From IMG/VR virus record IMGVR_UViG_3300010157_000061, positions 3,700 to 67,699 of that record: a stretch of DNA of 64,000 nt, one strand, 5' to 3'. The position numbers and the translations under genes were made by a program. Below are positions 1 to 64,000 of this stretch, one piece after another (position 1 is the first letter of the stretch; each line of letters opens with the position of its first letter). The DNA is from a virus. Taxonomy: Duplodnaviria; Caudoviricetes. The notes below the pieces were generated by a model. It was not told the origin of the DNA. It ran no database searches and was given only the letters and a program-made list of their open reading frames with translations.

Positions 1-225
1 ATCTATAACCTTTACAGTAAGAATACTAAGTTAGAGAAGATGGTGGTTGAGAGGGATCAGATATTATCCGATCTTTCTAATACTATCACAGAATCGGATA
101 GGGTATTAAAAGAGATAGATAAACTAGGTGCTTTTAAGAGTGATGATGAAATAGGAATCTTTTTCACAACCGTTAAAGATATCCAAGCAGCCCTAAATCA
201 ATTCACTACCAACAAGATAAACTAA
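1..225 (+). CDS. hypothetical protein (probably 5'-truncated at window edge)
   Basis: ORF 40..225; the frame is open back to the window start and ends 4 nt before the next gene. Confidence 0.55.
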   Translation: MYNLYSKNTKLEKMVVERDQILSDLSNTITESDRVLKEIDKLGAFKSDDEIGIFFTTVKDIQAALNQFTTNKIN

Positions 226-229
226 CCGA

Positions 230-979
230 ATGGATATATTCACACCCGAGATCGAAATCACACTCACACAACAAGGCACGGTAAGAAAGAGGAAGCCTAA
301 ACAAGCTAATATCTATTTTACCCAAGAGACTGAAGATGCAATCGTAAGATATACTAAGAGTGAAGATGATATAGAGAGGAATGAAATCTTTAATACGCAT
401 ATCAATTATGCCTTTCATAAATTAGCAGAGAATATCATACACACCTTTAAATTTTATTATTCAGAGGTGGAGACGATAGAGGAGTTAAAGCACGAAGTGG
501 TATGCGTACTATTAGAGAAGTTAAAGTTATATAAACAAGAAAAAGGTAAAGCTTACTCGTATTTTGGTACAATTGTAAAGAGGTACTTAATTGTTTACAA
601 TAACAATAACTATAAGAAACTTAAGAATAAAGCTACCTTAGATGAAGTTGATACAGATCAGACTATTGTTGGAGGATTGGTAGATGAAGTGGATTATGAA
701 TTAGGTAGAGTTAATTTTACAGATGTTTATGTAGACTATATTGACGATAAATTATTTACGCTATTTCCTAAAGAAAAAGAGGCTAGAGTAGCAGATGCTA
801 TACTAGAATTATTTAAAAAGAGAGAGAATCTAGATATCTTATCCAAGAAAGCTTTATACATTTATATCCGAGAAATTACAGAAACTAGTACCCCAACCAT
901 TACAAAAGTCATTAAAAAGCTTAAAACTCTCTATAAGAAACTCCACAACAAGTATCTAGAACAAGGACACCCTTCGTAA
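230..979 (+). CDS. RNA polymerase sigma factor-like protein (T4 gp55-like, late transcription)
   Basis: YFTQETEDAIVRY...KLAENIIHTFKF...KGKAYSYFGTIVKRYL resembles sigma region 2 of gp55-type phage sigma factors; C-terminal HTH-like segment (YIREITETSTPTITKVIKKL). Confidence 0.65.
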   Translation: MDIFTPEIEITLTQQGTVRKRKPKQANIYFTQETEDAIVRYTKSEDDIERNEIFNTHINYAFHKLAENIIHTFKFYYSEVETIEELKHEVVCVLLEKLKLYKQEKGKAYSYFGTIVKRYLIVYNNNNYKKLKNKATLDEVDTDQTIVGGLVDEVDYELGRVNFTDVYVDYIDDKLFTLFPKEKEARVADAILELFKKRENLDILSKKALYIYIREITETSTPTITKVIKKLKTLYKKLHNKYLEQGHPS

Positions 980-996
980 TTTTTATAGAAAAGATC

Positions 997-1003
997 TATT
1001 TAT
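997..1003 (+). promoter_or_regulatory. putative late promoter core TATTTAT (first of 23 copies at gene starts)
   Basis: also at 4606, 16310, 21047, 25822, 28743, 31375, 33316, 34088, 34750, 36212, 37412, 39373, 41254, 43800, 46959, 47585, 49431, 55305, 55857, 58422, 59006, 60069. Confidence 0.7.
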
Positions 1004-1019
1004 TAGTAAAGAACAGTGT

Positions 1020-1379
1020 ATGGATTTCGAACAAGAGTTATTTAAAGGTAAGAGTTTTTCATCTCTACTCAAAGATATTTACGATAATAGCAGAAGCAAA
1101 GAAAAACAACTCAAGGATTTAGTCGGCCAGTTAAAAGACATGGTTACTGAACCTGGAGATGCTACTCTAATCGTACCTTTACTACAGGGGTATATGGAGG
1201 TAGCTGTTAAGAATGATGAAGCTTTGATTAAGATGGCGGGCATAGTTCAAAAGGCTATGTCGGTGGCAGCGAAAGCAGAAGGCGATACAGAATTACTATC
1301 TGAAAAAGATAAGGAATTGTTGTTCGCTGAAATTAAAAAGATAGATGTACCTGAAGTAACTAAAAAACTAACTGCTTAA
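1020..1379 (+). CDS. conserved phage protein, helical (possible small terminase subunit)
   Basis: 119 aa helical ORF behind a TATTTAT motif; the function is a guess. Confidence 0.4.
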   Translation: MDFEQELFKGKSFSSLLKDIYDNSRSKEKQLKDLVGQLKDMVTEPGDATLIVPLLQGYMEVAVKNDEALIKMAGIVQKAMSVAAKAEGDTELLSEKDKELLFAEIKKIDVPEVTKKLTA

Positions 1380-1384
1380 TACTT

Positions 1385-2329
1385 ATGGCATCTAACCTAC
1401 TTGGAGTAAATTACAGCCTGTATAACCAAAATCCCACACAGGGTCTAGGACAGGGCACCATCGTAGCTAGGGTCAATAGAATTATTCTAGGTCCTAGAGA
1501 TTCAAGAGGTAATATAGATACGTATTTTAAAAATAACGGTGAATGGGCTAGTGTAGGAGGTATCTTATATACAATACTTTATACAGATCTTTCAGTAGAA
1601 ACTCTAGACAGTATTCGACCTCTAGCACTCCCTATAAGTACGGCGATTAAAAAATACCCTGTAGAAGGAGAGATCGTAGAATTAATCGCCGGTCCATCAC
1701 CTAACTTAAATGATGATGCTTCAAGTAAGCAATACTATTACAGAGAACCGTATAACCTCTGGGGATCAACACATCATAATGCTTTCCCAGACTTAGTTCA
1801 ATACGGTAATTTTACACAAGCTCAACAAACAGGGTATGCTGCAACAGAGGCAGGTGCAACCTATTCAAACGTATCGGAATCAATAAGTTACCCGTTAGGT
1901 GGTACTTTTAAAGAGAAGTCCGATATTAAGAATTTACAGTATTACGAAGGGGATAGTATAGTAGAAGGTAGATGGGGACAGTCAATTAGATTAGGTTCAA
2001 CAGTAAAAGGTAACGGTACGGTTAATCCATGGAGTAGTCAAGGTATAAGTGGTGATCCTATCATTATAATAAGAAATGGTCAAGGTAAACAAACAGTTAA
2101 AGAAGCCTGGATACCTACAATAGAAGATATCAATTCAGATGCTTCCTCTATCTATATCTGCTCAGGACAATCTATCTATATAAAAGATCTAGATAATTAC
2201 CCAATGACTTCTTATGCTAGTAGAACTAAGCCAACAGTAGATCAAGTACAGGCAAGAAATACTGTACCTGTAAGCACAGATTCAACTTCAGCACAGTCTC
2301 AAGCACAAAATCAACTAAACACTAAGTAA
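1385..2329 (+). CDS. baseplate hub/spike protein, N-terminal part (gp5/VgrG-like OB region)
   Basis: KYPVEGEIV..YYY..NLWG..HHNAFP and YEGDSIVEGRWGQSIRLGS motifs typical of gp5-like central spike proteins; lies upstream of gp25/gp6. Confidence 0.5.
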   Translation: MASNLLGVNYSLYNQNPTQGLGQGTIVARVNRIILGPRDSRGNIDTYFKNNGEWASVGGILYTILYTDLSVETLDSIRPLALPISTAIKKYPVEGEIVELIAGPSPNLNDDASSKQYYYREPYNLWGSTHHNAFPDLVQYGNFTQAQQTGYAATEAGATYSNVSESISYPLGGTFKEKSDIKNLQYYEGDSIVEGRWGQSIRLGSTVKGNGTVNPWSSQGISGDPIIIIRNGQGKQTVKEAWIPTIEDINSDASSIYICSGQSIYIKDLDNYPMTSYASRTKPTVDQVQARNTVPVSTDSTSAQSQAQNQLNTK

Positions 2330-2778
2330 TGGCTCAATCATCATATATACCAGAAAAAAGATCTTATAAAGATAACCAGATCATATTGTCATCTGGAAGA
2401 GTGTTGATTCATTCAAAAGATGATAGTACATTAATATTCGGTAAAAAGTCTATCGCTCTATCCTCTCTCGGTACAGTTAACTTTGATGTCTCAAATAGAG
2501 TTATCGTAAATTCACCTAAGATCGAACTAGGATACGAAGCAGAAACTATAGGACAGCCGGTATTACTAGGTAATTCTACAGTACAGTTACTGAATAGAAT
2601 GATTAAGATGCTAGGGGCTTTGAGTGTAGCATTAGGTCAGATATCGGAAACAGAATTAGAGACATCAATACCTGGGATCGTAAAAGCAAGTACAGTTATA
2701 CAAAAGGAATTTCCTCAATTGGCTGCAATTGCAAATCAAAGTGGGGCTTTATTATCACAAGTAACTTATACGAGATAA
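2329..2778 (+). CDS. baseplate spike protein, C-terminal beta-helix-like part
   Basis: QIILSSGRVLIHSK...IVNSPKIELG..QPVLLGN; TAATG overlap with the upstream gene. Confidence 0.5.
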   Translation: MAQSSYIPEKRSYKDNQIILSSGRVLIHSKDDSTLIFGKKSIALSSLGTVNFDVSNRVIVNSPKIELGYEAETIGQPVLLGNSTVQLLNRMIKMLGALSVALGQISETELETSIPGIVKASTVIQKEFPQLAAIANQSGALLSQVTYTR

Positions 2779-4589
2779 TGGCAAAAGGTATAGAAAATGT
2801 TGTAACAAATATATCTAGACAGTTAGGAACTCTAGAAGTAGCGATAGACCAGATCTACTACGGAGATCCTTTGAAAAAAAGCGGAGGTATTAAGTTACCC
2901 GGAACTAGTAAAAATATTAACGGCGTCTTACCTTTAGTTCAAGAGGTGTCTAAATATGATTTGTGTAATATCGTAACAACGACTTTACAGAACGTTAAAC
3001 TAGACGGATTAAGTAGTGCGCTAAGTAAAAAACTAGATAAGGTAAAAGAGCAGGCTCAAAAATTATCCAATCAATTAGATACAAGCCAACTATCGGCAGC
3101 AGTGATCAAGAATCCTGAAAAGAGAGATGCATTACTTACAAGTATAAATGAATTATCGAATTCAATAGATAGTGACGTAGCTGCTATCTCTCCTCAAATA
3201 GTCGTTACTAAGAATTATATAGACGATATAGTAGGAAGTATAACTAATGTGAGTATAGGTAAGGATAACTTAAACCAGATACCTAATGCAGATGTTCAGA
3301 GGATACTATCTGGTATTCAAGGAGTTAGATCGACTCTAGATAACCTAGCTAATCTTGGAACAGCTCAAGACTTAATTAATTTAGCATCTAATGTACCTGG
3401 CCTAAACCTAGCATCTCAGATACAGAATCTACAGAAGACAATCAATCCAGCTCAAATAATACCAGCACTCCAACAGATAACAACTTTACTAAAGAGTATT
3501 AATCAAATAGGATTAAAGATAGTAAGTTACTTAAATATACTACAGATTGTAGGTAAAGTACTAGACGTACTTGTAAAAGTATTCACAGTAGTGAAAGCAG
3601 TACTATCATCAATAGCAATACCAGGACTCTTAACAGTAACTACAATAACAACTAAATTAGCAACTGGGGTTGAAGATCTAAAGAAACAGATCTTAGAAGC
3701 TAAGAAAAGAGTCAGTGAGATACAAGCTTTAATAGATCTAATCTATAATTTTACGATAGGAGTACTAGGTAAGGTAACTGAATTACAAGCTGCTATCGAA
3801 CCATTAATCTATAACTTAGAAGTATGTAAAGCAACAGAGAATTCACCAACATTACAAGGTTTAAAAGATTCTAAAGCAGTACTAAGTAACACAGCCGTTA
3901 ATCTTAAAACCTTTGTAAAGGATTACGCTAATGTAGATAAAAATCAACAAAAATACGGTAGCTATACTTTGAAAATTGTAGAAGAAGAATTAGTAGATAA
4001 TGGAATTAAGTATAAGCGAAGAAAGGCGATCGCTCTAGATCAAAGAGGAGTCTTGGTAGCAGAGACAGAATTAACCTTTGCTACAGATAACAGTATATTA
4101 TTTGAAGAAATAAAACTACTACTGCAAAACTCCGGTCTTCCTATAGAAACAGGTACAGATATTCAGGATACTTATAAGATGTTAGGTATAGTAAATGAAC
4201 AGAAATTAAACACCAATGCAGCAGCAGTTCAGAGAGAGGTATCAAGTTTTGTAGATGGTATTAATAAAGGCGGTAAGAAGTTTAGACGTAAAATGCAACA
4301 ACAATTAGTTAGCTCAACCGCACAGACAGCACAAGGAATTAGATCTGCAGCATTAGCAAACCTAGCTGGCTCTTCATCAAAATATCCTATTCAAGCACAG
4401 ATGCAAACCATCTCAACAGGTACAAAAGTAAATAGTAACCTGTTAACACCTTCTCAAAGAGCAAAGTGGCAGTCGATTTCAACTAGTACAACAGCACCTT
4501 CGATACTAAAGCAAAAAGCAAACCAGGTACTAAAAAATGATCTAGCAGCTCAAGGAGAAGTAGGAATTAGTACTGGTAGAACAAGCTAA
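2778..4589 (+). CDS. hypothetical virion-associated coiled-coil protein
   Basis: 603 aa ORF translationally coupled within the baseplate cluster. Confidence 0.55.
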   Translation: MAKGIENVVTNISRQLGTLEVAIDQIYYGDPLKKSGGIKLPGTSKNINGVLPLVQEVSKYDLCNIVTTTLQNVKLDGLSSALSKKLDKVKEQAQKLSNQLDTSQLSAAVIKNPEKRDALLTSINELSNSIDSDVAAISPQIVVTKNYIDDIVGSITNVSIGKDNLNQIPNADVQRILSGIQGVRSTLDNLANLGTAQDLINLASNVPGLNLASQIQNLQKTINPAQIIPALQQITTLLKSINQIGLKIVSYLNILQIVGKVLDVLVKVFTVVKAVLSSIAIPGLLTVTTITTKLATGVEDLKKQILEAKKRVSEIQALIDLIYNFTIGVLGKVTELQAAIEPLIYNLEVCKATENSPTLQGLKDSKAVLSNTAVNLKTFVKDYANVDKNQQKYGSYTLKIVEEELVDNGIKYKRRKAIALDQRGVLVAETELTFATDNSILFEEIKLLLQNSGLPIETGTDIQDTYKMLGIVNEQKLNTNAAAVQREVSSFVDGINKGGKKFRRKMQQQLVSSTAQTAQGIRSAALANLAGSSSKYPIQAQMQTISTGTKVNSNLLTPSQRAKWQSISTSTTAPSILKQKANQVLKNDLAAQGEVGISTGRTS

Positions 4590-4618
4590 ATTTAGGATTT
4601 AAAAATATTTATAAACAT

Positions 4619-5104
4619 ATGACAAAATTAGATGCATTCAGAAAACTAATAAGAGAGGAGTTGAGACAGGTTCTCAAAGAAGAACTTCGTCCAATTCTTT
4701 TAGAGATGAAAAAACAGCCTCTAAATACAACACCTATAACTAAGACATACACCGATACCTTAAAAGAAAGTATCAAAACAAAAGCACCTGCAGTAAGCAG
4801 AAAACCTACACACCAAGTATCAACAGGAGACCCTATTATGGACCTACTCAATGAAACAGCTTACGGTATGGATACTAGTGAATACAGATCACTTGTAAAT
4901 GCAGATGCAGGAATGGCTCAAGGGTTTCCACAAATGTACCAACAATCTGCAGGTATGCCGATGGCAGAACCTCAAGTTGTAGAATCGGTACAGGAGATGA
5001 TAGCAAGCACAGGACCGGTTACAGATATACATCAAGTTAATATCGATGCTGTACCAGACTTTAGTGCAATGATGCAAACATTAAAAAGTAAAGGCGCAAT
5101 ATAA
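4619..5104 (+). CDS. hypothetical protein (N-terminal KLIREE..LKEE motif)
   Basis: 161 aa ORF behind TATTTATA at 4606. Confidence 0.6.
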   Translation: MTKLDAFRKLIREELRQVLKEELRPILLEMKKQPLNTTPITKTYTDTLKESIKTKAPAVSRKPTHQVSTGDPIMDLLNETAYGMDTSEYRSLVNADAGMAQGFPQMYQQSAGMPMAEPQVVESVQEMIASTGPVTDIHQVNIDAVPDFSAMMQTLKSKGAI

Positions 5105-5523
5105 TGGCATACGTAGTTGGAAATATAAACCCACTTGATTTAAAACCAAGTACTGCAATCGGAGTAGCAATACCCTTCTCTGCACCTAATGTATTTACTT
5201 CAGTATATACAACCCAAGAACAGTTGAAATACAATATCATCAACTACCTACTAACAGGTAGAAGGGAGAGAGTATTTAGACCTACCTTTGGTGCTGGATT
5301 AAGAGAGCAGTTATTTGAACAGATCACCGACGATACTATAGCAACCATAGAAGCTAATATCAGGATAGGGGTGGAAGCTAATTTTCCTAACGTATTAACA
5401 ACAAAGGTACAGGTGAAACCTTTATACGATCAAAACACAATCAACGTACTATTTAGTTATAGTATAGTTAATACTGGTCAGTTAGACCAGATATTTTTAA
5501 ATTTCGCAAATGGCCAGCAATAG
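5104..5523 (+). CDS. gp25: baseplate wedge subunit, gp25-like
   Basis: NIINYLLTGRRERVFRPTFGAGLREQLFE is the GPW/gp25 signature. Confidence 0.85.
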   Translation: MAYVVGNINPLDLKPSTAIGVAIPFSAPNVFTSVYTTQEQLKYNIINYLLTGRRERVFRPTFGAGLREQLFEQITDDTIATIEANIRIGVEANFPNVLTTKVQVKPLYDQNTINVLFSYSIVNTGQLDQIFLNFANGQQ

Positions 5524-7399
5524 TACAAATACAAAAGATATAAAGTATCTTAATAAAGATTTTACTGATTTTAAAGCAGCGTTGATTGAGTATGCTAAAG
5601 CATATTTTCCAACAACCTATAACGATTTCTCAACCGCCTCTCCCGGAACTATGTTCATTGAGATGGCAGCTTATGTAGGTGATGTACTATCATTTTACCT
5701 TGATAATCAGCTACAAGAAACGTTTCTACAGTACGCAAAACAAAAAGATAACCTCTTTACAATGGCGTATATGTTAGGGTATAGACCTAAAATAACATCA
5801 GCAGCAACAGTAGATCTAGATGTATACCAACTACTACCTGCATCAGGCAGCGGTACAAGTTATGCACCTGACTTTAATTACGCTTTGATTATTAACGAAG
5901 GTATGCAAGTAGGTTCAAATACTAATGGAGTATCTAATTTCTATGTACCTGAGAAGATAAACTTCGCTGTTTCTTCATCAAGCAACCCTACTGATATCTC
6001 AGTATATCAGACTTCAGGTAACGTACCAACGTATTATCTGGCTAAGAAAACTGTAAAAGCTCTATCTGGAACAGTTAAAACTACAACATTTACTTTTGAT
6101 GCAGCACAGAAGTTTGACACAAGACTCATCCAAGACACTAACATAATCGAAATAACTAATGTAGTAGACAGTGATGGACATATTTGGTACGAAGTTCCGT
6201 ATCTAGCTCAAGATGTTATCTTAAAAGCTGTACAGAATGTACCTGCTATTAATCCAGATTATGCTGCGTATGCCGGTACTGTACCGTATATCCTAGAATT
6301 ACGAACTGTGCCTAGGAGATTTGCAACTAGATTTAAAACAGATGAAACATTAGAACTACAATTTGGATCTGGTATTAATACGATTAGTGATGAAGCTGTC
6401 TTACCTAATGTAGCTAATGTAGGCATAGGTACAATCGACGGATTGAGTAAGAATAATGTAGCTTATGATCCTGCAAACTTTACAACAACAACGACTTACG
6501 GGTTAGCTCCAAATAGAACCACTCTAACAATAACCTACCTAGTAGGCGGTGGAGCTCAAGCTAACGTACCGGTTAACGAATTAACAAAAGTTATCTCTTA
6601 CGATTCATCTTTCACAGGCGGTGTTGTTAATAATACGGTAGGAGCACAGATACTACAATCAGTCGCAATCAATAATGCTACTCCAGCAGTAGGAGGTGGG
6701 GACGGTGACACTATAGAGCAATTGAGATTAAATACGTTAAATCAATTTCCTTCTCAGATGAGAGCTGTTACTCAACAGGATTATCTAGGATTTGCATATA
6801 ATATGCCTTCTAAATTCGGACAGATTGCTAAGGCATACGTAACCAAGGATGATGTAATCTATAAACAAGATACAGGTGGAGATCAATCTCTAAGTGATCC
6901 TTTAGCTACATCTCTCTATACATTAGCTTATGATATCAATAAGAACTTAATACAACCACCTTTTATATTACAGCAAAATCTTAGAACATATCTATCTCAG
7001 TATAGAATGTTAACAGATGCTATAAATCTAAAGAGTGCTTATGTGATTAATATCGGAGTATCATTTGATGTCATATTAAGACCCAACTATGCTAGTAGAG
7101 ACGTATTAGCACAATGCATCTTAGCAGTACAGGATTACTTTAATATTGATAAATGGCAAATCAATCAACCAATCATAGTATCAGAAATCTATACGTTAAT
7201 AGATCAAATACAGGGTGTGCAAACAGTACAGAAAGTGAATATTACAAATAATACAGGTGAATCATTAGGATATTCTAAATACGCTTACGATATCACAGCA
7301 GCAACGTTGAAAGGAGTTATTTACCCTTCACTAGATCCTTCGATCTTTGAAGTTAAATATCCTTCTACAGATATTCAAGGTAGAGTAGTTACATACTAA
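5510..7399 (+). CDS. gp6: baseplate wedge subunit, gp6-like
   Basis: YLNKDF..F, DFSTASPGTMFIEMAAYVGDVLSFYLD, GGGDGDTIEQLR..QMRAVTQQDY motifs. Confidence 0.85.
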   Translation: MASNSTNTKDIKYLNKDFTDFKAALIEYAKAYFPTTYNDFSTASPGTMFIEMAAYVGDVLSFYLDNQLQETFLQYAKQKDNLFTMAYMLGYRPKITSAATVDLDVYQLLPASGSGTSYAPDFNYALIINEGMQVGSNTNGVSNFYVPEKINFAVSSSSNPTDISVYQTSGNVPTYYLAKKTVKALSGTVKTTTFTFDAAQKFDTRLIQDTNIIEITNVVDSDGHIWYEVPYLAQDVILKAVQNVPAINPDYAAYAGTVPYILELRTVPRRFATRFKTDETLELQFGSGINTISDEAVLPNVANVGIGTIDGLSKNNVAYDPANFTTTTTYGLAPNRTTLTITYLVGGGAQANVPVNELTKVISYDSSFTGGVVNNTVGAQILQSVAINNATPAVGGGDGDTIEQLRLNTLNQFPSQMRAVTQQDYLGFAYNMPSKFGQIAKAYVTKDDVIYKQDTGGDQSLSDPLATSLYTLAYDINKNLIQPPFILQQNLRTYLSQYRMLTDAINLKSAYVINIGVSFDVILRPNYASRDVLAQCILAVQDYFNIDKWQINQPIIVSEIYTLIDQIQGVQTVQKVNITNNTGESLGYSKYAYDITAATLKGVIYPSLDPSIFEVKYPSTDIQGRVVTY

Positions 7400-7428
7400 A
7401 ATAATTAATACCCAAAACTAAAACAAAC

Positions 7429-8049
7429 ATGGATTTAAGTAAATTAAAAGGTAAAATCCCTCAAGCGGTATTAGATATACTGCCTCCGGCTTTTGAAAAG
7501 TACAGTATTAATACCAATCTTAGAGCAGCACATTTTCTAGCTCAAATAGCTCACGAAAGTGGTGACTTTACAATCAAAACCGAGAGTATGAATTACTCTA
7601 CTCCAGCAAGATTAGTAGAAATTTGGCCATCAAGATTTAATTTAGATGGAACAGGTGGTAAGAAAAAAGCGAGTGACTATGTTAAAAACCAAGAAAAACT
7701 TGCTGAAGCAGTTTATGGTGGTAGAATGGGTAACAATAACCCGGGTGATGGTTTCCGTTTTCGTGGTGGTGGTTGGTTACAGTTAACTGGTAAAGAAGCT
7801 TATAAAGGATATGCTACTTACCTAGGTAAAACAGTAGAAGAGACAGCTGATTTATTACGTTCTGATAACAAGTATGCATTAGATGCAGCATGTTGGGAAT
7901 ACTGTATCAATATGAAATTAAACTCTGTAGCGGATCAAGGTGCAACAGAAGAAATTGTAAAGAAAATTACTAAAACTGTTAATGGAGGACATATTGGCCT
8001 AGCAGATCGTCTCAAGCATTTTCAAACATATCACGCGTTACTATCCTAA
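7429..8049 (+). CDS. endolysin, glycoside hydrolase family 19 (chitinase-like)
   Basis: AAHFLAQIAHESG, YGGRMGN..GDGFRFRGGGWLQLTGK, ITKTVNGGHIGLADR. Confidence 0.9.
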   Translation: MDLSKLKGKIPQAVLDILPPAFEKYSINTNLRAAHFLAQIAHESGDFTIKTESMNYSTPARLVEIWPSRFNLDGTGGKKKASDYVKNQEKLAEAVYGGRMGNNNPGDGFRFRGGGWLQLTGKEAYKGYATYLGKTVEETADLLRSDNKYALDAACWEYCINMKLNSVADQGATEEIVKKITKTVNGGHIGLADRLKHFQTYHALLS

Positions 8050-8092
8050 AAAGTAACAATACATTATAGTTATAAGTATAATTATATCAACT

Positions 8093-9190
8093 ATGTCAGT
8101 ATACAAAATATTCCCTGAAAAAGACGCAACCCTTTACTCTAGCTCACCTACCGCTAATGCAGGCCTTGATGAGATTCTAGAAATCTCTTCGATTAATAGT
8201 AATAATGCTATTGGAGTAGCAACGGGACTAGATGATATCAGGAGAACCGTAATAGCGTTTTCCGATCAAGATATCGCAACCATTAAAGGATTTAGAACAG
8301 GATCTTTCCAGGTGAGTCTAAAGATGTATCTAGCCTATGCTTCAGCTCTACCTCAAAACTATACGATAGAATGCTACCCGGTTTCAGAAAGCTGGACGAT
8401 GGGTACAGGTAAGTTTGCTGATGTACCAAACCCATTAAACGGAGTTTGTTGGTCCTCAGTAGGAGCTTATGGTCAATCTGCAGTTTGGAACCCACTAAGT
8501 GGCAGTCACAGCTATTTATATACGACAGGTGGAGGTACATGGAATAGTACTTATTCAGGTTCACAATCTTTCAATTACATTTCAGACAAAGATCTAAACC
8601 TAAATGTAACATCGATAGTAGATAAATGGTTTTCAGGTTCAATTCCAAATTACGGATTACTTCTTAAACTAACTGGATCTTTAGAATTGAATCCTAGTTC
8701 ATCACTAGAAACTAAATTCTTCTCTTTCGATACACATACCATCTACCCACCTTGCCTTGAAATGAAATGGGATGATTCTACCTACGTTACTAGTAGCGGA
8801 GTAGAGACTATAAAGGCAGATGATTTTGTTTTACTAGCTGAAAATAACCCTGGAGATTTTAAAGAAGGTAACAGGTATAGAATGAAGTTTAAAGCTAGAG
8901 ATAGATTCCCAGTTAGGAATTTCGGTACAGGATCGGAGTATTTAAACTGGAAATATCTACCTCAAACAAGTTACTGGTCAATACAAGATTATAAGACTAA
9001 GGAGACGATAGTAGATTTCGATACTACATATACAAAGTTGAGTGCTGATAGTTCAGGAAACTATTTCGTACTCTACACCAACGGATTACAACCAGAAAGA
9101 TCATACAAAGTCTTAGTAAAGACAGTATTAATAGACAGTAACGAAGAAGTAATTTTAGACAACAATATTATATTTAAAGTAATAAGATAA
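8093..9190 (+). CDS. putative structural protein (beta-rich, DNRLRE-like)
   Basis: YKIFPEKDATLYS..NAGLDEILE N-terminus; VTSIVDKW..NYGLLLK; located in baseplate cluster. Confidence 0.5.
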   Translation: MSVYKIFPEKDATLYSSSPTANAGLDEILEISSINSNNAIGVATGLDDIRRTVIAFSDQDIATIKGFRTGSFQVSLKMYLAYASALPQNYTIECYPVSESWTMGTGKFADVPNPLNGVCWSSVGAYGQSAVWNPLSGSHSYLYTTGGGTWNSTYSGSQSFNYISDKDLNLNVTSIVDKWFSGSIPNYGLLLKLTGSLELNPSSSLETKFFSFDTHTIYPPCLEMKWDDSTYVTSSGVETIKADDFVLLAENNPGDFKEGNRYRMKFKARDRFPVRNFGTGSEYLNWKYLPQTSYWSIQDYKTKETIVDFDTTYTKLSADSSGNYFVLYTNGLQPERSYKVLVKTVLIDSNEEVILDNNIIFKVIR

Positions 9191-9191
9191 A

Positions 9192-9533
9192 ATGGTAGAG
9201 CAGGTAAATTTATCCAAGCAAGTCTACGGTACAGCTACCTATACTAGAGTAATCGATACTCAGTTTAAGGAATTGGTTGCACCAACAGAACCTGTTCAAG
9301 CACCTGTAACCGTTGATAGATTCTTTGAATTGTACGATGAATTATTCTTCCAAATACCTATCACAGGCGATATAAATTCACATGAATACTTAGTTAAAAG
9401 AAGTAGTGAATATATAGGCGGAGAGGTATTAACAGATAACGAAAAAGCATTGATTGAAGAGATCAATAGTTTAAGACAACAATTACTTGACGCTAATAAA
9501 AGCATCATAGACATAAGCTCATTAACAGTATAA
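9192..9533 (+). CDS. hypothetical structural protein
   Basis: 113 aa ORF coupled to both neighbours. Confidence 0.55.
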   Translation: MVEQVNLSKQVYGTATYTRVIDTQFKELVAPTEPVQAPVTVDRFFELYDELFFQIPITGDINSHEYLVKRSSEYIGGEVLTDNEKALIEEINSLRQQLLDANKSIIDISSLTV

Positions 9534-12500
9534 TGGAAATAGTTAACATAGATTTTTTAGGCAATACATCCGATTATCAACAATACGCTGACAAGGATGT
9601 TTCTTTGATTAATACCTCAACAGTATCAACTCCCTTTGGATCACCAAGTGACTACGTAGAGTATTTCATTTATGATTTGAATGGAAATTTACTGTCTGCT
9701 AACTATTTTGAAAAGAATTATACACCTGTTAACCCCGATCCTGTAACTGGTAATTATACCGCTCTAGAGATCGATCCTGAGGCAGATGTCAAGCTAAACG
9801 GTTACGATAGAGGTTCGGTTGAGATTACGTATAACTTCTTTAGAAACATATTTAGAAGTGATTTTACGAATAGATTCTGGATCAAAGAGATATCCGGAGA
9901 TAGAACGGAGTTAAGGATTTCTAGGCAAGATTTATCAAATCAAGAACTTCAACAAACGTTTCAAGACTTTGATAATCAAGCTCAACTTAAAGCCTATTAC
10001 CCCGACTTTTACTTAAATTTTGGAGATAATAACGTACTGATTGGAGTAAATGTTTTATTTACAATCCAGGACGGTGAAGCGTGTCTACTCATAAAATTAT
10101 ACGAACCTCTACCCGATAACTTATCTCTAAAAGATACTTTTTGGATTGTAGAACAGTTAAGTGATTCAGTAAAATACCAGGTTACAATTGATATTACTGC
10201 AGAGCAGACTGTACAGACAAACAACTTAAGAGGGCCTAATTTTAATTTAGGACTTGCAGAAAGAGTTAGTCAGACAACACCTCTGTATAATTTCAATAGC
10301 TTATTTGTAACTTCAGGATCCAATTCATCTTCTTCACTCTATCAACAGATTAGGAGTATGATGGATGAAAAAGGGTTAAATATAAACGTAGACTATAGTA
10401 ATTTTTCAAACTTTAGCCACTTCTCATCCGTACAAGAACGTATCTACAACTTTGCTTATAAACTAAGCTTGATTGAGAAATTCAATGCTGATATTGCAAA
10501 CCTAACTACAAATGTAACAGGTAGCAATACGATTACATCTGGAAGTATTTACTTACTTCAACAGCAGATCAACAATATCATAGAGAAGTTTGATGGGTAT
10601 GAATATTATCTTTACTACGAAAACGAACCGACGGCATGGCCTAAATCAAGTGATTTACCGCCATATACCCTATACTCCGTAACATCATCTCAAGCCTTAT
10701 CTTGGCTAGGAAATGCTGATGCAGGATATGGGATGTTATATTCAGCATCTATCTACGATTCAGATAATAAAGACTTATTCTTAAATACAATCCCGGCTTA
10801 TCTAAGAGAGGATGTAAATAACCTACCTTACGAGACTTTCTTAAACATGGTAGGTCAACACTTCGATAATATCTGGATCTACTACAAAGACGTTAGTGAA
10901 AGATTTAATGCAGAGAATAAACTAACCAAAGGTATTTCTAAAGACTTGGTAGGAGAGGCTCTAAAATCAATGGGTATTAACTTGTATACCAATACGAGTA
11001 TATCAGATAATCTCTACTACTCAACACTAGGAATCGATCCCGATGGTAGCTTAAAAGTGCCAACAGGATCTGTGAGTGCATCTTACTATATCGCCTACAA
11101 TCCTACAGGACCGTATGTTTACATAGGATATACAGACCCTAATTACTATGTACTAGACTACGACCTAAAACCTACAATCCCAGGTAACGACATTACTCTA
11201 GAATATTATAAGAGAATCTACCATAACCTACCATACCTACTAAAGACTAGAGGTACAACAAGAGGTTTGAGAGCTTTGATAAACTGTTACGGTATACCGG
11301 ACACAATGTTAAGAATCACAGAATTCGGTGGTTCAGATAAATTAGCAGCAACACCAGATCTAGTACAGGATAGATATTCGTTAGCTTACCGTAATACAGG
11401 TAGTATGAACTTAGCCATGCCTTGGGCAGGTCAGGATTATTACTACCAGAGTGCAGGAAGTAGCAGTATCGTACCAGATACGATTGAATTTAGATTCAAG
11501 ACAACAGGTATACCGGATTCTGCACATATCTCACAATCTATCTTTGAAGTTAATAGAGGAGGTACTGCTAAGACATTATTTGGATTACAATTAACCTACA
11601 ACTCTGCTTCAGCAGTAACATCTAGTTCATTACAAAATAACGGTAACCTTGTATTTAAACTACAATCAGGTTCATTAGGAACTGCTTATGCAGCTACAAC
11701 ACCTATCACTTTACCATTCTTCGATTCTGAACAATGGTGGACGGTAATGATGAGAAGAGATGTAGGAAACTTTGCAGGATCTAATAGCCAAACCTCTAAT
11801 ACGTACTGGGTATATGTTAAAGGAGCAGCTTATAACGAAGAGGGTAACGGAGAGATCACTTACGAAGCCTCTCAAAGCATTACTGTAAATGTACCATACG
11901 AAGGGGCACCTTCTGCTAGCTATAACGTAAACTGGAATACAGTTAATACGTCTTCGCTATCAAATTTATTCTGCGGATATTTAGGAGGACCTATCAACCA
12001 AACGAGTAGTTTATGTCCCCTAAGAACAACATTCCAAGGCTATTTCCAAGAATTTAGATACTGGAATATACCATTACAAGAGTCGGCTTTTGATGAACAC
12101 GTTCAAAACTCTATCTCATATAGAGGCAATACGATAACATCGTCGTTATATGAGTTATCCCTTAGAATCCCGCTGGGAAATAACCTAAACGTACCTTACT
12201 TAACTACGGCGAGTTTAACGCTAAATCCTAAGGATTATCAATATTATCAACTAGGGTTTAGTGAGGTAGATCAAAACGCAGTCCTGACTTCCTACCATCC
12301 TTCAATTACAGGATCATTTACGGTACCGTATACAAGTCGAATAGTGAATGGTATTGGATCTTTTGTGAGTGCGAGTAGACCGATAAGCTACGGTTTATTT
12401 AGTAGTGGAAGTACGAGAACATTTACTCCATTTGTGATAGCGGATCTAGTATCTTCACCATCAACTGGAGTCAACCAAAAAGTCAATAACAAGTTATTTA

Positions 12501-15500
12501 TACCTCAGCTAAACGATCTACCAGAGACTGTACTATCGCCTTATGTAAGCGTTCAAAGATTCGATCCAGATATTAGCAAGAATTCTGCCGATCTAGAAGT
12601 TGGATTCTCACCTAACGATTTAGTGGATGCAGATATAACAGATCAGTTAGGTTATTTTAATATTGATGACTATATTGGTAAACCAAGTGATGCATATGAA
12701 ACAGAGTATGTAGATTTGAATAATCTAAGGAAGACATATTTCCAAAAGTATATTAGCAAATTTACACTGTGGGATTTCATGAACTTAGTCAAGTTCTACG
12801 ATAACTCCCTATTCAAGATGATAAAGGATTTTGTACCTGCGAGAGCAAATCTATCGACAGGTATCATAATCAAACCACATATCTTAGAGAGACCCAAGTA
12901 TCCAAGACACGAACCTACTTGGGAGTTTAGTAATGAGTATAGTGGATCTGTTAAGATGGTTAAGGTGACGGGTTCAAATCCGGAAGCTATGTACCTAGAC
13001 ACTTCTTTCACTCAATCTCTAGTAACATCTCTAGGTACAATTACATCGATTAAAACCGATCTAAGTGAACCATTTACAGGTGAATTTAGCGGTACAACTA
13101 TACCGGTTACCAATAACGGTAAGTTCACTAATACCGAAGTTTCATCGATTAACTACCCTTGGACATCATCAATTAGTACCGGTCTAGCTATCTTCACGAC
13201 CTATTCCTTAGATGCATTATTAAATAACGTAACCGGTAGTAGAAGATCGACTAGATTCCTAGAAACAGATTACAGTTCAAATATAATAATACCGGTAAAT
13301 AGTGGATTAATCACAGGAGCTCTAGCTTTGTATCCATCAAGGAGTGCTAATCCAACCTATACAGGATTAGATAGCATATACTGGCCTTTTTCAGATATAA
13401 ATGACTACAACTATTATAGCTATGCTAGAACTAATTCAAGATACAGCGGTTCTAAAGTAGTTAGTCTAACTTATAATACATACAGTAGTCAATCTGCAAC
13501 ATGGGGAGGAGATCAATCCTATGGTAGTACAGCAGCTATTGATCATAATAGTTATAAACTAGGATGGGTAAGTAATATACCTTCAGTAAGTAAAAACTTT
13601 TACGATAAGACAACCGTTAATTTAAAGTACTTAGTAGATCAAGACAGTAATGTCTTAGAGTTATCAGCTAATAACACCAATTTATTTGAAGTACAGAATA
13701 TATTTAGATCTGGAGATCCTGTAAAAGTATCAGTATCAAACGTAACAGTACCTACCAATCAAGTAGCTTTAGATGGATTAAAAACAATATGGAGAGGAGG
13801 GTATTCATTTGACCCTATTTTATTTAGAGAAAATAATGAACCGCTATCTTTTAGATTTGATCAATCTTACAGCTCTTCTTTAAAAAACGTAATAGGTATT
13901 AACGCTATAGCAAGTAATAACAGTTTCGGTATATATGCAACTGTTCCTAATACCCTAGGTACTTTTGCGATTAACAATGTAGACTTAACGAAAAATCCAA
14001 GCTCTGCAGTAGGACAAGGTTATAGCGGCCACTACGTATATATTGAAAATGATTTATATGGATTAACAACTATTCCAGCCGCACAACCACAGGATAGGTA
14101 CGATATGACTACCTGGACGTATAGAACAGGATCTATAGGAGTCTCTAAAACACTACCGACAGTCCCACTTATAGTATCCGCTTCAGATTCTAAAACAATA
14201 GTCTATACATTCTCACAACTAAAATTTGACGATGTAAAGACACCGCCAGGATTTAATACAGATTCAGACCCCAATTCATACTCTACTACTCAGACTAACT
14301 ACATATATAAAGTACCGAGAAGTTCAACATATAATATTGATCTGAAAATACCATTCAGCTTCAGAGGTCAACTAATGGGAGCTACCAACACTACCCGTCC
14401 TTACGGAGTAAAATTATTTGCAATACTCGAATCTGCAAATAGCGCAACAACTTCAGCTACTGGATGGTCATTACTAGCAAGCTCAACATTGACAAAATTA
14501 ACAAATAATAGTAATTACACAGTCAATTCAAATTACAACCTGATAACATTTGACTCTGCTAATTCTCCTGAAGATGTATTTGTAGCTACATTAAACTTAC
14601 AAAATACTCCCTTGATACAGGGACAATGTTTAAGAATACGCTTCTGTTTTATAGATATCTCTAACAACCTAGGATTTTATCCATCTTTAACCCAGTATTC
14701 TGGAATTAGTGCACTAGGATTCCAGGTAAATTCAACCCTTGCTGCTGCAAATTTAGGTAATAGCGCTGTAACTCTACCGGAAAAATCTTCTTTCCAGATT
14801 ATAGATAGCCAGTTAATCACAGTTGAGGATTATTACATAAAGACCCTACAACAAACACAACCGCTATTTACAAATACATCAGAGAATACTATTAAGTTTA
14901 CACCGCTAGTTAACGAATACTTCCTATCAGCATCAACATTCTTCCCGTTATCTAGTAATCAAGACTTTTACACACCTGTAGTAGATCACTTTAGCATACA
15001 ACCGTACGACTTAATAAGAATCGGACCCTTTCAATCCTTAAAATCAAAGTATTACACAGTCATAGAGGTTGAAACCGCAATTACAACATACACCCCCTAC
15101 GACTGCTACTTTGACCATGTAGATACTGCTAACCCTCTAGCTTGGGTACAACTACTTATTTACGCATTCTTATTTTTAAACTCAACAACAGGAGCTGGAG
15201 GAGCTACTAATTTCATAGCAATTACAGTACCGCAGACTTTTGATTTTGAAAAATACTTTAGCGTGGGTACTTTATTCAATGTAACAGGGACAACAGGTGG
15301 GACTTACGATGTTTCAAACGTTACCGTTCTAGGTTATGCAATAGGAGCTGTGAGCATCACACCTCCTAGCGGGTATATAAATTACACACTGGCGGTTGAT
15401 AAAACTGTTGTAAGTTCAACATCAACCCCGGCTGTATTTACAATACTAAACCACGGAGAACAGATAACAGTAGTACCAAACATTGATACTGGTTCATTTA

Positions 15501-15676
15501 ATCTAGGACAGACCTTTGCTATATTAAGACCTAAATCAAATGAAACTTCAGTTATACTGGATTATAAAAAACGTGAAGGAGAGGTATCACAGACTATGTT
15601 AATACCTTATGATGCAAGTGCAGAATTAAAAACTAACGTAGGTACAATATTTGAAAACCTATACACTCAATTATAA
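9533..15676 (+). CDS. large baseplate/tail structural protein
   Basis: 2047 aa; RIYHNLPYLLKTRGTTRGLRALINCYGIP baseplate-wedge-like motif; LamG-like central region; S/T/G-rich. Confidence 0.6.
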   Translation: MEIVNIDFLGNTSDYQQYADKDVSLINTSTVSTPFGSPSDYVEYFIYDLNGNLLSANYFEKNYTPVNPDPVTGNYTALEIDPEADVKLNGYDRGSVEITYNFFRNIFRSDFTNRFWIKEISGDRTELRISRQDLSNQELQQTFQDFDNQAQLKAYYPDFYLNFGDNNVLIGVNVLFTIQDGEACLLIKLYEPLPDNLSLKDTFWIVEQLSDSVKYQVTIDITAEQTVQTNNLRGPNFNLGLAERVSQTTPLYNFNSLFVTSGSNSSSSLYQQIRSMMDEKGLNINVDYSNFSNFSHFSSVQERIYNFAYKLSLIEKFNADIANLTTNVTGSNTITSGSIYLLQQQINNIIEKFDGYEYYLYYENEPTAWPKSSDLPPYTLYSVTSSQALSWLGNADAGYGMLYSASIYDSDNKDLFLNTIPAYLREDVNNLPYETFLNMVGQHFDNIWIYYKDVSERFNAENKLTKGISKDLVGEALKSMGINLYTNTSISDNLYYSTLGIDPDGSLKVPTGSVSASYYIAYNPTGPYVYIGYTDPNYYVLDYDLKPTIPGNDITLEYYKRIYHNLPYLLKTRGTTRGLRALINCYGIPDTMLRITEFGGSDKLAATPDLVQDRYSLAYRNTGSMNLAMPWAGQDYYYQSAGSSSIVPDTIEFRFKTTGIPDSAHISQSIFEVNRGGTAKTLFGLQLTYNSASAVTSSSLQNNGNLVFKLQSGSLGTAYAATTPITLPFFDSEQWWTVMMRRDVGNFAGSNSQTSNTYWVYVKGAAYNEEGNGEITYEASQSITVNVPYEGAPSASYNVNWNTVNTSSLSNLFCGYLGGPINQTSSLCPLRTTFQGYFQEFRYWNIPLQESAFDEHVQNSISYRGNTITSSLYELSLRIPLGNNLNVPYLTTASLTLNPKDYQYYQLGFSEVDQNAVLTSYHPSITGSFTVPYTSRIVNGIGSFVSASRPISYGLFSSGSTRTFTPFVIADLVSSPSTGVNQKVNNKLFIPQLNDLPETVLSPYVSVQRFDPDISKNSADLEVGFSPNDLVDADITDQLGYFNIDDYIGKPSDAYETEYVDLNNLRKTYFQKYISKFTLWDFMNLVKFYDNSLFKMIKDFVPARANLSTGIIIKPHILERPKYPRHEPTWEFSNEYSGSVKMVKVTGSNPEAMYLDTSFTQSLVTSLGTITSIKTDLSEPFTGEFSGTTIPVTNNGKFTNTEVSSINYPWTSSISTGLAIFTTYSLDALLNNVTGSRRSTRFLETDYSSNIIIPVNSGLITGALALYPSRSANPTYTGLDSIYWPFSDINDYNYYSYARTNSRYSGSKVVSLTYNTYSSQSATWGGDQSYGSTAAIDHNSYKLGWVSNIPSVSKNFYDKTTVNLKYLVDQDSNVLELSANNTNLFEVQNIFRSGDPVKVSVSNVTVPTNQVALDGLKTIWRGGYSFDPILFRENNEPLSFRFDQSYSSSLKNVIGINAIASNNSFGIYATVPNTLGTFAINNVDLTKNPSSAVGQGYSGHYVYIENDLYGLTTIPAAQPQDRYDMTTWTYRTGSIGVSKTLPTVPLIVSASDSKTIVYTFSQLKFDDVKTPPGFNTDSDPNSYSTTQTNYIYKVPRSSTYNIDLKIPFSFRGQLMGATNTTRPYGVKLFAILESANSATTSATGWSLLASSTLTKLTNNSNYTVNSNYNLITFDSANSPEDVFVATLNLQNTPLIQGQCLRIRFCFIDISNNLGFYPSLTQYSGISALGFQVNSTLAAANLGNSAVTLPEKSSFQIIDSQLITVEDYYIKTLQQTQPLFTNTSENTIKFTPLVNEYFLSASTFFPLSSNQDFYTPVVDHFSIQPYDLIRIGPFQSLKSKYYTVIEVETAITTYTPYDCYFDHVDTANPLAWVQLLIYAFLFLNSTTGAGGATNFIAITVPQTFDFEKYFSVGTLFNVTGTTGGTYDVSNVTVLGYAIGAVSITPPSGYINYTLAVDKTVVSSTSTPAVFTILNHGEQITVVPNIDTGSFNLGQTFAILRPKSNETSVILDYKKREGEVSQTMLIPYDASAELKTNVGTIFENLYTQL

Positions 15677-16284
15677 TGACACAACTATACTACACCCCCT
15701 CATCCGGGTCCGTACTATCAAACCTACAAGTTGTAACAGATAACTTACAACCAGTATATTACTCAGATGTAACTATAACAACATCTTCGATAAGTATTTT
15801 TATACAGTCCGGAAGTTCAACCCTAGGTGTATATCCCGTAAATAACACAGACCTATACTACCCACCCTTTCCAACCGTAAGCCTACCTACTACATCAACT
15901 ACATCTTCGTATATAAGCATAGATTGGAGATTTGATTTGAACTACACAGAATATATAGAAGCAACTTTAAGCGGGAGTGGATACTCTTTAGTAAGCGGAA
16001 GTACGGTGTACTTAACAGGTAGTTATAATTCAAACCGAGGAAGTACTGTAATTTCAACTCCTAATACAAACTCACAGACCTACACTGCCACTGTATACGG
16101 AAAAACTACAGGCGGAGGTTCGTACACTACCAATGTATTTATTGTTAGCAATCAAGGTATACCGCCTCAAAACTTTATAGCGATAGTATCAGGAAGTAAC
16201 GTTTCCTCATCAGCTACATTCACGATGTCACCATCAAGTAATTACACAATGTATTTTACAGTAACAGGCAGCTCTGTACTATAA
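15676..16284 (+). CDS. hypothetical S/T-rich structural protein
   Basis: 202 aa beta-rich ORF with TAATG coupling. Confidence 0.5.
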   Translation: MTQLYYTPSSGSVLSNLQVVTDNLQPVYYSDVTITTSSISIFIQSGSSTLGVYPVNNTDLYYPPFPTVSLPTTSTTSSYISIDWRFDLNYTEYIEATLSGSGYSLVSGSTVYLTGSYNSNRGSTVISTPNTNSQTYTATVYGKTTGGGSYTTNVFIVSNQGIPPQNFIAIVSGSNVSSSATFTMSPSSNYTMYFTVTGSSVL

Positions 16285-16340
16285 TTTGACCTAAAACCTA
16301 GTTTACATATATTTATAATAAGATAAACACATAAAACAAC

Positions 16341-16997
16341 ATGGGATACTTAAACGGTACAACAGTCACAGTTGACGCAATTTTAACAAAAAAAGGTAGA
16401 GAGTTACTAGCCCGTAACGATGGTTCTTTCCAAATTACTCAATTTGCATTATCAGATGATGAGATAGATTATACACTCTATAATCCTAATCACCCTTCAG
16501 GTTCAGCATTTTACGGTGAAGCTATTACGGCGATGCCAATCATAGAAGCATTTCCAAATGATAACGAAATCATGAAGTATAAGTTAATTACTCTACCTCG
16601 TGGTACAGCTAAGATACCTGTTCTAGATATAGGTTATACATCGATTACATTAAAACAAGGTGCTTCTCTAGCTATAACTCCACAGACTCTAAACTACTTA
16701 GGTGCAACATCTACTTTCGAACAGTCTGGATACATAGTAACTATTGGAGATGTTAGAACCATGTCATCATTTAACGGTGTAGGTATAAATACTCAAGAAG
16801 CTCAGGCTCTAAACACTACAACTACCATAGGTACAAACGTAAGTAAGACAGTAATCGGTACATCTATCAATATGACTGCTACTACGATCAATACTCTATT
16901 TGGTACTCAAACACAACTACAAACCAATCTAATTGTAATTGGTAGAGATAGTGGTGCACGTATAACAGTACCGGTAACCATCATCAAGCAATCTTAA
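16341..16997 (+). CDS. virion structural protein (baseplate/tail-associated)
   Basis: MGYL..TVDAILTKKGRELLA..FQITQFALSDDEIDY motif; TATTTATA upstream. Confidence 0.6.
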   Translation: MGYLNGTTVTVDAILTKKGRELLARNDGSFQITQFALSDDEIDYTLYNPNHPSGSAFYGEAITAMPIIEAFPNDNEIMKYKLITLPRGTAKIPVLDIGYTSITLKQGASLAITPQTLNYLGATSTFEQSGYIVTIGDVRTMSSFNGVGINTQEAQALNTTTTIGTNVSKTVIGTSINMTATTINTLFGTQTQLQTNLIVIGRDSGARITVPVTIIKQS

Positions 16998-17018
16998 TAA
17001 TATTATACAAATACAAAT

Positions 17019-18038
17019 ATGAGCTTTGTCACTTTAGCCCCAACAGATTTCGTAGTAAGTGCAGATTCAGTAACAGCTCCAGCTTGGAGTACTGGTCTAC
17101 CCGTTCTAACAACATTTACAACCGCATCCTCAGTATCACCTACATTCTATGTAGATGTATATGCTAGTGGAACGACAGTAACCGATCCAACACCGCAATT
17201 TTCAATAGCATACGGAAACCTAAACGGATCAGGTTCTGCCTACTATAACTCACTAGTACCTTATATTTCACCTAGCAGAACAACTTACGGTCAATACAGG
17301 ACTCTGGTATACGGTGATGAAAATACTAATTTTAACTTCGGTACTGGTAATACAGTATCAAGAGATATCATAGTACTAAACATTAATAGAAATAGGTATA
17401 AACAACAACTATACCCACCTACTTTTAATATCGCCCTAACCTCAGGATCGTCTACTATAAAACTTACCAACGATAGTGCTACAGCGACAACAATAACTTA
17501 CCTAGACTGCGGTAGAGTTTTTAATATCGTGAGTGGAAGTAACGGGACAGCAGTATCAACTACAGTAGCATCAGGTGTGACAGCAGGCTATACTCCATCA
17601 GGTTCTTATGGATTATTCTTACCAGATATTGGTACGATAATCTTGAATCCAAGAGCATTAGCTCTACCATTTGCATCAGGTGGTATCAATTTATTAGTAA
17701 GTGAATCAGTTAATTCAAATGCTAACAATTACAACTACATTTATAATGCTATATCAGGCGGTGCTAACTTCCAATTGAACAGTGAGGAAACAGTGTCATC
17801 TGATTATATATTTGTAAGAGTAAAGAGTCAAGACTTTAATTACACCACCAATCCATCAATCATAAGTGGTAGTGGTGCATTAAACTTCTCAAGCTTAATT
17901 AATAACCCACAGACCTATCCAACAACTGTAGGTCTATACAATACCAATAACGAATTATTAGCAGTTGCTAAGATGTCAAAACCTCTAACTAAGGATTTTA
18001 CAAAAGAAGCACTCATTCGCGTCAAGTTGAATTGGTGA
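17019..18038 (+). CDS. virion structural protein (tail-collar/fibre-attachment-like)
   Basis: C-terminal TTVGLYN..NELLAVAKMSKP motif; paralogous to the next gene. Confidence 0.55.
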   Translation: MSFVTLAPTDFVVSADSVTAPAWSTGLPVLTTFTTASSVSPTFYVDVYASGTTVTDPTPQFSIAYGNLNGSGSAYYNSLVPYISPSRTTYGQYRTLVYGDENTNFNFGTGNTVSRDIIVLNINRNRYKQQLYPPTFNIALTSGSSTIKLTNDSATATTITYLDCGRVFNIVSGSNGTAVSTTVASGVTAGYTPSGSYGLFLPDIGTIILNPRALALPFASGGINLLVSESVNSNANNYNYIYNAISGGANFQLNSEETVSSDYIFVRVKSQDFNYTTNPSIISGSGALNFSSLINNPQTYPTTVGLYNTNNELLAVAKMSKPLTKDFTKEALIRVKLNW

Positions 18039-18054
18039 TAACTAATACTAAAAG

Positions 18055-18954
18055 ATGAGTTCTGCATACAAGACATTTAAAACATCAGATATAACTGTGT
18101 TTCCGTATAAGGCGAGTAAAACGTTTAGTTATACTCAAGATACGGTTACGGATGCAGGTATTAGTACAATTCAAGCATTTAACTACCCATCCAATACAGT
18201 ACTTTTTACAGCAGGTAAAAGTGTTTATTACAGATCAGCTAGACAGTTATACTATTCAAATGGTTTAGCAAGTCTAGCTCCATCAAAACCCTTATCCGAA
18301 CAGAATTATGATGAGTTAGTTGAGGATGAAAAAGGAGGAGCTAAGACTAGTACAACTCTAATGTATGATAATTTATTACAGTCTACAGCAACATCTGGAT
18401 CATCGGAGTATGATAGCAGAAAGAATTTCCCTACAGAGTATGGAACTCCAATACAGATTGTATCTATACCAACAATACTATACGGGGAGAATATAAAACC
18501 AGGAAGTTTCAGTATAAACAGTACTGATGGTGGTTTCGCAAGTATACAAGATGATGGTAACGGTAATATCGTAACTGTAAGCGGTAATGAGTATGTAGGA
18601 AATATTATTTACTCACAAGGTATAGTAATACTAATCATCGATATCTACGAAATACTGAACTATCCAACGTTCCTTTACGATCTAAGTTTTAAATCAGAAC
18701 TAACCATATATCAATCCCAGGTTAGATGTCATATAAACGAAAATGAATTCAATATGACTCTAAATCCATCGGCAGTATCTGGATCATATGGAGACGTATC
18801 AAATAATATAACAGGTTCCGCTTTTCAACCCTACGCCACAACCGTAGGTCTATACAACGCAGCTAATGAATTACTAGCTGTCGGTAAACTCGCTCAACCC
18901 ACTCCCATACCGTCTAATACAGACGTTACTTTTATTGTGAAGTGGGATAGCTAA
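18055..18954 (+). CDS. virion structural protein (paralog of upstream gene)
   Basis: C-terminal TTVGLYNAANELLAVGKLAQP motif. Confidence 0.55.
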   Translation: MSSAYKTFKTSDITVFPYKASKTFSYTQDTVTDAGISTIQAFNYPSNTVLFTAGKSVYYRSARQLYYSNGLASLAPSKPLSEQNYDELVEDEKGGAKTSTTLMYDNLLQSTATSGSSEYDSRKNFPTEYGTPIQIVSIPTILYGENIKPGSFSINSTDGGFASIQDDGNGNIVTVSGNEYVGNIIYSQGIVILIIDIYEILNYPTFLYDLSFKSELTIYQSQVRCHINENEFNMTLNPSAVSGSYGDVSNNITGSAFQPYATTVGLYNAANELLAVGKLAQPTPIPSNTDVTFIVKWDS

Positions 18955-18968
18955 CAAAACAATCATTT

Positions 18969-19388
18969 ATGGCAAAAAAAGTTAATGTTCGAAGAAGAGC
19001 TATTCAGCATGGATATCGCTCAGGCTTAGAAGAAACAGTCGCAAATCAACTCAAGAATAAACAAGTAGAATACGAATACGAGAGTAAAGCTAATATAGTC
19101 AAGTACCTAGTACCAGCTAAATCCCATACCTATCTACCAGATTTCAAACTACTCAACGGTATTATAATAGAAACTAAAGGTAGATTCGTATTAGCAGATA
19201 GAAAGAAACACGAACTAATCAAACAGCAATTTCCTGAATTAGATATTAGATTTGTATTCACTAATTCGAACACAAAGATATCAAAGAACTCTAAAACCAC
19301 ATACGGAATGTGGTGTGAGAAACTAGGCATACCTTATGCAGATAAGTTGATACCGGAGGCTTGGATAAAAGAATCTCCTAAATCTTAG
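18969..19388 (+). CDS. endonuclease I-like Holliday junction resolvase (T7 gp3 family)
   Basis: GYRSGLEE, YLPDF..NGIIIETKGRF...RKKH..LDIRFVF..SKTTYGMWC. Confidence 0.9.
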   Translation: MAKKVNVRRRAIQHGYRSGLEETVANQLKNKQVEYEYESKANIVKYLVPAKSHTYLPDFKLLNGIIIETKGRFVLADRKKHELIKQQFPELDIRFVFTNSNTKISKNSKTTYGMWCEKLGIPYADKLIPEAWIKESPKS

Positions 19389-19438
19389 GAGTAAGTTTAG
19401 GTAGGTACTCTAATTAATTTTCCGTATATTATCATAAT

Positions 19439-20383
19439 ATGGATAATACTAGATTGTTATTAGGAATCGTAGAGACTGTACTAGGTAGAGGTAAGCATAC
19501 TTCAAGACAGAATTATGCATTCAACTGTCCATTCTGTCATCATGCAAAACCCAAACTAGAGGTCGATCTACAGATATCGGCAGATGATAAGAATTCATGG
19601 AACTGCTGGGTGTGTAACACCAAAGGTAGATCACTGGCCACTTTACTTAAAAAAGCAGGAGCTAGTAGAGAGAAGATCTTAGAATTAAAGCCTTTTTTAA
19701 AGTATATACCAAAGGGAGGAGAGGGTGAAGAAGCAGAGAAGTTTATAATCACACTACCTAAGGAGTTTAAATCACTACTAGGTGGTAATAAATCTTCGAT
19801 CACTTTCCGACAGGCTCAGGCCTATGCCAAAAAAAGAGGTATAACCGAACAAGATATCATAAAATACGGGATAGGATACTGTGAAACAGGTAGATATGCT
19901 AATTCACTAATCGTCCAATCCCTAAATAAAGACGGGAAACTAAACTACTTCGTAGGTAGATCTTTTGAAAAAGACCCTGGAAGGAAATATAATACTCCCC
20001 GTTGTGATAAGAATGAAATAGTAGGTTTAGAATATTATGTAAACTGGAAATGTCCAGTAGTTTTATGTGAAGGTATCTTTGATGCAGTAGCTATAAAACG
20101 AAATGCAGTTCCTTTATTTGGAAAAACCATCTCAACAGCACTACAGATGCAGTTAGCACAGAGTGAGGTTAAGACGGTTTATATCGCTTTAGACAATGAT
20201 GCACTAAAAGACGCATTAAAACATGCTCAGCATCTATTAGACCAGGGTAAAGAAGTATATCTAGTAGAATTAGATGGTAAAGATCCTTCAGATATTGGGT
20301 TTCAAGAAATGACCAAGCTCTTACATCAAGCTAGTCCGTTGAGTTATGCAAAATTACTTCACAAAAAACTAGAATTATGTTAA
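19439..20383 (+). CDS. DNA primase (Zn finger + TOPRIM)
   Basis: CPFC..H..WNCWVC zinc finger; LCEGIFDA and ALDNDA, KDPSD TOPRIM motifs. Confidence 0.85.
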   Translation: MDNTRLLLGIVETVLGRGKHTSRQNYAFNCPFCHHAKPKLEVDLQISADDKNSWNCWVCNTKGRSLATLLKKAGASREKILELKPFLKYIPKGGEGEEAEKFIITLPKEFKSLLGGNKSSITFRQAQAYAKKRGITEQDIIKYGIGYCETGRYANSLIVQSLNKDGKLNYFVGRSFEKDPGRKYNTPRCDKNEIVGLEYYVNWKCPVVLCEGIFDAVAIKRNAVPLFGKTISTALQMQLAQSEVKTVYIALDNDALKDALKHAQHLLDQGKEVYLVELDGKDPSDIGFQEMTKLLHQASPLSYAKLLHKKLELC

Positions 20384-21045
20384 TTGAACAGCGTTCACCA
20401 GAGTGGTTTAACATTCGAAAAGGAAGAATAACCAGCTCAGAAGTGTGGAAAATTATGGGAGAAGGTAAATCTAAGACAGAAAGTCTTAGTGAGACCGCAA
20501 AAAGCTACTTATTAGAGAAGGTATCCGAAAAACTAGGTGGATTCTCATCACCAGCTCTAGGGCAAGCCCTTGATTGGGGAACTGATCTAGAAGATACTGC
20601 ACGAGATATCTACAAAGCAGCTACAGGATTAGATGTCCAACCCTGCTCTTTCTATACAGTAGGTAATCATTATGGTGGATCTCCAGATTCTATTGTAAAT
20701 CCAGACGGAACACTTGAAATTAAATGCCCTTACAACTCAGTAAATCATTTTAAATACGGTTTAATTACATCAGATGCCGAGTTTAAGAAAGCTTCTGCAG
20801 CCTACTACTACCAATGTATCTCACACATGGCAGTAACAGGTGCTAAATGGTGCGATTTTATTAGTTTTGACCCAAGAGTAAGCACGGATTACATGATGTT
20901 TATTTATAGACTACATAGAGATGAAGATGAAATCAAGAATATGTTGAGTAGGGTCGATATAGCGGTTAGATACATGAAAGAACTTGCTAATAAGTTACCT
21001 AAATCTATAATATCAGAAGAGCAGATTGTAATTAAGGAAGAGTAA
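20377..21045 (+). CDS. YqaJ/lambda-exonuclease family recombinase
   Basis: QRSPEWF..RKGRITSS, WG..LE, GGSPDS..LEIKCP, YYYQC. Confidence 0.9.
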   Translation: MLIEQRSPEWFNIRKGRITSSEVWKIMGEGKSKTESLSETAKSYLLEKVSEKLGGFSSPALGQALDWGTDLEDTARDIYKAATGLDVQPCSFYTVGNHYGGSPDSIVNPDGTLEIKCPYNSVNHFKYGLITSDAEFKKASAAYYYQCISHMAVTGAKWCDFISFDPRVSTDYMMFIYRLHRDEDEIKNMLSRVDIAVRYMKELANKLPKSIISEEQIVIKEE

Positions 21046-21059
21046 CTATTTATAAGTGT

Positions 21060-22031
21060 ATGATAAAACTAATACCGTTATTAAAGCAAATACTCCTTGA
21101 AGGAGGTAATGTTTTTGGATCTACCGCACCTATTAAAAGAGAGGATATAGATCCAACATTAGATAAATTTTCAGCAGAATTAGGAAGAATCTTTCCTGCT
21201 AAGGCTAAGACCTTTACAACTTTCCAAACATTAGGATCAGTAGGTAAGAAACCACAATCAGGTGATATCGATCTAGGATACGACGTCAAGTATTTATTCC
21301 CAGACGGTGAAACACCTGACTTTAAAGGTTGGAATGTTGATAAAGCACAGTTCGAAGAGAGGGTGGCAGCGATTGCAAAACGTGCTAGAACAGCCACACC
21401 AGTCCAGAACCAATTAAGAGCTATGATCGAAATGATTGGTGCACAGATTAATGAAAAATCTGATATCATTCAAGTAGATTTAAAACAAGCCGGTGGTGGA
21501 GCGATCTTCTGTGAGACAGGTCAATACAACGACAAAGGTGAAGAATTAGGTAAAACAGTTCAAACCGACATTAATATCGGTAATCTAGACTGGTTAAAGT
21601 TTAGCTACTATTCATCTACCTACCAAGGTAATGTTAAAGGTCTACATAGAACACAGTTACTGGTTGCTTTATTTGGCTATAAAGGCTATACCTTTAGACA
21701 CGGTCAAGGAGTTATTAATAAAGATACTAGAGAGGTTGAGGCTAAGACACCTCAAGAAGCTATTACACTACTAAATAAACTCTACGGAACTAAAATAACT
21801 CCAGATATCTTAGAAGACTATCACAAGTTAATGACGTACCTAGGAAGTAGTTTAAGTACTCAAGACGTTAATGGAATACTAGATATCTATTTAAAGATCT
21901 TAGATTCAACTAGAGCCGATATACCAAGTGATATACAGGACTACTGGATTAAAAATCAAGACAGACTAGGTTTGAAAGGTAAGTTTTTACTTGATGACTC
22001 AGAATTAACCAAGTATAAAACAGAAGCATAA
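21060..22031 (+). CDS. Pol-beta-superfamily nucleotidyltransferase-like protein with MIKL N-terminal tag
   Basis: LGSVGKKPQSGDIDL (hGS..DxD) and VQTDINI third Asp; N-terminus MIKLIPLLKQILLE-GGN. Confidence 0.6.
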   Translation: MIKLIPLLKQILLEGGNVFGSTAPIKREDIDPTLDKFSAELGRIFPAKAKTFTTFQTLGSVGKKPQSGDIDLGYDVKYLFPDGETPDFKGWNVDKAQFEERVAAIAKRARTATPVQNQLRAMIEMIGAQINEKSDIIQVDLKQAGGGAIFCETGQYNDKGEELGKTVQTDINIGNLDWLKFSYYSSTYQGNVKGLHRTQLLVALFGYKGYTFRHGQGVINKDTREVEAKTPQEAITLLNKLYGTKITPDILEDYHKLMTYLGSSLSTQDVNGILDIYLKILDSTRADIPSDIQDYWIKNQDRLGLKGKFLLDDSELTKYKTEA

Positions 22032-24598
22032 TGTCAGGATCAGCAGGCGGTAATAGAATACCAAGAAAAGCAGTCTAATCAACTAAAGATTCCTATATAA
22101 GAAAGGTCTTAAGTAAATTTCCTTTGTTTAAAGATGCTAAGATCTCAGGATCTTACAATACATCAAGTAAATCTGACTTCGGTGATATAGATTTGATTGT
22201 AACTTTAGAAGGAGGTCAAGATAAAAAACAACTAAAACAGGATCTAGCAGCATTCTTTGCTAAGTTTCCTGATAACCTTATCGTACCTTTTAGAAGTGAT
22301 AAGTACAGAGGTAAGAAATCATTGAGTTCAGGTGAGTTAGTAACCGTATTATACCCTATCGAAGGTATGCCAGGTGAATATATCCAGATTGATAACATGG
22401 TTTCAACATCAGAACAAGAATCTGACTTCAAAAAAGCTTTCTTAGACTATCCAGCCGAGATACAAGGCTTATTACTAGGCCTAACCAAGGTAGTATTACT
22501 GGAAGAAGACCCACAGGCGGTGTTTAAAAGACTAGGTATTAAAGATGTACCGCCTCTAGAGAAGGGTCAGGAGTATGAATTCAATCTTTCTGGTGCAGCT
22601 CTAACATTACGCATAGTAGATCTTTCACCTGATTTTAAAGAAACAGGTAGAAAAGAGGTGTGGAAAACTACAGATTGGAATACAGTTAAGAAATTATACG
22701 ATGGCTATAGAATAGATGGTACTTTTGAAGAGTTATTACAGGATATTAAACGTAAATGTAAGAACGAAAGATCAAAAAACAGGATTAAAGGTATCTTCAA
22801 ATCTATGGTATCGATTAAGAGTGGAGAAGTAGGTACAGCCAAAGGAGCTGGTAAACAAAAAGCTTTAGATTCAGTAGATAACCTACTAGAATTTATGACT
22901 AATCTAGGTAGGTTAATAGGAGAAGAGGTAGTAAATCAACCAGGAATTTGTTTTTACCCAGGTGGATTCAAACCCCCACACAAAGGACACTTCGAAGTAG
23001 CTAAGGATATGGCATCTCGTAACTATATCACCGCGGTATATGTTATAATTTCAAAGAAAGAGAGGGATGGTATAACGGCAGAACAGAGTCTAAAAGTATG
23101 GCAAACATATCTTAAAGCAGAACCTAACCCTAAAATCTCTGTTAGCATTGCTAAATCAGCATCTCCAATCAGAGATATCTTCGATTATATAGCCGAACAC
23201 CCCGAACAATCACCAATCTACATAGTTGGAGGTAAGGATGAAGTAGATGATCAAAATTACTTTGCATCACTGAAGAAAGCCTTCGGAGATAAGATCAAAC
23301 CAGTACCGATGGAAGAGAAGTTCGGTAGAATCTCAGCCTCTTATGTAAGAAGACTATTAAGAGCAGGAGATCTAGAAGGTTTTAAAGAAGCTCTACCAGA
23401 TGCAACCTTAAATAAAGGGTATGCAGGCGATATATTCAAGATGTTAGCCTCTACTATAACGCAGACTGCTATCAAAGAGGGATTAGAATTAGATTCAGAG
23501 CAAGAAGGTATAGTGGAAGACATCGAGAAGTTTGTTAGATGGTGTTCTCCCTTGCTAGATTTAAAGCAAATCCCGGAGATAGAGTATATTACAGATCCTG
23601 ATTTCCCTGGGGAGATGCACAGCTTTGGAGGTTATGACCCCACCCATAAAAAGATTGCAACAGTGATTGTAAATCGTAATCTAGCCGACATATTAAGAAC
23701 ACTAGCACACGAATTAGTACACCACTGTCAAAATGAGAAATACGGTATAACAGCCGAAGATGGTAAGACGGGATCTGATGTTGAAAATGAAGCAAATGCA
23801 GTAGCAGGGCAGATAATGAGAGAGTACGGTAAAAGAAATCCAGATATCTACACACAGATCATGATAAATGAATCAGTTACACCTGATGAAATAGAGAAAG
23901 TGGATGCATTTGCAGATAACATTCTAGCACCGGTAGATGTAGACCTAACTTCCAAGCACGTATTAGATAGGTTAACAGGAAGAGAATCGGATGTTACGTA
24001 TCAGCAGTTGATTAAGTTTTTTGAAAATTTATCCAAAAAGAAAAAAGAGTTTCTTGAGTTCTTTAATAGGTATTCTGAAATTGTAGCTACAGATAGACAA
24101 AGTAAGCTAAATATACCTTTCCTAAATCTGACTCATAAAGCGATTGCTAAGACGATTATGAGAAAGCCTAACTTCCTAACCCATACACCTCAGTTAACAT
24201 TCGAAGATAAAGCAGATGCTAAATGCCCACCTGCCACTCAGAGCATACCGCTTAATTTAAAGAATCGTCAAAGTGCTATTGAAAAAGAACACTACGGACC
24301 ACTAAATCCAAATGAACCAAATATTAAATTCTGGAAGCAAAAAGCAGATATGTGGCAATTGGATTCAATACAAGAAGCTAAGAAATCATTATGTGGTAAT
24401 TGTGCAGCCTTCGATCAAACAACTAAGACATTGGACTGTATTGCAAAGGGTATTGGAAACGATGAAGGATCCGAAGATCCATTTGATGTAATTAAAGCAG
24501 GTCAATTAGGTTATTGTAGATTTTTAAAATTCAAATGTGCTTCAGCTAGAACCTGCGATGCTTGGGTTGTTGGAGGACCACTAACCGATAAGAAATAA
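22031..24598 (+). CDS. multidomain protein: nucleotidyltransferase + HxGH cytidylyltransferase-like + HExxH zincin + unknown + Cys-rich domain; interrupted by in-frame TAA at 22076
   Basis: SGSYNTSSKSDFGDIDL/IQIDN; YPGGFKPPHKGH...ISASYVR; RTLAHELVHHCQ; CGNC..C..GYC..C..C. ATG 22031 overlaps the upstream stop and is in frame with ORF 22124..24598. Confidence 0.65.
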
Positions 24599-25233
24599 TG
24601 CAACTACTCCTAACAGCCAATCAATTCGATTCAAAACGTACCTGGGATAACCCAATCTGTAAGTATGATTCTCCGTATACAAACTGCTTAGATCTTTTTG
24701 ATGTAAATGGATACGATTTAACAGAATTAGAACAGGATTATGCCGAAGTTAATACTCCAGCAATAGATCATAGATATAAGAAAGCTATTAAAAGAGATTG
24801 GCTTAAATCTTCCAAGACTGAAATAGAGGGAGTACATATAAACCATGCACTGCTATTTGAACGTAAAGGATATTCAGGTCTAGCACTTAATCAATTAAAG
24901 ACTTGGAGTGAAGAATTACCGTTAGTACATAAACTACTAAAAGTACGTTCGAAATGGGGTATAGATCTATCAATAGACTATGTAGACAGACAGGGTAATG
25001 TGTTTGAGGTATTCCATTATGAATGGGATGATTTTAATTTCGAAGCTGTACTGGCTATGAAAGATAGGATTGAAAATCTAGCTCTAACCACCGACTGGGA
25101 AGATGCTGCAAAACGTTTACTCCAAAGGAAAGATGAGTGGTCATCACTATCTTTTTTCGAACAGAGTGATTGGAAGTGTCGATTTTACGGAATAGATTCA
25201 GAGAAGTTTAAGGTAATAATCTGGAATGATTAA
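24598..25233 (+). CDS. hypothetical protein
   Basis: 211 aa ORF with TAATG coupling. Confidence 0.6.
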   Translation: MQLLLTANQFDSKRTWDNPICKYDSPYTNCLDLFDVNGYDLTELEQDYAEVNTPAIDHRYKKAIKRDWLKSSKTEIEGVHINHALLFERKGYSGLALNQLKTWSEELPLVHKLLKVRSKWGIDLSIDYVDRQGNVFEVFHYEWDDFNFEAVLAMKDRIENLALTTDWEDAAKRLLQRKDEWSSLSFFEQSDWKCRFYGIDSEKFKVIIWND

Positions 25234-25259
25234 ATTAATATTATAAAATAAAAATCGTT

Positions 25260-25820
25260 ATGTTAAAGAAAGAATTCAACCATCGAGACGTTCAAAGAGC
25301 AAGAAACCTTATAACAGGTCAGGTAGATGCAGCCACTAGTCTACAATCAGGCTATGAAAGAGGTAGGGTTGAACACAAAGAAGGTGATATTTGGGAGGAG
25401 AGTGGTAGGAAATGGACTATTAAGAATGGAATAAGACAAACTGTTACGAAGTTTGATAGTCTAAAACAGTTAACCGTTTTACCTTTGAGTTGTCCGAAGT
25501 GTAGCAAGCCGATGAAGGTGAATAACCTTAATAAAAAGATGTACTCTATACATAATACCTGTTTTGACTGTGTGATTGAAATGGAATCTCAACTAAAAGC
25601 TACCGGTAGATACCAGGAGTACGAAAGGAGGATGTTAAATGGAAACAAGAACGGTATATTAGAAGACCTAGAACGTGCTCTAGATGCATGGCTAGTCAAT
25701 ACCGATACGTTTATGTCCGAAGATGGTGTAGCGGAAGACTGGAGTAAAGTCAAAGTAAGCCCCGAAGACTATGAAGGGTTGAGAGGGGAAATAAAAAAGG
25801 CTAAAGAGCAGGAAATTTAA
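25260..25820 (+). CDS. hypothetical protein with Zn-ribbon (CPKC...CFDC)
   Basis: CxxC pairs; HKEGDIWEESGRKWTIKNG motif. Confidence 0.6.
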   Translation: MLKKEFNHRDVQRARNLITGQVDAATSLQSGYERGRVEHKEGDIWEESGRKWTIKNGIRQTVTKFDSLKQLTVLPLSCPKCSKPMKVNNLNKKMYSIHNTCFDCVIEMESQLKATGRYQEYERRMLNGNKNGILEDLERALDAWLVNTDTFMSEDGVAEDWSKVKVSPEDYEGLRGEIKKAKEQEI

Positions 25821-25849
25821 CTATTTATTATTAAAATACGTAACTACAC

Positions 25850-26473
25850 ATGCCATACACACATAAGAAAGTAGGTGACAAGTATGTCGTCTATAAAGCA
25901 GGTAAGAAAGTAGGTTCTACAGCAGGAACAAAGACGGCTCTCGACAAGTATCTAGCCGCTCTACACATTGCAGACAAGAAATCTCCAAAGAAAAAGACAC
26001 TAAAAGAATCAGTTAAGGGTACCCACCCCGTAGATACATTAGAATTTTGGGTTGTAACTAAACCTCAGACTCATGAAGATACTCTAGATAACATTTTAAT
26101 GCCATGTGACCCATTTCAGTTTGCTGATATGTGCCGTTCAGGTCTAGCACCAGATCAAGTACATGGATTTTACACCGAAGAAGATGAAGCACAGGCACAA
26201 GCCCAGAAACTATTAACAGATAAGTATTCAATAGCTAAAGCTTTAGAAGAAAAAAAGGAAGAAGTATCGGGTAAACTACAAAAGACTATCGATAAGCTTC
26301 AAAAGAAGGCTGAAGAGCATATGAGGATGGTTAAAAAAGATCCTACACAAGCGGATCATCATCACGATGAAGCAGAAAAAATAATGGCACGTATCAAAGA
26401 ACTACGTGGTAAACATAAAATGGTTGAATCATCTAAAAAACAATTAAAACCTCTAGAAGAGAAAGACAAATAA
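25850..26473 (+). CDS. hypothetical late protein
   Basis: 207 aa; TATTTAT upstream; LKES site after a basic N-terminal segment. Confidence 0.6.
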   Translation: MPYTHKKVGDKYVVYKAGKKVGSTAGTKTALDKYLAALHIADKKSPKKKTLKESVKGTHPVDTLEFWVVTKPQTHEDTLDNILMPCDPFQFADMCRSGLAPDQVHGFYTEEDEAQAQAQKLLTDKYSIAKALEEKKEEVSGKLQKTIDKLQKKAEEHMRMVKKDPTQADHHHDEAEKIMARIKELRGKHKMVESSKKQLKPLEEKDK

Positions 26474-26474
26474 T

Positions 26475-26837
26475 ATGGAACAATACGCACAATTCATCTC
26501 TATGCTATTTGCATCGAGAACACAAGCACACATCTTTCATCTACAGACAGATTCTTTTGCAGCCCATAAAGCTTTACAGGAATACTACGAAGAAATCGTA
26601 GAAATTGCAGATGGTTTAGTAGAATCTTATCAAGGTCGATACGGTATCTTAAGAGGTTATCAAGGCCAGGCTTCTTTTAAAGAAGACAACCAACCCCTTA
26701 CCTACTTCGAAGCATTAGATAAGTATGTAGAGACTACAAGACACGAATTACCTAAGGACAGCTACATTCAAAACGAGGTAGATACTCTAGTAGCTCTAAT
26801 CGAATCAACCAAATACAAACTAAGATTCTTACATTAA
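26475..26837 (+). CDS. ferritin/Dps-like four-helix bundle protein
   Basis: QAHIFHLQT.SFAAHKAL..YY..I.E.AD.LVESYQG resembles the phage Dps-like family. Confidence 0.65.
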   Translation: MEQYAQFISMLFASRTQAHIFHLQTDSFAAHKALQEYYEEIVEIADGLVESYQGRYGILRGYQGQASFKEDNQPLTYFEALDKYVETTRHELPKDSYIQNEVDTLVALIESTKYKLRFLH

Positions 26838-26838
26838 T

Positions 26839-27402
26839 ATGTTAGACGAAAAGAAAGGTACATGCTGCCATAAATGCGGGCACGTTCACGTAAAAGGAAC
26901 ATCATGCCCTACTCCCTTTTTAAAAGGAGAGAGAAGCTGTGCGAGAAGAACTAATGAAGTAGAGACAACAGACGAAGGGCTGTGGGCAAATATTAATGCT
27001 AAAAGAGCTCGTGGTGAAAAAGGTGCACGCAAAGGTTCGGAAGCTTACAAAGCAGCTGTTGCTGCTGGAAATAAACTAAACGAACTAGACGAGACGGATA
27101 GTTACTGTCCAACCTGTCTAAAAGAGTACCTAATAGAGCATAGAGATAAGATAGAAGAAGCAGAATATAGAGGACGTAAGGTACAGTTAGGCAAGCCTTT
27201 TTACACCCCTGGTGGACCCAAGAAAAGATCAGTATACGTTAAGAATGTAAAAGGAAATGTTGTTAAGGTTAACTTCGGAGACCCGAACATGAAGATAAAG
27301 AAAAGCATTCCTGCACGAAGAAAAAGTTATAGAGCAAGACATCATTGTCAATCACCAGGACCACGTTGGAAAGCAAACTACTGGTCATGTAGAGCATGGT
27401 AA
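26839..27402 (+). CDS. modular basic hypothetical protein (C-terminal KVNFGDPNM...RARHHC...YWSCRAW domain)
   Basis: several short modules separated by xNE/IEE sites. Confidence 0.6.
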   Translation: MLDEKKGTCCHKCGHVHVKGTSCPTPFLKGERSCARRTNEVETTDEGLWANINAKRARGEKGARKGSEAYKAAVAAGNKLNELDETDSYCPTCLKEYLIEHRDKIEEAEYRGRKVQLGKPFYTPGGPKKRSVYVKNVKGNVVKVNFGDPNMKIKKSIPARRKSYRARHHCQSPGPRWKANYWSCRAW

Positions 27403-27403
27403 A

Positions 27404-27865
27404 ATGATTAAACTGACCAGTCTACTAAGAGAGATCTTAAACAAACCACTACCCTGGCAATTCAAAGGTGAGTTAGGCAGTGGTAAGGTCGTGTATAAAT
27501 TTGAAGCAAAGACCGAAGATAAGACTCAAGAGTATATAGTGTACTTTGGGAAAGAAGGTGAAGGTATATACAATGTATCCTACATGGCTACAGGACATAC
27601 CCCTCAGCAACTAACCGGCCAAGGTGCTTCTATCCAAGTACTGTCAACGGTAACCGATATTATAAAAGACTTCATAAGTAAATTCGGTGATAGAGTCGAT
27701 AAACTAGTCATAGATGCTGCTAAGACAGAACAGGAAAGAGAGGCTGGAGTAGAAGATTCTAAACGATTCAGAGTCTATACAGCTATGATCGAAAGATTAG
27801 TTAATCCTAAAGAGTATAGTGTTGCAGTGACTGGAGATAATCAAATAACAATAACCAAGAAATAA
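27404..27865 (+). CDS. hypothetical protein with MIKL tag
   Basis: MIKLTSLLREIL N-terminus. Confidence 0.6.
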   Translation: MIKLTSLLREILNKPLPWQFKGELGSGKVVYKFEAKTEDKTQEYIVYFGKEGEGIYNVSYMATGHTPQQLTGQGASIQVLSTVTDIIKDFISKFGDRVDKLVIDAAKTEQEREAGVEDSKRFRVYTAMIERLVNPKEYSVAVTGDNQITITKK

Positions 27866-28191
27866 TGATTAAGCTAACCGATATACTAAACGAAGCAAAG
27901 AAACAAGACGATAATTTTGAAGACTTTGCTGAAACAAGAGGCAAGGGTGCAGAGAAGATAGCAGATACTGCTAAAGAGAAAGGTGGTCTTTCTATGCTAA
28001 CCTACAACCACTTTAAAGTTAAGCTACCTTACTATAAGAAAGCATCTGAAGGTAAGTTTGATATGGAGAAAGCCAAGAAAGAATACGAACAGGTATACAA
28101 GAGTATATCTTTAACTATGACTCAGATAGAGTTTCAAAAAGCAGTAGGTAGACTAGAAGTACTTGGAGAACTTATAATTAGAGACAAGTGA
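27865..28191 (+). CDS. hypothetical protein with MIKL tag
   Basis: MIKLTDILNEA N-terminus. Confidence 0.6.
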   Translation: MIKLTDILNEAKKQDDNFEDFAETRGKGAEKIADTAKEKGGLSMLTYNHFKVKLPYYKKASEGKFDMEKAKKEYEQVYKSISLTMTQIEFQKAVGRLEVLGELIIRDK

Positions 28192-28553
28192 TTAAGTTAG
28201 TAAACATACTAAAAGATTTACTCGAAGAGAAGAAAGCAGATCGCTGTCTACGTATAGCACGTCAGAAGTACGACAAACCCTCTGCATATAGATCAGGAGC
28301 GATAGTGAGATGTCGTAGAGGAGAGATATGGAAGGATTTAAAGGAAGATGAATCATTACACAAATGGTTTTCAAGAAAAGGTGGAACCGGTAAAGCAAAG
28401 GGTTGGGTGGATTGTAATACATGTAGGAATGGTAAATGTAAATCTTGCGGTAGAGAAAAAGGAGAGAAACGAGCTGAATATCCTTCCTGCCGACCTACAC
28501 CTACTCAATGTAAACAACCAGGTAAAGGTAAAGACTGGGGTAAAACAAAATGA
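28188..28553 (+). CDS. basic Cys-rich hypothetical protein with MIKL tag
   Basis: GTG start, MIKLVNILKDLLEE; LHKWF..GWVDC..CGR..YPSCRP. Confidence 0.6.
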   Translation: MIKLVNILKDLLEEKKADRCLRIARQKYDKPSAYRSGAIVRCRRGEIWKDLKEDESLHKWFSRKGGTGKAKGWVDCNTCRNGKCKSCGREKGEKRAEYPSCRPTPTQCKQPGKGKDWGKTK

Positions 28554-28741
28554 TAAAATTACTAGACATACTAAAAGAAATAGAAGAAGGTATTGATGAT
28601 CCTGTCAAATCAGGCATCTTAAAGAAGAGATTAGGTAAGTTATCTTGTAGTAGAGTCAGGTCAGCTAAAGCGGGTTTAAAAGATAAAGGAACACATTATG
28701 CTAAAGCTTTACAAAGATATCTAAACTACCACTGCCAATAA
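28550..28741 (+). CDS. small basic protein with MIKL tag
   Basis: MIKLLDILKEIEE N-terminus. Confidence 0.6.
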   Translation: MIKLLDILKEIEEGIDDPVKSGILKKRLGKLSCSRVRSAKAGLKDKGTHYAKALQRYLNYHCQ

Positions 28742-28753
28742 CTATTTATTAAT

Positions 28754-29089
28754 ATGATAAAACTAGTAGACTTATTTAACGAAAGTAAAAACACCAATCT
28801 CTATGAACTAATAGGGAAATTGACTGCTAATACTACCAAGAGAACTTTAGGAGATATATTATCAGATATGAGAGCGATTATAGGAGTGACTATTGTTAGA
28901 GGAGAAGGTCATAGCAGTGACGTACCAACTAATAACCCTTCTTATACAGAAGAAATTAAGCTCAAAATAGACCCTTACCCATTTGCTTCTTTTGGTAAAG
29001 ATCAGGTAAGAGATATTATCAGTCAAATCAAACATATCGACGGTGTAACAACCTTTATACCAAATACAAACGCACGTAAAATCTCATAA
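28754..29089 (+). CDS. hypothetical protein with MIKL tag
   Basis: MIKLVDLFNES; TATTTAT immediately upstream. Confidence 0.6.
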   Translation: MIKLVDLFNESKNTNLYELIGKLTANTTKRTLGDILSDMRAIIGVTIVRGEGHSSDVPTNNPSYTEEIKLKIDPYPFASFGKDQVRDIISQIKHIDGVTTFIPNTNARKIS

Positions 29090-29104
29090 ATATTAACACA
29101 GACC

Positions 29105-29398
29105 ATGATACAAAAGATAAGAGTTAACTTAAAAGAATGTGATGGATGCGATAGAGCAGCTCAAGATAGTCAAGACTGGACCAATGGTCACGACCATGAA
29201 GGAAGTATGGCTAAAGGTGAATTAAAGGATTTAATCCTAAACGCAGTATCTATTTATAAAATGCTAGGTACTAATGATCAACTTCCAGGTTGTACATCTG
29301 CCTATATCTCCTTAGCTTCAGATTATATACACTCAGTAAAAGAGTCTCTAAGCGGACAATTAGACCAAGTATTACCTGAAGAATTAACAGCAGAATAA
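29105..29398 (+). CDS. hypothetical protein
   Basis: MIQKIRVNLKE N-terminus; DHEGSMAK motif. Confidence 0.55.
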   Translation: MIQKIRVNLKECDGCDRAAQDSQDWTNGHDHEGSMAKGELKDLILNAVSIYKMLGTNDQLPGCTSAYISLASDYIHSVKESLSGQLDQVLPEELTAE

Positions 29399-29400
29399 TT

Positions 29401-29913
29401 ATGAAGCCAAATAAAATATTAAAATACCTCATCGAACAAGAAGTACGTAAGTACCTAAAAGAAGAGGAAGAGGCACCGGGCAAGATTGCACCGGTTCGTT
29501 CTTTTGAAGAAGATCCGATTAATTTTATTCTAGCTAAATATCCTTCTCTAGCACAAACACTTATCTACTTATTAACTGATGCGTATAAAGACTACGTTAC
29601 AGGAATTTACATCGTAGCACCTAAACCAACTACGTTTAAAATCGTACTACATAATGGACAATTCTTTTACCTAGCTTTTCTAGGCAGAGCCTATGAAGCT
29701 AAGGTATTAGGTAAGAGATACTACCTACTAACAGTAGGAGAGAAACAGAGAGCAGTCCTAGCTATAGCAGGATTATTAGAACTAGGTGCACCTATCAATA
29801 CAAAAGGTCCTGAACAGGAGACACCAACAGAAGATACCGCAACCGCACCGCCACCAGCCGACCAAGAAGAAATACCGGCAAGTCAAAAAGAAGAAGAAAA
29901 AACAGAATCTTAA
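29401..29913 (+). CDS. hypothetical protein
   Basis: LKYLIEQEVRKYLKEE N-terminus; APKPTTFKIVLHNGQ core. Confidence 0.6.
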   Translation: MKPNKILKYLIEQEVRKYLKEEEEAPGKIAPVRSFEEDPINFILAKYPSLAQTLIYLLTDAYKDYVTGIYIVAPKPTTFKIVLHNGQFFYLAFLGRAYEAKVLGKRYYLLTVGEKQRAVLAIAGLLELGAPINTKGPEQETPTEDTATAPPPADQEEIPASQKEEEKTES

Positions 29914-31053
29914 ATGATCAAACTACTAGATATACTAAAAGAAGTGATGGTATTGAGGGAGGCGTATACTGACTTTCCAACATCTGCAGAAGAGATTGAT
30001 AATCCCGATACCAAACGACTATTTAACGCCATACAAAAATACCTATCTAGTAAACAGATTAGTATACCTGCCCCTATTGCTATAAATCCAGATAACCCTA
30101 ACGCGGTTAAGATCACAAGAAGCTTACAAAGGGACGATAAATTCGCAGACTACATCAACAAAGAACTAGGAGCAACTATTAGACCTGATGGTAAATTTAA
30201 AGTAGGTAATCTAACAGTTGCTTACGGAGAAGGATCTAGAGGAGGTAGAGGAGTGCACAGTAAAGGGTTAAAATTTGAACATGAATTAGTAAAAGATTTA
30301 GAAACTCTTTCAAAACAAGGCATCAATCAAGCCAATCAAGATGAATACCAATACCCAGACCTGATAATAGAGCTTACAAAAGAACTAAAATTAAAACCCG
30401 GCAATTTTACAGTTGAGTTAGTAGGAGAAAAAAATCAATCCCGTCCATTAAAATTTGAAAACGGAGGACCTGTAGTAGCATTTTCTGCTGGTTCTGCTGC
30501 TGAAACATTAGCAGATATCATAATTACAGTAGGATCTGAGAAATATTATCTATCAGCTAAATTCGGAACAGGAACTACATTCTTCAACTCCGGGGTAACT
30601 AAGATATTCCCTGCTAGTGAAATAAAAGCAGGGGAGATAAAAAATGCAGACGGTAAATCTTTACTAGAAACACTGGGGATAGATAATAAAACGTTCTGTA
30701 AAGTATTTAACGAGTATGGAGAATCAAATTTTGCACAGCAAAGCGGTCCTTCAGAAAAATACAATACTACAAAGCTACAAAATTTAATAAAATCCGGTAT
30801 AGGAGAAGACTATTACTTAGTTAATGGAGGTTCAAAAAATGCAGGAGTATATAAAGTAGATAGTAGCTATGCTGACCAAGCTTCCGATATAACATCTGGC
30901 GTCAACGTTGTATACTATGGAGGTACAGGTGGAGCAGGTAAGCGTGTAGATGTAGTAGTAGAATCAGCACTATACAAATTTAAGATTAATATTAGGAATA
31001 AAGCAGGTGGGGTGTACCCCTCTCATATAATGTGTGATTATATAAAAAAGTAG
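29914..31053 (+). CDS. putative PD-(D/E)XK-like nuclease with MIKL tag
   Basis: GLKFEHEL...LADIII...YYLSAK resembles a restriction-endonuclease-fold E..D..(S)xK arrangement; MIKLLDILKEVMVLREA. Confidence 0.45.
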   Translation: MIKLLDILKEVMVLREAYTDFPTSAEEIDNPDTKRLFNAIQKYLSSKQISIPAPIAINPDNPNAVKITRSLQRDDKFADYINKELGATIRPDGKFKVGNLTVAYGEGSRGGRGVHSKGLKFEHELVKDLETLSKQGINQANQDEYQYPDLIIELTKELKLKPGNFTVELVGEKNQSRPLKFENGGPVVAFSAGSAAETLADIIITVGSEKYYLSAKFGTGTTFFNSGVTKIFPASEIKAGEIKNADGKSLLETLGIDNKTFCKVFNEYGESNFAQQSGPSEKYNTTKLQNLIKSGIGEDYYLVNGGSKNAGVYKVDSSYADQASDITSGVNVVYYGGTGGAGKRVDVVVESALYKFKINIRNKAGGVYPSHIMCDYIKK

Positions 31054-31114
31054 AGTCCCAAAAACAAGTTGATTAAATGGGATTTAATTCATATCTTTAT
31101 GAAAAATAAACACT

Positions 31115-31360
31115 ATGAGTCAAGGAACATTCAAAACAATTAGAACACCAGAGGGTGTAGTCTTACACACCTACAACCAACAAGGTAAAAATCCTGTACC
31201 ACATTCTTTAGATGGTCCGGCGATCAAATACCCAGCAGGTAATAAGAAAAAAGACGAGTACTTTATATTTGGAATAGCGTACACAAAAGAAAAATGGTTG
31301 GAAGTTAAGGAAGATGCTAAGGTAAAATACATGCCTATCGACCCTAAACTAGAAGGGTAA
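31115..31360 (+). CDS. hypothetical protein (HSLDGPAI..EYF motif)
   Basis: 81 aa; preceded by TATCTTT rather than TATTTAT. Confidence 0.55.
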   Translation: MSQGTFKTIRTPEGVVLHTYNQQGKNPVPHSLDGPAIKYPAGNKKKDEYFIFGIAYTKEKWLEVKEDAKVKYMPIDPKLEG

Positions 31361-31412
31361 TCTTTCATTCCAGCTATTTATTATAAATCAATAAAAACCA
31401 TATAATAAAACA

Positions 31413-32582
31413 ATGGCAAAACAACAACTAATCAAGGAAGCATTTAAGTTACAACAAATAGCTGGAATTAGACCACTCTATGAATTCGAAAGTAGACTAG
31501 TAAGAGAAGATCTAGGATCATCAACTCATCAAGGTAAAAAAATCACCTGGGACGACTACGAAGTAGAAGAAAAAGGCATTGATGGTGGAGCTACTGATTC
31601 AGTAACACTAACCGGTATTGATGATGAAGGTAACAAGTATGATGCAATGGGAGAGATGGTTCACGGAGAATTAGACCCAGATACTATTACAGATATTCAG
31701 TTACTAGGCGGTATTCAAGAAGGTATGGATAGTGCAGATGAACTCGTAGATATACTATTAGGGCATGTAAAAGATCCAGATCAAGCTGAAAAATATGCTA
31801 GTATGGATCCAGAAATGTGGCCAGAATGGTTAGAAGCTAGTCTAAATAGAGATCCTAAGTATACTGAATTTGCAATGGAGAAGATCCAAGAAGCAGATGA
31901 CGATGACGATGCAGAAGATATGGAAGATGATTGGAATAAAGCAGACAGTGACGACGATTATGAACAAGAGCCAACTAAGAAAGATATCCAAGTAGGTGAT
32001 AAGATGGTAGGAGTGTTAGGTGGAAGCCAAAGCAGACTACAGACTCTAATGAACCAAAAAGATGCAATCTTAGCTAAATTCAAATCCGGTGAAATTTCTA
32101 TCGACCAATATAAACAAGAGATTGGTAATATACCTCAACAAATCAAGAATCTACAAGCTACTATTGAAAAACAGATGAGTGGTGGAGAGGAAGGAGAAGA
32201 TGAGATGTTAAATGAATCTGAAATTCACTATTTTTATAAAACAGACAGATACGGTTCTAGAGTATGTCATGCAAAAGACGATGAAGGTAATGTTTGGAAA
32301 GTAGATAATAGTAAGTGTAAGAGAGTAGGAACATATAATAACCAACGCGATGAAGTAAAGAAAGAGAGCGTTTTAGGAAAATATATTCGTCAAGAAGTGG
32401 TTAGAACTTTAAAAGAAAACGAAGGCGTTGAAGGAAAACAAAAACATGACTACCCTAAAGATAGATTTAAAGACGACGAAGAATACGAAAAATTCTTAGA
32501 CGATACTTTAAAAAAATTAATGGATAAAATTACTAATGACCCTAAACTATTAAATGTATTCAAGAGATTGAAAGACAAATAA
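31413..32582 (+). CDS. acidic modular protein with LQQIAGI tag (putative internal head protein)
   Basis: MAKQQLIKEAFKLQQIAGI; many [LIV]xE sites. Confidence 0.55.
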   Translation: MAKQQLIKEAFKLQQIAGIRPLYEFESRLVREDLGSSTHQGKKITWDDYEVEEKGIDGGATDSVTLTGIDDEGNKYDAMGEMVHGELDPDTITDIQLLGGIQEGMDSADELVDILLGHVKDPDQAEKYASMDPEMWPEWLEASLNRDPKYTEFAMEKIQEADDDDDAEDMEDDWNKADSDDDYEQEPTKKDIQVGDKMVGVLGGSQSRLQTLMNQKDAILAKFKSGEISIDQYKQEIGNIPQQIKNLQATIEKQMSGGEEGEDEMLNESEIHYFYKTDRYGSRVCHAKDDEGNVWKVDNSKCKRVGTYNNQRDEVKKESVLGKYIRQEVVRTLKENEGVEGKQKHDYPKDRFKDDEEYEKFLDDTLKKLMDKITNDPKLLNVFKRLKDK

Positions 32583-32590
32583 AAAAAGTA

Positions 32591-32938
32591 ATGCTAGACA
32601 CCTTAAAAAAACTAATACCGACTATAATAACCGTAGCCTTAACAGCTGCGGTTGTTTGGTTTATTATATCCAGTAATCAATCAAACATACCTATTGATCT
32701 AAAAGCTAAGATAGATTCATTATCTCAACTAGATAAACAGTTCATCATCCAACAACGTAAACTAGATAGTAGCATACATGTTGATGAAGAACATGTTCAG
32801 AATTTAGATACTAAGATAGGTAGTATAAAGGAAAAAATTACTATCGTTCGTGAATACTATCACGAAGTAAATCAAGCAACTAGTAAATATACACCAACTC
32901 AAATAGATTCATTCTTTAAAGTAAGATACACCTATTAA
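32591..32938 (+). CDS. putative inner-membrane spanin-like protein
   Basis: N-terminal TM helix (IPTIITVALTAAVVWFII) followed by coiled coil. Confidence 0.5.
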   Translation: MLDTLKKLIPTIITVALTAAVVWFIISSNQSNIPIDLKAKIDSLSQLDKQFIIQQRKLDSSIHVDEEHVQNLDTKIGSIKEKITIVREYYHEVNQATSKYTPTQIDSFFKVRYTY

Positions 32939-32939
32939 T

Positions 32940-33311
32940 ATGAAAAAACTACTATTAGTACTAACGCTGTTATGTTCACTAACTACATTACAAGCTCAAG
33001 ACACAATCAAAATACCTACTCCTATAGCTAAATCAATCATTCACGATTTGATAAGCGGAGATAGTGCTAAAGTAGAACTAAAACTAACCAAAGAAGTATT
33101 AGATTCTACCGAAAAGAAAGTCGTAATCAAGGATTCATTAATCGCTAAATGGCAGAATAAGTACATGGTTTGCGATAATAACCTTAGGAACGAGAAGACG
33201 AAATTTGAATTACAGAGTCAATACGTTACTCAATTAGAACGTGGTAAAACTAAACTAAAGGTAGTAGCAGGTTTTTTTATCTTTACAACAATCTTCGCTT
33301 TATTAAAATAA
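32940..33311 (+). CDS. putative spanin partner (signal peptide, coiled coil, C-terminal TM)
   Basis: MKKLLLVLTLLCSLTTLQA|QD signal peptide; VVAGFFIFTTIFALLK C-terminus. Confidence 0.5.
   Translation: MKKLLLVLTLLCSLTTLQAQDTIKIPTPIAKSIIHDLISGDSAKVELKLTKEVLDSTEKKVVIKDSLIAKWQNKYMVCDNNLRNEKTKFELQSQYVTQLERGKTKLKVVAGFFIFTTIFALLK
33181..33311 (+). repeat. 131-bp direct repeat copy 1 (3' end of spanin-like gene)
   Basis: matches 33952..34082 with 7 mismatches; begins with ACCTTAGGAAC. Confidence 0.95.
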
Positions 33312-33339
33312 CAGATATTTATTAATATAAACTTTAAAA

Positions 33340-33936
33340 ATGAAGAGACAAATTAACGAAGTAGTTAGAATGAGACGCCTGGCCGGTCTAATTACAGAAG
33401 CTGAAGAACAGCAAGAGCTAGAAGCAGCAGGGTCAAAACTACCTAAAATAGCTAAGATCGAAAAGAGTAGTAAGCCTGGAATCTTTCATAGAGACGGAAT
33501 ACTCTACAGCATCACCTTAGATAATGGTGACAAGGTCGAAGCAACCGATAGAACTCTATACAGTATCTTCGGAGATGATCCTTCAAACCCACAAGTATTT
33601 GTTGGTCAGGAATGGGATCAAGCCCCTTATAACGGAGATAAGCAAAACTTAAAAGAAGGTCCTGCTGTACAATTAGTAGTAAAAGCAGTACAAGCAGCAT
33701 TAGCTAAAGGAAGCACAGTTGAAGTAAACGGTGAAGAAGTAATTAGTGTAGTACCTTTAGCAGGTCGTTTTAAGACATCTAATGGTGGAATGATTAAAAT
33801 CGGAGATGTGGAAAATGTTGAGATTGATGGAGAACCCTTAGACTTAGAGATGCCAGACATAGATCAATCATCTCCTAACTTTAAATACACACCAACCGAT
33901 CCAGGTGACTCTATAACAGGTTATCATGGAGATTAA
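33340..33936 (+). CDS. hypothetical protein with RMRRLAGL tag
   Basis: MKRQINEVVRMRRLAGLITEA; internal NLKEG site. Confidence 0.6.
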   Translation: MKRQINEVVRMRRLAGLITEAEEQQELEAAGSKLPKIAKIEKSSKPGIFHRDGILYSITLDNGDKVEATDRTLYSIFGDDPSNPQVFVGQEWDQAPYNGDKQNLKEGPAVQLVVKAVQAALAKGSTVEVNGEEVISVVPLAGRFKTSNGGMIKIGDVENVEIDGEPLDLEMPDIDQSSPNFKYTPTDPGDSITGYHGD

Positions 33937-33951
33937 AAAATAAGTGATGTT

Positions 33952-34082
33952 ACCTTAGGAACGAGAAGACGAAATTTGAATTACAGAGCCAATACGTTAC
34001 TCAATTAGAACGTGGTAGAACTAAACTAAAGGTAGTAGTAGGTTTTTTTATCTTTACAACAATCTTTGCTTTACTAAAGTAG
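33952..34082 (+). repeat. 131-bp direct repeat copy 2 (start-less fragment of spanin-like gene)
   Basis: about 95% identical to 33181..33311; frame preserved, ends TAG. Confidence 0.95.
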
Positions 34083-34098
34083 GTTAATATTTATTATT

Positions 34099-34626
34099 AT
34101 GAACGAACTAAAAAGAATGCAGCAATTAGCTGGAATACTGAAAGAGAGTACTGGACTAGGAAGCAGTATGAGCTGGCTTAAAAGACTAACTCCGGAAATA
34201 GAAAAAAGCATAGACCGCTTAAAACAAAATTACCCTGACTATACAATTAAAATCACTGATAACAGTACTTGGAGAAGAGATAGACCGGACCTTAAAGGAA
34301 CTTATACATTATCTGTAGACGGACCTGTAATAACACCCGAGTTAAAGGTTGATATAGGTAGAATAGTTGATATGTCCAGGCTACAAGAAGGATTCCAAGG
34401 AGATAATGATGATCAAGATGATGGAATGAGTGGATTTAGAGGAGGAGCATTAGATAGATCAACTCCTAATGAACCTTCAATAGATAAGTCTAAACTAGGA
34501 TGGCAATCCTATCGTCTACTAGATAGATATATTACAAAGATGACTCAAGAACAGAGATTTAGACTGTATCAAACTATAGCTCAATTTCTTACTAAACAGG
34601 GTATAAAGAATCCAGATGAAGACTAA
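34099..34626 (+). CDS. hypothetical protein with RMQQLAGI tag
   Basis: MNELKRMQQLAGILKES; internal RLQEG site. Confidence 0.6.
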   Translation: MNELKRMQQLAGILKESTGLGSSMSWLKRLTPEIEKSIDRLKQNYPDYTIKITDNSTWRRDRPDLKGTYTLSVDGPVITPELKVDIGRIVDMSRLQEGFQGDNDDQDDGMSGFRGGALDRSTPNEPSIDKSKLGWQSYRLLDRYITKMTQEQRFRLYQTIAQFLTKQGIKNPDED

Positions 34627-34688
34627 TTGTTCCAATCTACCTTAGGAACATACCGTTGAACATTTCTAGACCAAATGTGCAATTTTTA

Positions 34689-34717
34689 AGCTCAACCCCG
34701 TAAGGTTGAGTTTTTTT
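34689..34717 (+). terminator. Rho-independent terminator
   Basis: CTCAACC-ccgtaa-GGTTGAG stem followed by T7. Confidence 0.8.
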
Positions 34718-34769
34718 ATATAAATATACGGTTTGATGTCCTTTTGATATATTTATATAAAATAGACTA

Positions 34770-35360
34770 ATGCCACAACAGGTAAGTAATGTAACTTATA
34801 TATATGTAGTAACAGGTATAGAAGGAAATTCCAATAAAGTGTACGTAGGTAAGACGAAAAATACTTCTCGAGAAAGGGATCATAAAAACAAGTACGGTAA
34901 TGGTATTGAATTTGCGTTTATAGACTATGTGGAGTCTTTAGAAAGAAAGTATTGGCAACCGTTAGAAACATACTGGATTGAGCAATTCAATGCATGGGGA
35001 TTTAACGTTGTTAATGTAAAGAAAAAAGGTGGGAGCGGTGTCGAATACCACACAGAAGATACTAAACAGAAGATACGAGCGAAAAATCTAGTAAGTAGTA
35101 GGAGAGGTATAGATCATCATAATTTTGGTAAACCTAACCCTGCTCTAAGTAGGTTGAATAAGTTAAAAGTAGGTAGAAACCACCCAATGTACGGTAAGAT
35201 TAATTTGGGAGCGAGCAAGAGTAGTAGTGCTAGAGTAGGTAGTAATAATCCGAACTATAGTAAAGTTTGGATAACTGATGGAATTGTAAGTAAAATGATA
35301 AATCAAGACTCAGAAGTCCCGTCAGGATTTCACTTAGGCAGAACGTACATAAGAAAATAA
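34770..35360 (+). mobile_element. free-standing GIY-YIG homing endonuclease (Seg-like, NUMOD-type tail)
   Basis: YIYVV...YVGKT, R..H, LE..WI motifs; HTEDTKQKI and NHPMYGK/NPNY repeats; directly upstream of terL. Confidence 0.8.
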
Positions 35361-35368
35361 AAACTATA

Positions 35369-36220
35369 ATGAATGAACAAGTAAATTATAAAGCAATAAT
35401 AAAACAAGAATTTGTCAAGTGTGCCACAGACCCAGTGTATTTTATGAAACGCTATTATTGGATACAGCACCCTCAACGTGGACGTATTCAATTTAACTTA
35501 TATCAATTCCAAGAACAGGTCCTACATCTATTACAGAATGATGAGTATATCATAATCAACAAATCAAGACAGTTAGGTATCTCAACCCTAGTATCTGCGT
35601 ATGCATTATGGTTGATGATATTCCAGAAGGATAAGAATATACTAGTTATTGCAACCAAGCAGGAGACGGCCAAGAACATGGTAACCAAGATAAGGTTTGC
35701 CTACGATCAATTACCGGCCTGGTTGAAAGTAAAATCAGTAGAAGATAATAGATTAAGTCTTAGACTAGCAAATGGTTCACAGGTAAAAGCAGTAGCAGCA
35801 TCACCGGATGCAGGTCGTTCGGAAGCAGTATCACTACTGATCTTAGATGAGGCTGCATTCATCGATAACATAGATACAATCTTTACCGCCGCTCAACAAA
35901 CCCTAGCCACTGGAGGACAATGCTTTGCAGTATCAACTCCCAACGGTACATCGAATTGGTTCCATAAAACCTATTCAAGGGCACAGATTAAGGAAAATAA
36001 ATTTACACCCCTTTCTTTACCTTGGACAGTACACCCGGAAAGAGATCAGACCTGGAGAAACGAACAAGATAAGACCTTAGGAGTTAGAGAAGCAGCTCAA
36101 GAGTGTGATTGTATATGGGGAGACAGCAGTGTAACAGTTCAATGCAAAGAGACAGGAGAGGTGAAAATCCTTTCGTTAGAACAGTTATATGCAGAAATGC
36201 AAGAATGTGATTATTTATAA
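35369..36220 (+). CDS. terL: terminase large subunit, N-terminal (ATPase) fragment fused to 36-aa split-intein N part
   Basis: KSRQLGIST Walker A, LLILDEAAF Walker B, STPNG; ends ...AAQECD|CIWGDSSV...LYAEMQECDYL. Confidence 0.92.
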   Translation: MNEQVNYKAIIKQEFVKCATDPVYFMKRYYWIQHPQRGRIQFNLYQFQEQVLHLLQNDEYIIINKSRQLGISTLVSAYALWLMIFQKDKNILVIATKQETAKNMVTKIRFAYDQLPAWLKVKSVEDNRLSLRLANGSQVKAVAASPDAGRSEAVSLLILDEAAFIDNIDTIFTAAQQTLATGGQCFAVSTPNGTSNWFHKTYSRAQIKENKFTPLSLPWTVHPERDQTWRNEQDKTLGVREAAQECDCIWGDSSVTVQCKETGEVKILSLEQLYAEMQECDYL

Positions 36221-36556
36221 GACTTAAGTATGATACAGTTTAAATCAAACAATAAATATAGAGTACAAACACCTAGCGGATTTAAAGATTTCTCAGGAAT
36301 GAGAAAGACTACAAAATCTAAGGTAGTAGAGATTACGTTATCTAACGGTAAATACTTGGAAGTATCAGAAGAACACAGGTTTTTAGGTATTGAAAACGTT
36401 GAAATACTAGCTAAAGATTTAATTGAAGGGATATGCCTAACAAAAAAGCTTAGTGTTACAAAGGTTAGTATTGTTGAAAAAGAAACATTTCTATATGATC
36501 TAACAGATGTAGGAGATGACAGCTACTATCTTACAGACGATATAGTATCACATAAT
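36110..36556 (+). mobile_element. atypically split intein (IntN 36110..36217, IntC 36230..36556)
   Basis: block A CIWGDS; IntC has SEEHRF (block B His), LYDL and terminal SHN followed by +1 Cys. Confidence 0.9.
36212..36219 (+). promoter_or_regulatory. putative late promoter for the IntC-TerL(C) gene
   Basis: TATTTATA overlapping the last codons and stop of the TerL(N)-IntN gene, 10 nt before ATG 36230. Confidence 0.6.
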
Positions 36557-37402
36557 TGTGACTTTATGACCTCAGGTGCTACCGTCTTAGAACCGGAATT
36601 ATTAAATTGGTACGATGCTACTTGTGCTCAGGATCCTATGCAGAGAACGGGTATAGACAGTAATATATGGTTGTGGGAGATGCCAGACTATAGTAGAACT
36701 TATGCAGTAGTAGCCGACGTAGCCAGAGGTGATGGTCGAGATTATTCATCGTTTCACATACTGGATATTGAATCAGCCAAGCAGGTCGGAGAATATAAAG
36801 GACAGCTAGATACCAGAGATTTCGGTAATATGTTAGTAGGTGTTGCCACTCAATACAATGATGCATTACTGGTAATAGAGAACACAGGTATTGGATGGGA
36901 TGTCGTACAGACGGCAGTACATAGAGAGTATAGAAACCTATACTACTCTCCTAAATCCGATGCAGCTATGACTGATATCGAAGTCTACATCTCTAAATTT
37001 GATAAAGGAGATGGTATGGTACCAGGCTTCTCAACCACGCAACGTTCAAGACCTTTAGTGATAGCTAAGATGAAATCATATATGCAAGAGAAATCTTGTA
37101 CCATACAATCTAAAAGACTCTTAGAAGAATTAAGAACCTTTGTATGGAAGCATGGCAAAGCACAAGCCCAGGAAGGTTATAATGATGACCTAGTAATGGC
37201 ATGGGCGATCGGTCTATTCCTGAGAGATACTACATTAAGATTCCAACAAGTAGGCCAAGACCTATCCAGAGCTACTCTTGGAGGTATGACAAAATCAAAC
37301 TACGGGTACCAAATCTACCAACCCACAACCTCAACCGGACAAAATCCTTGGGAGATGCCGAATCCTTACGGCCAGCAAGAAGATATTAGATGGGTCCTGT
37401 AA
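36230..37402 (+). CDS. terL: split-intein C part fused to terminase large subunit C-terminal (nuclease) fragment
   Basis: ...IVSHN|CDFMTSG; ADVARGDGRDYS, IENTGIG, NDDLVMA RNaseH-like nuclease motifs. Confidence 0.92.
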   Translation: MIQFKSNNKYRVQTPSGFKDFSGMRKTTKSKVVEITLSNGKYLEVSEEHRFLGIENVEILAKDLIEGICLTKKLSVTKVSIVEKETFLYDLTDVGDDSYYLTDDIVSHNCDFMTSGATVLEPELLNWYDATCAQDPMQRTGIDSNIWLWEMPDYSRTYAVVADVARGDGRDYSSFHILDIESAKQVGEYKGQLDTRDFGNMLVGVATQYNDALLVIENTGIGWDVVQTAVHREYRNLYYSPKSDAAMTDIEVYISKFDKGDGMVPGFSTTQRSRPLVIAKMKSYMQEKSCTIQSKRLLEELRTFVWKHGKAQAQEGYNDDLVMAWAIGLFLRDTTLRFQQVGQDLSRATLGGMTKSNYGYQIYQPTTSTGQNPWEMPNPYGQQEDIRWVL

Positions 37403-37429
37403 ACACTTAAATATTTATAAATACAACAT

Positions 37430-39364
37430 ATGGCAGAAAATAATTTATTTAGTAGTCTTAAGAGACTCTTTTCCACTGATGTAATCATTCGTAACATTGG
37501 CGGTAATGAGATCAAGGTAATGGATACAGACCGTATTCAAACCAACGGTGTATTACAGACAAATGCACTCATCGATAGGTTTAATAGGGTGTATACCACT
37601 TCAAACTCTTACGCCTACAACCTAAATACAACACAGAACTACCAAGCTATGCGTATTCAGCTCTATGCCGATTACGAAGCTATGGACACAGATGCTATCA
37701 TTGCATCAGCTCTAGATATCATCTCAGATGAATGTACTCTAAAGAATGAAGCCCAAGAGGTCTTACAGATTAGATCCTCAGATGAAAACGTTCAAAAGAT
37801 ACTATACAATCTATTCTACGATGTACTTAACATAGAATTCAATCTATGGTCGTGGATAAGAAATATGACTAAATTTGGTGATTTCTACCTAAAATTAGAG
37901 ATTGCAGAAAAGGTAGGTGTATATAACGTAATACCTTTCTCAGCCTACACCATAGTAAGAGAAGAGGGTACAGATTTAAGAAACCCTTCTTATGTAAGAT
38001 TCAAGTACGATCCCACCGCAGTATCATCTGGTGCTAGTGGATATGTGGGAGCTTACGCTAACCTATTAGGTCAAACAGACTCAATGTACTTTGAGAACTA
38101 TGAAATGGCACACTTTAGACTATTAGGAGACGTTAACTACTTACCGTATGGTAGATCCTACTTAGAACCAGGTAGAAAGATATTTAAACAAATGGTTTTA
38201 ATGGAGGATGCGATGATGATACATCGTATAGTACGTGCCCCGGATAAGAGAGCTTACTTTGTTAACGTAGGTGCGATACCTCCTAATGAGGTTGAGACTT
38301 ATATGCAGAGAATGATCTCTAAAATGAAGAAGATACCGTATATCGATCCACAAACCGGTCAATATAACCTAAAGTATAACATGCAGAACTTACTAGAAGA
38401 TTACTTTATTCCAGTAAGAGGTAATGATACTGCAACCCGTATCGAGACTGTACCTGGACTGCAGTATAACGGTATCGAAGACGTACAATATTTAAGAGAT
38501 AAGCTATTTGCTGCTCTAAAAATACCTAAAGCATTTATGGGTTATGAGAAAGATCTAACCGGTAAAGCTACTCTAGCAGCAGAAGATATTCGTTTTGCTA
38601 GAACCATCGAACGTATACAACGTATTGTACTATCCGAATTAACTAAGATAGCATTAGTACACCTATACACACAAGGGTATAGAGATGAGACGATGGTAAA
38701 CTTTGAATTAAACCTAACCACACCGTCAATCATCTACGACCAAGAAAGGATTGCATTGATGCAAGAAAAAGTAGATCTAGCAACACAGATGATGGAGAGT
38801 AATCTATTCCCAACTGATTGGATCTATGATAAGATCTTCCAATTAAGCGATGATCAATTAGATGATGTTAAAGCTCAGGTATTAGAAGATAAGAAACGTA
38901 AGTTTAGATACGATCAGATTGAAGCTGAGGGTAATGATCCTCTAGAATCAGGTCAAGCCTTTGGTACACCGCATCAAATCGCTAGCTTATACGGTGGTAA
39001 CGCCAATTATACAGCAGCAGCAGAGGTACCGGTAGGTTATAATGAAAAGAATCCTTTAGAACCAACAAAAGTACCGGGAAGACCTCAAGAAAAGAATTCA
39101 TTCATTGGTACCGCTAACGATCCTCTAGGTAGAGATAGAATGGGTACATACGATCTGAAAGCAAAACCTGCCGGAGGTGAAGATGGAGCTATGAGAGTTA
39201 AATACCAGGGTGGTTCAGCACTATCATTAGAGGGTATACATACTAAGGTAGTTTATAATAATTTGAAGTCAAGCCTTGATCAGATAGGTCTTAACCGAAA
39301 AGTTACTTTATTCGAAGAACCAACTCTTTTAGACGAAGCCAATATAATAGAGGAGATTCAATAA
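37430..39364 (+). CDS. gp20: portal protein (T4 gp20-like)
   Basis: YGRSYLE..RKIFKQ..LMEDAMMIHRIVRAP..F.V.VG.IP, EDYFIPVRG, LFAALKIPK, EDIRFARTIERIQ. Confidence 0.92.
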   Translation: MAENNLFSSLKRLFSTDVIIRNIGGNEIKVMDTDRIQTNGVLQTNALIDRFNRVYTTSNSYAYNLNTTQNYQAMRIQLYADYEAMDTDAIIASALDIISDECTLKNEAQEVLQIRSSDENVQKILYNLFYDVLNIEFNLWSWIRNMTKFGDFYLKLEIAEKVGVYNVIPFSAYTIVREEGTDLRNPSYVRFKYDPTAVSSGASGYVGAYANLLGQTDSMYFENYEMAHFRLLGDVNYLPYGRSYLEPGRKIFKQMVLMEDAMMIHRIVRAPDKRAYFVNVGAIPPNEVETYMQRMISKMKKIPYIDPQTGQYNLKYNMQNLLEDYFIPVRGNDTATRIETVPGLQYNGIEDVQYLRDKLFAALKIPKAFMGYEKDLTGKATLAAEDIRFARTIERIQRIVLSELTKIALVHLYTQGYRDETMVNFELNLTTPSIIYDQERIALMQEKVDLATQMMESNLFPTDWIYDKIFQLSDDQLDDVKAQVLEDKKRKFRYDQIEAEGNDPLESGQAFGTPHQIASLYGGNANYTAAAEVPVGYNEKNPLEPTKVPGRPQEKNSFIGTANDPLGRDRMGTYDLKAKPAGGEDGAMRVKYQGGSALSLEGIHTKVVYNNLKSSLDQIGLNRKVTLFEEPTLLDEANIIEEIQ

Positions 39365-39401
39365 CTATTAACTATTTATTAGTAGTATTATACTAAACTT
39401 T

Positions 39402-40262
39402 ATGAATAATATAAAGAAACATTCAAAATATAAGAACACCGGAATACTGTTTGAACTACTTGTTAGACAGGTAACAGCAGATATGGTGTCTAATCAAGAC
39501 TCAAGAGCGGTTAAGATTATAAAGAAATTCTTTACTAACAGTGAGCTATTGAAGGAATTCAATCTTTATAACGCTCTAACCAAAGCACCAAAACTAACTG
39601 AAACAAAAGCAGAGAGTTTGATTAATACTGTACTAGAAGAGAGTAAGAAATTAGATAAGGACGTATTAAATAGAGAAAAATACAACCTAATCAAAGAGAT
39701 TAAGAAGTACTTCGATGTAGAAAATTTCTTTAAAGCTAAGATAGACAACTATAAGACCTCAGCAGCTATCTATACGTTGTTTGAAGCGGGGAGATCAAAG
39801 GATCTCGTAAGCACTAAACATCTTATCATAAATAAAATTACCCTCTTAGAACACATCTCTCAAGCGTTTAGCACACCGGCAAAAGTTGAGAAGAAAGCAG
39901 TCCAAGAATTCTTAAAAGAGGATAAAGATATTAGAATATTAGCCTACAGATTAATTGTAGAGAAGTATAACGAAACTTACAAAGAATTATCTGACGATCA
40001 AAAAGATATCTTAAAAGAGTATATTGCTAATATCTCAGATACTACACAATTAAAAACCTATTTGAATAAGAAGATAGTGGAGGTTAGACAAAAACTAACT
40101 GCATTACTACCGACTATAAAAGATCAAGTAGTAACAATCAAGTTAAAAGAAGTAATCAATTTAGCTAAACCTATTACAGAGCGTCAATCCATCCAGGATG
40201 AGCATCTAGTATCATTACTTCAATACTTTGAATTATATAAAGAACTAAATCCAGTTAAATAA
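39402..40262 (+). CDS. conserved head-module protein
   Basis: KHSKYKNTGILFELLVRQ; lies between portal and protease. Confidence 0.6.
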   Translation: MNNIKKHSKYKNTGILFELLVRQVTADMVSNQDSRAVKIIKKFFTNSELLKEFNLYNALTKAPKLTETKAESLINTVLEESKKLDKDVLNREKYNLIKEIKKYFDVENFFKAKIDNYKTSAAIYTLFEAGRSKDLVSTKHLIINKITLLEHISQAFSTPAKVEKKAVQEFLKEDKDIRILAYRLIVEKYNETYKELSDDQKDILKEYIANISDTTQLKTYLNKKIVEVRQKLTALLPTIKDQVVTIKLKEVINLAKPITERQSIQDEHLVSLLQYFELYKELNPVK

Positions 40263-40265
40263 CAT

Positions 40266-40808
40266 ATGAGTGAGATAGATAAGATACTAGAGACTCTATA
40301 TAAAGAAACATCTGGAACAGGCGGAGGAGTGACGACTGGTGCTAATACTCAAGGCGGTACTGGAGAACAAACCTTTACACCTGTTAGGGTTAAGAAACCT
40401 AAGAAAGAGGAGAAGGATGTAGAACCTAAATTAGCAGCAGGTAAGGTCAAAGACAATTACGCTGTTTCTCATTTTGGGTACACTCCCGTATCTCATAAAC
40501 CTAACCGTGCTTCAAAGGCAATCGATTATAAGCAGTTATTTGAAGAAGAGCCTATAGTAGAGAACTATGGTAAGTTTAGAACGGAGACTTCTAAAAGGAA
40601 TGCACCCGAGCAGTTACACAAAGCAGTGAAGACAATCAAACAAAAGATCGTAGAACTGGATAGATTATTAGAATATACTCAGAGATTGAGATCAGAAATT
40701 ACAGAGAGTTCAGAAGACTTCAAATATATGAAACACACCGAGAGAGCTTTAGAACAGATCCAGGAAATGATTAAACACACATACATAAAAACGAAAAAAC
40801 TAAAATAA
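40266..40808 (+). CDS. hypothetical head-module protein
   Basis: 180 aa; LYKE/LFEE/IVEN sites. Confidence 0.55.
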   Translation: MSEIDKILETLYKETSGTGGGVTTGANTQGGTGEQTFTPVRVKKPKKEEKDVEPKLAAGKVKDNYAVSHFGYTPVSHKPNRASKAIDYKQLFEEEPIVENYGKFRTETSKRNAPEQLHKAVKTIKQKIVELDRLLEYTQRLRSEITESSEDFKYMKHTERALEQIQEMIKHTYIKTKKLK

Positions 40809-40809
40809 T

Positions 40810-41115
40810 ATGTCAGACAATTTTGACCTAAGGAAGTTTATATCTGAAAACAGAGTAGGCCCTTACATTAGAACCGAAGGTAACGATCTACCACCAGCAC
40901 CATCTGATGAAGAAACAGCCGCCAACCAAGTAACTGAGACTTCTTTAGAAGCTATGGAGAGAATGGATGGATTAGCACCGATCGATTCTGTTAAACGATT
41001 AATCGCAGCAGCAGGAAAGATTATACGTGACCTAAAAGAAGAAGGCTTTGATGAAGAAGATATCTACGAATATATTATCGAGAGAATTAAATTGTTAGAC
41101 GATCAAAATTACTAA
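40810..41115 (+). CDS. acidic hypothetical protein (FDLRKFISE N-terminus)
   Basis: 101 aa ORF in head cluster. Confidence 0.55.
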   Translation: MSDNFDLRKFISENRVGPYIRTEGNDLPPAPSDEETAANQVTETSLEAMERMDGLAPIDSVKRLIAAAGKIIRDLKEEGFDEEDIYEYIIERIKLLDDQNY

Positions 41116-41122
41116 GTAAGAC

Positions 41123-41248
41123 ATGGCAAAAGCATCTACCACCGGGGCAAATAAGGTTTCTTTCGGTAAACGTAAACAAGGTTCTGCTAAAAAATCTTAT
41201 AACAAACACAACCCAAGACCTAAAGCCTATAAAGGGCAAGGGAAATAA
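41123..41248 (+). CDS. small basic protein (41 aa), absent from ORF track
   Basis: MAKASTTGANKVSFGKRKQGSAKKSYNKHNPRPKAYKGQGK*; fills the intergenic gap. Confidence 0.65.
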   Translation: MAKASTTGANKVSFGKRKQGSAKKSYNKHNPRPKAYKGQGK

Positions 41249-41264
41249 CCCTATATTTATTAAT

Positions 41265-43100
41265 ATGAAATCAATAGTACAACAATACCGTGATCTAAAC
41301 GAAGGTAAGATGTCGAAAGCTAACTTTATGACTAACGTTAGACGTCAATTCCCCGATTGGATCTCATCTGTAAATAGTTACCAAGATGCTATAAGCATTT
41401 TAAAGAGTAAGAGAATCCTGAGTGAGGAGTTAGGATCTGGAAGTGAGATGACTGTTAGTTCGGCGATAGAACATATCTTTGACGGTGATTTTGATGGTAA
41501 CCCACTAAAACTAATAAAAGCTAAAGAGTTGGTTAGTACATCAAATCATCCTGATAAAGCAGTTACTCTACATATGATAGAGAAGAAACTAGAAGATGCT
41601 TTAGATGCTGAGATGAAAGGTCAAATGGACCATGATAAAGCACAGTGGGATATGGAGATGAATGAAGATGAAAGTGGAAAGCAAAAAGAATTTGCTGCAC
41701 TAGCACCACCTAGAAATAAGATTACTTATGCCGATAAGATTGCAGGTGCGAAATTGAAGAAAGAAGAAGAAGTATCGATGGAGGGTAAGAAACCATTCTA
41801 CCTAGTATCTGATAGCGGAGAGATTGTAGATAGTACAATGGCTGAAGATGAAACTGAAGCTAGACAGTACTTTGAAAATGAATACGAAGGTATCGGTAGT
41901 AGCATGACAATTATACATACTAATAACCCAGACGAAATTGGAGATGTATATGCTGAAGATAGTTTAAATGAAATTAGAAAAAAGAAACCCTCTACAGGTC
42001 TATCTCAAAAGAAAAAATCAGCTATAGTTAAAAAAGCTAAAGCAGGTGGAGATATAGGTAAGAAAGGTAAAGGCTTTGAAAAAATAGAGAAGACAGCAGA
42101 AAAGAAATATGGTTCAAAAGAGGCTGGAGAAAAAGTTGCTGCAGCTGCGATGTGGAAATCACAAGCTAAAAAAGCTACAGTAAAAGAAGCTAAGGAAGAG
42201 AGTGAAGGCTACTACAAACACGTAACAGGAAAGGACGAATACTCTGTTTTCGATGAAATCGATAGAGTTAATCCTTACGAATTTAAAAGAGGTGTTAATA
42301 TAGAGATGGGAATGCAATACAAACCAATTCCTAAATACTTCACACCTGAATTCAATCCTGAAACACTTGCTAAGGCTACCAAAAAGGTATTAAAGAATCT
42401 TGAAAAAGATCCTGCATACTATACAAATATGATTTCAGCTGAGTTTGAAAAGAAATCAGGCTTACTTCAACATCCAAAAGAACTAAAAGTAGGTCCGGAC
42501 GGAAGAGCTAAAATACCTGGATTTACAGATGCTAAATCTAATACAGAGACTAATCAAAGTAAAAAAGAGAGAGCTAAAGGTGGACCAGAGGGCGTAAAAG
42601 AGATGAAGCCATCAAAGAAATCGATGGGTGGAATAAAAACTATGAAGTCTAATGATAAACTACCTAAAGGTGTTGAATTGATGAAAGAATCTTTAAACGA
42701 AGGTGGTGATTATACATTTAACGGGCACTTTAAAACAGGTGAATTAGCTAAACTAAAACAGCAAATACCGGATGCTGAGATTGATACAGATACAGAAGAA
42801 GGGCAATCAGTTAAAACAACTGTAATGTCTAAGAAGTATAACGAAAAGACGATCCAACAAGCTGTTAATAATGTCTTAGGTATGGGTAAATCAAATGAAT
42901 TCCCTATCAAAGGTCAGATGATGGAAGATAAAAAAGCTAAACAGTTAAAAAAGATCAAAGAGACTGTAGCTAAGAAGATTAAAGAAGATTTATATAAGAA
43001 CACCAAATCAGGTAATGTACAGTCTTTCAATCCAGCAGATCCAGCAGATCAAAAGACAATAAGAGACCCTAAGTTTAACCAAGTATTTAAAAAAGCATAA
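41265..43100 (+). CDS. large modular head-associated protein (putative internal/core protein)
   Basis: 611 aa with alternating acidic and basic blocks separated by [LMIV]xE sites; coupled to the protease gene. Confidence 0.55.
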   Translation: MKSIVQQYRDLNEGKMSKANFMTNVRRQFPDWISSVNSYQDAISILKSKRILSEELGSGSEMTVSSAIEHIFDGDFDGNPLKLIKAKELVSTSNHPDKAVTLHMIEKKLEDALDAEMKGQMDHDKAQWDMEMNEDESGKQKEFAALAPPRNKITYADKIAGAKLKKEEEVSMEGKKPFYLVSDSGEIVDSTMAEDETEARQYFENEYEGIGSSMTIIHTNNPDEIGDVYAEDSLNEIRKKKPSTGLSQKKKSAIVKKAKAGGDIGKKGKGFEKIEKTAEKKYGSKEAGEKVAAAAMWKSQAKKATVKEAKEESEGYYKHVTGKDEYSVFDEIDRVNPYEFKRGVNIEMGMQYKPIPKYFTPEFNPETLAKATKKVLKNLEKDPAYYTNMISAEFEKKSGLLQHPKELKVGPDGRAKIPGFTDAKSNTETNQSKKERAKGGPEGVKEMKPSKKSMGGIKTMKSNDKLPKGVELMKESLNEGGDYTFNGHFKTGELAKLKQQIPDAEIDTDTEEGQSVKTTVMSKKYNEKTIQQAVNNVLGMGKSNEFPIKGQMMEDKKAKQLKKIKETVAKKIKEDLYKNTKSGNVQSFNPADPADQKTIRDPKFNQVFKKA

Positions 43101-43723
43101 TGAGTAAACAAGTCTTAATAGAATACCTAACTTTTCAACCTCAACCCACTCAATTAAATGAAGCAAGGTTTAATCCAAGCAAGAATTTAATTGTATCTGG
43201 AAAGATACAGTCTGAGGGTAAACCTAATGCCAATAAGAGAGTCTATGGACCTTCTTTGAGAAGAGAGGTAGCTAGCTATATATCAGGACCGGTAGCCGAG
43301 AAGAGAGCTTTAGGAGAGTTAGATCACCCTGAAACAGGTATCATCAATCTTAAGAACGTATGTCATAATATGACTAGGTTATGGTGGGAGGGTGATGACT
43401 TATATGGAGAATTTGAAATCCTAGCAACACCATCGGGTAATATCTTAAAAGAATTATTTATGAACAACATCAATGTTGGTGTAAGTTCTAGAGCGATGGG
43501 ATCCGTTACTCCACTAGGAGAAGGCCTGGTACAGGTAGAGGATGACTTAGAATTAATATGTTGGGATTTTGTATCAACACCTTCAACCTATGGAGCATTT
43601 GTTAAACCGGTAGGAGGATTAAACGAAGGATATAACCCGGTATTTGAATCACCGTATAGAAAAGCCAATCAGATAATAGGAGAGTTGATCTGTACTCAAA
43701 CAGGTATCTGCTGTCTAAAATAA
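43100..43723 (+). CDS. gp21: prohead core protease (T4 gp21-like)
   Basis: NANKRVY, ALGELDHP, TPSGNIL, GVSSRAMGS, WDFVSTPSTYGA. Confidence 0.92.
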   Translation: MSKQVLIEYLTFQPQPTQLNEARFNPSKNLIVSGKIQSEGKPNANKRVYGPSLRREVASYISGPVAEKRALGELDHPETGIINLKNVCHNMTRLWWEGDDLYGEFEILATPSGNILKELFMNNINVGVSSRAMGSVTPLGEGLVQVEDDLELICWDFVSTPSTYGAFVKPVGGLNEGYNPVFESPYRKANQIIGELICTQTGICCLK

Positions 43724-43747
43724 AGCAAAACCACAATACAATAAAGG

Positions 43748-43778
43748 AAAGAGTTCGTAAAAAATACGAACTTTTTTT
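43748..43778 (+). terminator. Rho-independent terminator
   Basis: AGTTCGTA-aaaaa-TACGAACT followed by T-run. Confidence 0.75.
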
Positions 43779-43910
43779 GTGTTTACAGTAAAAGTGACAT
43801 ATTTATGATTATATATGCCGTCCCAATACGGTATCAAACGAATTTACAATTCATTATATTGCTTCCCCAACCCCAATAAGCAATCAGAAGTCCAAAAACA
43901 ATTAACAAAA

Positions 43911-45152
43911 ATGGCAAACAAAGATTTATTCGAGCAAGCGATTGCTGACGCCAAGGCATTGAAAGAAATTTCTTTAGCTAACGCAAAACAACAAATCGAA
44001 GAAACATTTGCTCCAAAGATTCAAGAGATGTTCCGCCTTAAACTTTCAGAGATGGAAGATGAAGGGTACGATGACATGCAAGAAGACATGGAGAGAGAAG
44101 AATCTGAGATGGAAGAAGGAATGTCAGGACCTGCTAACGATCCTGATGACGGAGTTCCGAATCAAAATTACAATAAAGGTAAACAAGGTGCACTAGTGAA
44201 TCCAATCGACGAAATGACTTTAGACGAAATCCTAGCTGAGCTAGAATTAGAAGAAGGTATGGAGGATGATTATGAGGATGCAGTAGATAACCTAGACGAC
44301 GGTGATGCTTTAGAAGAAGGTCATTCTTATTCTGACACAGAACCTTTCGGAGACTTACCAGGCACAGAAAAAGGCTGGGTAGGAGGTAAGAAAGATGTTA
44401 AGGGTACAGAGAAAGGAACACCTTACAAAGAAGCTAAGAAAGCTGATGCAGAAGATGCTGAAGAGGTAGATGATGCAGAAGAAGATGCTGAAGAAGCAGA
44501 AGGTGAAGTAGCTGAATTATCGGTTGAAGAGTTTAAAAACCTAGTTCGTGATATCGTAGCAGACGTAATGGGCGGTAAAACACAACCTGAAGAAGGTGGT
44601 GAAGAAGACCTAGAAGGTGGCGAAGATATGACAGTAACAGCTGATGAAGAAGGCGATGAAACTATTTCTTTAGATGAAATCTTAGCAGAGATCGGCCTTA
44701 TGGAAGGCAAAAAGAAAATGGTTGCGAAGAAAGATGACAAGAAAAAAGAAGACAAGAAGAAAGAAGACGAAAAGAAAGAGAAAGAAGATTTAAAAGAGGC
44801 TATTAGAACGATACACGTTTTAAAAGCTCAATTAAACGAACTTAATCTTTTAAACGCTAAATTACTTTACGTTAACAAGTTATATAAAGCAAAAAACCTA
44901 AATGAAGGTCAAAAAGTAAAAGTTTTAGCTGCTTTTGATAGAGCAACAACTATCAACGAAGCAAAAAACATTTACGCAACATTAAAAGATTCTTTACAAG
45001 TTAATGCTCCTGTAGCAAAAGGACAACTTAAAGAGTCTCTAGGCTTTGCATCAAAACCAATTGGTTCAGCTCCAGCTAGACCAATCGTAGAGGCTGATTC
45101 ATATGTTTACCGTATGCAGCAATTAGCTGGTATCAAAAAACCAAATATTTAA
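43911..45152 (+). CDS. prohead scaffold/core protein (gp22-like)
   Basis: very acidic, coiled-coil, between protease and capsid genes; likely start ATG 43911 after an A-rich leader; LNELNLLNAKLLY; C-terminus RMQQLAGIKKPNI. Confidence 0.8.
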   Translation: MANKDLFEQAIADAKALKEISLANAKQQIEETFAPKIQEMFRLKLSEMEDEGYDDMQEDMEREESEMEEGMSGPANDPDDGVPNQNYNKGKQGALVNPIDEMTLDEILAELELEEGMEDDYEDAVDNLDDGDALEEGHSYSDTEPFGDLPGTEKGWVGGKKDVKGTEKGTPYKEAKKADAEDAEEVDDAEEDAEEAEGEVAELSVEEFKNLVRDIVADVMGGKTQPEEGGEEDLEGGEDMTVTADEEGDETISLDEILAEIGLMEGKKKMVAKKDDKKKEDKKKEDEKKEKEDLKEAIRTIHVLKAQLNELNLLNAKLLYVNKLYKAKNLNEGQKVKVLAAFDRATTINEAKNIYATLKDSLQVNAPVAKGQLKESLGFASKPIGSAPARPIVEADSYVYRMQQLAGIKKPNI

Positions 45153-45177
45153 AAAAACAAAAACCCAAATTAAAAAA

Positions 45178-46878
45178 ATGGCAAACACAATTCAATCACT
45201 GTTAGAGTCGGCGAACCCGTACCAATCAGTGCAATCAGATGCCGAAAGACTAAGCAGAAAGTGGGCTAAATCAGGCTTACTTGAAGGTCTAGACGGATAT
45301 CATAGAAAGAACATGTCTATGATGCTTGAAAACCAAGCAAAACAATTAGTAGTTGAATCTTCACTTACAGGTGGCGGTACAACTTCAGGTGCTAACTTTA
45401 CTACAGGTACTGGTGAGCAATGGGCTGGAGTAGCTTTACCGTTAGTTCGTAAGATCTTCGGTCAAATCTCTTCAAAAGAGTTCGTTTCAGTTCAACCAAT
45501 GAACTTACCTGCTGGTCTAGTATTCTACTTAGATTTCCAATATGGAACTAACGGTGTACAACCTTTCCAAACTGGTTCAGCTTCTGGATCTTTATTCGGT
45601 CAGCAATCAATCCAAGGTGATTCTACATTTGGTAACGCTGCTGCACAAGGTTTATACGGTGCTGGTAGATTCGGATACTCAATCAATCAATTCTCTGCTT
45701 CAACTAACATCTCAGGTAGTGGTACTGCAGGTAACTACGTAGCTTCTGCTTCATTCTCTGAAGTTAACTACAGTGCTGCTTATTCTGCATCATTTGCAGC
45801 AGGTGAGATTAAGAAATTAGTTGTTACTAATGCTAGTACTTTACTTTCAAGCTTTGACGCTAATAACGTACGTGCTTTCGTTGTAACTTCAGGTTCAACT
45901 GTAACTACAGCTACTAACATCCAAGAGTTAACAACTACTAACGGTACAACAATTAACTTCTTTGTTACCGCTTCATCAGCAAATATTGCTACTTCAGGTT
46001 CTTACACAATTTACTTTGAAAAAGCAACTGGATTTGCTACACGTGGTGATTTTGAAGATCAACCAGCTTCAGAAAACTTCTCTGTACCAAATGCTCAATC
46101 AGCAACTACAATCTCTATACCAGAGGTTAACGTTCAAATGAGATCAGAAGCTATTGCAGCTAAGACTCGTAAGTTGAAAGCACAATGGACTCCAGAATTT
46201 GCACAAGACTTGAATGCTTACCATTCATTAGATGCGGAAGCTGAATTAACTTCTATGTTATCAGAGTATATCTCTTTAGAGATTGACTTAGAGATCTTAG
46301 ATATGTTAATTGAGAACGTTCCAACTTCTAATACAACTGCTTGGTCAGCTCAGGTTGGTAACCAATTAAACGCTACAGGTACTGCTTTCACAAGTAATAC
46401 AGCAGGTGTTTACTACACACAAATGACTTGGTTCCAAACTTTAGGTATCAAATTACAAAAGATATCTAACTTAATCCACCAAAGAACTTTAAGAGGTGGT
46501 GCTAACTTTATGGTTGTTTCTCCAACTGTAGCTACAATCTTAGAATCTATTCCAGGATTTGCAGCTGATACAGACGGTGCAGCAGATACAATGAAGTATG
46601 CATTCGGTGTACAAAAAGTAGGTCAATTAAATAGCCGTTACAAAGTATATAAGAACCCTTATATGATTGAGAACACTATCTTAATGGGCTTCAGAGGTAA
46701 TCAATTCTTAGAGTGTGGTGCGGTTTATGCCCCTTACATTCCATTAATCATGACTCCATTAGTGTACGATCCGAACACATTTACCCCAAGAAAAGGGATT
46801 ATGACAAGATATGCTAAGAAAATGATCAGACCAGAATACTACGGTAAGGTTTGGGTAGCAGATCTTCAAGTAGTTTAA
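45178..46878 (+). CDS. gp23: major capsid protein (T4 gp23-like)
   Basis: VSVQPMNLPAGLVF, AKTRKLKAQWTPEFAQDLNAYHSLDAEAEL, YAPYIPL, P.KGIMTRYA. Confidence 0.95.
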   Translation: MANTIQSLLESANPYQSVQSDAERLSRKWAKSGLLEGLDGYHRKNMSMMLENQAKQLVVESSLTGGGTTSGANFTTGTGEQWAGVALPLVRKIFGQISSKEFVSVQPMNLPAGLVFYLDFQYGTNGVQPFQTGSASGSLFGQQSIQGDSTFGNAAAQGLYGAGRFGYSINQFSASTNISGSGTAGNYVASASFSEVNYSAAYSASFAAGEIKKLVVTNASTLLSSFDANNVRAFVVTSGSTVTTATNIQELTTTNGTTINFFVTASSANIATSGSYTIYFEKATGFATRGDFEDQPASENFSVPNAQSATTISIPEVNVQMRSEAIAAKTRKLKAQWTPEFAQDLNAYHSLDAEAELTSMLSEYISLEIDLEILDMLIENVPTSNTTAWSAQVGNQLNATGTAFTSNTAGVYYTQMTWFQTLGIKLQKISNLIHQRTLRGGANFMVVSPTVATILESIPGFAADTDGAADTMKYAFGVQKVGQLNSRYKVYKNPYMIENTILMGFRGNQFLECGAVYAPYIPLIMTPLVYDPNTFTPRKGIMTRYAKKMIRPEYYGKVWVADLQVV

Positions 46879-46907
46879 TAATTGAGGAAAGTAAATAAAA
46901 AAATAGA

Positions 46908-46936
46908 AAAGCCAGCAATAAAATGCTGGTTTTTTT
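46908..46936 (+). terminator. Rho-independent terminator after capsid gene
   Basis: CCAGCA-ataaaa-TGCTGG followed by T-run. Confidence 0.75.
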
Positions 46937-46977
46937 ATGTTCTTTACTGTCATGATACTATTTATAATAAAGGAACT

Positions 46978-47544
46978 ATGATAGGTATAAAAACACACAC
47001 GTGTACAAGTTGTGGAAAAGAGTTAATTTATGAGAATAAGGTTAGCTGGATGAATGCTAGGACGAAGCTAAATAAGACAGGAGTATTACGATGCCAACCC
47101 TGTGCAGGTAGAGAAGGCAGAGCAGCAAGTAATAAGCAAGTAACAGGAAGGCCAAAAGGAAGTAAGACTTGTCTAGAAAAGAGAATGAGCCATAGTCGAC
47201 CTGGTTCAGGAAGTCGGTTAAATAATTCACTAACTTTCGAACAAAGAATGCAAGGAATTGCTAGAAGAAACGGGTATGAAACTTACGAAGAGTATAGAAC
47301 TAGTCTAGATGCATGGGAAGCTTATAAAATAGACGTATGGAGAATAACTAACCAACAACCATTACATCTGTTAGAAAATTACGATAAAAGAGGTATAAAC
47401 GGAGAAGATGGTGCGTATACGTTAGACCACATTTATAGTATTCGAAAAGGTTTTAACAATAACGTACCTCCAGACGAAATAGGTACGATATCTAATCTCC
47501 AGATGCTACCTTGGCTAGATAATATAATAAAGGGGTGGAAGTAG
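46978..47544 (+). mobile_element. free-standing HNH homing endonuclease
   Basis: CTSC..CQPC zinc finger; LDHIYS..GF...NLQMLPWLDN..KG HNH core; start ATG 46978 follows TATTTATA (the longer track ORF crosses a terminator). Confidence 0.7.
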
Positions 47545-47611
47545 TGTAACAGGCTTTTTTATGTTATATACTTAAGATCTAAACTATTTATAATAAATCA
47601 TAGAGTGTTGT

Positions 47612-48274
47612 ATGAATACAAAGCGTAAACCTAAGAACCCTATCAAGTTTCAAATTTCTTTAAACGAAGAACAAAAAGAAGCTAAGACATTAATAGTTAA
47701 CAACACAATCACAATCCTAACCGGACAGGCAGGATCGGGTAAAACCTTAGTAGCTTGTCAAGCAGCCCTGGATGCTTTATTTACAGGCGAGGTTGAGAAG
47801 ATTGTAGTAGCTAGACCAGTTGTAACGGCTAAAGAAGAAATAGGCTTTCTACCTGGAAGTATGAAAGATAAACTAGATCCTTTTATTGCTCCAGTATTTG
47901 ATAACCTACACCGTCTATACAATAAAGAAAAGATAGATGCTTTGATACAGGAGAATATAATTGAGATCATACCAATAGCGTTTATGAGAGGTAGAAACTT
48001 TTCAGATAGTTTTGTTATCTTAGATGAGGCACAGAACATAACCGACAGTCAATTAGAATTAATCATAGGAAGACTTTGTGTAGGCTCTAAAATGGTAATC
48101 TCCGGAGATGTATCTCAAATAGATCTAAAAAACAAAAAGGAATCAGGTTTATTCTTTTTCAATAAAGCGATTGCAGGACAGGTAGAAGGAGTAGCTTCGA
48201 TGCACTTAAAGACCAATCACCGTCATCCAATCATCGAACCGATTCTAAACATATACAAACAATTAAGAGACTAA
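47612..48274 (+). CDS. phoH: PhoH-like ATPase
   Basis: GQAGSGKT, GFLPG..KLDP, FMRGRNF, ILDEAQN, GDVSQID, HRHP. Confidence 0.92.
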   Translation: MNTKRKPKNPIKFQISLNEEQKEAKTLIVNNTITILTGQAGSGKTLVACQAALDALFTGEVEKIVVARPVVTAKEEIGFLPGSMKDKLDPFIAPVFDNLHRLYNKEKIDALIQENIIEIIPIAFMRGRNFSDSFVILDEAQNITDSQLELIIGRLCVGSKMVISGDVSQIDLKNKKESGLFFFNKAIAGQVEGVASMHLKTNHRHPIIEPILNIYKQLRD

Positions 48275-48277
48275 AAA

Positions 48278-49444
48278 ATGGCTAATAAAGCAATCTATAA
48301 CGGATCACCAGGTATCATTTCAGGTTCAACTCCCTTTGGGTTCTACGACCTAGATGCACAGTATCAGGTAGATGGACCAAAGGTAGCAAATTTTGTTGCC
48401 CGTAAACTAGGCTACCCTATTATGGATGTCGAACTACAGGATCAGAATATCTATACCTGTTTTGAAGACGCAGTAACGACTTACGGTAATGAGCTATACC
48501 TCTTTAAGATAAGGGACAATTACTTATCTCTTGAGGGTAGTAAGACTGGTTCAAGTTTGAATAATACTGTGATAACCCCAAGCTTAAACGCAATCGTCAC
48601 TATAGCTGATAGTTTATATGGAGTCGAAATAGGGGCTGGAGGATTTGAGACCTGGTATACAGGTTCGGTTAAGTTAGAACCTAGACAATCTATAGTCGAT
48701 CTAACGGCCTGGGCATCGTCTTCAGGTATAGTAGAACCTGGAGATTCAATCGTTGTAAGGAGAGTATTCTATCAACAGAGTCCAGCTATAGTAAGATACT
48801 TTGACCCTTATCTAGGTTCAGGGTTTAACTATCAAGGTCTACTTGAAACGTTTGGATGGGGCTCTTATTCACCGGCAGTTTCTTATATGATGTTCCCTCT
48901 ATATTGGGATCTAGAAAGAATACAAGCTATTGAAATGTCTGACTACGTTAGAAGATCTCAATACTCATTTGAATTAGTTAATAATAAACTAACCATATTT
49001 CCAACCCCAGGTTCAGATGGAGGATATATTGCAATACAGTACACTAAGAGATCAGAGGGAGCTAGTCCAAGTAATGGACCATACTCTGGGTCTACTAACC
49101 TAGTTTCAAATATGGGTAATGTACCTTACGGTAATCCAGTCTATACACAGATTAATGCACCAGGTAGATATTGGATCTTTGAATACACAGCAGCTCTAGC
49201 TAAAGAGATGCTAGGCTACATTAGAGGAAAATATACAACAGTACAGATACCAGGAGCTGAAACAACATTAAACCAGTCGGATTTATTAGCAGATGCTAGA
49301 GCAGAAAAAGCAGCTTTACTTGAAAAACTTAGAGGAGATTTAGATGAGACTACTCGTCAAAAGCAACTTGAAAGGAAACAAGCAGAGAATTTAGCTATGA
49401 AATCTACATTTGATAATATGCCACTACAAATATTTATAGGATAA
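48278..49444 (+). CDS. neck protein (gp13-like)
   Basis: RKLGYPIMDVEL; W..EYTAALAKEMLG..RGKY..IPG..TLN. Confidence 0.7.
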   Translation: MANKAIYNGSPGIISGSTPFGFYDLDAQYQVDGPKVANFVARKLGYPIMDVELQDQNIYTCFEDAVTTYGNELYLFKIRDNYLSLEGSKTGSSLNNTVITPSLNAIVTIADSLYGVEIGAGGFETWYTGSVKLEPRQSIVDLTAWASSSGIVEPGDSIVVRRVFYQQSPAIVRYFDPYLGSGFNYQGLLETFGWGSYSPAVSYMMFPLYWDLERIQAIEMSDYVRRSQYSFELVNNKLTIFPTPGSDGGYIAIQYTKRSEGASPSNGPYSGSTNLVSNMGNVPYGNPVYTQINAPGRYWIFEYTAALAKEMLGYIRGKYTTVQIPGAETTLNQSDLLADARAEKAALLEKLRGDLDETTRQKQLERKQAENLAMKSTFDNMPLQIFIG

Positions 49445-49446
49445 TT

Positions 49447-49944
49447 ATGGCAATCTTTGGTAGCATAAACGATATCGATACATTCAAAATAATCTCAAGA
49501 GAGTTAGTAAATAATGTAGTAACTCAACAAATAGGTTACTATAAACTAAGTCTTCAAGACACAGTTCCAAATATTTATGGAGAGGCTCTATCAAAGAGTT
49601 ACGTAGGCCCTACATTATTCAACTGTCTAATCGAAAGAGGAGACTTTAATGCTCCAGCAGATGACTTTGGGGTAAGTACAACACGTGATGCTACATTTAG
49701 ATTCTTAAGAGATGATATGATAGATGCTAATACTGTACCGGATGTTGGAGATATTATAATGTATAACGAATTATATTACGAAGTAGATAACGTTAACAAC
49801 AATCAATTAGTACTAGGTAAAGATAATCAATACGCATACTCAAGTGGATTAGAAAACTTTGGTAATAACTTCTCCATCGTACTAAATACACATCTATCAC
49901 GTGGAAACAGATTAAATATCCTACCAGTTATACCTGTAAGCTAA
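49447..49944 (+). CDS. neck/head-closure protein (gp14-like)
   Basis: NIYGEA, PDVGDII..YYEVD; follows the gp13-like gene. Confidence 0.6.
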   Translation: MAIFGSINDIDTFKIISRELVNNVVTQQIGYYKLSLQDTVPNIYGEALSKSYVGPTLFNCLIERGDFNAPADDFGVSTTRDATFRFLRDDMIDANTVPDVGDIIMYNELYYEVDNVNNNQLVLGKDNQYAYSSGLENFGNNFSIVLNTHLSRGNRLNILPVIPVS

Positions 49945-49957
49945 ACTATAAACCAAT

Positions 49958-51232
49958 ATGGCAAACCAATCTAAACCACGCCCGGAGAATAGACGAGAGA
50001 TGATGGACAATCTCGTTGAACCCTATGATCAAACCATAGGGAATCCTAATGATATGTACTCAAAAACAGTTAGACCTGGTCAACCAGAATTCAATAGAGC
50101 ATACGAAATTTCAGAAAAGAAGGACAAAGATATCAACGTATCTGTTGGTATTAAAGATATTGATGAGGCGGTGATGTACTACTTTAAAAATGTTATCAAA
50201 CCAACAGTTATACAGAATAATGTACGGTATGTAGTACCTATAATCTACGGTGCACCAGAGAGATGGAAATCAGTACAGGCCGATGGCTACTATAAAGATT
50301 CAGCAGGTAAGATTCAGGTTCCACTCATTATGTTCAAAAGAGATAGTATAGATAGGAATAGGGATTTAGGTAATAAACTAGATGGTAATAAGGTTAATAA
50401 CTTGATACTGGTACAGAGAAGATTCAATAGGAGAAACATCTATGATAACTTTTCTCTACTCACCAATAGAGTACCTCAGAAAGAATACATCGTAGCATTT
50501 CCACCTGATTATATAACATTGACCTATAGCTGTATCATCTTTACAGACTTCGTAGAACAGATGGACAAACTAGTTGAAATGATTAACTTTGCCTCTGATT
50601 CTTATTGGGGAGATCCAAGTAAGTTTCAGTTTAGAGCAAGAATAGATTCTTATTCTACTCAGGTTTCTTTAGAAGCCGGTCAAGATAGAGCAGTCAAGAG
50701 TACATTTAATATCGTGATGAGTGGATATATTATTCCGGATAGTCTGAATAGAGAGATAGCGAGTTCAAATAGAATCTTCTCAACCTCACAAGTCATATTT
50801 GGCTTAGAGACTGCTGAATCTAGTGAACAATTTACCGCCAATCTTAAAAAACCTGTACGAAGAACTCAAGCAGGTATTGTTTCAAGTGATTCAACCAACG
50901 TAACTATTAATAACATAACGGTGAATAACGGAGGAAGTACAGGTGATCTAACATATTTGAATACAAATAATACTGCAGTATCAAATAGTGCAACTACATC
51001 GGTTATAACATTTACCGGTTATACCATAACTCAACCACCTGCAGGATCATCTCTACCATCGACTACTAAAATTAATTTTGCTTTGTATAGAAATGGTCAA
51101 TATGTAGGACAGGAATACATTATATCAATCATTCAAGTAGGATCTAATATAGAGGTAACTGTTAATACATCGACATTAGGTTATAATCTAGAAGTAACAG
51201 ATACATTTGAATTAATAGGAAAACTACAATAA
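49958..51232 (+). CDS. tail sheath stabiliser/terminator (gp15-like)
   Basis: VPIIYGAPERW, PLIMFKR, PDYITLTY motifs; position after neck genes. Confidence 0.6.
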   Translation: MANQSKPRPENRREMMDNLVEPYDQTIGNPNDMYSKTVRPGQPEFNRAYEISEKKDKDINVSVGIKDIDEAVMYYFKNVIKPTVIQNNVRYVVPIIYGAPERWKSVQADGYYKDSAGKIQVPLIMFKRDSIDRNRDLGNKLDGNKVNNLILVQRRFNRRNIYDNFSLLTNRVPQKEYIVAFPPDYITLTYSCIIFTDFVEQMDKLVEMINFASDSYWGDPSKFQFRARIDSYSTQVSLEAGQDRAVKSTFNIVMSGYIIPDSLNREIASSNRIFSTSQVIFGLETAESSEQFTANLKKPVRRTQAGIVSSDSTNVTINNITVNNGGSTGDLTYLNTNNTAVSNSATTSVITFTGYTITQPPAGSSLPSTTKINFALYRNGQYVGQEYIISIIQVGSNIEVTVNTSTLGYNLEVTDTFELIGKLQ

Positions 51233-51236
51233 CAAC

Positions 51237-54200
51237 ATGCCAAATTTAATACATAGCAATCAATTATTATACCCTTTATCGGGCTCATTTAGTGGATCTT
51301 TACAGGGAACATCATCATATGCTACTACTGCTAGTTATGTAATAAGTAGTTCATATGCAATTTCTGCAAGTTATTCAACAACTTCATCTTATGCTGTATC
51401 AAGTTCTTATGCCCTAAGTTCATCACAAGCTACTAGTGCATCTTACGCTTTTAGTGCATCGTATGCTGCAAGTGCATCTTACGCTACTAGTGCTTCATAT
51501 GTTGTAAGTTCTAGCTATGCTTTAAGTGCCTCATTTGCTACCTCTGCTTCATTTGCAATCTCTGCATCATGGGCACCGCCTTCATCTGTATCAGCAGGTG
51601 GTACAGATAAATCTATACAATTTAACAATAACGGACCATTAAGTGGATCTAATAACTTTACATTTGATAAAGCAACTAGTCAAGTATCTCTAACCGGTTC
51701 TATGGATCTTGCTGGTTATGTAAAATTTGATCCTGTAACAACTAATATAAACCAAAGTATATCAGCATCCTATATTTATGTATCAGGATCAACACAAGAT
51801 TTATACTTTACACAAAATGGTAGTGGATACGGTAATACAACACGCCTAAGATGGCTTGAATCTGTATTATACACAGGTATACTAAATGGCGGTGTACTAA
51901 CATCAACACCTGATACTACTACATTTTCAATAACATCTGGTAGCGGTTTAATCGTTACTCAAAATGCTTCTACGAATAATAATCCATATCCGGTAGTTAA
52001 ACAAATATCCTGGCCAACACAAACTTTACCTATTACATACTCAGGATCAGCTAAGATTACTTATGTAGGTATTGACAATACAGGTACTATTATACAACAA
52101 ACAGTACCTTGGGGTACTCTAGATATAAACCAATGGGATAATTCAATAGCAATAGGTGTTGTACTAACACTAAGCGGCAGCGTATCAACAGGTGTATTTA
52201 ATTCACCTCAAATATCATACGGACCAGCACAAAAGACCGATGACTTTTTTAGAGCATTTGGACCATTAAAAATGTCGGGGCACACTCTTAGAGCAAGTGG
52301 TAGTTCACCAACATTAAGTATTATTAAAGATGCGGGAACATCATATCGTGAAGGTGCTAACTATGTTATTAATCCAAATCACCCATCTACTGTAGTAGAA
52401 AATAGTATTAATACATCTAAAATATACAGGTATTATATATCAGGCTCTACACCTGTAATTGATACTGGTGTAAATAATGCTGGTTATACAGCTATTGATA
52501 GTAAAAACTACGTTGATACTACTACAGGTCAATTAGCATTAGTAGGTGGAGCTTATTGGTCAATACAAAGAGTATTTTGGGTTCCAAACTCTCCAACAAA
52601 TGCCTTTATTGTATACTATGGTAATGATAGGTATCGTAGTTTAGTAGATGCTACAAATGCACGAGATAGTGAACCATTTGTTGAAGCACCTAACACAGCT
52701 CAAAATGCTATATTCATAGGATATATTATTATACAAGGAGGTGGTAGCGGTACTCCTGCTCGTGATCTATTAAACGCCAGTGAAGCAACTATCCTTCAAG
52801 CAGGATTATTTAGAAGTATTGGAGGGGTAGGTTCATCAGGAACAAATTTTGTATCAACAACATTAGCCGGATTAGCCGATGTATCTTTATCAGGTAATAC
52901 ACCAGGTGATTTATTGGTATACGGAACTAATTCTACCTGGAATAATAAAAAACAACTAACTGGGTCTTACGAATTAACAGGATCGTTAGTTGTAACACAA
53001 AATATATCAGCTAGTTCATTTACCGGATCTTTATTCGGCACAGCTACTACAGCATCCTATGTCCTACAGGCAGTAAGTAGTTCATTTGCTTCAACAGCTA
53101 GTTACGTACAAACAGCACAAACAGCTAGTTACGTATTACAAGCAGTATCAGCATCATTTGCTTCAACAGTACCTTCAACCGGTATAATAGGTAATATAAC
53201 AAGAATAGCAACAGGTTCAGTTACAGCTTCAGTTACACCAACTGGGTTTACGGTAGTGAGTGGAAGTTCAACTGAATTATCCGTAACAGGTACAGGTGTT
53301 ACTATAGGTAATGCTATAACAGATACACATAGAATAACAGGTTCTCTAGCTATAACTGGTTCGGCTGCTATAGTAGGTTCTTTTAACGTAGGTACAGCAT
53401 TGAATGTAACTGCTTCAACTAATAACGTTCAGATTGGTACAACAGTAGATGCTGGTTTTAAACTAGATGTTAATGGTACAACAAGACTAGCAGGTGCAAC
53501 TACAGTAACAGGTAATACTTATTTAGGTACTACTTCTCTAAGTAGAGTAGGTATTTTTACTACCACACCAACTGCTTCTTTACACATTTTAGGAACTATA
53601 TCAGGTTCTGGACCTGTAACTGGTAATGAGGTTTTAAGAGGAACTTGGTTACAATCAGTTTTACACCCATCAAGTTCAGGAGGTACTCTATATGGACTAG
53701 AAGTAAACCCAACATTTGATAGAGTATTCCCAGGAGATGGATCGAGTCCATATACCCAATATAATACTAGAATGTTTATGTCTGCTAGTGCTACAGTTTC
53801 TTCAGATGGACTGGGTATATTAACACTAGAAGGTACTCTTACAGATAATAATAGTGTTAACAATACTACTGTTAGACTTATAAACATAACACCTACAGTA
53901 AATAGAATATTAGGGAATCCATCTAATACTCTACTATTTAACAATAGTATATACTCAGCACCAACAATCCAGACGGGGTCAGGAGCTTCAACAACGTTAA
54001 ACGGATATTGGAGAGATATAGTTAGTGTGCCCACCGTTAGGGGATTTCAAAATATAGAACAGGTAATGTGTTTTTATGCCTCGCCGACTGTTATACCAAC
54101 AGCAAACCAAAATGGATTATGGGGATATTACTATAGCGGTAGCGGTGGCACAGCTATTAACCATACTGCTTATGAAAATGTTAACGGTAATAATGCTTTA

Positions 54201-54572
54201 AATACACTATCAGGAAGTACTTTCATAGGCTACCCTACTAAAAACAATACTACAACATTTAAACTAGATGTATTAGGAAATACTAGACTATCGGGTAGTT
54301 TAAATATATCTGGTTCTATAACAGTAACAGGTTCTCTACTAATGCCATCGGGTTCAAATACAAGAGTAGGTACAGCAACCTTAGTAGGAGGTAATACTTT
54401 AGTAGCTAATACAACAGTTACAGCTAACTCACTAATCTATCTAACTACTCAAACAGTAGGAGGAATACTAGGAGCATTGTATATAGGTGCTAAATCAGCC
54501 GGTACTTCATTTGCAGTATCATCATCAAACGTAGCCGATACCTCAACCTTTGCATATTTTATAATCAACTAA
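51237..54572 (+). CDS. tail fibre protein
   Basis: 1111 aa, S/T/G-rich; [AS]SYA hexad repeats; FKLDVNG motifs. Confidence 0.65.
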   Translation: MPNLIHSNQLLYPLSGSFSGSLQGTSSYATTASYVISSSYAISASYSTTSSYAVSSSYALSSSQATSASYAFSASYAASASYATSASYVVSSSYALSASFATSASFAISASWAPPSSVSAGGTDKSIQFNNNGPLSGSNNFTFDKATSQVSLTGSMDLAGYVKFDPVTTNINQSISASYIYVSGSTQDLYFTQNGSGYGNTTRLRWLESVLYTGILNGGVLTSTPDTTTFSITSGSGLIVTQNASTNNNPYPVVKQISWPTQTLPITYSGSAKITYVGIDNTGTIIQQTVPWGTLDINQWDNSIAIGVVLTLSGSVSTGVFNSPQISYGPAQKTDDFFRAFGPLKMSGHTLRASGSSPTLSIIKDAGTSYREGANYVINPNHPSTVVENSINTSKIYRYYISGSTPVIDTGVNNAGYTAIDSKNYVDTTTGQLALVGGAYWSIQRVFWVPNSPTNAFIVYYGNDRYRSLVDATNARDSEPFVEAPNTAQNAIFIGYIIIQGGGSGTPARDLLNASEATILQAGLFRSIGGVGSSGTNFVSTTLAGLADVSLSGNTPGDLLVYGTNSTWNNKKQLTGSYELTGSLVVTQNISASSFTGSLFGTATTASYVLQAVSSSFASTASYVQTAQTASYVLQAVSASFASTVPSTGIIGNITRIATGSVTASVTPTGFTVVSGSSTELSVTGTGVTIGNAITDTHRITGSLAITGSAAIVGSFNVGTALNVTASTNNVQIGTTVDAGFKLDVNGTTRLAGATTVTGNTYLGTTSLSRVGIFTTTPTASLHILGTISGSGPVTGNEVLRGTWLQSVLHPSSSGGTLYGLEVNPTFDRVFPGDGSSPYTQYNTRMFMSASATVSSDGLGILTLEGTLTDNNSVNNTTVRLINITPTVNRILGNPSNTLLFNNSIYSAPTIQTGSGASTTLNGYWRDIVSVPTVRGFQNIEQVMCFYASPTVIPTANQNGLWGYYYSGSGGTAINHTAYENVNGNNALNTLSGSTFIGYPTKNNTTTFKLDVLGNTRLSGSLNISGSITVTGSLLMPSGSNTRVGTATLVGGNTLVANTTVTANSLIYLTTQTVGGILGALYIGAKSAGTSFAVSSSNVADTSTFAYFIIN
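51310..51570 (+). repeat. degenerate 18-bp (6-aa xxASYA) tandem coding repeat
   Basis: TSSYA TTASYV ISSSYA ISASYS...; about 14 units, with a second shorter block near 53040-53165. Confidence 0.8.
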
Positions 54573-54585
54573 AACTAATAATATA

Positions 54586-54792
54586 ATGGAAATAACAATT
54601 ACAAAAACAGCAACCAAGATAAGATGGTATATGTTGAGTTACCCAGAAAGTACAGTAAGTTATTACGAACTACAGACCGAAAGTGGAGAAACAGTTAGTA
54701 GAGGTAATGTAACTATACCCCAAGAAGTAATAGATGTATGGGGGACAGATGATAGTGTGATAGAGAACTATATAATAAGTCAAATTAGTTAA
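54586..54792 (+). CDS. small tail-fibre-associated protein
   Basis: 68 aa with WGTDD motif, directly after the fibre gene. Confidence 0.5.
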   Translation: MEITITKTATKIRWYMLSYPESTVSYYELQTESGETVSRGNVTIPQEVIDVWGTDDSVIENYIISQIS

Positions 54793-54793
54793 G

Positions 54794-55276
54794 ATGAAAT
54801 ATACCTGTCCAAAAAACTTTCATAACTTCCTACCAAGCTTTCCAAGATTATACTGGAAGAAGAATGTATACCGATGGGAGGTAGTCTTTAATGAAAACTG
54901 TGCCTACGATTTAAAAAGTAATGACCAATTAGATTGGAATAAACTAGTCGGAGTATCTCAACATTTTAATCCTAGACTCAATAGTCTAAGATTTGTTTGG
55001 AGGTATAATCTAGACACTAAGCTAATAGAGATAGGCGTGTATTCTGAGAAGAATTATGTGTTTGAATACAAACTATTAACCACGGTAAAACCCACGGAGA
55101 AACTCAATCTAACAATGTATTTTCAAGGTTCTACAGCACTTCTAATAGCTAATACTCAAGTCCAAGTAGTACCCTATGTCTTAGACAAGAGTATGACTAT
55201 AAGATGTAATCCATACTTTGGAGGCAACCGTACAGCACCACATTGTATGACTCTAAGTCTTAAAAAAAGTAGTTAA
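54794..55276 (+). CDS. hypothetical protein
   Basis: DQLDWNKLVG...PYFGGNRTAPH. Confidence 0.6.
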   Translation: MKYTCPKNFHNFLPSFPRLYWKKNVYRWEVVFNENCAYDLKSNDQLDWNKLVGVSQHFNPRLNSLRFVWRYNLDTKLIEIGVYSEKNYVFEYKLLTTVKPTEKLNLTMYFQGSTALLIANTQVQVVPYVLDKSMTIRCNPYFGGNRTAPHCMTLSLKKSS

Positions 55277-55330
55277 TCAAGGTAGGTTTAGTAGATTTAC
55301 AGCCTATTTATATATATAAAACTATACAGC

Positions 55331-55570
55331 ATGATTATATTTAGTATATTATCGGGAGTAATGATTGCTACCCTATTAATGGTCAATATGTATATCGTAA
55401 AAAATTCGGCAGAGATTAATAACAATCAGCCCTTACCCGAAGACGACCAAGTCTTAAGTGAAGATTACGTTAAAGAAGAAGTAACGATACAAGAACCTGT
55501 AGTCATACCTACCACCCCACCTTCAATACCGGTGCAACCAAAAAAGAAAAAATCAAGTAAAAAACAATAA
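55331..55570 (+). CDS. small membrane-anchored protein
   Basis: N-terminal hydrophobic helix and basic C-terminus. Confidence 0.5.
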   Translation: MIIFSILSGVMIATLLMVNMYIVKNSAEINNNQPLPEDDQVLSEDYVKEEVTIQEPVVIPTTPPSIPVQPKKKKSSKKQ

Positions 55571-55575
55571 ATTTT

Positions 55576-55821
55576 ATGACAGAAGTTAAAACAGTTACTC
55601 AAGAAGAGTTACAGGAATTAAAAGGCCTAAGAAATAAATCAGATGAATTTATAATTCACTTAGGAGAGATACATTATCAAAAGACTATCTTGGATGCTCA
55701 AGAGAATCAACTCAAAGAAGGTATCATTGCTCTAAAGTTAGAAGAGAAATCAGTTACAGATAAATTAGTTGCAAAATACGGAAATGTTTCTATCGATATA
55801 GAAACCGGCACTATCAATTAG
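55576..55821 (+). CDS. small coiled-coil protein
   Basis: KYGNVSIDIETG C-terminus; precedes sheath. Confidence 0.6.
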   Translation: MTEVKTVTQEELQELKGLRNKSDEFIIHLGEIHYQKTILDAQENQLKEGIIALKLEEKSVTDKLVAKYGNVSIDIETGTIN

Positions 55822-55885
55822 TGTGAAATAAAAAATGGTTTTGCCTTTTAAGTATCTATTTATTATTAGAAACTAATTTATAAAC

Positions 55886-58072
55886 ATGGCAGAAACTTTA
55901 ATATCTCCGGGTGTATTCTTACAAGAGAATGACCAATCACAAATCCAACAAGGACCTATCACAGTAGGTGCAGCTATCATCGGACCAACCGTCTATGGAC
56001 CTGTAAACATTCCAACTGTCGCAAGATCATACTCTGACTTCAAAGCGAAGTTCGGAGCGTCTTTCGTTAGTGGAGGGACTAGCTTTGAGTACCTAACCTC
56101 AATCGCAGCTTTGAACTACTTCAACCAAGGTGGTGAAACATTGTTAGTAACAAGAGTAGTATCAGGTACGTATAGTTCCGCTACAGCTTCTGTTGGTAAT
56201 AATATCGCATCAGTAACCGGTCTAACAGCTAATGCTTCTATCGAGACTAGTACCTGGACTGCAGCTAATACAGCATCAGGTGTAGCACTTACAATCGTAA
56301 CTCCGGATAACAACTACCGTTATGTAGCAGGAGCTGCATTTGGAGCAGGTAACAATGTAAATGTTTATTATCCGACTCTAGACTACGGGTATTTTAGCCC
56401 TAACTCAGGTAACGGATACACAAAAGACCAGTGGACAGGATCTTTAATTACATTTGTTGCTGCCCAACCGGAATTAGCTGGTTTATTTACTATATCAAGT
56501 TCAGGTACTAAATTAATTATAAGTGCTTCTTCAGCTGGTACAGCTTTAAACGGAACTAAGTTCTATACAGGCTTATATATAGGATCACCTACAGGCTCTA
56601 CAGTAGCTTCAGGAACTTTAGCAGGCGGTACTGCTCCAACCTTATCTACAGCATTTACTATTGAGACACTATCTCAAGGTATTATAATGAATAATGATTA
56701 CGCAGCTACTACACCAACTAGTTCATTACAGTCAGGTTCAGCTAATAACGTTAGATATGAGGTAAGTTTTTGCGATACTGGATCTGGTTTATTTACTTTA
56801 ATAGTAAGAAGAGGAGATGATTACCAACAACAAAAGAACGTATTAGAGACTTGGAATAATCTATCTCTAGATCCAAATCAAGCTAACTATATCAGCTATG
56901 TAATCGGTGATCAAACAGTAAATTATGCTCAAGATGAAACTGGCGCTTATTATCTACAGTACAGTGGATCTTATCCAAATCAGAGTAGATACATTAGAGT
57001 TAAATCAGTAGCATATCCAACACCAAATTACTTAGACAATCAAGGACGAGCACAGACACAATACCTAAGCTATATGCCGGTAGTAGGATCTGGTTCAGCA
57101 AACGGATCATTCGGTGGAGCGGTAGGTAATACTATTCAATCAGCTGCAATGAATCTATTCGAAAATATTCCAGCAGCAAATAGTGTAGCAACATCACCAA
57201 CAACAAATATTCAAGGTGTATTCCAAAGTGATTACGCAGTAGCGATCGGATTACTAGGTAATAAAGATCAATACGATTTTAAAACCATTTCTGCACCTGG
57301 CTTAACAGCACAGAATGCAAGTTCAAAAGTAAGTGATTTATTGAGCCTATCACAGACCAGAGGTACAAGTATCTCAGTGGTAGATATGACTTCATATGCA
57401 CAGAATATAACAACCGCTACTCAACAAGCTGGTACTTTAGATTCAAGCTACGGTGCAACATATTGGCCTTGGGTTCAATTAAGATCTCAAGAAACAGGTA
57501 AATTATTCTTTTGTCCTGCATCTACAATCGTACCTGCAGTATACGAATACAGTGATAAGATATCTGCAGAATGGTTCGCTCCAGCAGGTCTAACTAGAGG
57601 TGGTTTAACAACAGTTATTCAACCAGAAAGAAGATTGACAGTAGGTCAACGTGATATCCTATATGCAGCGAGTGTGAATCCAATCGCAATTTTCCCAGGT
57701 CAAGGTACAGTAATCTACGGTCAAAAGACACTACAAGCTAAACCAACCGCTCTAGACAGAGTAGGTGTAAGAAAACTATTAATCGCTTTAAAACGTTACA
57801 TTGGAAATATTGCAGAAGGATTAGTATTCGAACAAAATACACAATCAACACGTAATAACTTCTTAAACCAAGTTAACCCGTACTTACAATATGTACAGCA
57901 AAAACAAGGTTTATATGCTTTCAAAGTAGTAATGGATGATTCAAATAACACACCGGATGTAATTGATAGAAACCAATTAGTAGGTGCGATTTACTTACAA
58001 CCAACTAGAACTGCCGAATTTATTATGATCGACTTCAACGTTCAACCAACCGGTACAACATTTGGAGTATAA
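55886..58072 (+). CDS. gp18: tail sheath protein (gp18-like)
   Basis: ISPGVF..END.S, YWPW, WFAPAG..RG, VNPI..FPG.G..YGQKT, RKLLI, FEQN. Confidence 0.93.
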   Translation: MAETLISPGVFLQENDQSQIQQGPITVGAAIIGPTVYGPVNIPTVARSYSDFKAKFGASFVSGGTSFEYLTSIAALNYFNQGGETLLVTRVVSGTYSSATASVGNNIASVTGLTANASIETSTWTAANTASGVALTIVTPDNNYRYVAGAAFGAGNNVNVYYPTLDYGYFSPNSGNGYTKDQWTGSLITFVAAQPELAGLFTISSSGTKLIISASSAGTALNGTKFYTGLYIGSPTGSTVASGTLAGGTAPTLSTAFTIETLSQGIIMNNDYAATTPTSSLQSGSANNVRYEVSFCDTGSGLFTLIVRRGDDYQQQKNVLETWNNLSLDPNQANYISYVIGDQTVNYAQDETGAYYLQYSGSYPNQSRYIRVKSVAYPTPNYLDNQGRAQTQYLSYMPVVGSGSANGSFGGAVGNTIQSAAMNLFENIPAANSVATSPTTNIQGVFQSDYAVAIGLLGNKDQYDFKTISAPGLTAQNASSKVSDLLSLSQTRGTSISVVDMTSYAQNITTATQQAGTLDSSYGATYWPWVQLRSQETGKLFFCPASTIVPAVYEYSDKISAEWFAPAGLTRGGLTTVIQPERRLTVGQRDILYAASVNPIAIFPGQGTVIYGQKTLQAKPTALDRVGVRKLLIALKRYIGNIAEGLVFEQNTQSTRNNFLNQVNPYLQYVQQKQGLYAFKVVMDDSNNTPDVIDRNQLVGAIYLQPTRTAEFIMIDFNVQPTGTTFGV

Positions 58073-58094
58073 TTAAAAATAACTAGACTAAAGA

Positions 58095-58388
58095 ATGCAA
58101 ACTATAAAAGTACGAATACCTTCTAAACTATATGAATCTTTTAAAAAGAAAGGATTCTTAAAAGAAGAAGAGCTTCAAGACGAAGCAGCTAAAGTAAGAC
58201 AGGAACCAAAAAGAGGAGGTCATATCGAATACATCATTACTTCAAATGATAAAGGAGAGGTAGAAAAAGAGGTAGCAGATATAAAAAAAAGATTTCCTTC
58301 AGGAGGCTATGGTACAACACTTAAAAAGATGTATCAAAAAGGTTCAACCTGGATAGCAATCGTATCACGTGGTCAATCATCAGATTAA
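58095..58388 (+). CDS. hypothetical protein between sheath and tube genes
   Basis: 97 aa; LYES/LKEE sites. Confidence 0.55.
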   Translation: MQTIKVRIPSKLYESFKKKGFLKEEELQDEAAKVRQEPKRGGHIEYIITSNDKGEVEKEVADIKKRFPSGGYGTTLKKMYQKGSTWIAIVSRGQSSD

Positions 58389-58444
58389 TCAAAAATAAGT
58401 TACAATTTTAGTAAACCAGTATATTTATATTAAATAAACAAAAC

Positions 58445-58930
58445 ATGAGCGTTTTAGACCCTAACGAAATATTTTTCACAGCATTTGAACCACAGGTACA
58501 AAACAGGTTCATTATGTATATCGACGGTATACCTTCTTACTTAGTTAAAAAGGCGTCAGCACCAGGCTTTGAAGCAGGTGAGATTATCTTAGATCACATC
58601 AACGTCTACCGTAAAGTAAAGGGTAAGGTTAGATGGAATGATATCACACTAGCTTTATACAATCCAATCACTCCTTCAGGAGCACAATCGGTAATGGAGT
58701 GGGCTCGTCTAGCACACGAATCTGTAACAGGTAGAGATGGTTATTCTGATTTCTACAAAAAAGACATCACTCTAAACTCTCTAGGACCAGTAGGTGATAT
58801 CATCGGAGAATGGATCATAAAAGGTGCTTACGTTAAGACTGCTACATTTGGTGATTATGATTGGTCTGCAGATGCAGCAATCGAATTAGCTGTAACACTA
58901 GCATGCGATTTTTGCGTTTTGAACTTTTAG
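58445..58930 (+). CDS. gp19: tail tube protein (gp19-like)
   Basis: FEP..NRFIMYIDGIP, WNDITL.LY.PI, YKKDI..LGPVGD..EW..KGA. Confidence 0.88.
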   Translation: MSVLDPNEIFFTAFEPQVQNRFIMYIDGIPSYLVKKASAPGFEAGEIILDHINVYRKVKGKVRWNDITLALYNPITPSGAQSVMEWARLAHESVTGRDGYSDFYKKDITLNSLGPVGDIIGEWIIKGAYVKTATFGDYDWSADAAIELAVTLACDFCVLNF

Positions 58931-58965
58931 ACTGTGTTCTAAATTTCTAATAAAAAATAAAATTA

Positions 58966-58996
58966 AAGTCCTCTATGAAAATAGGGGATTTTTTTT
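58966..58996 (+). terminator. Rho-independent terminator
   Basis: TCCTCTAT-gaaa-ATAGGGGA followed by T-run. Confidence 0.75.
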
Positions 58997-59038
58997 GTTT
59001 GTAGATATTTATATATAGATAAAAACATTTACAACGTT

Positions 59039-59809
59039 ATGCAAACACCAACACAATCGGCTTCAAAATTTAGCCTGCCTACTGAAACAGTAGAACTACC
59101 GTCAAAAGGATTATTATATCCAAAAGAATCGCCTCTATCAGAGGGTAAGATTGAGATGAAGTATATGACCGCAAAAGAGGAAGATATACTATCCAATAGT
59201 AACTACTTAAAAGATGGTACAGTTATTGATAAACTTCTACAAGCTCTAATCGTAACCAAGGTTAACTATGATGAGTTATTGATCGGAGATAAGAATGCTA
59301 TCTTGGTTGCTGCTCGTGTATTAGGATATGGTAAAGACTATACTTTTGAAACCGTTAATTCAAATGGTCAAAAAGAGAAGGTGACCTGTGACCTGTCTAA
59401 ACTAAGAGATAAGCCCTTAGATGAAACACTTGTTAAACAGGGTTTAAATGAGTTTTCTCTTGATCTTCCTACCACCGGTACTACTATTACATTTAAGCTA
59501 TTATCTCATGGAGACGACAAGAAGATCGATGCAGAGATTAAAGGCTTATTAAAGCTATCACCTAAAGGTTCTTTTGATAGAACCACAAGACTCAAACACA
59601 TCATCACATCAGTGAATGGAGATAGAGATCAAAAAGCTATCCGTGAATTTGTCGATAATTACTTGGTTGCAAAAGATTCAAGAGTATTGAGAAGTTATTA
59701 CGAAAAAGTATCTCCAGACGTAGAATTAAAACACTACTCAGACGATGCAGAGGAGGGCATTGATATCCCAATCGGGCTAGATTTTTTTTGGCCAGGGTCA
59801 GACGAGTAG
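59039..59809 (+). CDS. baseplate hub/tail assembly chaperone (gp26-like)
   Basis: VELPSKG..Y, MTAKEEDIL, GD.NAIL.AAR..GYG, C-terminal FFWP. Confidence 0.75.
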   Translation: MQTPTQSASKFSLPTETVELPSKGLLYPKESPLSEGKIEMKYMTAKEEDILSNSNYLKDGTVIDKLLQALIVTKVNYDELLIGDKNAILVAARVLGYGKDYTFETVNSNGQKEKVTCDLSKLRDKPLDETLVKQGLNEFSLDLPTTGTTITFKLLSHGDDKKIDAEIKGLLKLSPKGSFDRTTRLKHIITSVNGDRDQKAIREFVDNYLVAKDSRVLRSYYEKVSPDVELKHYSDDAEEGIDIPIGLDFFWPGSDE

Positions 59810-60056
59810 GATAGGTCTATTCTCAGAAATACACGAAATTGTGTTTCATGGTCAGGGAGGATATGATTGGGAGACGATCTATAATATGCCGATTTGGTTG
59901 AGGAAGTTCACTTATAACAAAATGAAAGTATATTACGAGAAGAAGAATGCTAGTAATAATACACAACCTCAAGACCCAGCTCAGATATTTAAACCCAATA
60001 TCCAACAACCTCCAGCAGACTATGTAACAAAAACTAAATCGGCGGCTAAGAAATAG
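59781..60056 (+). CDS. frameshift-extension ORF of tail chaperone (gp51/GT-like)
   Basis: frame opens right after TAG 59778-59780 at the T8 run: IFFGQGQTSRIGLFSEIHEIVFHGQGGYDWETIYNMPIWLRKF. Confidence 0.65.
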   Translation: MFFGQGQTSRIGLFSEIHEIVFHGQGGYDWETIYNMPIWLRKFTYNKMKVYYEKKNASNNTQPQDPAQIFKPNIQQPPADYVTKTKSAAKK

Positions 60057-60066
60057 TCGCCTTTTT
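60041..60066 (+). terminator. Rho-independent terminator
   Basis: GGCGGCTA-agaaa-TAGTCGCC followed by T5. Confidence 0.7.
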
Positions 60067-60096
60067 CCTATTTATATGTACAAAGTATAAAATATA

Positions 60097-62559
60097 ATGG
60101 CAAATACACCGTTTGATCAACAAGGCTTAGAGAATGCAGTCGACCAGAGTAGGGCGTTGGTAGATAATGCTAACGAGTTGCAGAGGATTTACAAGAAAGC
60201 TGGGTCAGCTATACAGGATACTTTTGCACAAGCTACAAAATCTCTATCTAAAGATCTAACCAACCTAGCTAGTCAGTTTGATAAGTTATCTACGAACGAT
60301 TTAAAAAGATTAGACGCTGCTAAATTACAGAAGAAACTTGCAGACGATATATTAAAGCTTCAACAAGAAGCAGGTAGAATCGAAAGAGGTACCTTACCTA
60401 TCGCGCAAAGACAGGCCGATCTTGCAAGAGCACTTAAGACTGCTGCTGAAAGGAGATACGCTATTGCAAAAGCATCTAACGGTGTAGATTCCCTAGCGGC
60501 AACTAGAGCAAAAGAGGTTCTAAACAGGGTTACAGAAATGAACGATAAAGCAAAAGAGAAGTTAAGAGTAGAACAAGATGCTGTTGACACTGCTAAAGAA
60601 TTAGTAACCCAAGCACAAGAACAAAACACTAACTTAGATGTGTATATTAAGAACTGGGATAAAGCAAACTTAAAAATTAAAGCAGGTGCAGGGCTATTAA
60701 AAGCTATGGGCAAGATCCCCATAGTCGGAAGTATAATGGATGCCGATGCGGGATTAAAAGCTATGAGTCTTTCAGCAAGACAGGGAGAAAATGTTTTCAA
60801 ATCATTCGGAAAAGGCATCTCAGCAGCATTTGAAGGTATCTCTAAATCAACTGTTATCCTAGCAATTATAGACGCTGTCTACAAAGTAGTTAAGTTTTTT
60901 GTAGAAGCAATGTTTGAAGCTGATAAGAATGTTACAGCACTCTCCCGTAGTATGTCTATCAGTAAAGATGAGGCCGGAGAGCTATACAAACAAATGTACA
61001 ATACAGCAACTGCTGCTAAGTATCATGCAACTCTACAAGAGGGTATACTTGTTTCACAGAAAGAGATCTTTAGAGCTCAAATGTCTTTTAATGAAGCAAT
61101 GGGAACTTCAGTGATGTTAACTGAGACTATGCAAACTCAATTAGCAGTAGCTCAAAGTGATATTAAATTGTCTGATGAGGCGATGATAGGATTAGCACAG
61201 AGTGCTTTAGCAACAGGTCAAGGAGTTGAAGATATAGAAAAAACCATATTAGGAACTACTGCCAGTATCCAAAAAGGAGTAGGCCTTAATCTAGATAACA
61301 AGAAAATTCTTGAATCTGTATTAAAACTCTCTGCAGGCATAAAGTTAAATTTTAAGGGTAACTATGAGTCTATGACCCTTGCAGTCACTCAAGCAAAAAT
61401 GTTAGGGACCACTCTTGAGAAGATAGACAGTACTACTAGCTCTTTATTAAATTTTGAATCATCGATTCAAGCTCAATTAGAGGCTGAACTACTTACAGGT
61501 AAAGAAATTAATCTAAATGCAGCTAGGTACTATGCACTAACCAATCAAACTGAGAAGCTAACAGATGAGATTGCTAAAAATATAGGAGATTACGATACAT
61601 ATTCGAAAATGACCCGTATCACTCAAGAATCTTATGCTAAATCTTTAGGAATGTCTAGAGACGATATGGCTGAGATGCTATTCCAGCAAAAAGCTATGAA
61701 TGCTTTGAAAAAAGCTGGAAATTACGATAACGGTAAGAGTTTATTGGAGAATTACAGGGTATTGAAAGATACAGGAAACCTTACAGATGAAATAAGAGAT
61801 GCTGCTGGAGCTACAGTCCTAAAAAATCTAGAAAATTTAGATGCACAGGAAAAATTTGCTAAAGCTCTAGATAAGGCAAAAGAAGCTTTTACTCAGTTAG
61901 TAACAGGGGGCACACTAGATAAATTAGCAAATCTAATCATAAAACTAGTAGATACTCTAACCGGTGGACAGGCTACTGCAGATGCAGCAGAACAAAAAAG
62001 ACAAGAAGCAGCGAAAACTACTGGCGATCAAAGCAAGCAGTTGCTAAGTCAAGCAGCAGATTTACAAAAGCAATCTGAAAGTAGTTCAAAAACAGCAGGA
62101 GCAGCTAAAGGAGCCAGCATGGGAATAGCAGCAGCAATCGGCGGATTAGTACTAGGCACTCTCTTAGATGTTACAGGTATTGGTGCTGCATTAGGCGTAC
62201 CTCTTCAAGCAGCTTCCTTAGCAACAATTACAGCAGCTCTAGGAACAGGTGCCGCTGTTGGAGCAGGTGCAGGATATCTAGGAGCAGAAGCACCAAAACC
62301 TACTGCAATGTCTGCAAAAGACTTTACCCTAAAAACCCTACCTGAAGACACCATTACAGTTCAGGGAGGAACTAAGCTAGGAAGAACAGATGAAATGGTT
62401 GCAGAATTAAAAGAGCAGAATCGTATTTTGATGGCTATCCTAGCCAAGGATACCACTATAAAGGTAGATGGCCAAACACTAGCAAATACCGTAGGTGTAA
62501 ACGTACCGGTGAGTTATGGAAATTTATTAAACCCAGGATCATCAACATATTATTCATAA
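60097..62559 (+). CDS. tape measure protein
   Basis: 820 aa Ala/Leu-rich helical protein after chaperone; LLNFESSI..LEAELLTGK..NL..AR motif. Confidence 0.75.
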   Translation: MANTPFDQQGLENAVDQSRALVDNANELQRIYKKAGSAIQDTFAQATKSLSKDLTNLASQFDKLSTNDLKRLDAAKLQKKLADDILKLQQEAGRIERGTLPIAQRQADLARALKTAAERRYAIAKASNGVDSLAATRAKEVLNRVTEMNDKAKEKLRVEQDAVDTAKELVTQAQEQNTNLDVYIKNWDKANLKIKAGAGLLKAMGKIPIVGSIMDADAGLKAMSLSARQGENVFKSFGKGISAAFEGISKSTVILAIIDAVYKVVKFFVEAMFEADKNVTALSRSMSISKDEAGELYKQMYNTATAAKYHATLQEGILVSQKEIFRAQMSFNEAMGTSVMLTETMQTQLAVAQSDIKLSDEAMIGLAQSALATGQGVEDIEKTILGTTASIQKGVGLNLDNKKILESVLKLSAGIKLNFKGNYESMTLAVTQAKMLGTTLEKIDSTTSSLLNFESSIQAQLEAELLTGKEINLNAARYYALTNQTEKLTDEIAKNIGDYDTYSKMTRITQESYAKSLGMSRDDMAEMLFQQKAMNALKKAGNYDNGKSLLENYRVLKDTGNLTDEIRDAAGATVLKNLENLDAQEKFAKALDKAKEAFTQLVTGGTLDKLANLIIKLVDTLTGGQATADAAEQKRQEAAKTTGDQSKQLLSQAADLQKQSESSSKTAGAAKGASMGIAAAIGGLVLGTLLDVTGIGAALGVPLQAASLATITAALGTGAAVGAGAGYLGAEAPKPTAMSAKDFTLKTLPEDTITVQGGTKLGRTDEMVAELKEQNRILMAILAKDTTIKVDGQTLANTVGVNVPVSYGNLLNPGSSTYYS

Positions 62560-62563
62560 CAAG

Positions 62564-64000
62564 ATGCCACTAATAACATCAAAGACAAACTTAAAGAGTT
62601 TAAAATACGGTAACGATAGACCAGGTAATGGATCTAGCGGTCAACCATATCTACAGTTTGCTATACCCGAAAATGCTACCAAAGAAGAACTAAACTACTA
62701 TCAAAACAATAAAAATAGCTTGGATTTTCCTGGCGTTGGAGCAGGTTTTGATCTAAACCAAGGAGGTGCATATGCTAGTCAAGCAGCTAAATACGATCAA
62801 TTACGTATCAGTAAGTTCTTCAAGGATAAGTCCAGAGGACCTTTATTCATAGCCAAACAAGAAGCTCTACAGTTAGCCAATCCTAAGATACAGACCGGAG
62901 ACAGTATTAGTTTTGGTTCGGATTTATCGTCAATTGGTATCCTTGAAAATACTAGAATCTATAATGGAGGTTTGAATACACTAGCCCAGGTCGGTGTACA
63001 GGGTACAGGGTTTCATTTCGATAGACATGGAACGGTACCAATAAATCCTTTCCAGGCTAAGTATGAATATGTAGCTAGTGAGACTCTATCCAATAATCCT
63101 AGGAGATTGGTTACCTTATATCAATCAAAGATACTAGGTGTAATTGGCGATGCAGCTACTAAAAAAGCAATGACTAAGTTAGCGATATCAAGTAATCCTA
63201 ACCTACTAATTCAGTATGCTGGCGGACCGACTTCGATAGGAGGTATAGGGTTAACAACTATACATAGGAGAGTTATTACAGGAGACACAGTAGAAGTAAG
63301 AGCTAGAGGTGGAGCAAACACAGTTGCTTACAATGTAGCACTACTTGCAGATATAAATCACAACGGAGGCAGTCTATCAGGTAGAAAAATATTCCCTACA
63401 GAGGAAAATTTGGTAGACCTATACACACTTAACATAGCTGATACTCCAACTGTAAACCCAACTATTCTTAAAACCTTTAATACAGGAAGTACTCTACCAA
63501 GAGTTGATTACACAGATCTAAAAATATTTCCACTTGGTATAGAGAAAGATGAAGTTTCAATACACAACTTTACCTACGCACTAAATTACCAGGGTTTAAA
63601 ATCAGCAGGAGAAAAGTCTCAAAATGGAATCTCAAGCATAAGGCAAGATTTTAGAAAAACTATAGTAGAGGAGCTACCCTTCGCTGCAGGTAAGGTACCT
63701 TACAACGATAATTATAGAAACGGTAAAAATCTTTCGCAAGGGTATGGAACAGGTGATCCTGGATCTCCAAGTAGATTAAGAGTAAATTACTCTGATATAA
63801 GCGAGATAGGTCAAGACATGGTAAACTACCAGGATATTATACCGAGATACGATTACACTAGAGACACTGTACCAAAGGACTTAATCAAGTTTAATATCGA
63901 AACAATCGAAGTAGATAGCCCGGATCAGCCAGGTGAAGGAGCAGCTGGTGCTAGCCTATTAGTATTTAGAGCTTTCTTGACTGCAATCCAAGACAATCAC
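62564..64000 (+). CDS. baseplate/tail-tube initiator-like protein (partial, runs off window)
   Basis: ATG 62564 MPLITSKTNLKSLKYG...; no stop seen to the window end (LVFRAFLTAIQDN); follows tape measure. Confidence 0.6.
   Translation, partial: MPLITSKTNLKSLKYGNDRPGNGSSGQPYLQFAIPENATKEELNYYQNNKNSLDFPGVGAGFDLNQGGAYASQAAKYDQLRISKFFKDKSRGPLFIAKQEALQLANPKIQTGDSISFGSDLSSIGILENTRIYNGGLNTLAQVGVQGTGFHFDRHGTVPINPFQAKYEYVASETLSNNPRRLVTLYQSKILGVIGDAATKKAMTKLAISSNPNLLIQYAGGPTSIGGIGLTTIHRRVITGDTVEVRARGGANTVAYNVALLADINHNGGSLSGRKIFPTEENLVDLYTLNIADTPTVNPTILKTFNTGSTLPRVDYTDLKIFPLGIEKDEVSIHNFTYALNYQGLKSAGEKSQNGISSIRQDFRKTIVEELPFAAGKVPYNDNYRNGKNLSQGYGTGDPGSPSRLRVNYSDISEIGQDMVNYQDIIPRYDYTRDTVPKDLIKFNIETIEVDSPDQPGEGAAGASLLVFRAFLTAIQDNH

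Follow-up and report, generated by a model that had tools for sequence, protein, structure and literature searches.

The DNA analysed here, a single stretch of 64 kb referred to below as the window, is a portion of a T4-like phage genome with a gp20 portal, a gp21-type protease and a gp23 capsid gene (Table 1). The scaffolding protein encoded at the gp22 position matched no Pfam or PHROG family, and none of the solved structures contains a homologue of it. Its open reading frame spans 43815-45152; comparison with the scaffolds of Mel-JY01 and LR756508 indicates that the Met at 43911 (MANKDLFEQAIADAK...) is the probable start codon, and not 43815. The C-terminal end of the scaffold reads ...PIVEADSYVYRMQQLAGIKKPNI before the stop codon, that is, IVE followed by the tail peptide ADSYVYRMQQLAGIKKPNI.

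A peptide of the form R-h-Q-x-[LI]-A-G-[IL], followed by [LI]xE, opens three otherwise unrelated proteins of the window. The original prediction had placed the same peptide on the scaffold tail and on these three N-termini, and all four sequences were found where it had put them, with LKE (34099), ITE (33340) and LYE (31413) as the sites that follow the tags. A six-frame search of the 64-kb window with the strict pattern [RK][ML][QRK][QRK][LIV]AG[ILV] revealed exactly four matches, namely the scaffold and the three cargo proteins. The identity of 17 nt between tag and tail DNA was likewise confirmed: 34117 and 45114 are the sole sites of the 17-mer ATGCAGCAATTAGCTGG in the window, even when up to two mismatches are allowed, against an expectation of 0.01 after shuffling. 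BLASTP comparisons bore out that the three cargo proteins are unrelated, since the best match of each tag-containing pair was the tag itself (31413 versus 33340: E 4.8). The spacing between the upstream Glu and the motif is six residues on the scaffold versus two on the cargo.

The motif TATTTAT[AT] is found upstream of all three cargo genes as well as of the portal and core genes, and TATTTATT lies 5' of ORF 34099, ending 10 nt before its start, and also upstream of ORF 33340. A duplicated spanin 3' end is present upstream of 34099.

Table 1. Position of the head genes, the scaffold tail and the three cargo leaders in the window
Feature	Position	Strand	Remarks
Leader MAKQQLIKEAFKLQQIAGIRPLYE of cargo ORF 31413-32582 (389 aa)	31413..31484	+	motif 31446-31469; I-K-E and L-Y-E on either side
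Leader MKRQINEVVRMRRLAGLITE of cargo ORF 33340-33936 (198 aa)	33340..33399	+	motif 33367-33390; I-N-E and I-T-E on either side
Leader MNELKRMQQLAGILKE of cargo ORF 34099-34626 (175 aa)	34099..34146	+	motif 34114-34137; ends L-K-E
Portal protein, gp20 family	37430..39364	+	Pfam Portal_T4 1.5e-65
Head-core protein, 611 aa	41265..43100	+	between portal and protease; untagged in the window
Prohead protease, T4 gp21 family	43100..43723	+	Pfam Peptidase_S77 4.9e-20; PHROG 207 head maturation protease 1.7e-42
Head scaffolding protein, gp22 position	43911..45152	+	between protease and capsid genes; ORF open from 43815
I-V-E protease-type site directly before the scaffold tail	45084..45092	+	translation checked; putative cleavage site
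Scaffold C-terminal peptide ADSYVYRMQQLAGIKKPNI	45093..45149	+	motif RMQQLAGI at 45111-45134
Major capsid protein, gp23 family	45178..46878	+	Pfam Gp23 9.2e-73; solved T4 gp23 chains matched at 1e-31

Conservation and predicted structure of the scaffold tail

Relatives were fetched with the portal protein as query, and at least 599 are present in IMG/VR. Among the related stretches, the tail was found on the scaffold in all 26 loci that hold the capsid gene. An alignment of 16 scaffolds showed that the I and E before the tail and a D two residues further on (I-x-E-x-D) are invariant (16/16). Searches with the C-terminal 115 aa of the scaffold as query revealed 3738 representative clusters at E<=0.001; among the best 150 of these, 145 carry the tail, as ..LAG.. 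in 122, ..LAN.. in 22 and ..FAG.. in one.

The tail is also present on the scaffolds of Flavobacterium phage immuto, of LR756508 and of two more distant relatives, RM378 and Mel-JY01. That of RM378 (130 kb), whose capsid protein shares 35% identity with that of the window phage, ends in ERIKRLAGL, and that of Mel-JY01 (190 kb) in ERMKKLAGIVK. No N-terminal tags were found in the RM378 and Mel-JY01 genomes, so that the tags look derived; immuto has one tag. A literature search for published virion content or cleavage at these sites revealed none for immuto or Mel-JY01.

An AlphaFold2 (AF2) model of the C-terminal 115 aa of the scaffold (16 sequences) displayed three helices, a disordered linker and a terminal helix. 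The terminal helix covers residues 95-107 (pLDDT about 76, then about 65, in the final two blocks); it is preceded by a linker at 66-94 with a pLDDT of 50-59 and followed by eight non-helical residues. The predicted tail helix stops at the Leu preceding A-G and gives way to a non-helical end. The model thus describes the scaffold tail as an amphipathic helix with an extended end on a flexible tether. For the leader of 34099, a helix was predicted for residues 3-10, followed by non-helical AGILKE, so that tail and tag have the same predicted shape.

Distribution and exchange of the peptide

To establish how the peptide is distributed, 81 related sources (872,645 b) were translated in six frames and searched with the pattern x[MLIFW][QKREH]x[LIVM]AG[ILVM]. 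This revealed 89 matches, of which 60 are N-terminal and 28 C-terminal on the coding strand, while one lies in a minus-strand ORF of 23 aa; none of the 89 is internal to a protein. Residue-shuffled ORFs yielded 3.3 matches on average and 9 at most, versus the 88 observed. In 58 of the 60 N-terminal tags a Met precedes the LAG core by 9-23 aa, and [LIVM]xE follows the tag in 57. The N-terminal tags comprise 48 distinct N-termini, on proteins of 69-618 aa.

Database searches gave a comparable picture. One search detected at least 413 tag-bearing proteins. Among the 120 best matches to a tag profile (74 to 603 aa long), 117 carry the tag at the N-terminus only and three have two copies; no Pfam domain was found on any of the 120. 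In the database proteins, an (L/I)-x-E of the gp21 type closes the leader in 122 of 123 instances of the motif. As many as six tagged proteins occur within 20 kb. The tagged genes sit inside or adjoining the head module, and all tagged proteins are unannotated. Across 49 distinct tag DNAs, each of the four codons for the invariant Ala and for the invariant Gly is in use, which argues for selection at the protein level. The peptide is common to the scaffold tail and to cargo N-termini, and it is conserved at the protein level over hundreds of relatives.

The position of the tag varies. In relatives, non-scaffold proteins were found that carry it at the C-terminus after an LxE-type site: a protein encoded between protease and scaffold (locus L035, 16562-17353) ends ...TIKE and then IARLKKLAGIQ, another (L122) ends ...LNE and then STLRMQKLANIIKG, and a third (L135) ends ...ERFQKLANIIK. 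The tag also occurs between domains, and in these C-terminal and inter-domain positions it is always beside a Glu cut site; fusion proteins with two tags exist. The motif DGHHRW is shared by the L035 protein and P0056, the mutual similarity of which is weak (E 6e-6), and it suggests that some tagged bodies may be enzymes. This motif may be ParB-like, although such a reading has no Pfam support.

Homologous bodies can begin with quite different leaders. Among the matches listed for the body of 31413 (aa 150-270), 16 of 19 homologues have a leader of the form M[EV]FNxxKFLxENKLT and 2 of 19 have the tag. For domain 332-480 of the 41265 core protein, at least eight homologues in other phages open with the tag (MKKPINEIERLKLIAGLINE), and at least eight have another N-terminal domain. 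As judged from these sequences, tag and other leaders can replace one another. The same genome also encodes leaders of the MIKL type and of the NFxxKFLxE type; the tag is thus not needed by every cargo protein, and for the same reason the designation 'second addressing signal' in the original prediction fits.

Another expectation of that prediction, co-variation of tag and scaffold tail across related phages, found no significant signal. The mean identity between tails and tags of the same genome was 5.24 versus 5.16 after permutation (p 0.32), and the use of the best tag per genome gave p 0.24. In genomes with a LAN tail, 20 of 23 distinct N-terminal tags are still LAG, versus 35 of 36 in genomes with a LAG tail (Fisher p 0.29). 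The idea that cargo proteins mimic the scaffold tail as an address is partly supported, by a peptide that is shared, conserved, terminal, Glu-flanked and exchangeable; the lack of co-variation (p 0.24 to 0.32), which the original prediction had named as a refuting outcome, counts against it. The absence of co-variation favours neither the core nor the capsid protein as receptor. At the hydrophobic position, Trp is found in 10 of 15 distinct tails versus none of 42 distinct tags of the first set, and RW tags are present at two loci of the second set. This difference between tails and tags, the unequal Glu-to-motif spacing on scaffold and cargo and the presence of other leader types in one genome also weigh against the idea.

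Proposed role of the peptide and alternative explanations

A strictly terminal or inter-domain peptide with Glu sites at the junction to the body, which can be exchanged for other leaders, fits the expected look of an address tag copied from the scaffold tail. We therefore favour, with a probability of about 0.6, the explanation that the peptide is a portable, protease-removed address label for the prohead, copied from the scaffold tail and analogous to the capsid-targeting sequence (CTS) of T4. The label, [VI]-x-R-[MWLF]-Q-x-[LI]-A-[GN]-[IL]-[IL]-K, would address proteins to the prohead interior, and its original site would be the extreme C-terminus of the scaffold. In that position the prediction is a short amphipathic helix ending at L-A-G, followed by an extended I-I-K, and the peptide would most likely dock the scaffold to a partner in the prohead. 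As this partner we prefer the gp23-type capsid protein, at its inner face; the major capsid protein (45178) is thus the candidate receptor for tail and tags. Other proteins would have acquired the peptide, mostly at the N-terminus but also at the C-terminus or between two domains, and by docking where the scaffold tail docks they would become part of the prohead. The S77 protease present in the window, a gp21-family enzyme, presumably cuts the [LIV]-x-E sites that bracket the tags; on N-tagged cargo the cut would lie behind the tag, on the scaffold and C-tagged cargo in front of it, and it would release the cargo within the head. That cargo enters the prohead, that the sites are cut and that tail and tags have one receptor in common is what we infer.

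Tag and tail might instead dock to the scaffolding core, that is, to the scaffold body or to the products of 39402, 40266 or 41265, so that the tail polymerises the core and the cargo is co-polymerised, as is assumed for the T4 CTS. Reviews on T4 ascribe to the CTS propeptides an affinity for the core (PMC9026906, section 2.6; PMC5694885, introduction), and homologues of the 41265 core protein are themselves tagged. Nevertheless, we regard docking to the core as less likely, because a predicted helix with an extended end beyond a disordered linker of ~30 residues is the layout of a tether that reaches the shell, and because, where a contact has been seen, the C-terminus of the scaffold binds the capsid protein (80alpha, as described in PMC5644958, which cites P22 for the same).

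The constant neighbourhood of motif and [LIV]xE sites would also suit a propeptide that recruits the gp21-type protease or holds proteins inactive until they are cut, with entry into the head mediated by other features; the possible enzymes with a DGHHRW motif among the tagged bodies would fit this too. It is improbable, however, as [LIV]xE sites that lack the motif are numerous on the scaffold and on the capsid protein, the tail is conserved even in phages without tagged cargo, and T4 gp21 is described as requiring very few determinants (PMC9026906). Moreover, the quite different leaders on homologous bodies are better explained by interchangeable addresses than by specific inhibitors. Least probable of all, with only a slight chance of being correct, is that module shuffling produced the shared peptide as a side effect, the 3' end of the scaffold gene having seeded the 5' ends of other genes by recombination, or that the peptide has a role outside the virion, for example as a binding site for a chaperone or host protein. 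The 17-nt identity, the duplicated spanin 3' end and the two-tag fusion proteins point in the direction of shuffling, but the use of all four synonymous codons at the invariant Ala and Gly, the strictly terminal position with no internal matches, the conservation from RM378 to the window phage, and the location of the genes in or beside the head module with the upstream motif of head genes all argue against it.

The address label may have a more far-reaching form, which we put forward tentatively and at somewhat below even odds. The peptide would then be a docking code of universal use, with the scaffold and N-, C- and inter-domain-tagged cargo competing for a single pocket on the inside of the gp23-type shell; any protein with 12-20 added residues could be loaded, as in a programmable encapsulin, and would be released by the phage's own head protease.

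Comparison with known targeting systems

In T4, internal proteins reach the core by means of CTS propeptides, which gp21 then cuts off, as section 2.6 of PMC9026906 describes, and an Asp at CTS position 10 stops processing and not targeting (same source). The CTS of IPI-III and Alt resembles the tag as an N-terminal leader of 10-20 residues on unrelated, fast-evolving proteins that ends at a gp21-type (L/I)-x-E, is the sole conserved part of these proteins and belongs to a phage with gp20, gp21 and gp23 homologues (PMC3012670, PMC9026906). In contrast to the CTS, the leader in the window clade copies the scaffold's own C-terminal peptide and occurs also at C-terminal and inter-domain positions.

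A second parallel is offered by 80alpha, in which a helix-and-hook made of the last 16 scaffold residues binds to the capsid protein, and by SaPI1 CpmB, which uses the same motif (RIIK) and takes the same site on the capsid protein (both as reported in PMC5644958). In both systems a terminal amphipathic helix (in the window clade a predicted one) with a short hydrophobic/basic end (here L-A-G-I-I-K before the stop) is common to the scaffold and a second protein. CpmB, however, is the rival scaffold of a satellite with the motif at its C-terminus only (PMC5644958), whereas in the window clade the phage's own cargo is tagged, mostly N-terminally, on dozens of unrelated bodies and with a protease site. 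The two systems are not homologous in sequence, and for the window clade the capsid protein is a putative binding partner.

The original prediction regarded the design as undescribed in phages. This was overstated, as a protease-removed N-terminal CTS is textbook knowledge for T4 (PMC9026906, section 2.6) and the sharing of a motif by CpmB is on record (PMC5644958); a literature search revealed no published account of cargo that is tagged at the N-terminus, at the C-terminus and between domains with the tail of a scaffold.

In herpesviruses and in the nested protease-scaffold genes of lambda and P2, a non-scaffold protein enters the procapsid via the capsid-binding C-terminus of the scaffold, and in herpesviruses the maturation protease clips the scaffold tail. 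There the sharing results from in-frame overlapping genes and concerns the protease only, whereas the window clade has independent genes with a copy of a short peptide. The cargo-loading peptides of encapsulins are likewise short, terminal, found on diverse cargo and bound to the inside of an HK97-fold shell; encapsulins, however, have no scaffold, protease or DNA packaging, their peptide stays on, and it has no sequence relation to the tag.

Since the 1990s, descriptions of what the T4 CTS binds have not gone beyond 'affinity for the core'. As the targeting leader of the window clade is the scaffold tail peptide, the question reduces to two defined peptides whose competition and structure can be studied in a simple experiment. 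If the docking-code reading is true, this would be the first identification of what a T4-type CTS binds, and a large aquatic clade of T4-like phages would run a natural, encapsulin-like loading of cargo. One short, movable and self-removing tag could mark many unrelated proteins for delivery to the host, which bears on the evolution of ejected anti-defence proteins; it would flag unannotated proteins as candidate virion-delivered effectors and offer a ready packaging tag to those who engineer phages that infect Bacteroidota and other aquatic hosts.

The gp22 tails of T6 (VYAKVASRF at the end) and of cyanophage P-RSM4 (YVDALARWSK at the end) are not LAGI-like and occur once per genome. The leader of the T4 internal proteins is, we assume, unlike the LAGI tag, and the NFxxKFLxE leader of ORF 40810 looks closer to that T4 leader.

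Head module and the shared peptide in the window

The IMG/VR virus record has a length of 67.7 kb with a completeness estimate of 41% (CheckV), and the window covers its bases 3700-67699, including a T4-type head module (see table). The closest named relatives by capsid protein identity are Flavobacterium phage vB_FspM_immuto (57.6%) and Microcystis phage Mel-JY01 (50.6%), followed by the uncultured 484-kb phage LR756508 (47.2%) and Rhodothermus phage RM378 (35.2%). At least 599 IMG/VR stretches encode a relative of the portal. The large terminase consists of two adjacent ORFs; both halves have matches in relatives, at positions that adjoin and overlap slightly.

Features of the window and C-terminally tagged non-scaffold proteins of related loci (L numbers)
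Feature	Location	Strand	Remarks
Cargo 31413	31413-32582	+	
Spanin-like gene	32940-33311		
Cargo 33340	33340-33936	+	
Cargo 34099	34099-34626	+	
Large terminase	35369-36220 and 36230-37402		
Portal	37430-39364	+	Pfam Portal_T4, 1.5e-65
Core genes (n=4)	T4-type head module	+	
Prohead protease	43100-43723	+	Peptidase_S77, 4.9e-20
Scaffold, acidic, 445 aa	43815-45152	+	gp22 position; without family
Major capsid protein	45178-46878	+	Gp23, 9.2e-73
C-tagged protein, 263 aa	L035, 16562-17353, between protease and scaffold		ends TIKE/IARLKKLAGIQ
C-tagged protein, 766 aa	L122, adjoining terminase		ends LNE/STLRMQKLANIIKG
C-tagged proteins, 319 aa	L135 and L144, upstream of terminase		end ERFQKLANIIK
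C-tagged proteins	L110 and L131		contigs without head module in the fetched piece

The original prediction held that the C-terminal peptide of the scaffold recurs at the N-termini of three unrelated cargo proteins. Sequence checks confirmed that the scaffold ends with PIVEADSYVYRMQQLAGIKKPNI and that ORFs 34099, 33340 and 31413 begin with MNELKRMQQLAGILKE, MKRQINEVVRMRRLAGLITE and MAKQQLIKEAFKLQQIAGIRPLYE, respectively. A strict motif pattern revealed exactly four matches in six frames of the 64 kb, namely the scaffold tail and the three cargo N-termini. The 17-nt DNA identity between tag and tail is, as described, unique in the window (shuffle expectation 0.01), and BLASTP showed that the three cargo proteins have nothing else in common. 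The observation is thereby confirmed, and its interpretation as a prohead address is partly supported. Searches of Pfam and PHROGs revealed no family for cargo 33340 or cargo 34099; for cargo 31413, the sole match was a weak one to a PHROG whose function is unknown. An ESM Atlas search of the cargo bodies gave no match at or above 0.9 (TM below 0.5), and Pfam detected nothing above cut-off in ten further tagged proteins.

The motif TATTTAT[AT] occurs 28 times on the plus strand of the window versus 4 times on the minus strand. It lies 10-37 nt upstream of all three cargo genes and likewise of the portal, ORFs 39402 and 41265 and many head genes, which fits co-expression of cargo and head genes. 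Cargo gene 34099 is preceded by a near-identical second copy of about 70 nt from the 3' end of the spanin-like gene (within 33250-33340 and 34010-34099), suggesting that the cargo genes were inserted by recombination.

Tails and tags across related phages

The window and 80 related loci fetched around the portal (872,645 b) were scanned in six frames with a relaxed form of the motif, x[MLIFW][QKREH]x[LIVM]AG[ILVM]. Of the 89 matches, 60 lie close to the N-terminus of an ORF on the coding strand, 28 at most 8 residues from a stop, one in a 23-aa minus-strand ORF and none inside proteins. Residue shuffles within the 956 coding-strand ORFs of at least 80 aa gave a mean of 3.3 and a maximum of 9 matches versus 88 observed. 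In 49 distinct tag DNAs, every one of the four possible codons is used for the invariant Ala and likewise for the invariant Gly, which places selection at the peptide level. On the basis of the 17-mer search, the shuffles and the codon usage, explanations by chance and at the DNA level are rejected. In 58 of the 60 tags, a Met precedes the LAG core by 9-23 residues, and in 57 the motif is followed within a few residues by [LIVM]xE. The consensus M-K-(K/Q)-x-(L/I)-N-E-(I/V)-(K/R)-(R/K/Q)-(M/L)-Q-x-(L/I)-A-G-(L/I)-(L/I)-x-E thus places two Glu sites around most tags. Up to six tagged genes are present in one 18-kb locus (L025, L037).

The scaffold tail itself is conserved. In all 26 capsid-gene sources, the ORF before the capsid gene has R-[WML]-[QK]-x-[LI]-A-G-[IL] at its end, at most 6 residues before the stop, and an invariant I-x-E-x-D precedes the tail in 16 aligned scaffolds. 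A profile of the last 115 scaffold residues, searched against 1.84 billion proteins (E<=0.001), detected 3738 representative clusters (50% identity). Among the best 150 of these, the endings were ..LAG.. in 122, ..LAN.. in 22, ..FAG.. in one and RWQQLVFGNK in 3; the tail was absent in two, one apparently truncated and one extending beyond the match. Database proteins P0219, P0235 and P0251 form a scaffold subgroup that ends with RWQQLVFGNK and not with ..LAGIK.

The tails of the named relatives are RWQKLAGIIK (immuto gp067), ERMKKLAGIVK (Mel-JY01), SRMQKLADIS (LR756508) and ERIKRLAGL (RM378 p142). The immuto scaffold gene gp067 (NC_055915.1, 125626-126867) is labelled 'DNA polymerase phi-like protein' in its record, probably a low-complexity artefact. 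The gp22 proteins of classical T4-like phages end with VYAKVASRF (T6) and YVDALARWSK (P-RSM4). In a crude test, their tail heptapeptides were found once in the respective genome without recurrence, with one further match at 2 mismatches in T6; by this test, the same design is rejected as a general feature of classical T4-likes.

Whole-genome scans revealed no N-terminal tags in RM378 (130 kb) and Mel-JY01 (190 kb). There is one tag in immuto (gp083, MKKQILSEQFRRMQKLAGIITE), two are present in a 41-kb piece of LR756508 and three in the window, with none in the remaining 3.7 kb of its record. From this distribution, the tail appears to predate the tags, which were apparently copied from a feature that the scaffold already had.

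Portability of the peptide and other leader classes

A 40-residue profile built from 48 distinct tagged N-termini was searched against a database of 5.8 billion sequences, with 8000 candidates scored. It detected at least 413 proteins at E<=10 (best E 1e-22), all unnamed or 'hypothetical' and none with a Pfam domain. The motif is confined to the first 30 residues in 117 of the best 120 matches, and the other 3 (P0001, P0012 and P0056) carry two copies. Their second copy lies between domains beside Glu sites, sometimes still after MKKQ. Such proteins have the look of small polyproteins or of fusions between adjacent cargo genes. The tag is also found at the C-terminus of proteins from six loci (see table) that show no resemblance to the scaffold. 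One type of body, marked by a DGHHRW motif, is tagged at the C-terminus in the L035 protein and at the N-terminus in P0056 (pairwise E 6e-6 over 41 aa); it has no Pfam match and may be ParB-like.

Conversely, one body may carry different leaders. Among the matches listed for the conserved body of cargo 31413, 16 of 19 have the leader M[EV]FNxxKFLxENKLT, two the LAGI tag and one a hybrid. Among those listed for the domain 332-480 of the ORF 41265 protein, at least eight carry the tag MKKPINEIERLKLIAGLINE and at least eight another N-terminal domain; pieces of this protein also stand behind MIKL leaders in other phages. MIKLxx[IL][LF]xE N-termini are present in six window ORFs (21060, 27404, 27865, 28188, 28754 and 29914). 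Leader exchange on homologous bodies together with these window leaders shows at least three interchangeable leader classes, all with a terminal Glu site. The third class comprises MSDNFDLRKFISEN on ORF 40810 (40810-40850) and, in loci L015-L073, the leader M[EV]FNxxKFLxENKLT in front of bodies homologous to that of cargo 31413. It probably resembles the leader of T4 IPIII more closely than the LAGI tag does. The N-terminus of the capsid protein, M..xxQSLLE/SANPY, is conserved and looks similar to the MIKL leaders.

A putative prohead address and its candidate receptors

The three sequence-level features that define the T4 capsid targeting sequence (CTS), a shared N-terminal leader, an (L/I)-x-E end and an S77 protease with a scaffold in gp22 position, are all found here at the level of sequence, and the system appears functionally T4-CTS-like. 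It differs in that the leader seems to be a copy of the scaffold tail, placed at either end or between domains. The tail would tether the scaffold to its prohead partner, and tagged proteins would occupy the same prohead site. The S77 protease would then cut at the bracketing [LIV]xE sites and free cargo bodies and small tag peptides, analogous to the protease release of T4 CTS propeptides described in PMC9026906 (section 2.6) and PMC3012670. For T4, PMC5694885 gives 960 gp23, 576 gp22 and about 1000 internal proteins; with these numbers, shell sites unoccupied by the scaffold could accommodate cargo.

AlphaFold2 predicted a three-helix domain (pLDDT 83-94) in the last 115 scaffold residues, for which solved structures include no homologue, and a low-confidence linker of about 30 residues with a conserved GFASKP segment. 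The tail is predicted as a helix V95-L107, which extends from the IVE site as far as the Leu that precedes A-G, followed by non-helical AGIKKPNI; the cargo leader is modelled as a helix from E3 to L10 that stops before A-G and continues as non-helical AGILKE. As propensity-level predictions for isolated peptides, both are similar in shape to the 'helix-and-hook' seen in the 80alpha scaffold and in CpmB, where the terminal residues (RIIK) slot in between domains of the capsid protein (PMC5644958).

By analogy, the capsid protein ranks first as candidate receptor and docking to the scaffolding core second. Complex prediction of the capsid protein with the last 50 scaffold residues gave an ipSAE of 0.01 in two runs (16-row alignments each, without controls), which speaks neither for nor against binding. 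The expected co-variation of tag and tail did not appear. In a permutation test on 10 positions across 16 distinct loci, tags were no more identical to the tail of their own genome than to permuted ones (p 0.32, or 0.24 when the best tag of each genome was used). Among 59 distinct N-tags, the choice of G or N in L-A-[GN] did not differ significantly between LAN-tail and LAG-tail genomes (Fisher p 0.29); LAG is kept in 20 of 23 distinct N-tags of LAN-tail genomes. Trp is dominant in the tails of one subclade and rare in tags. Co-variation was therefore left out of the supporting evidence. All of this would fit a tolerant pocket and, equally, different receptors for tail and tags. A literature search at the level of main texts revealed no virion or prohead proteome of any relative.

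With the prohead address as the main reading, what a capsid targeting sequence binds becomes directly testable. In contrast to CpmB, and to tail sharing of the herpes or lambda type, a short copy is carried here by many independent cargo genes. The main texts of the searchable literature gave no prior description of a scaffold-tail peptide as cargo tag, also when queried with motif strings. A further resemblance concerns the core protein 40266, in which the segment TSGTGGGVTTGANTQGGTGEQ (within 40266-40400) directly follows an L-Y-K-E site and nearly copies SSLTGGGTTSGANFTTGTGEQ of the capsid protein (within 45340-45420), downstream of its presumed VVE maturation site.
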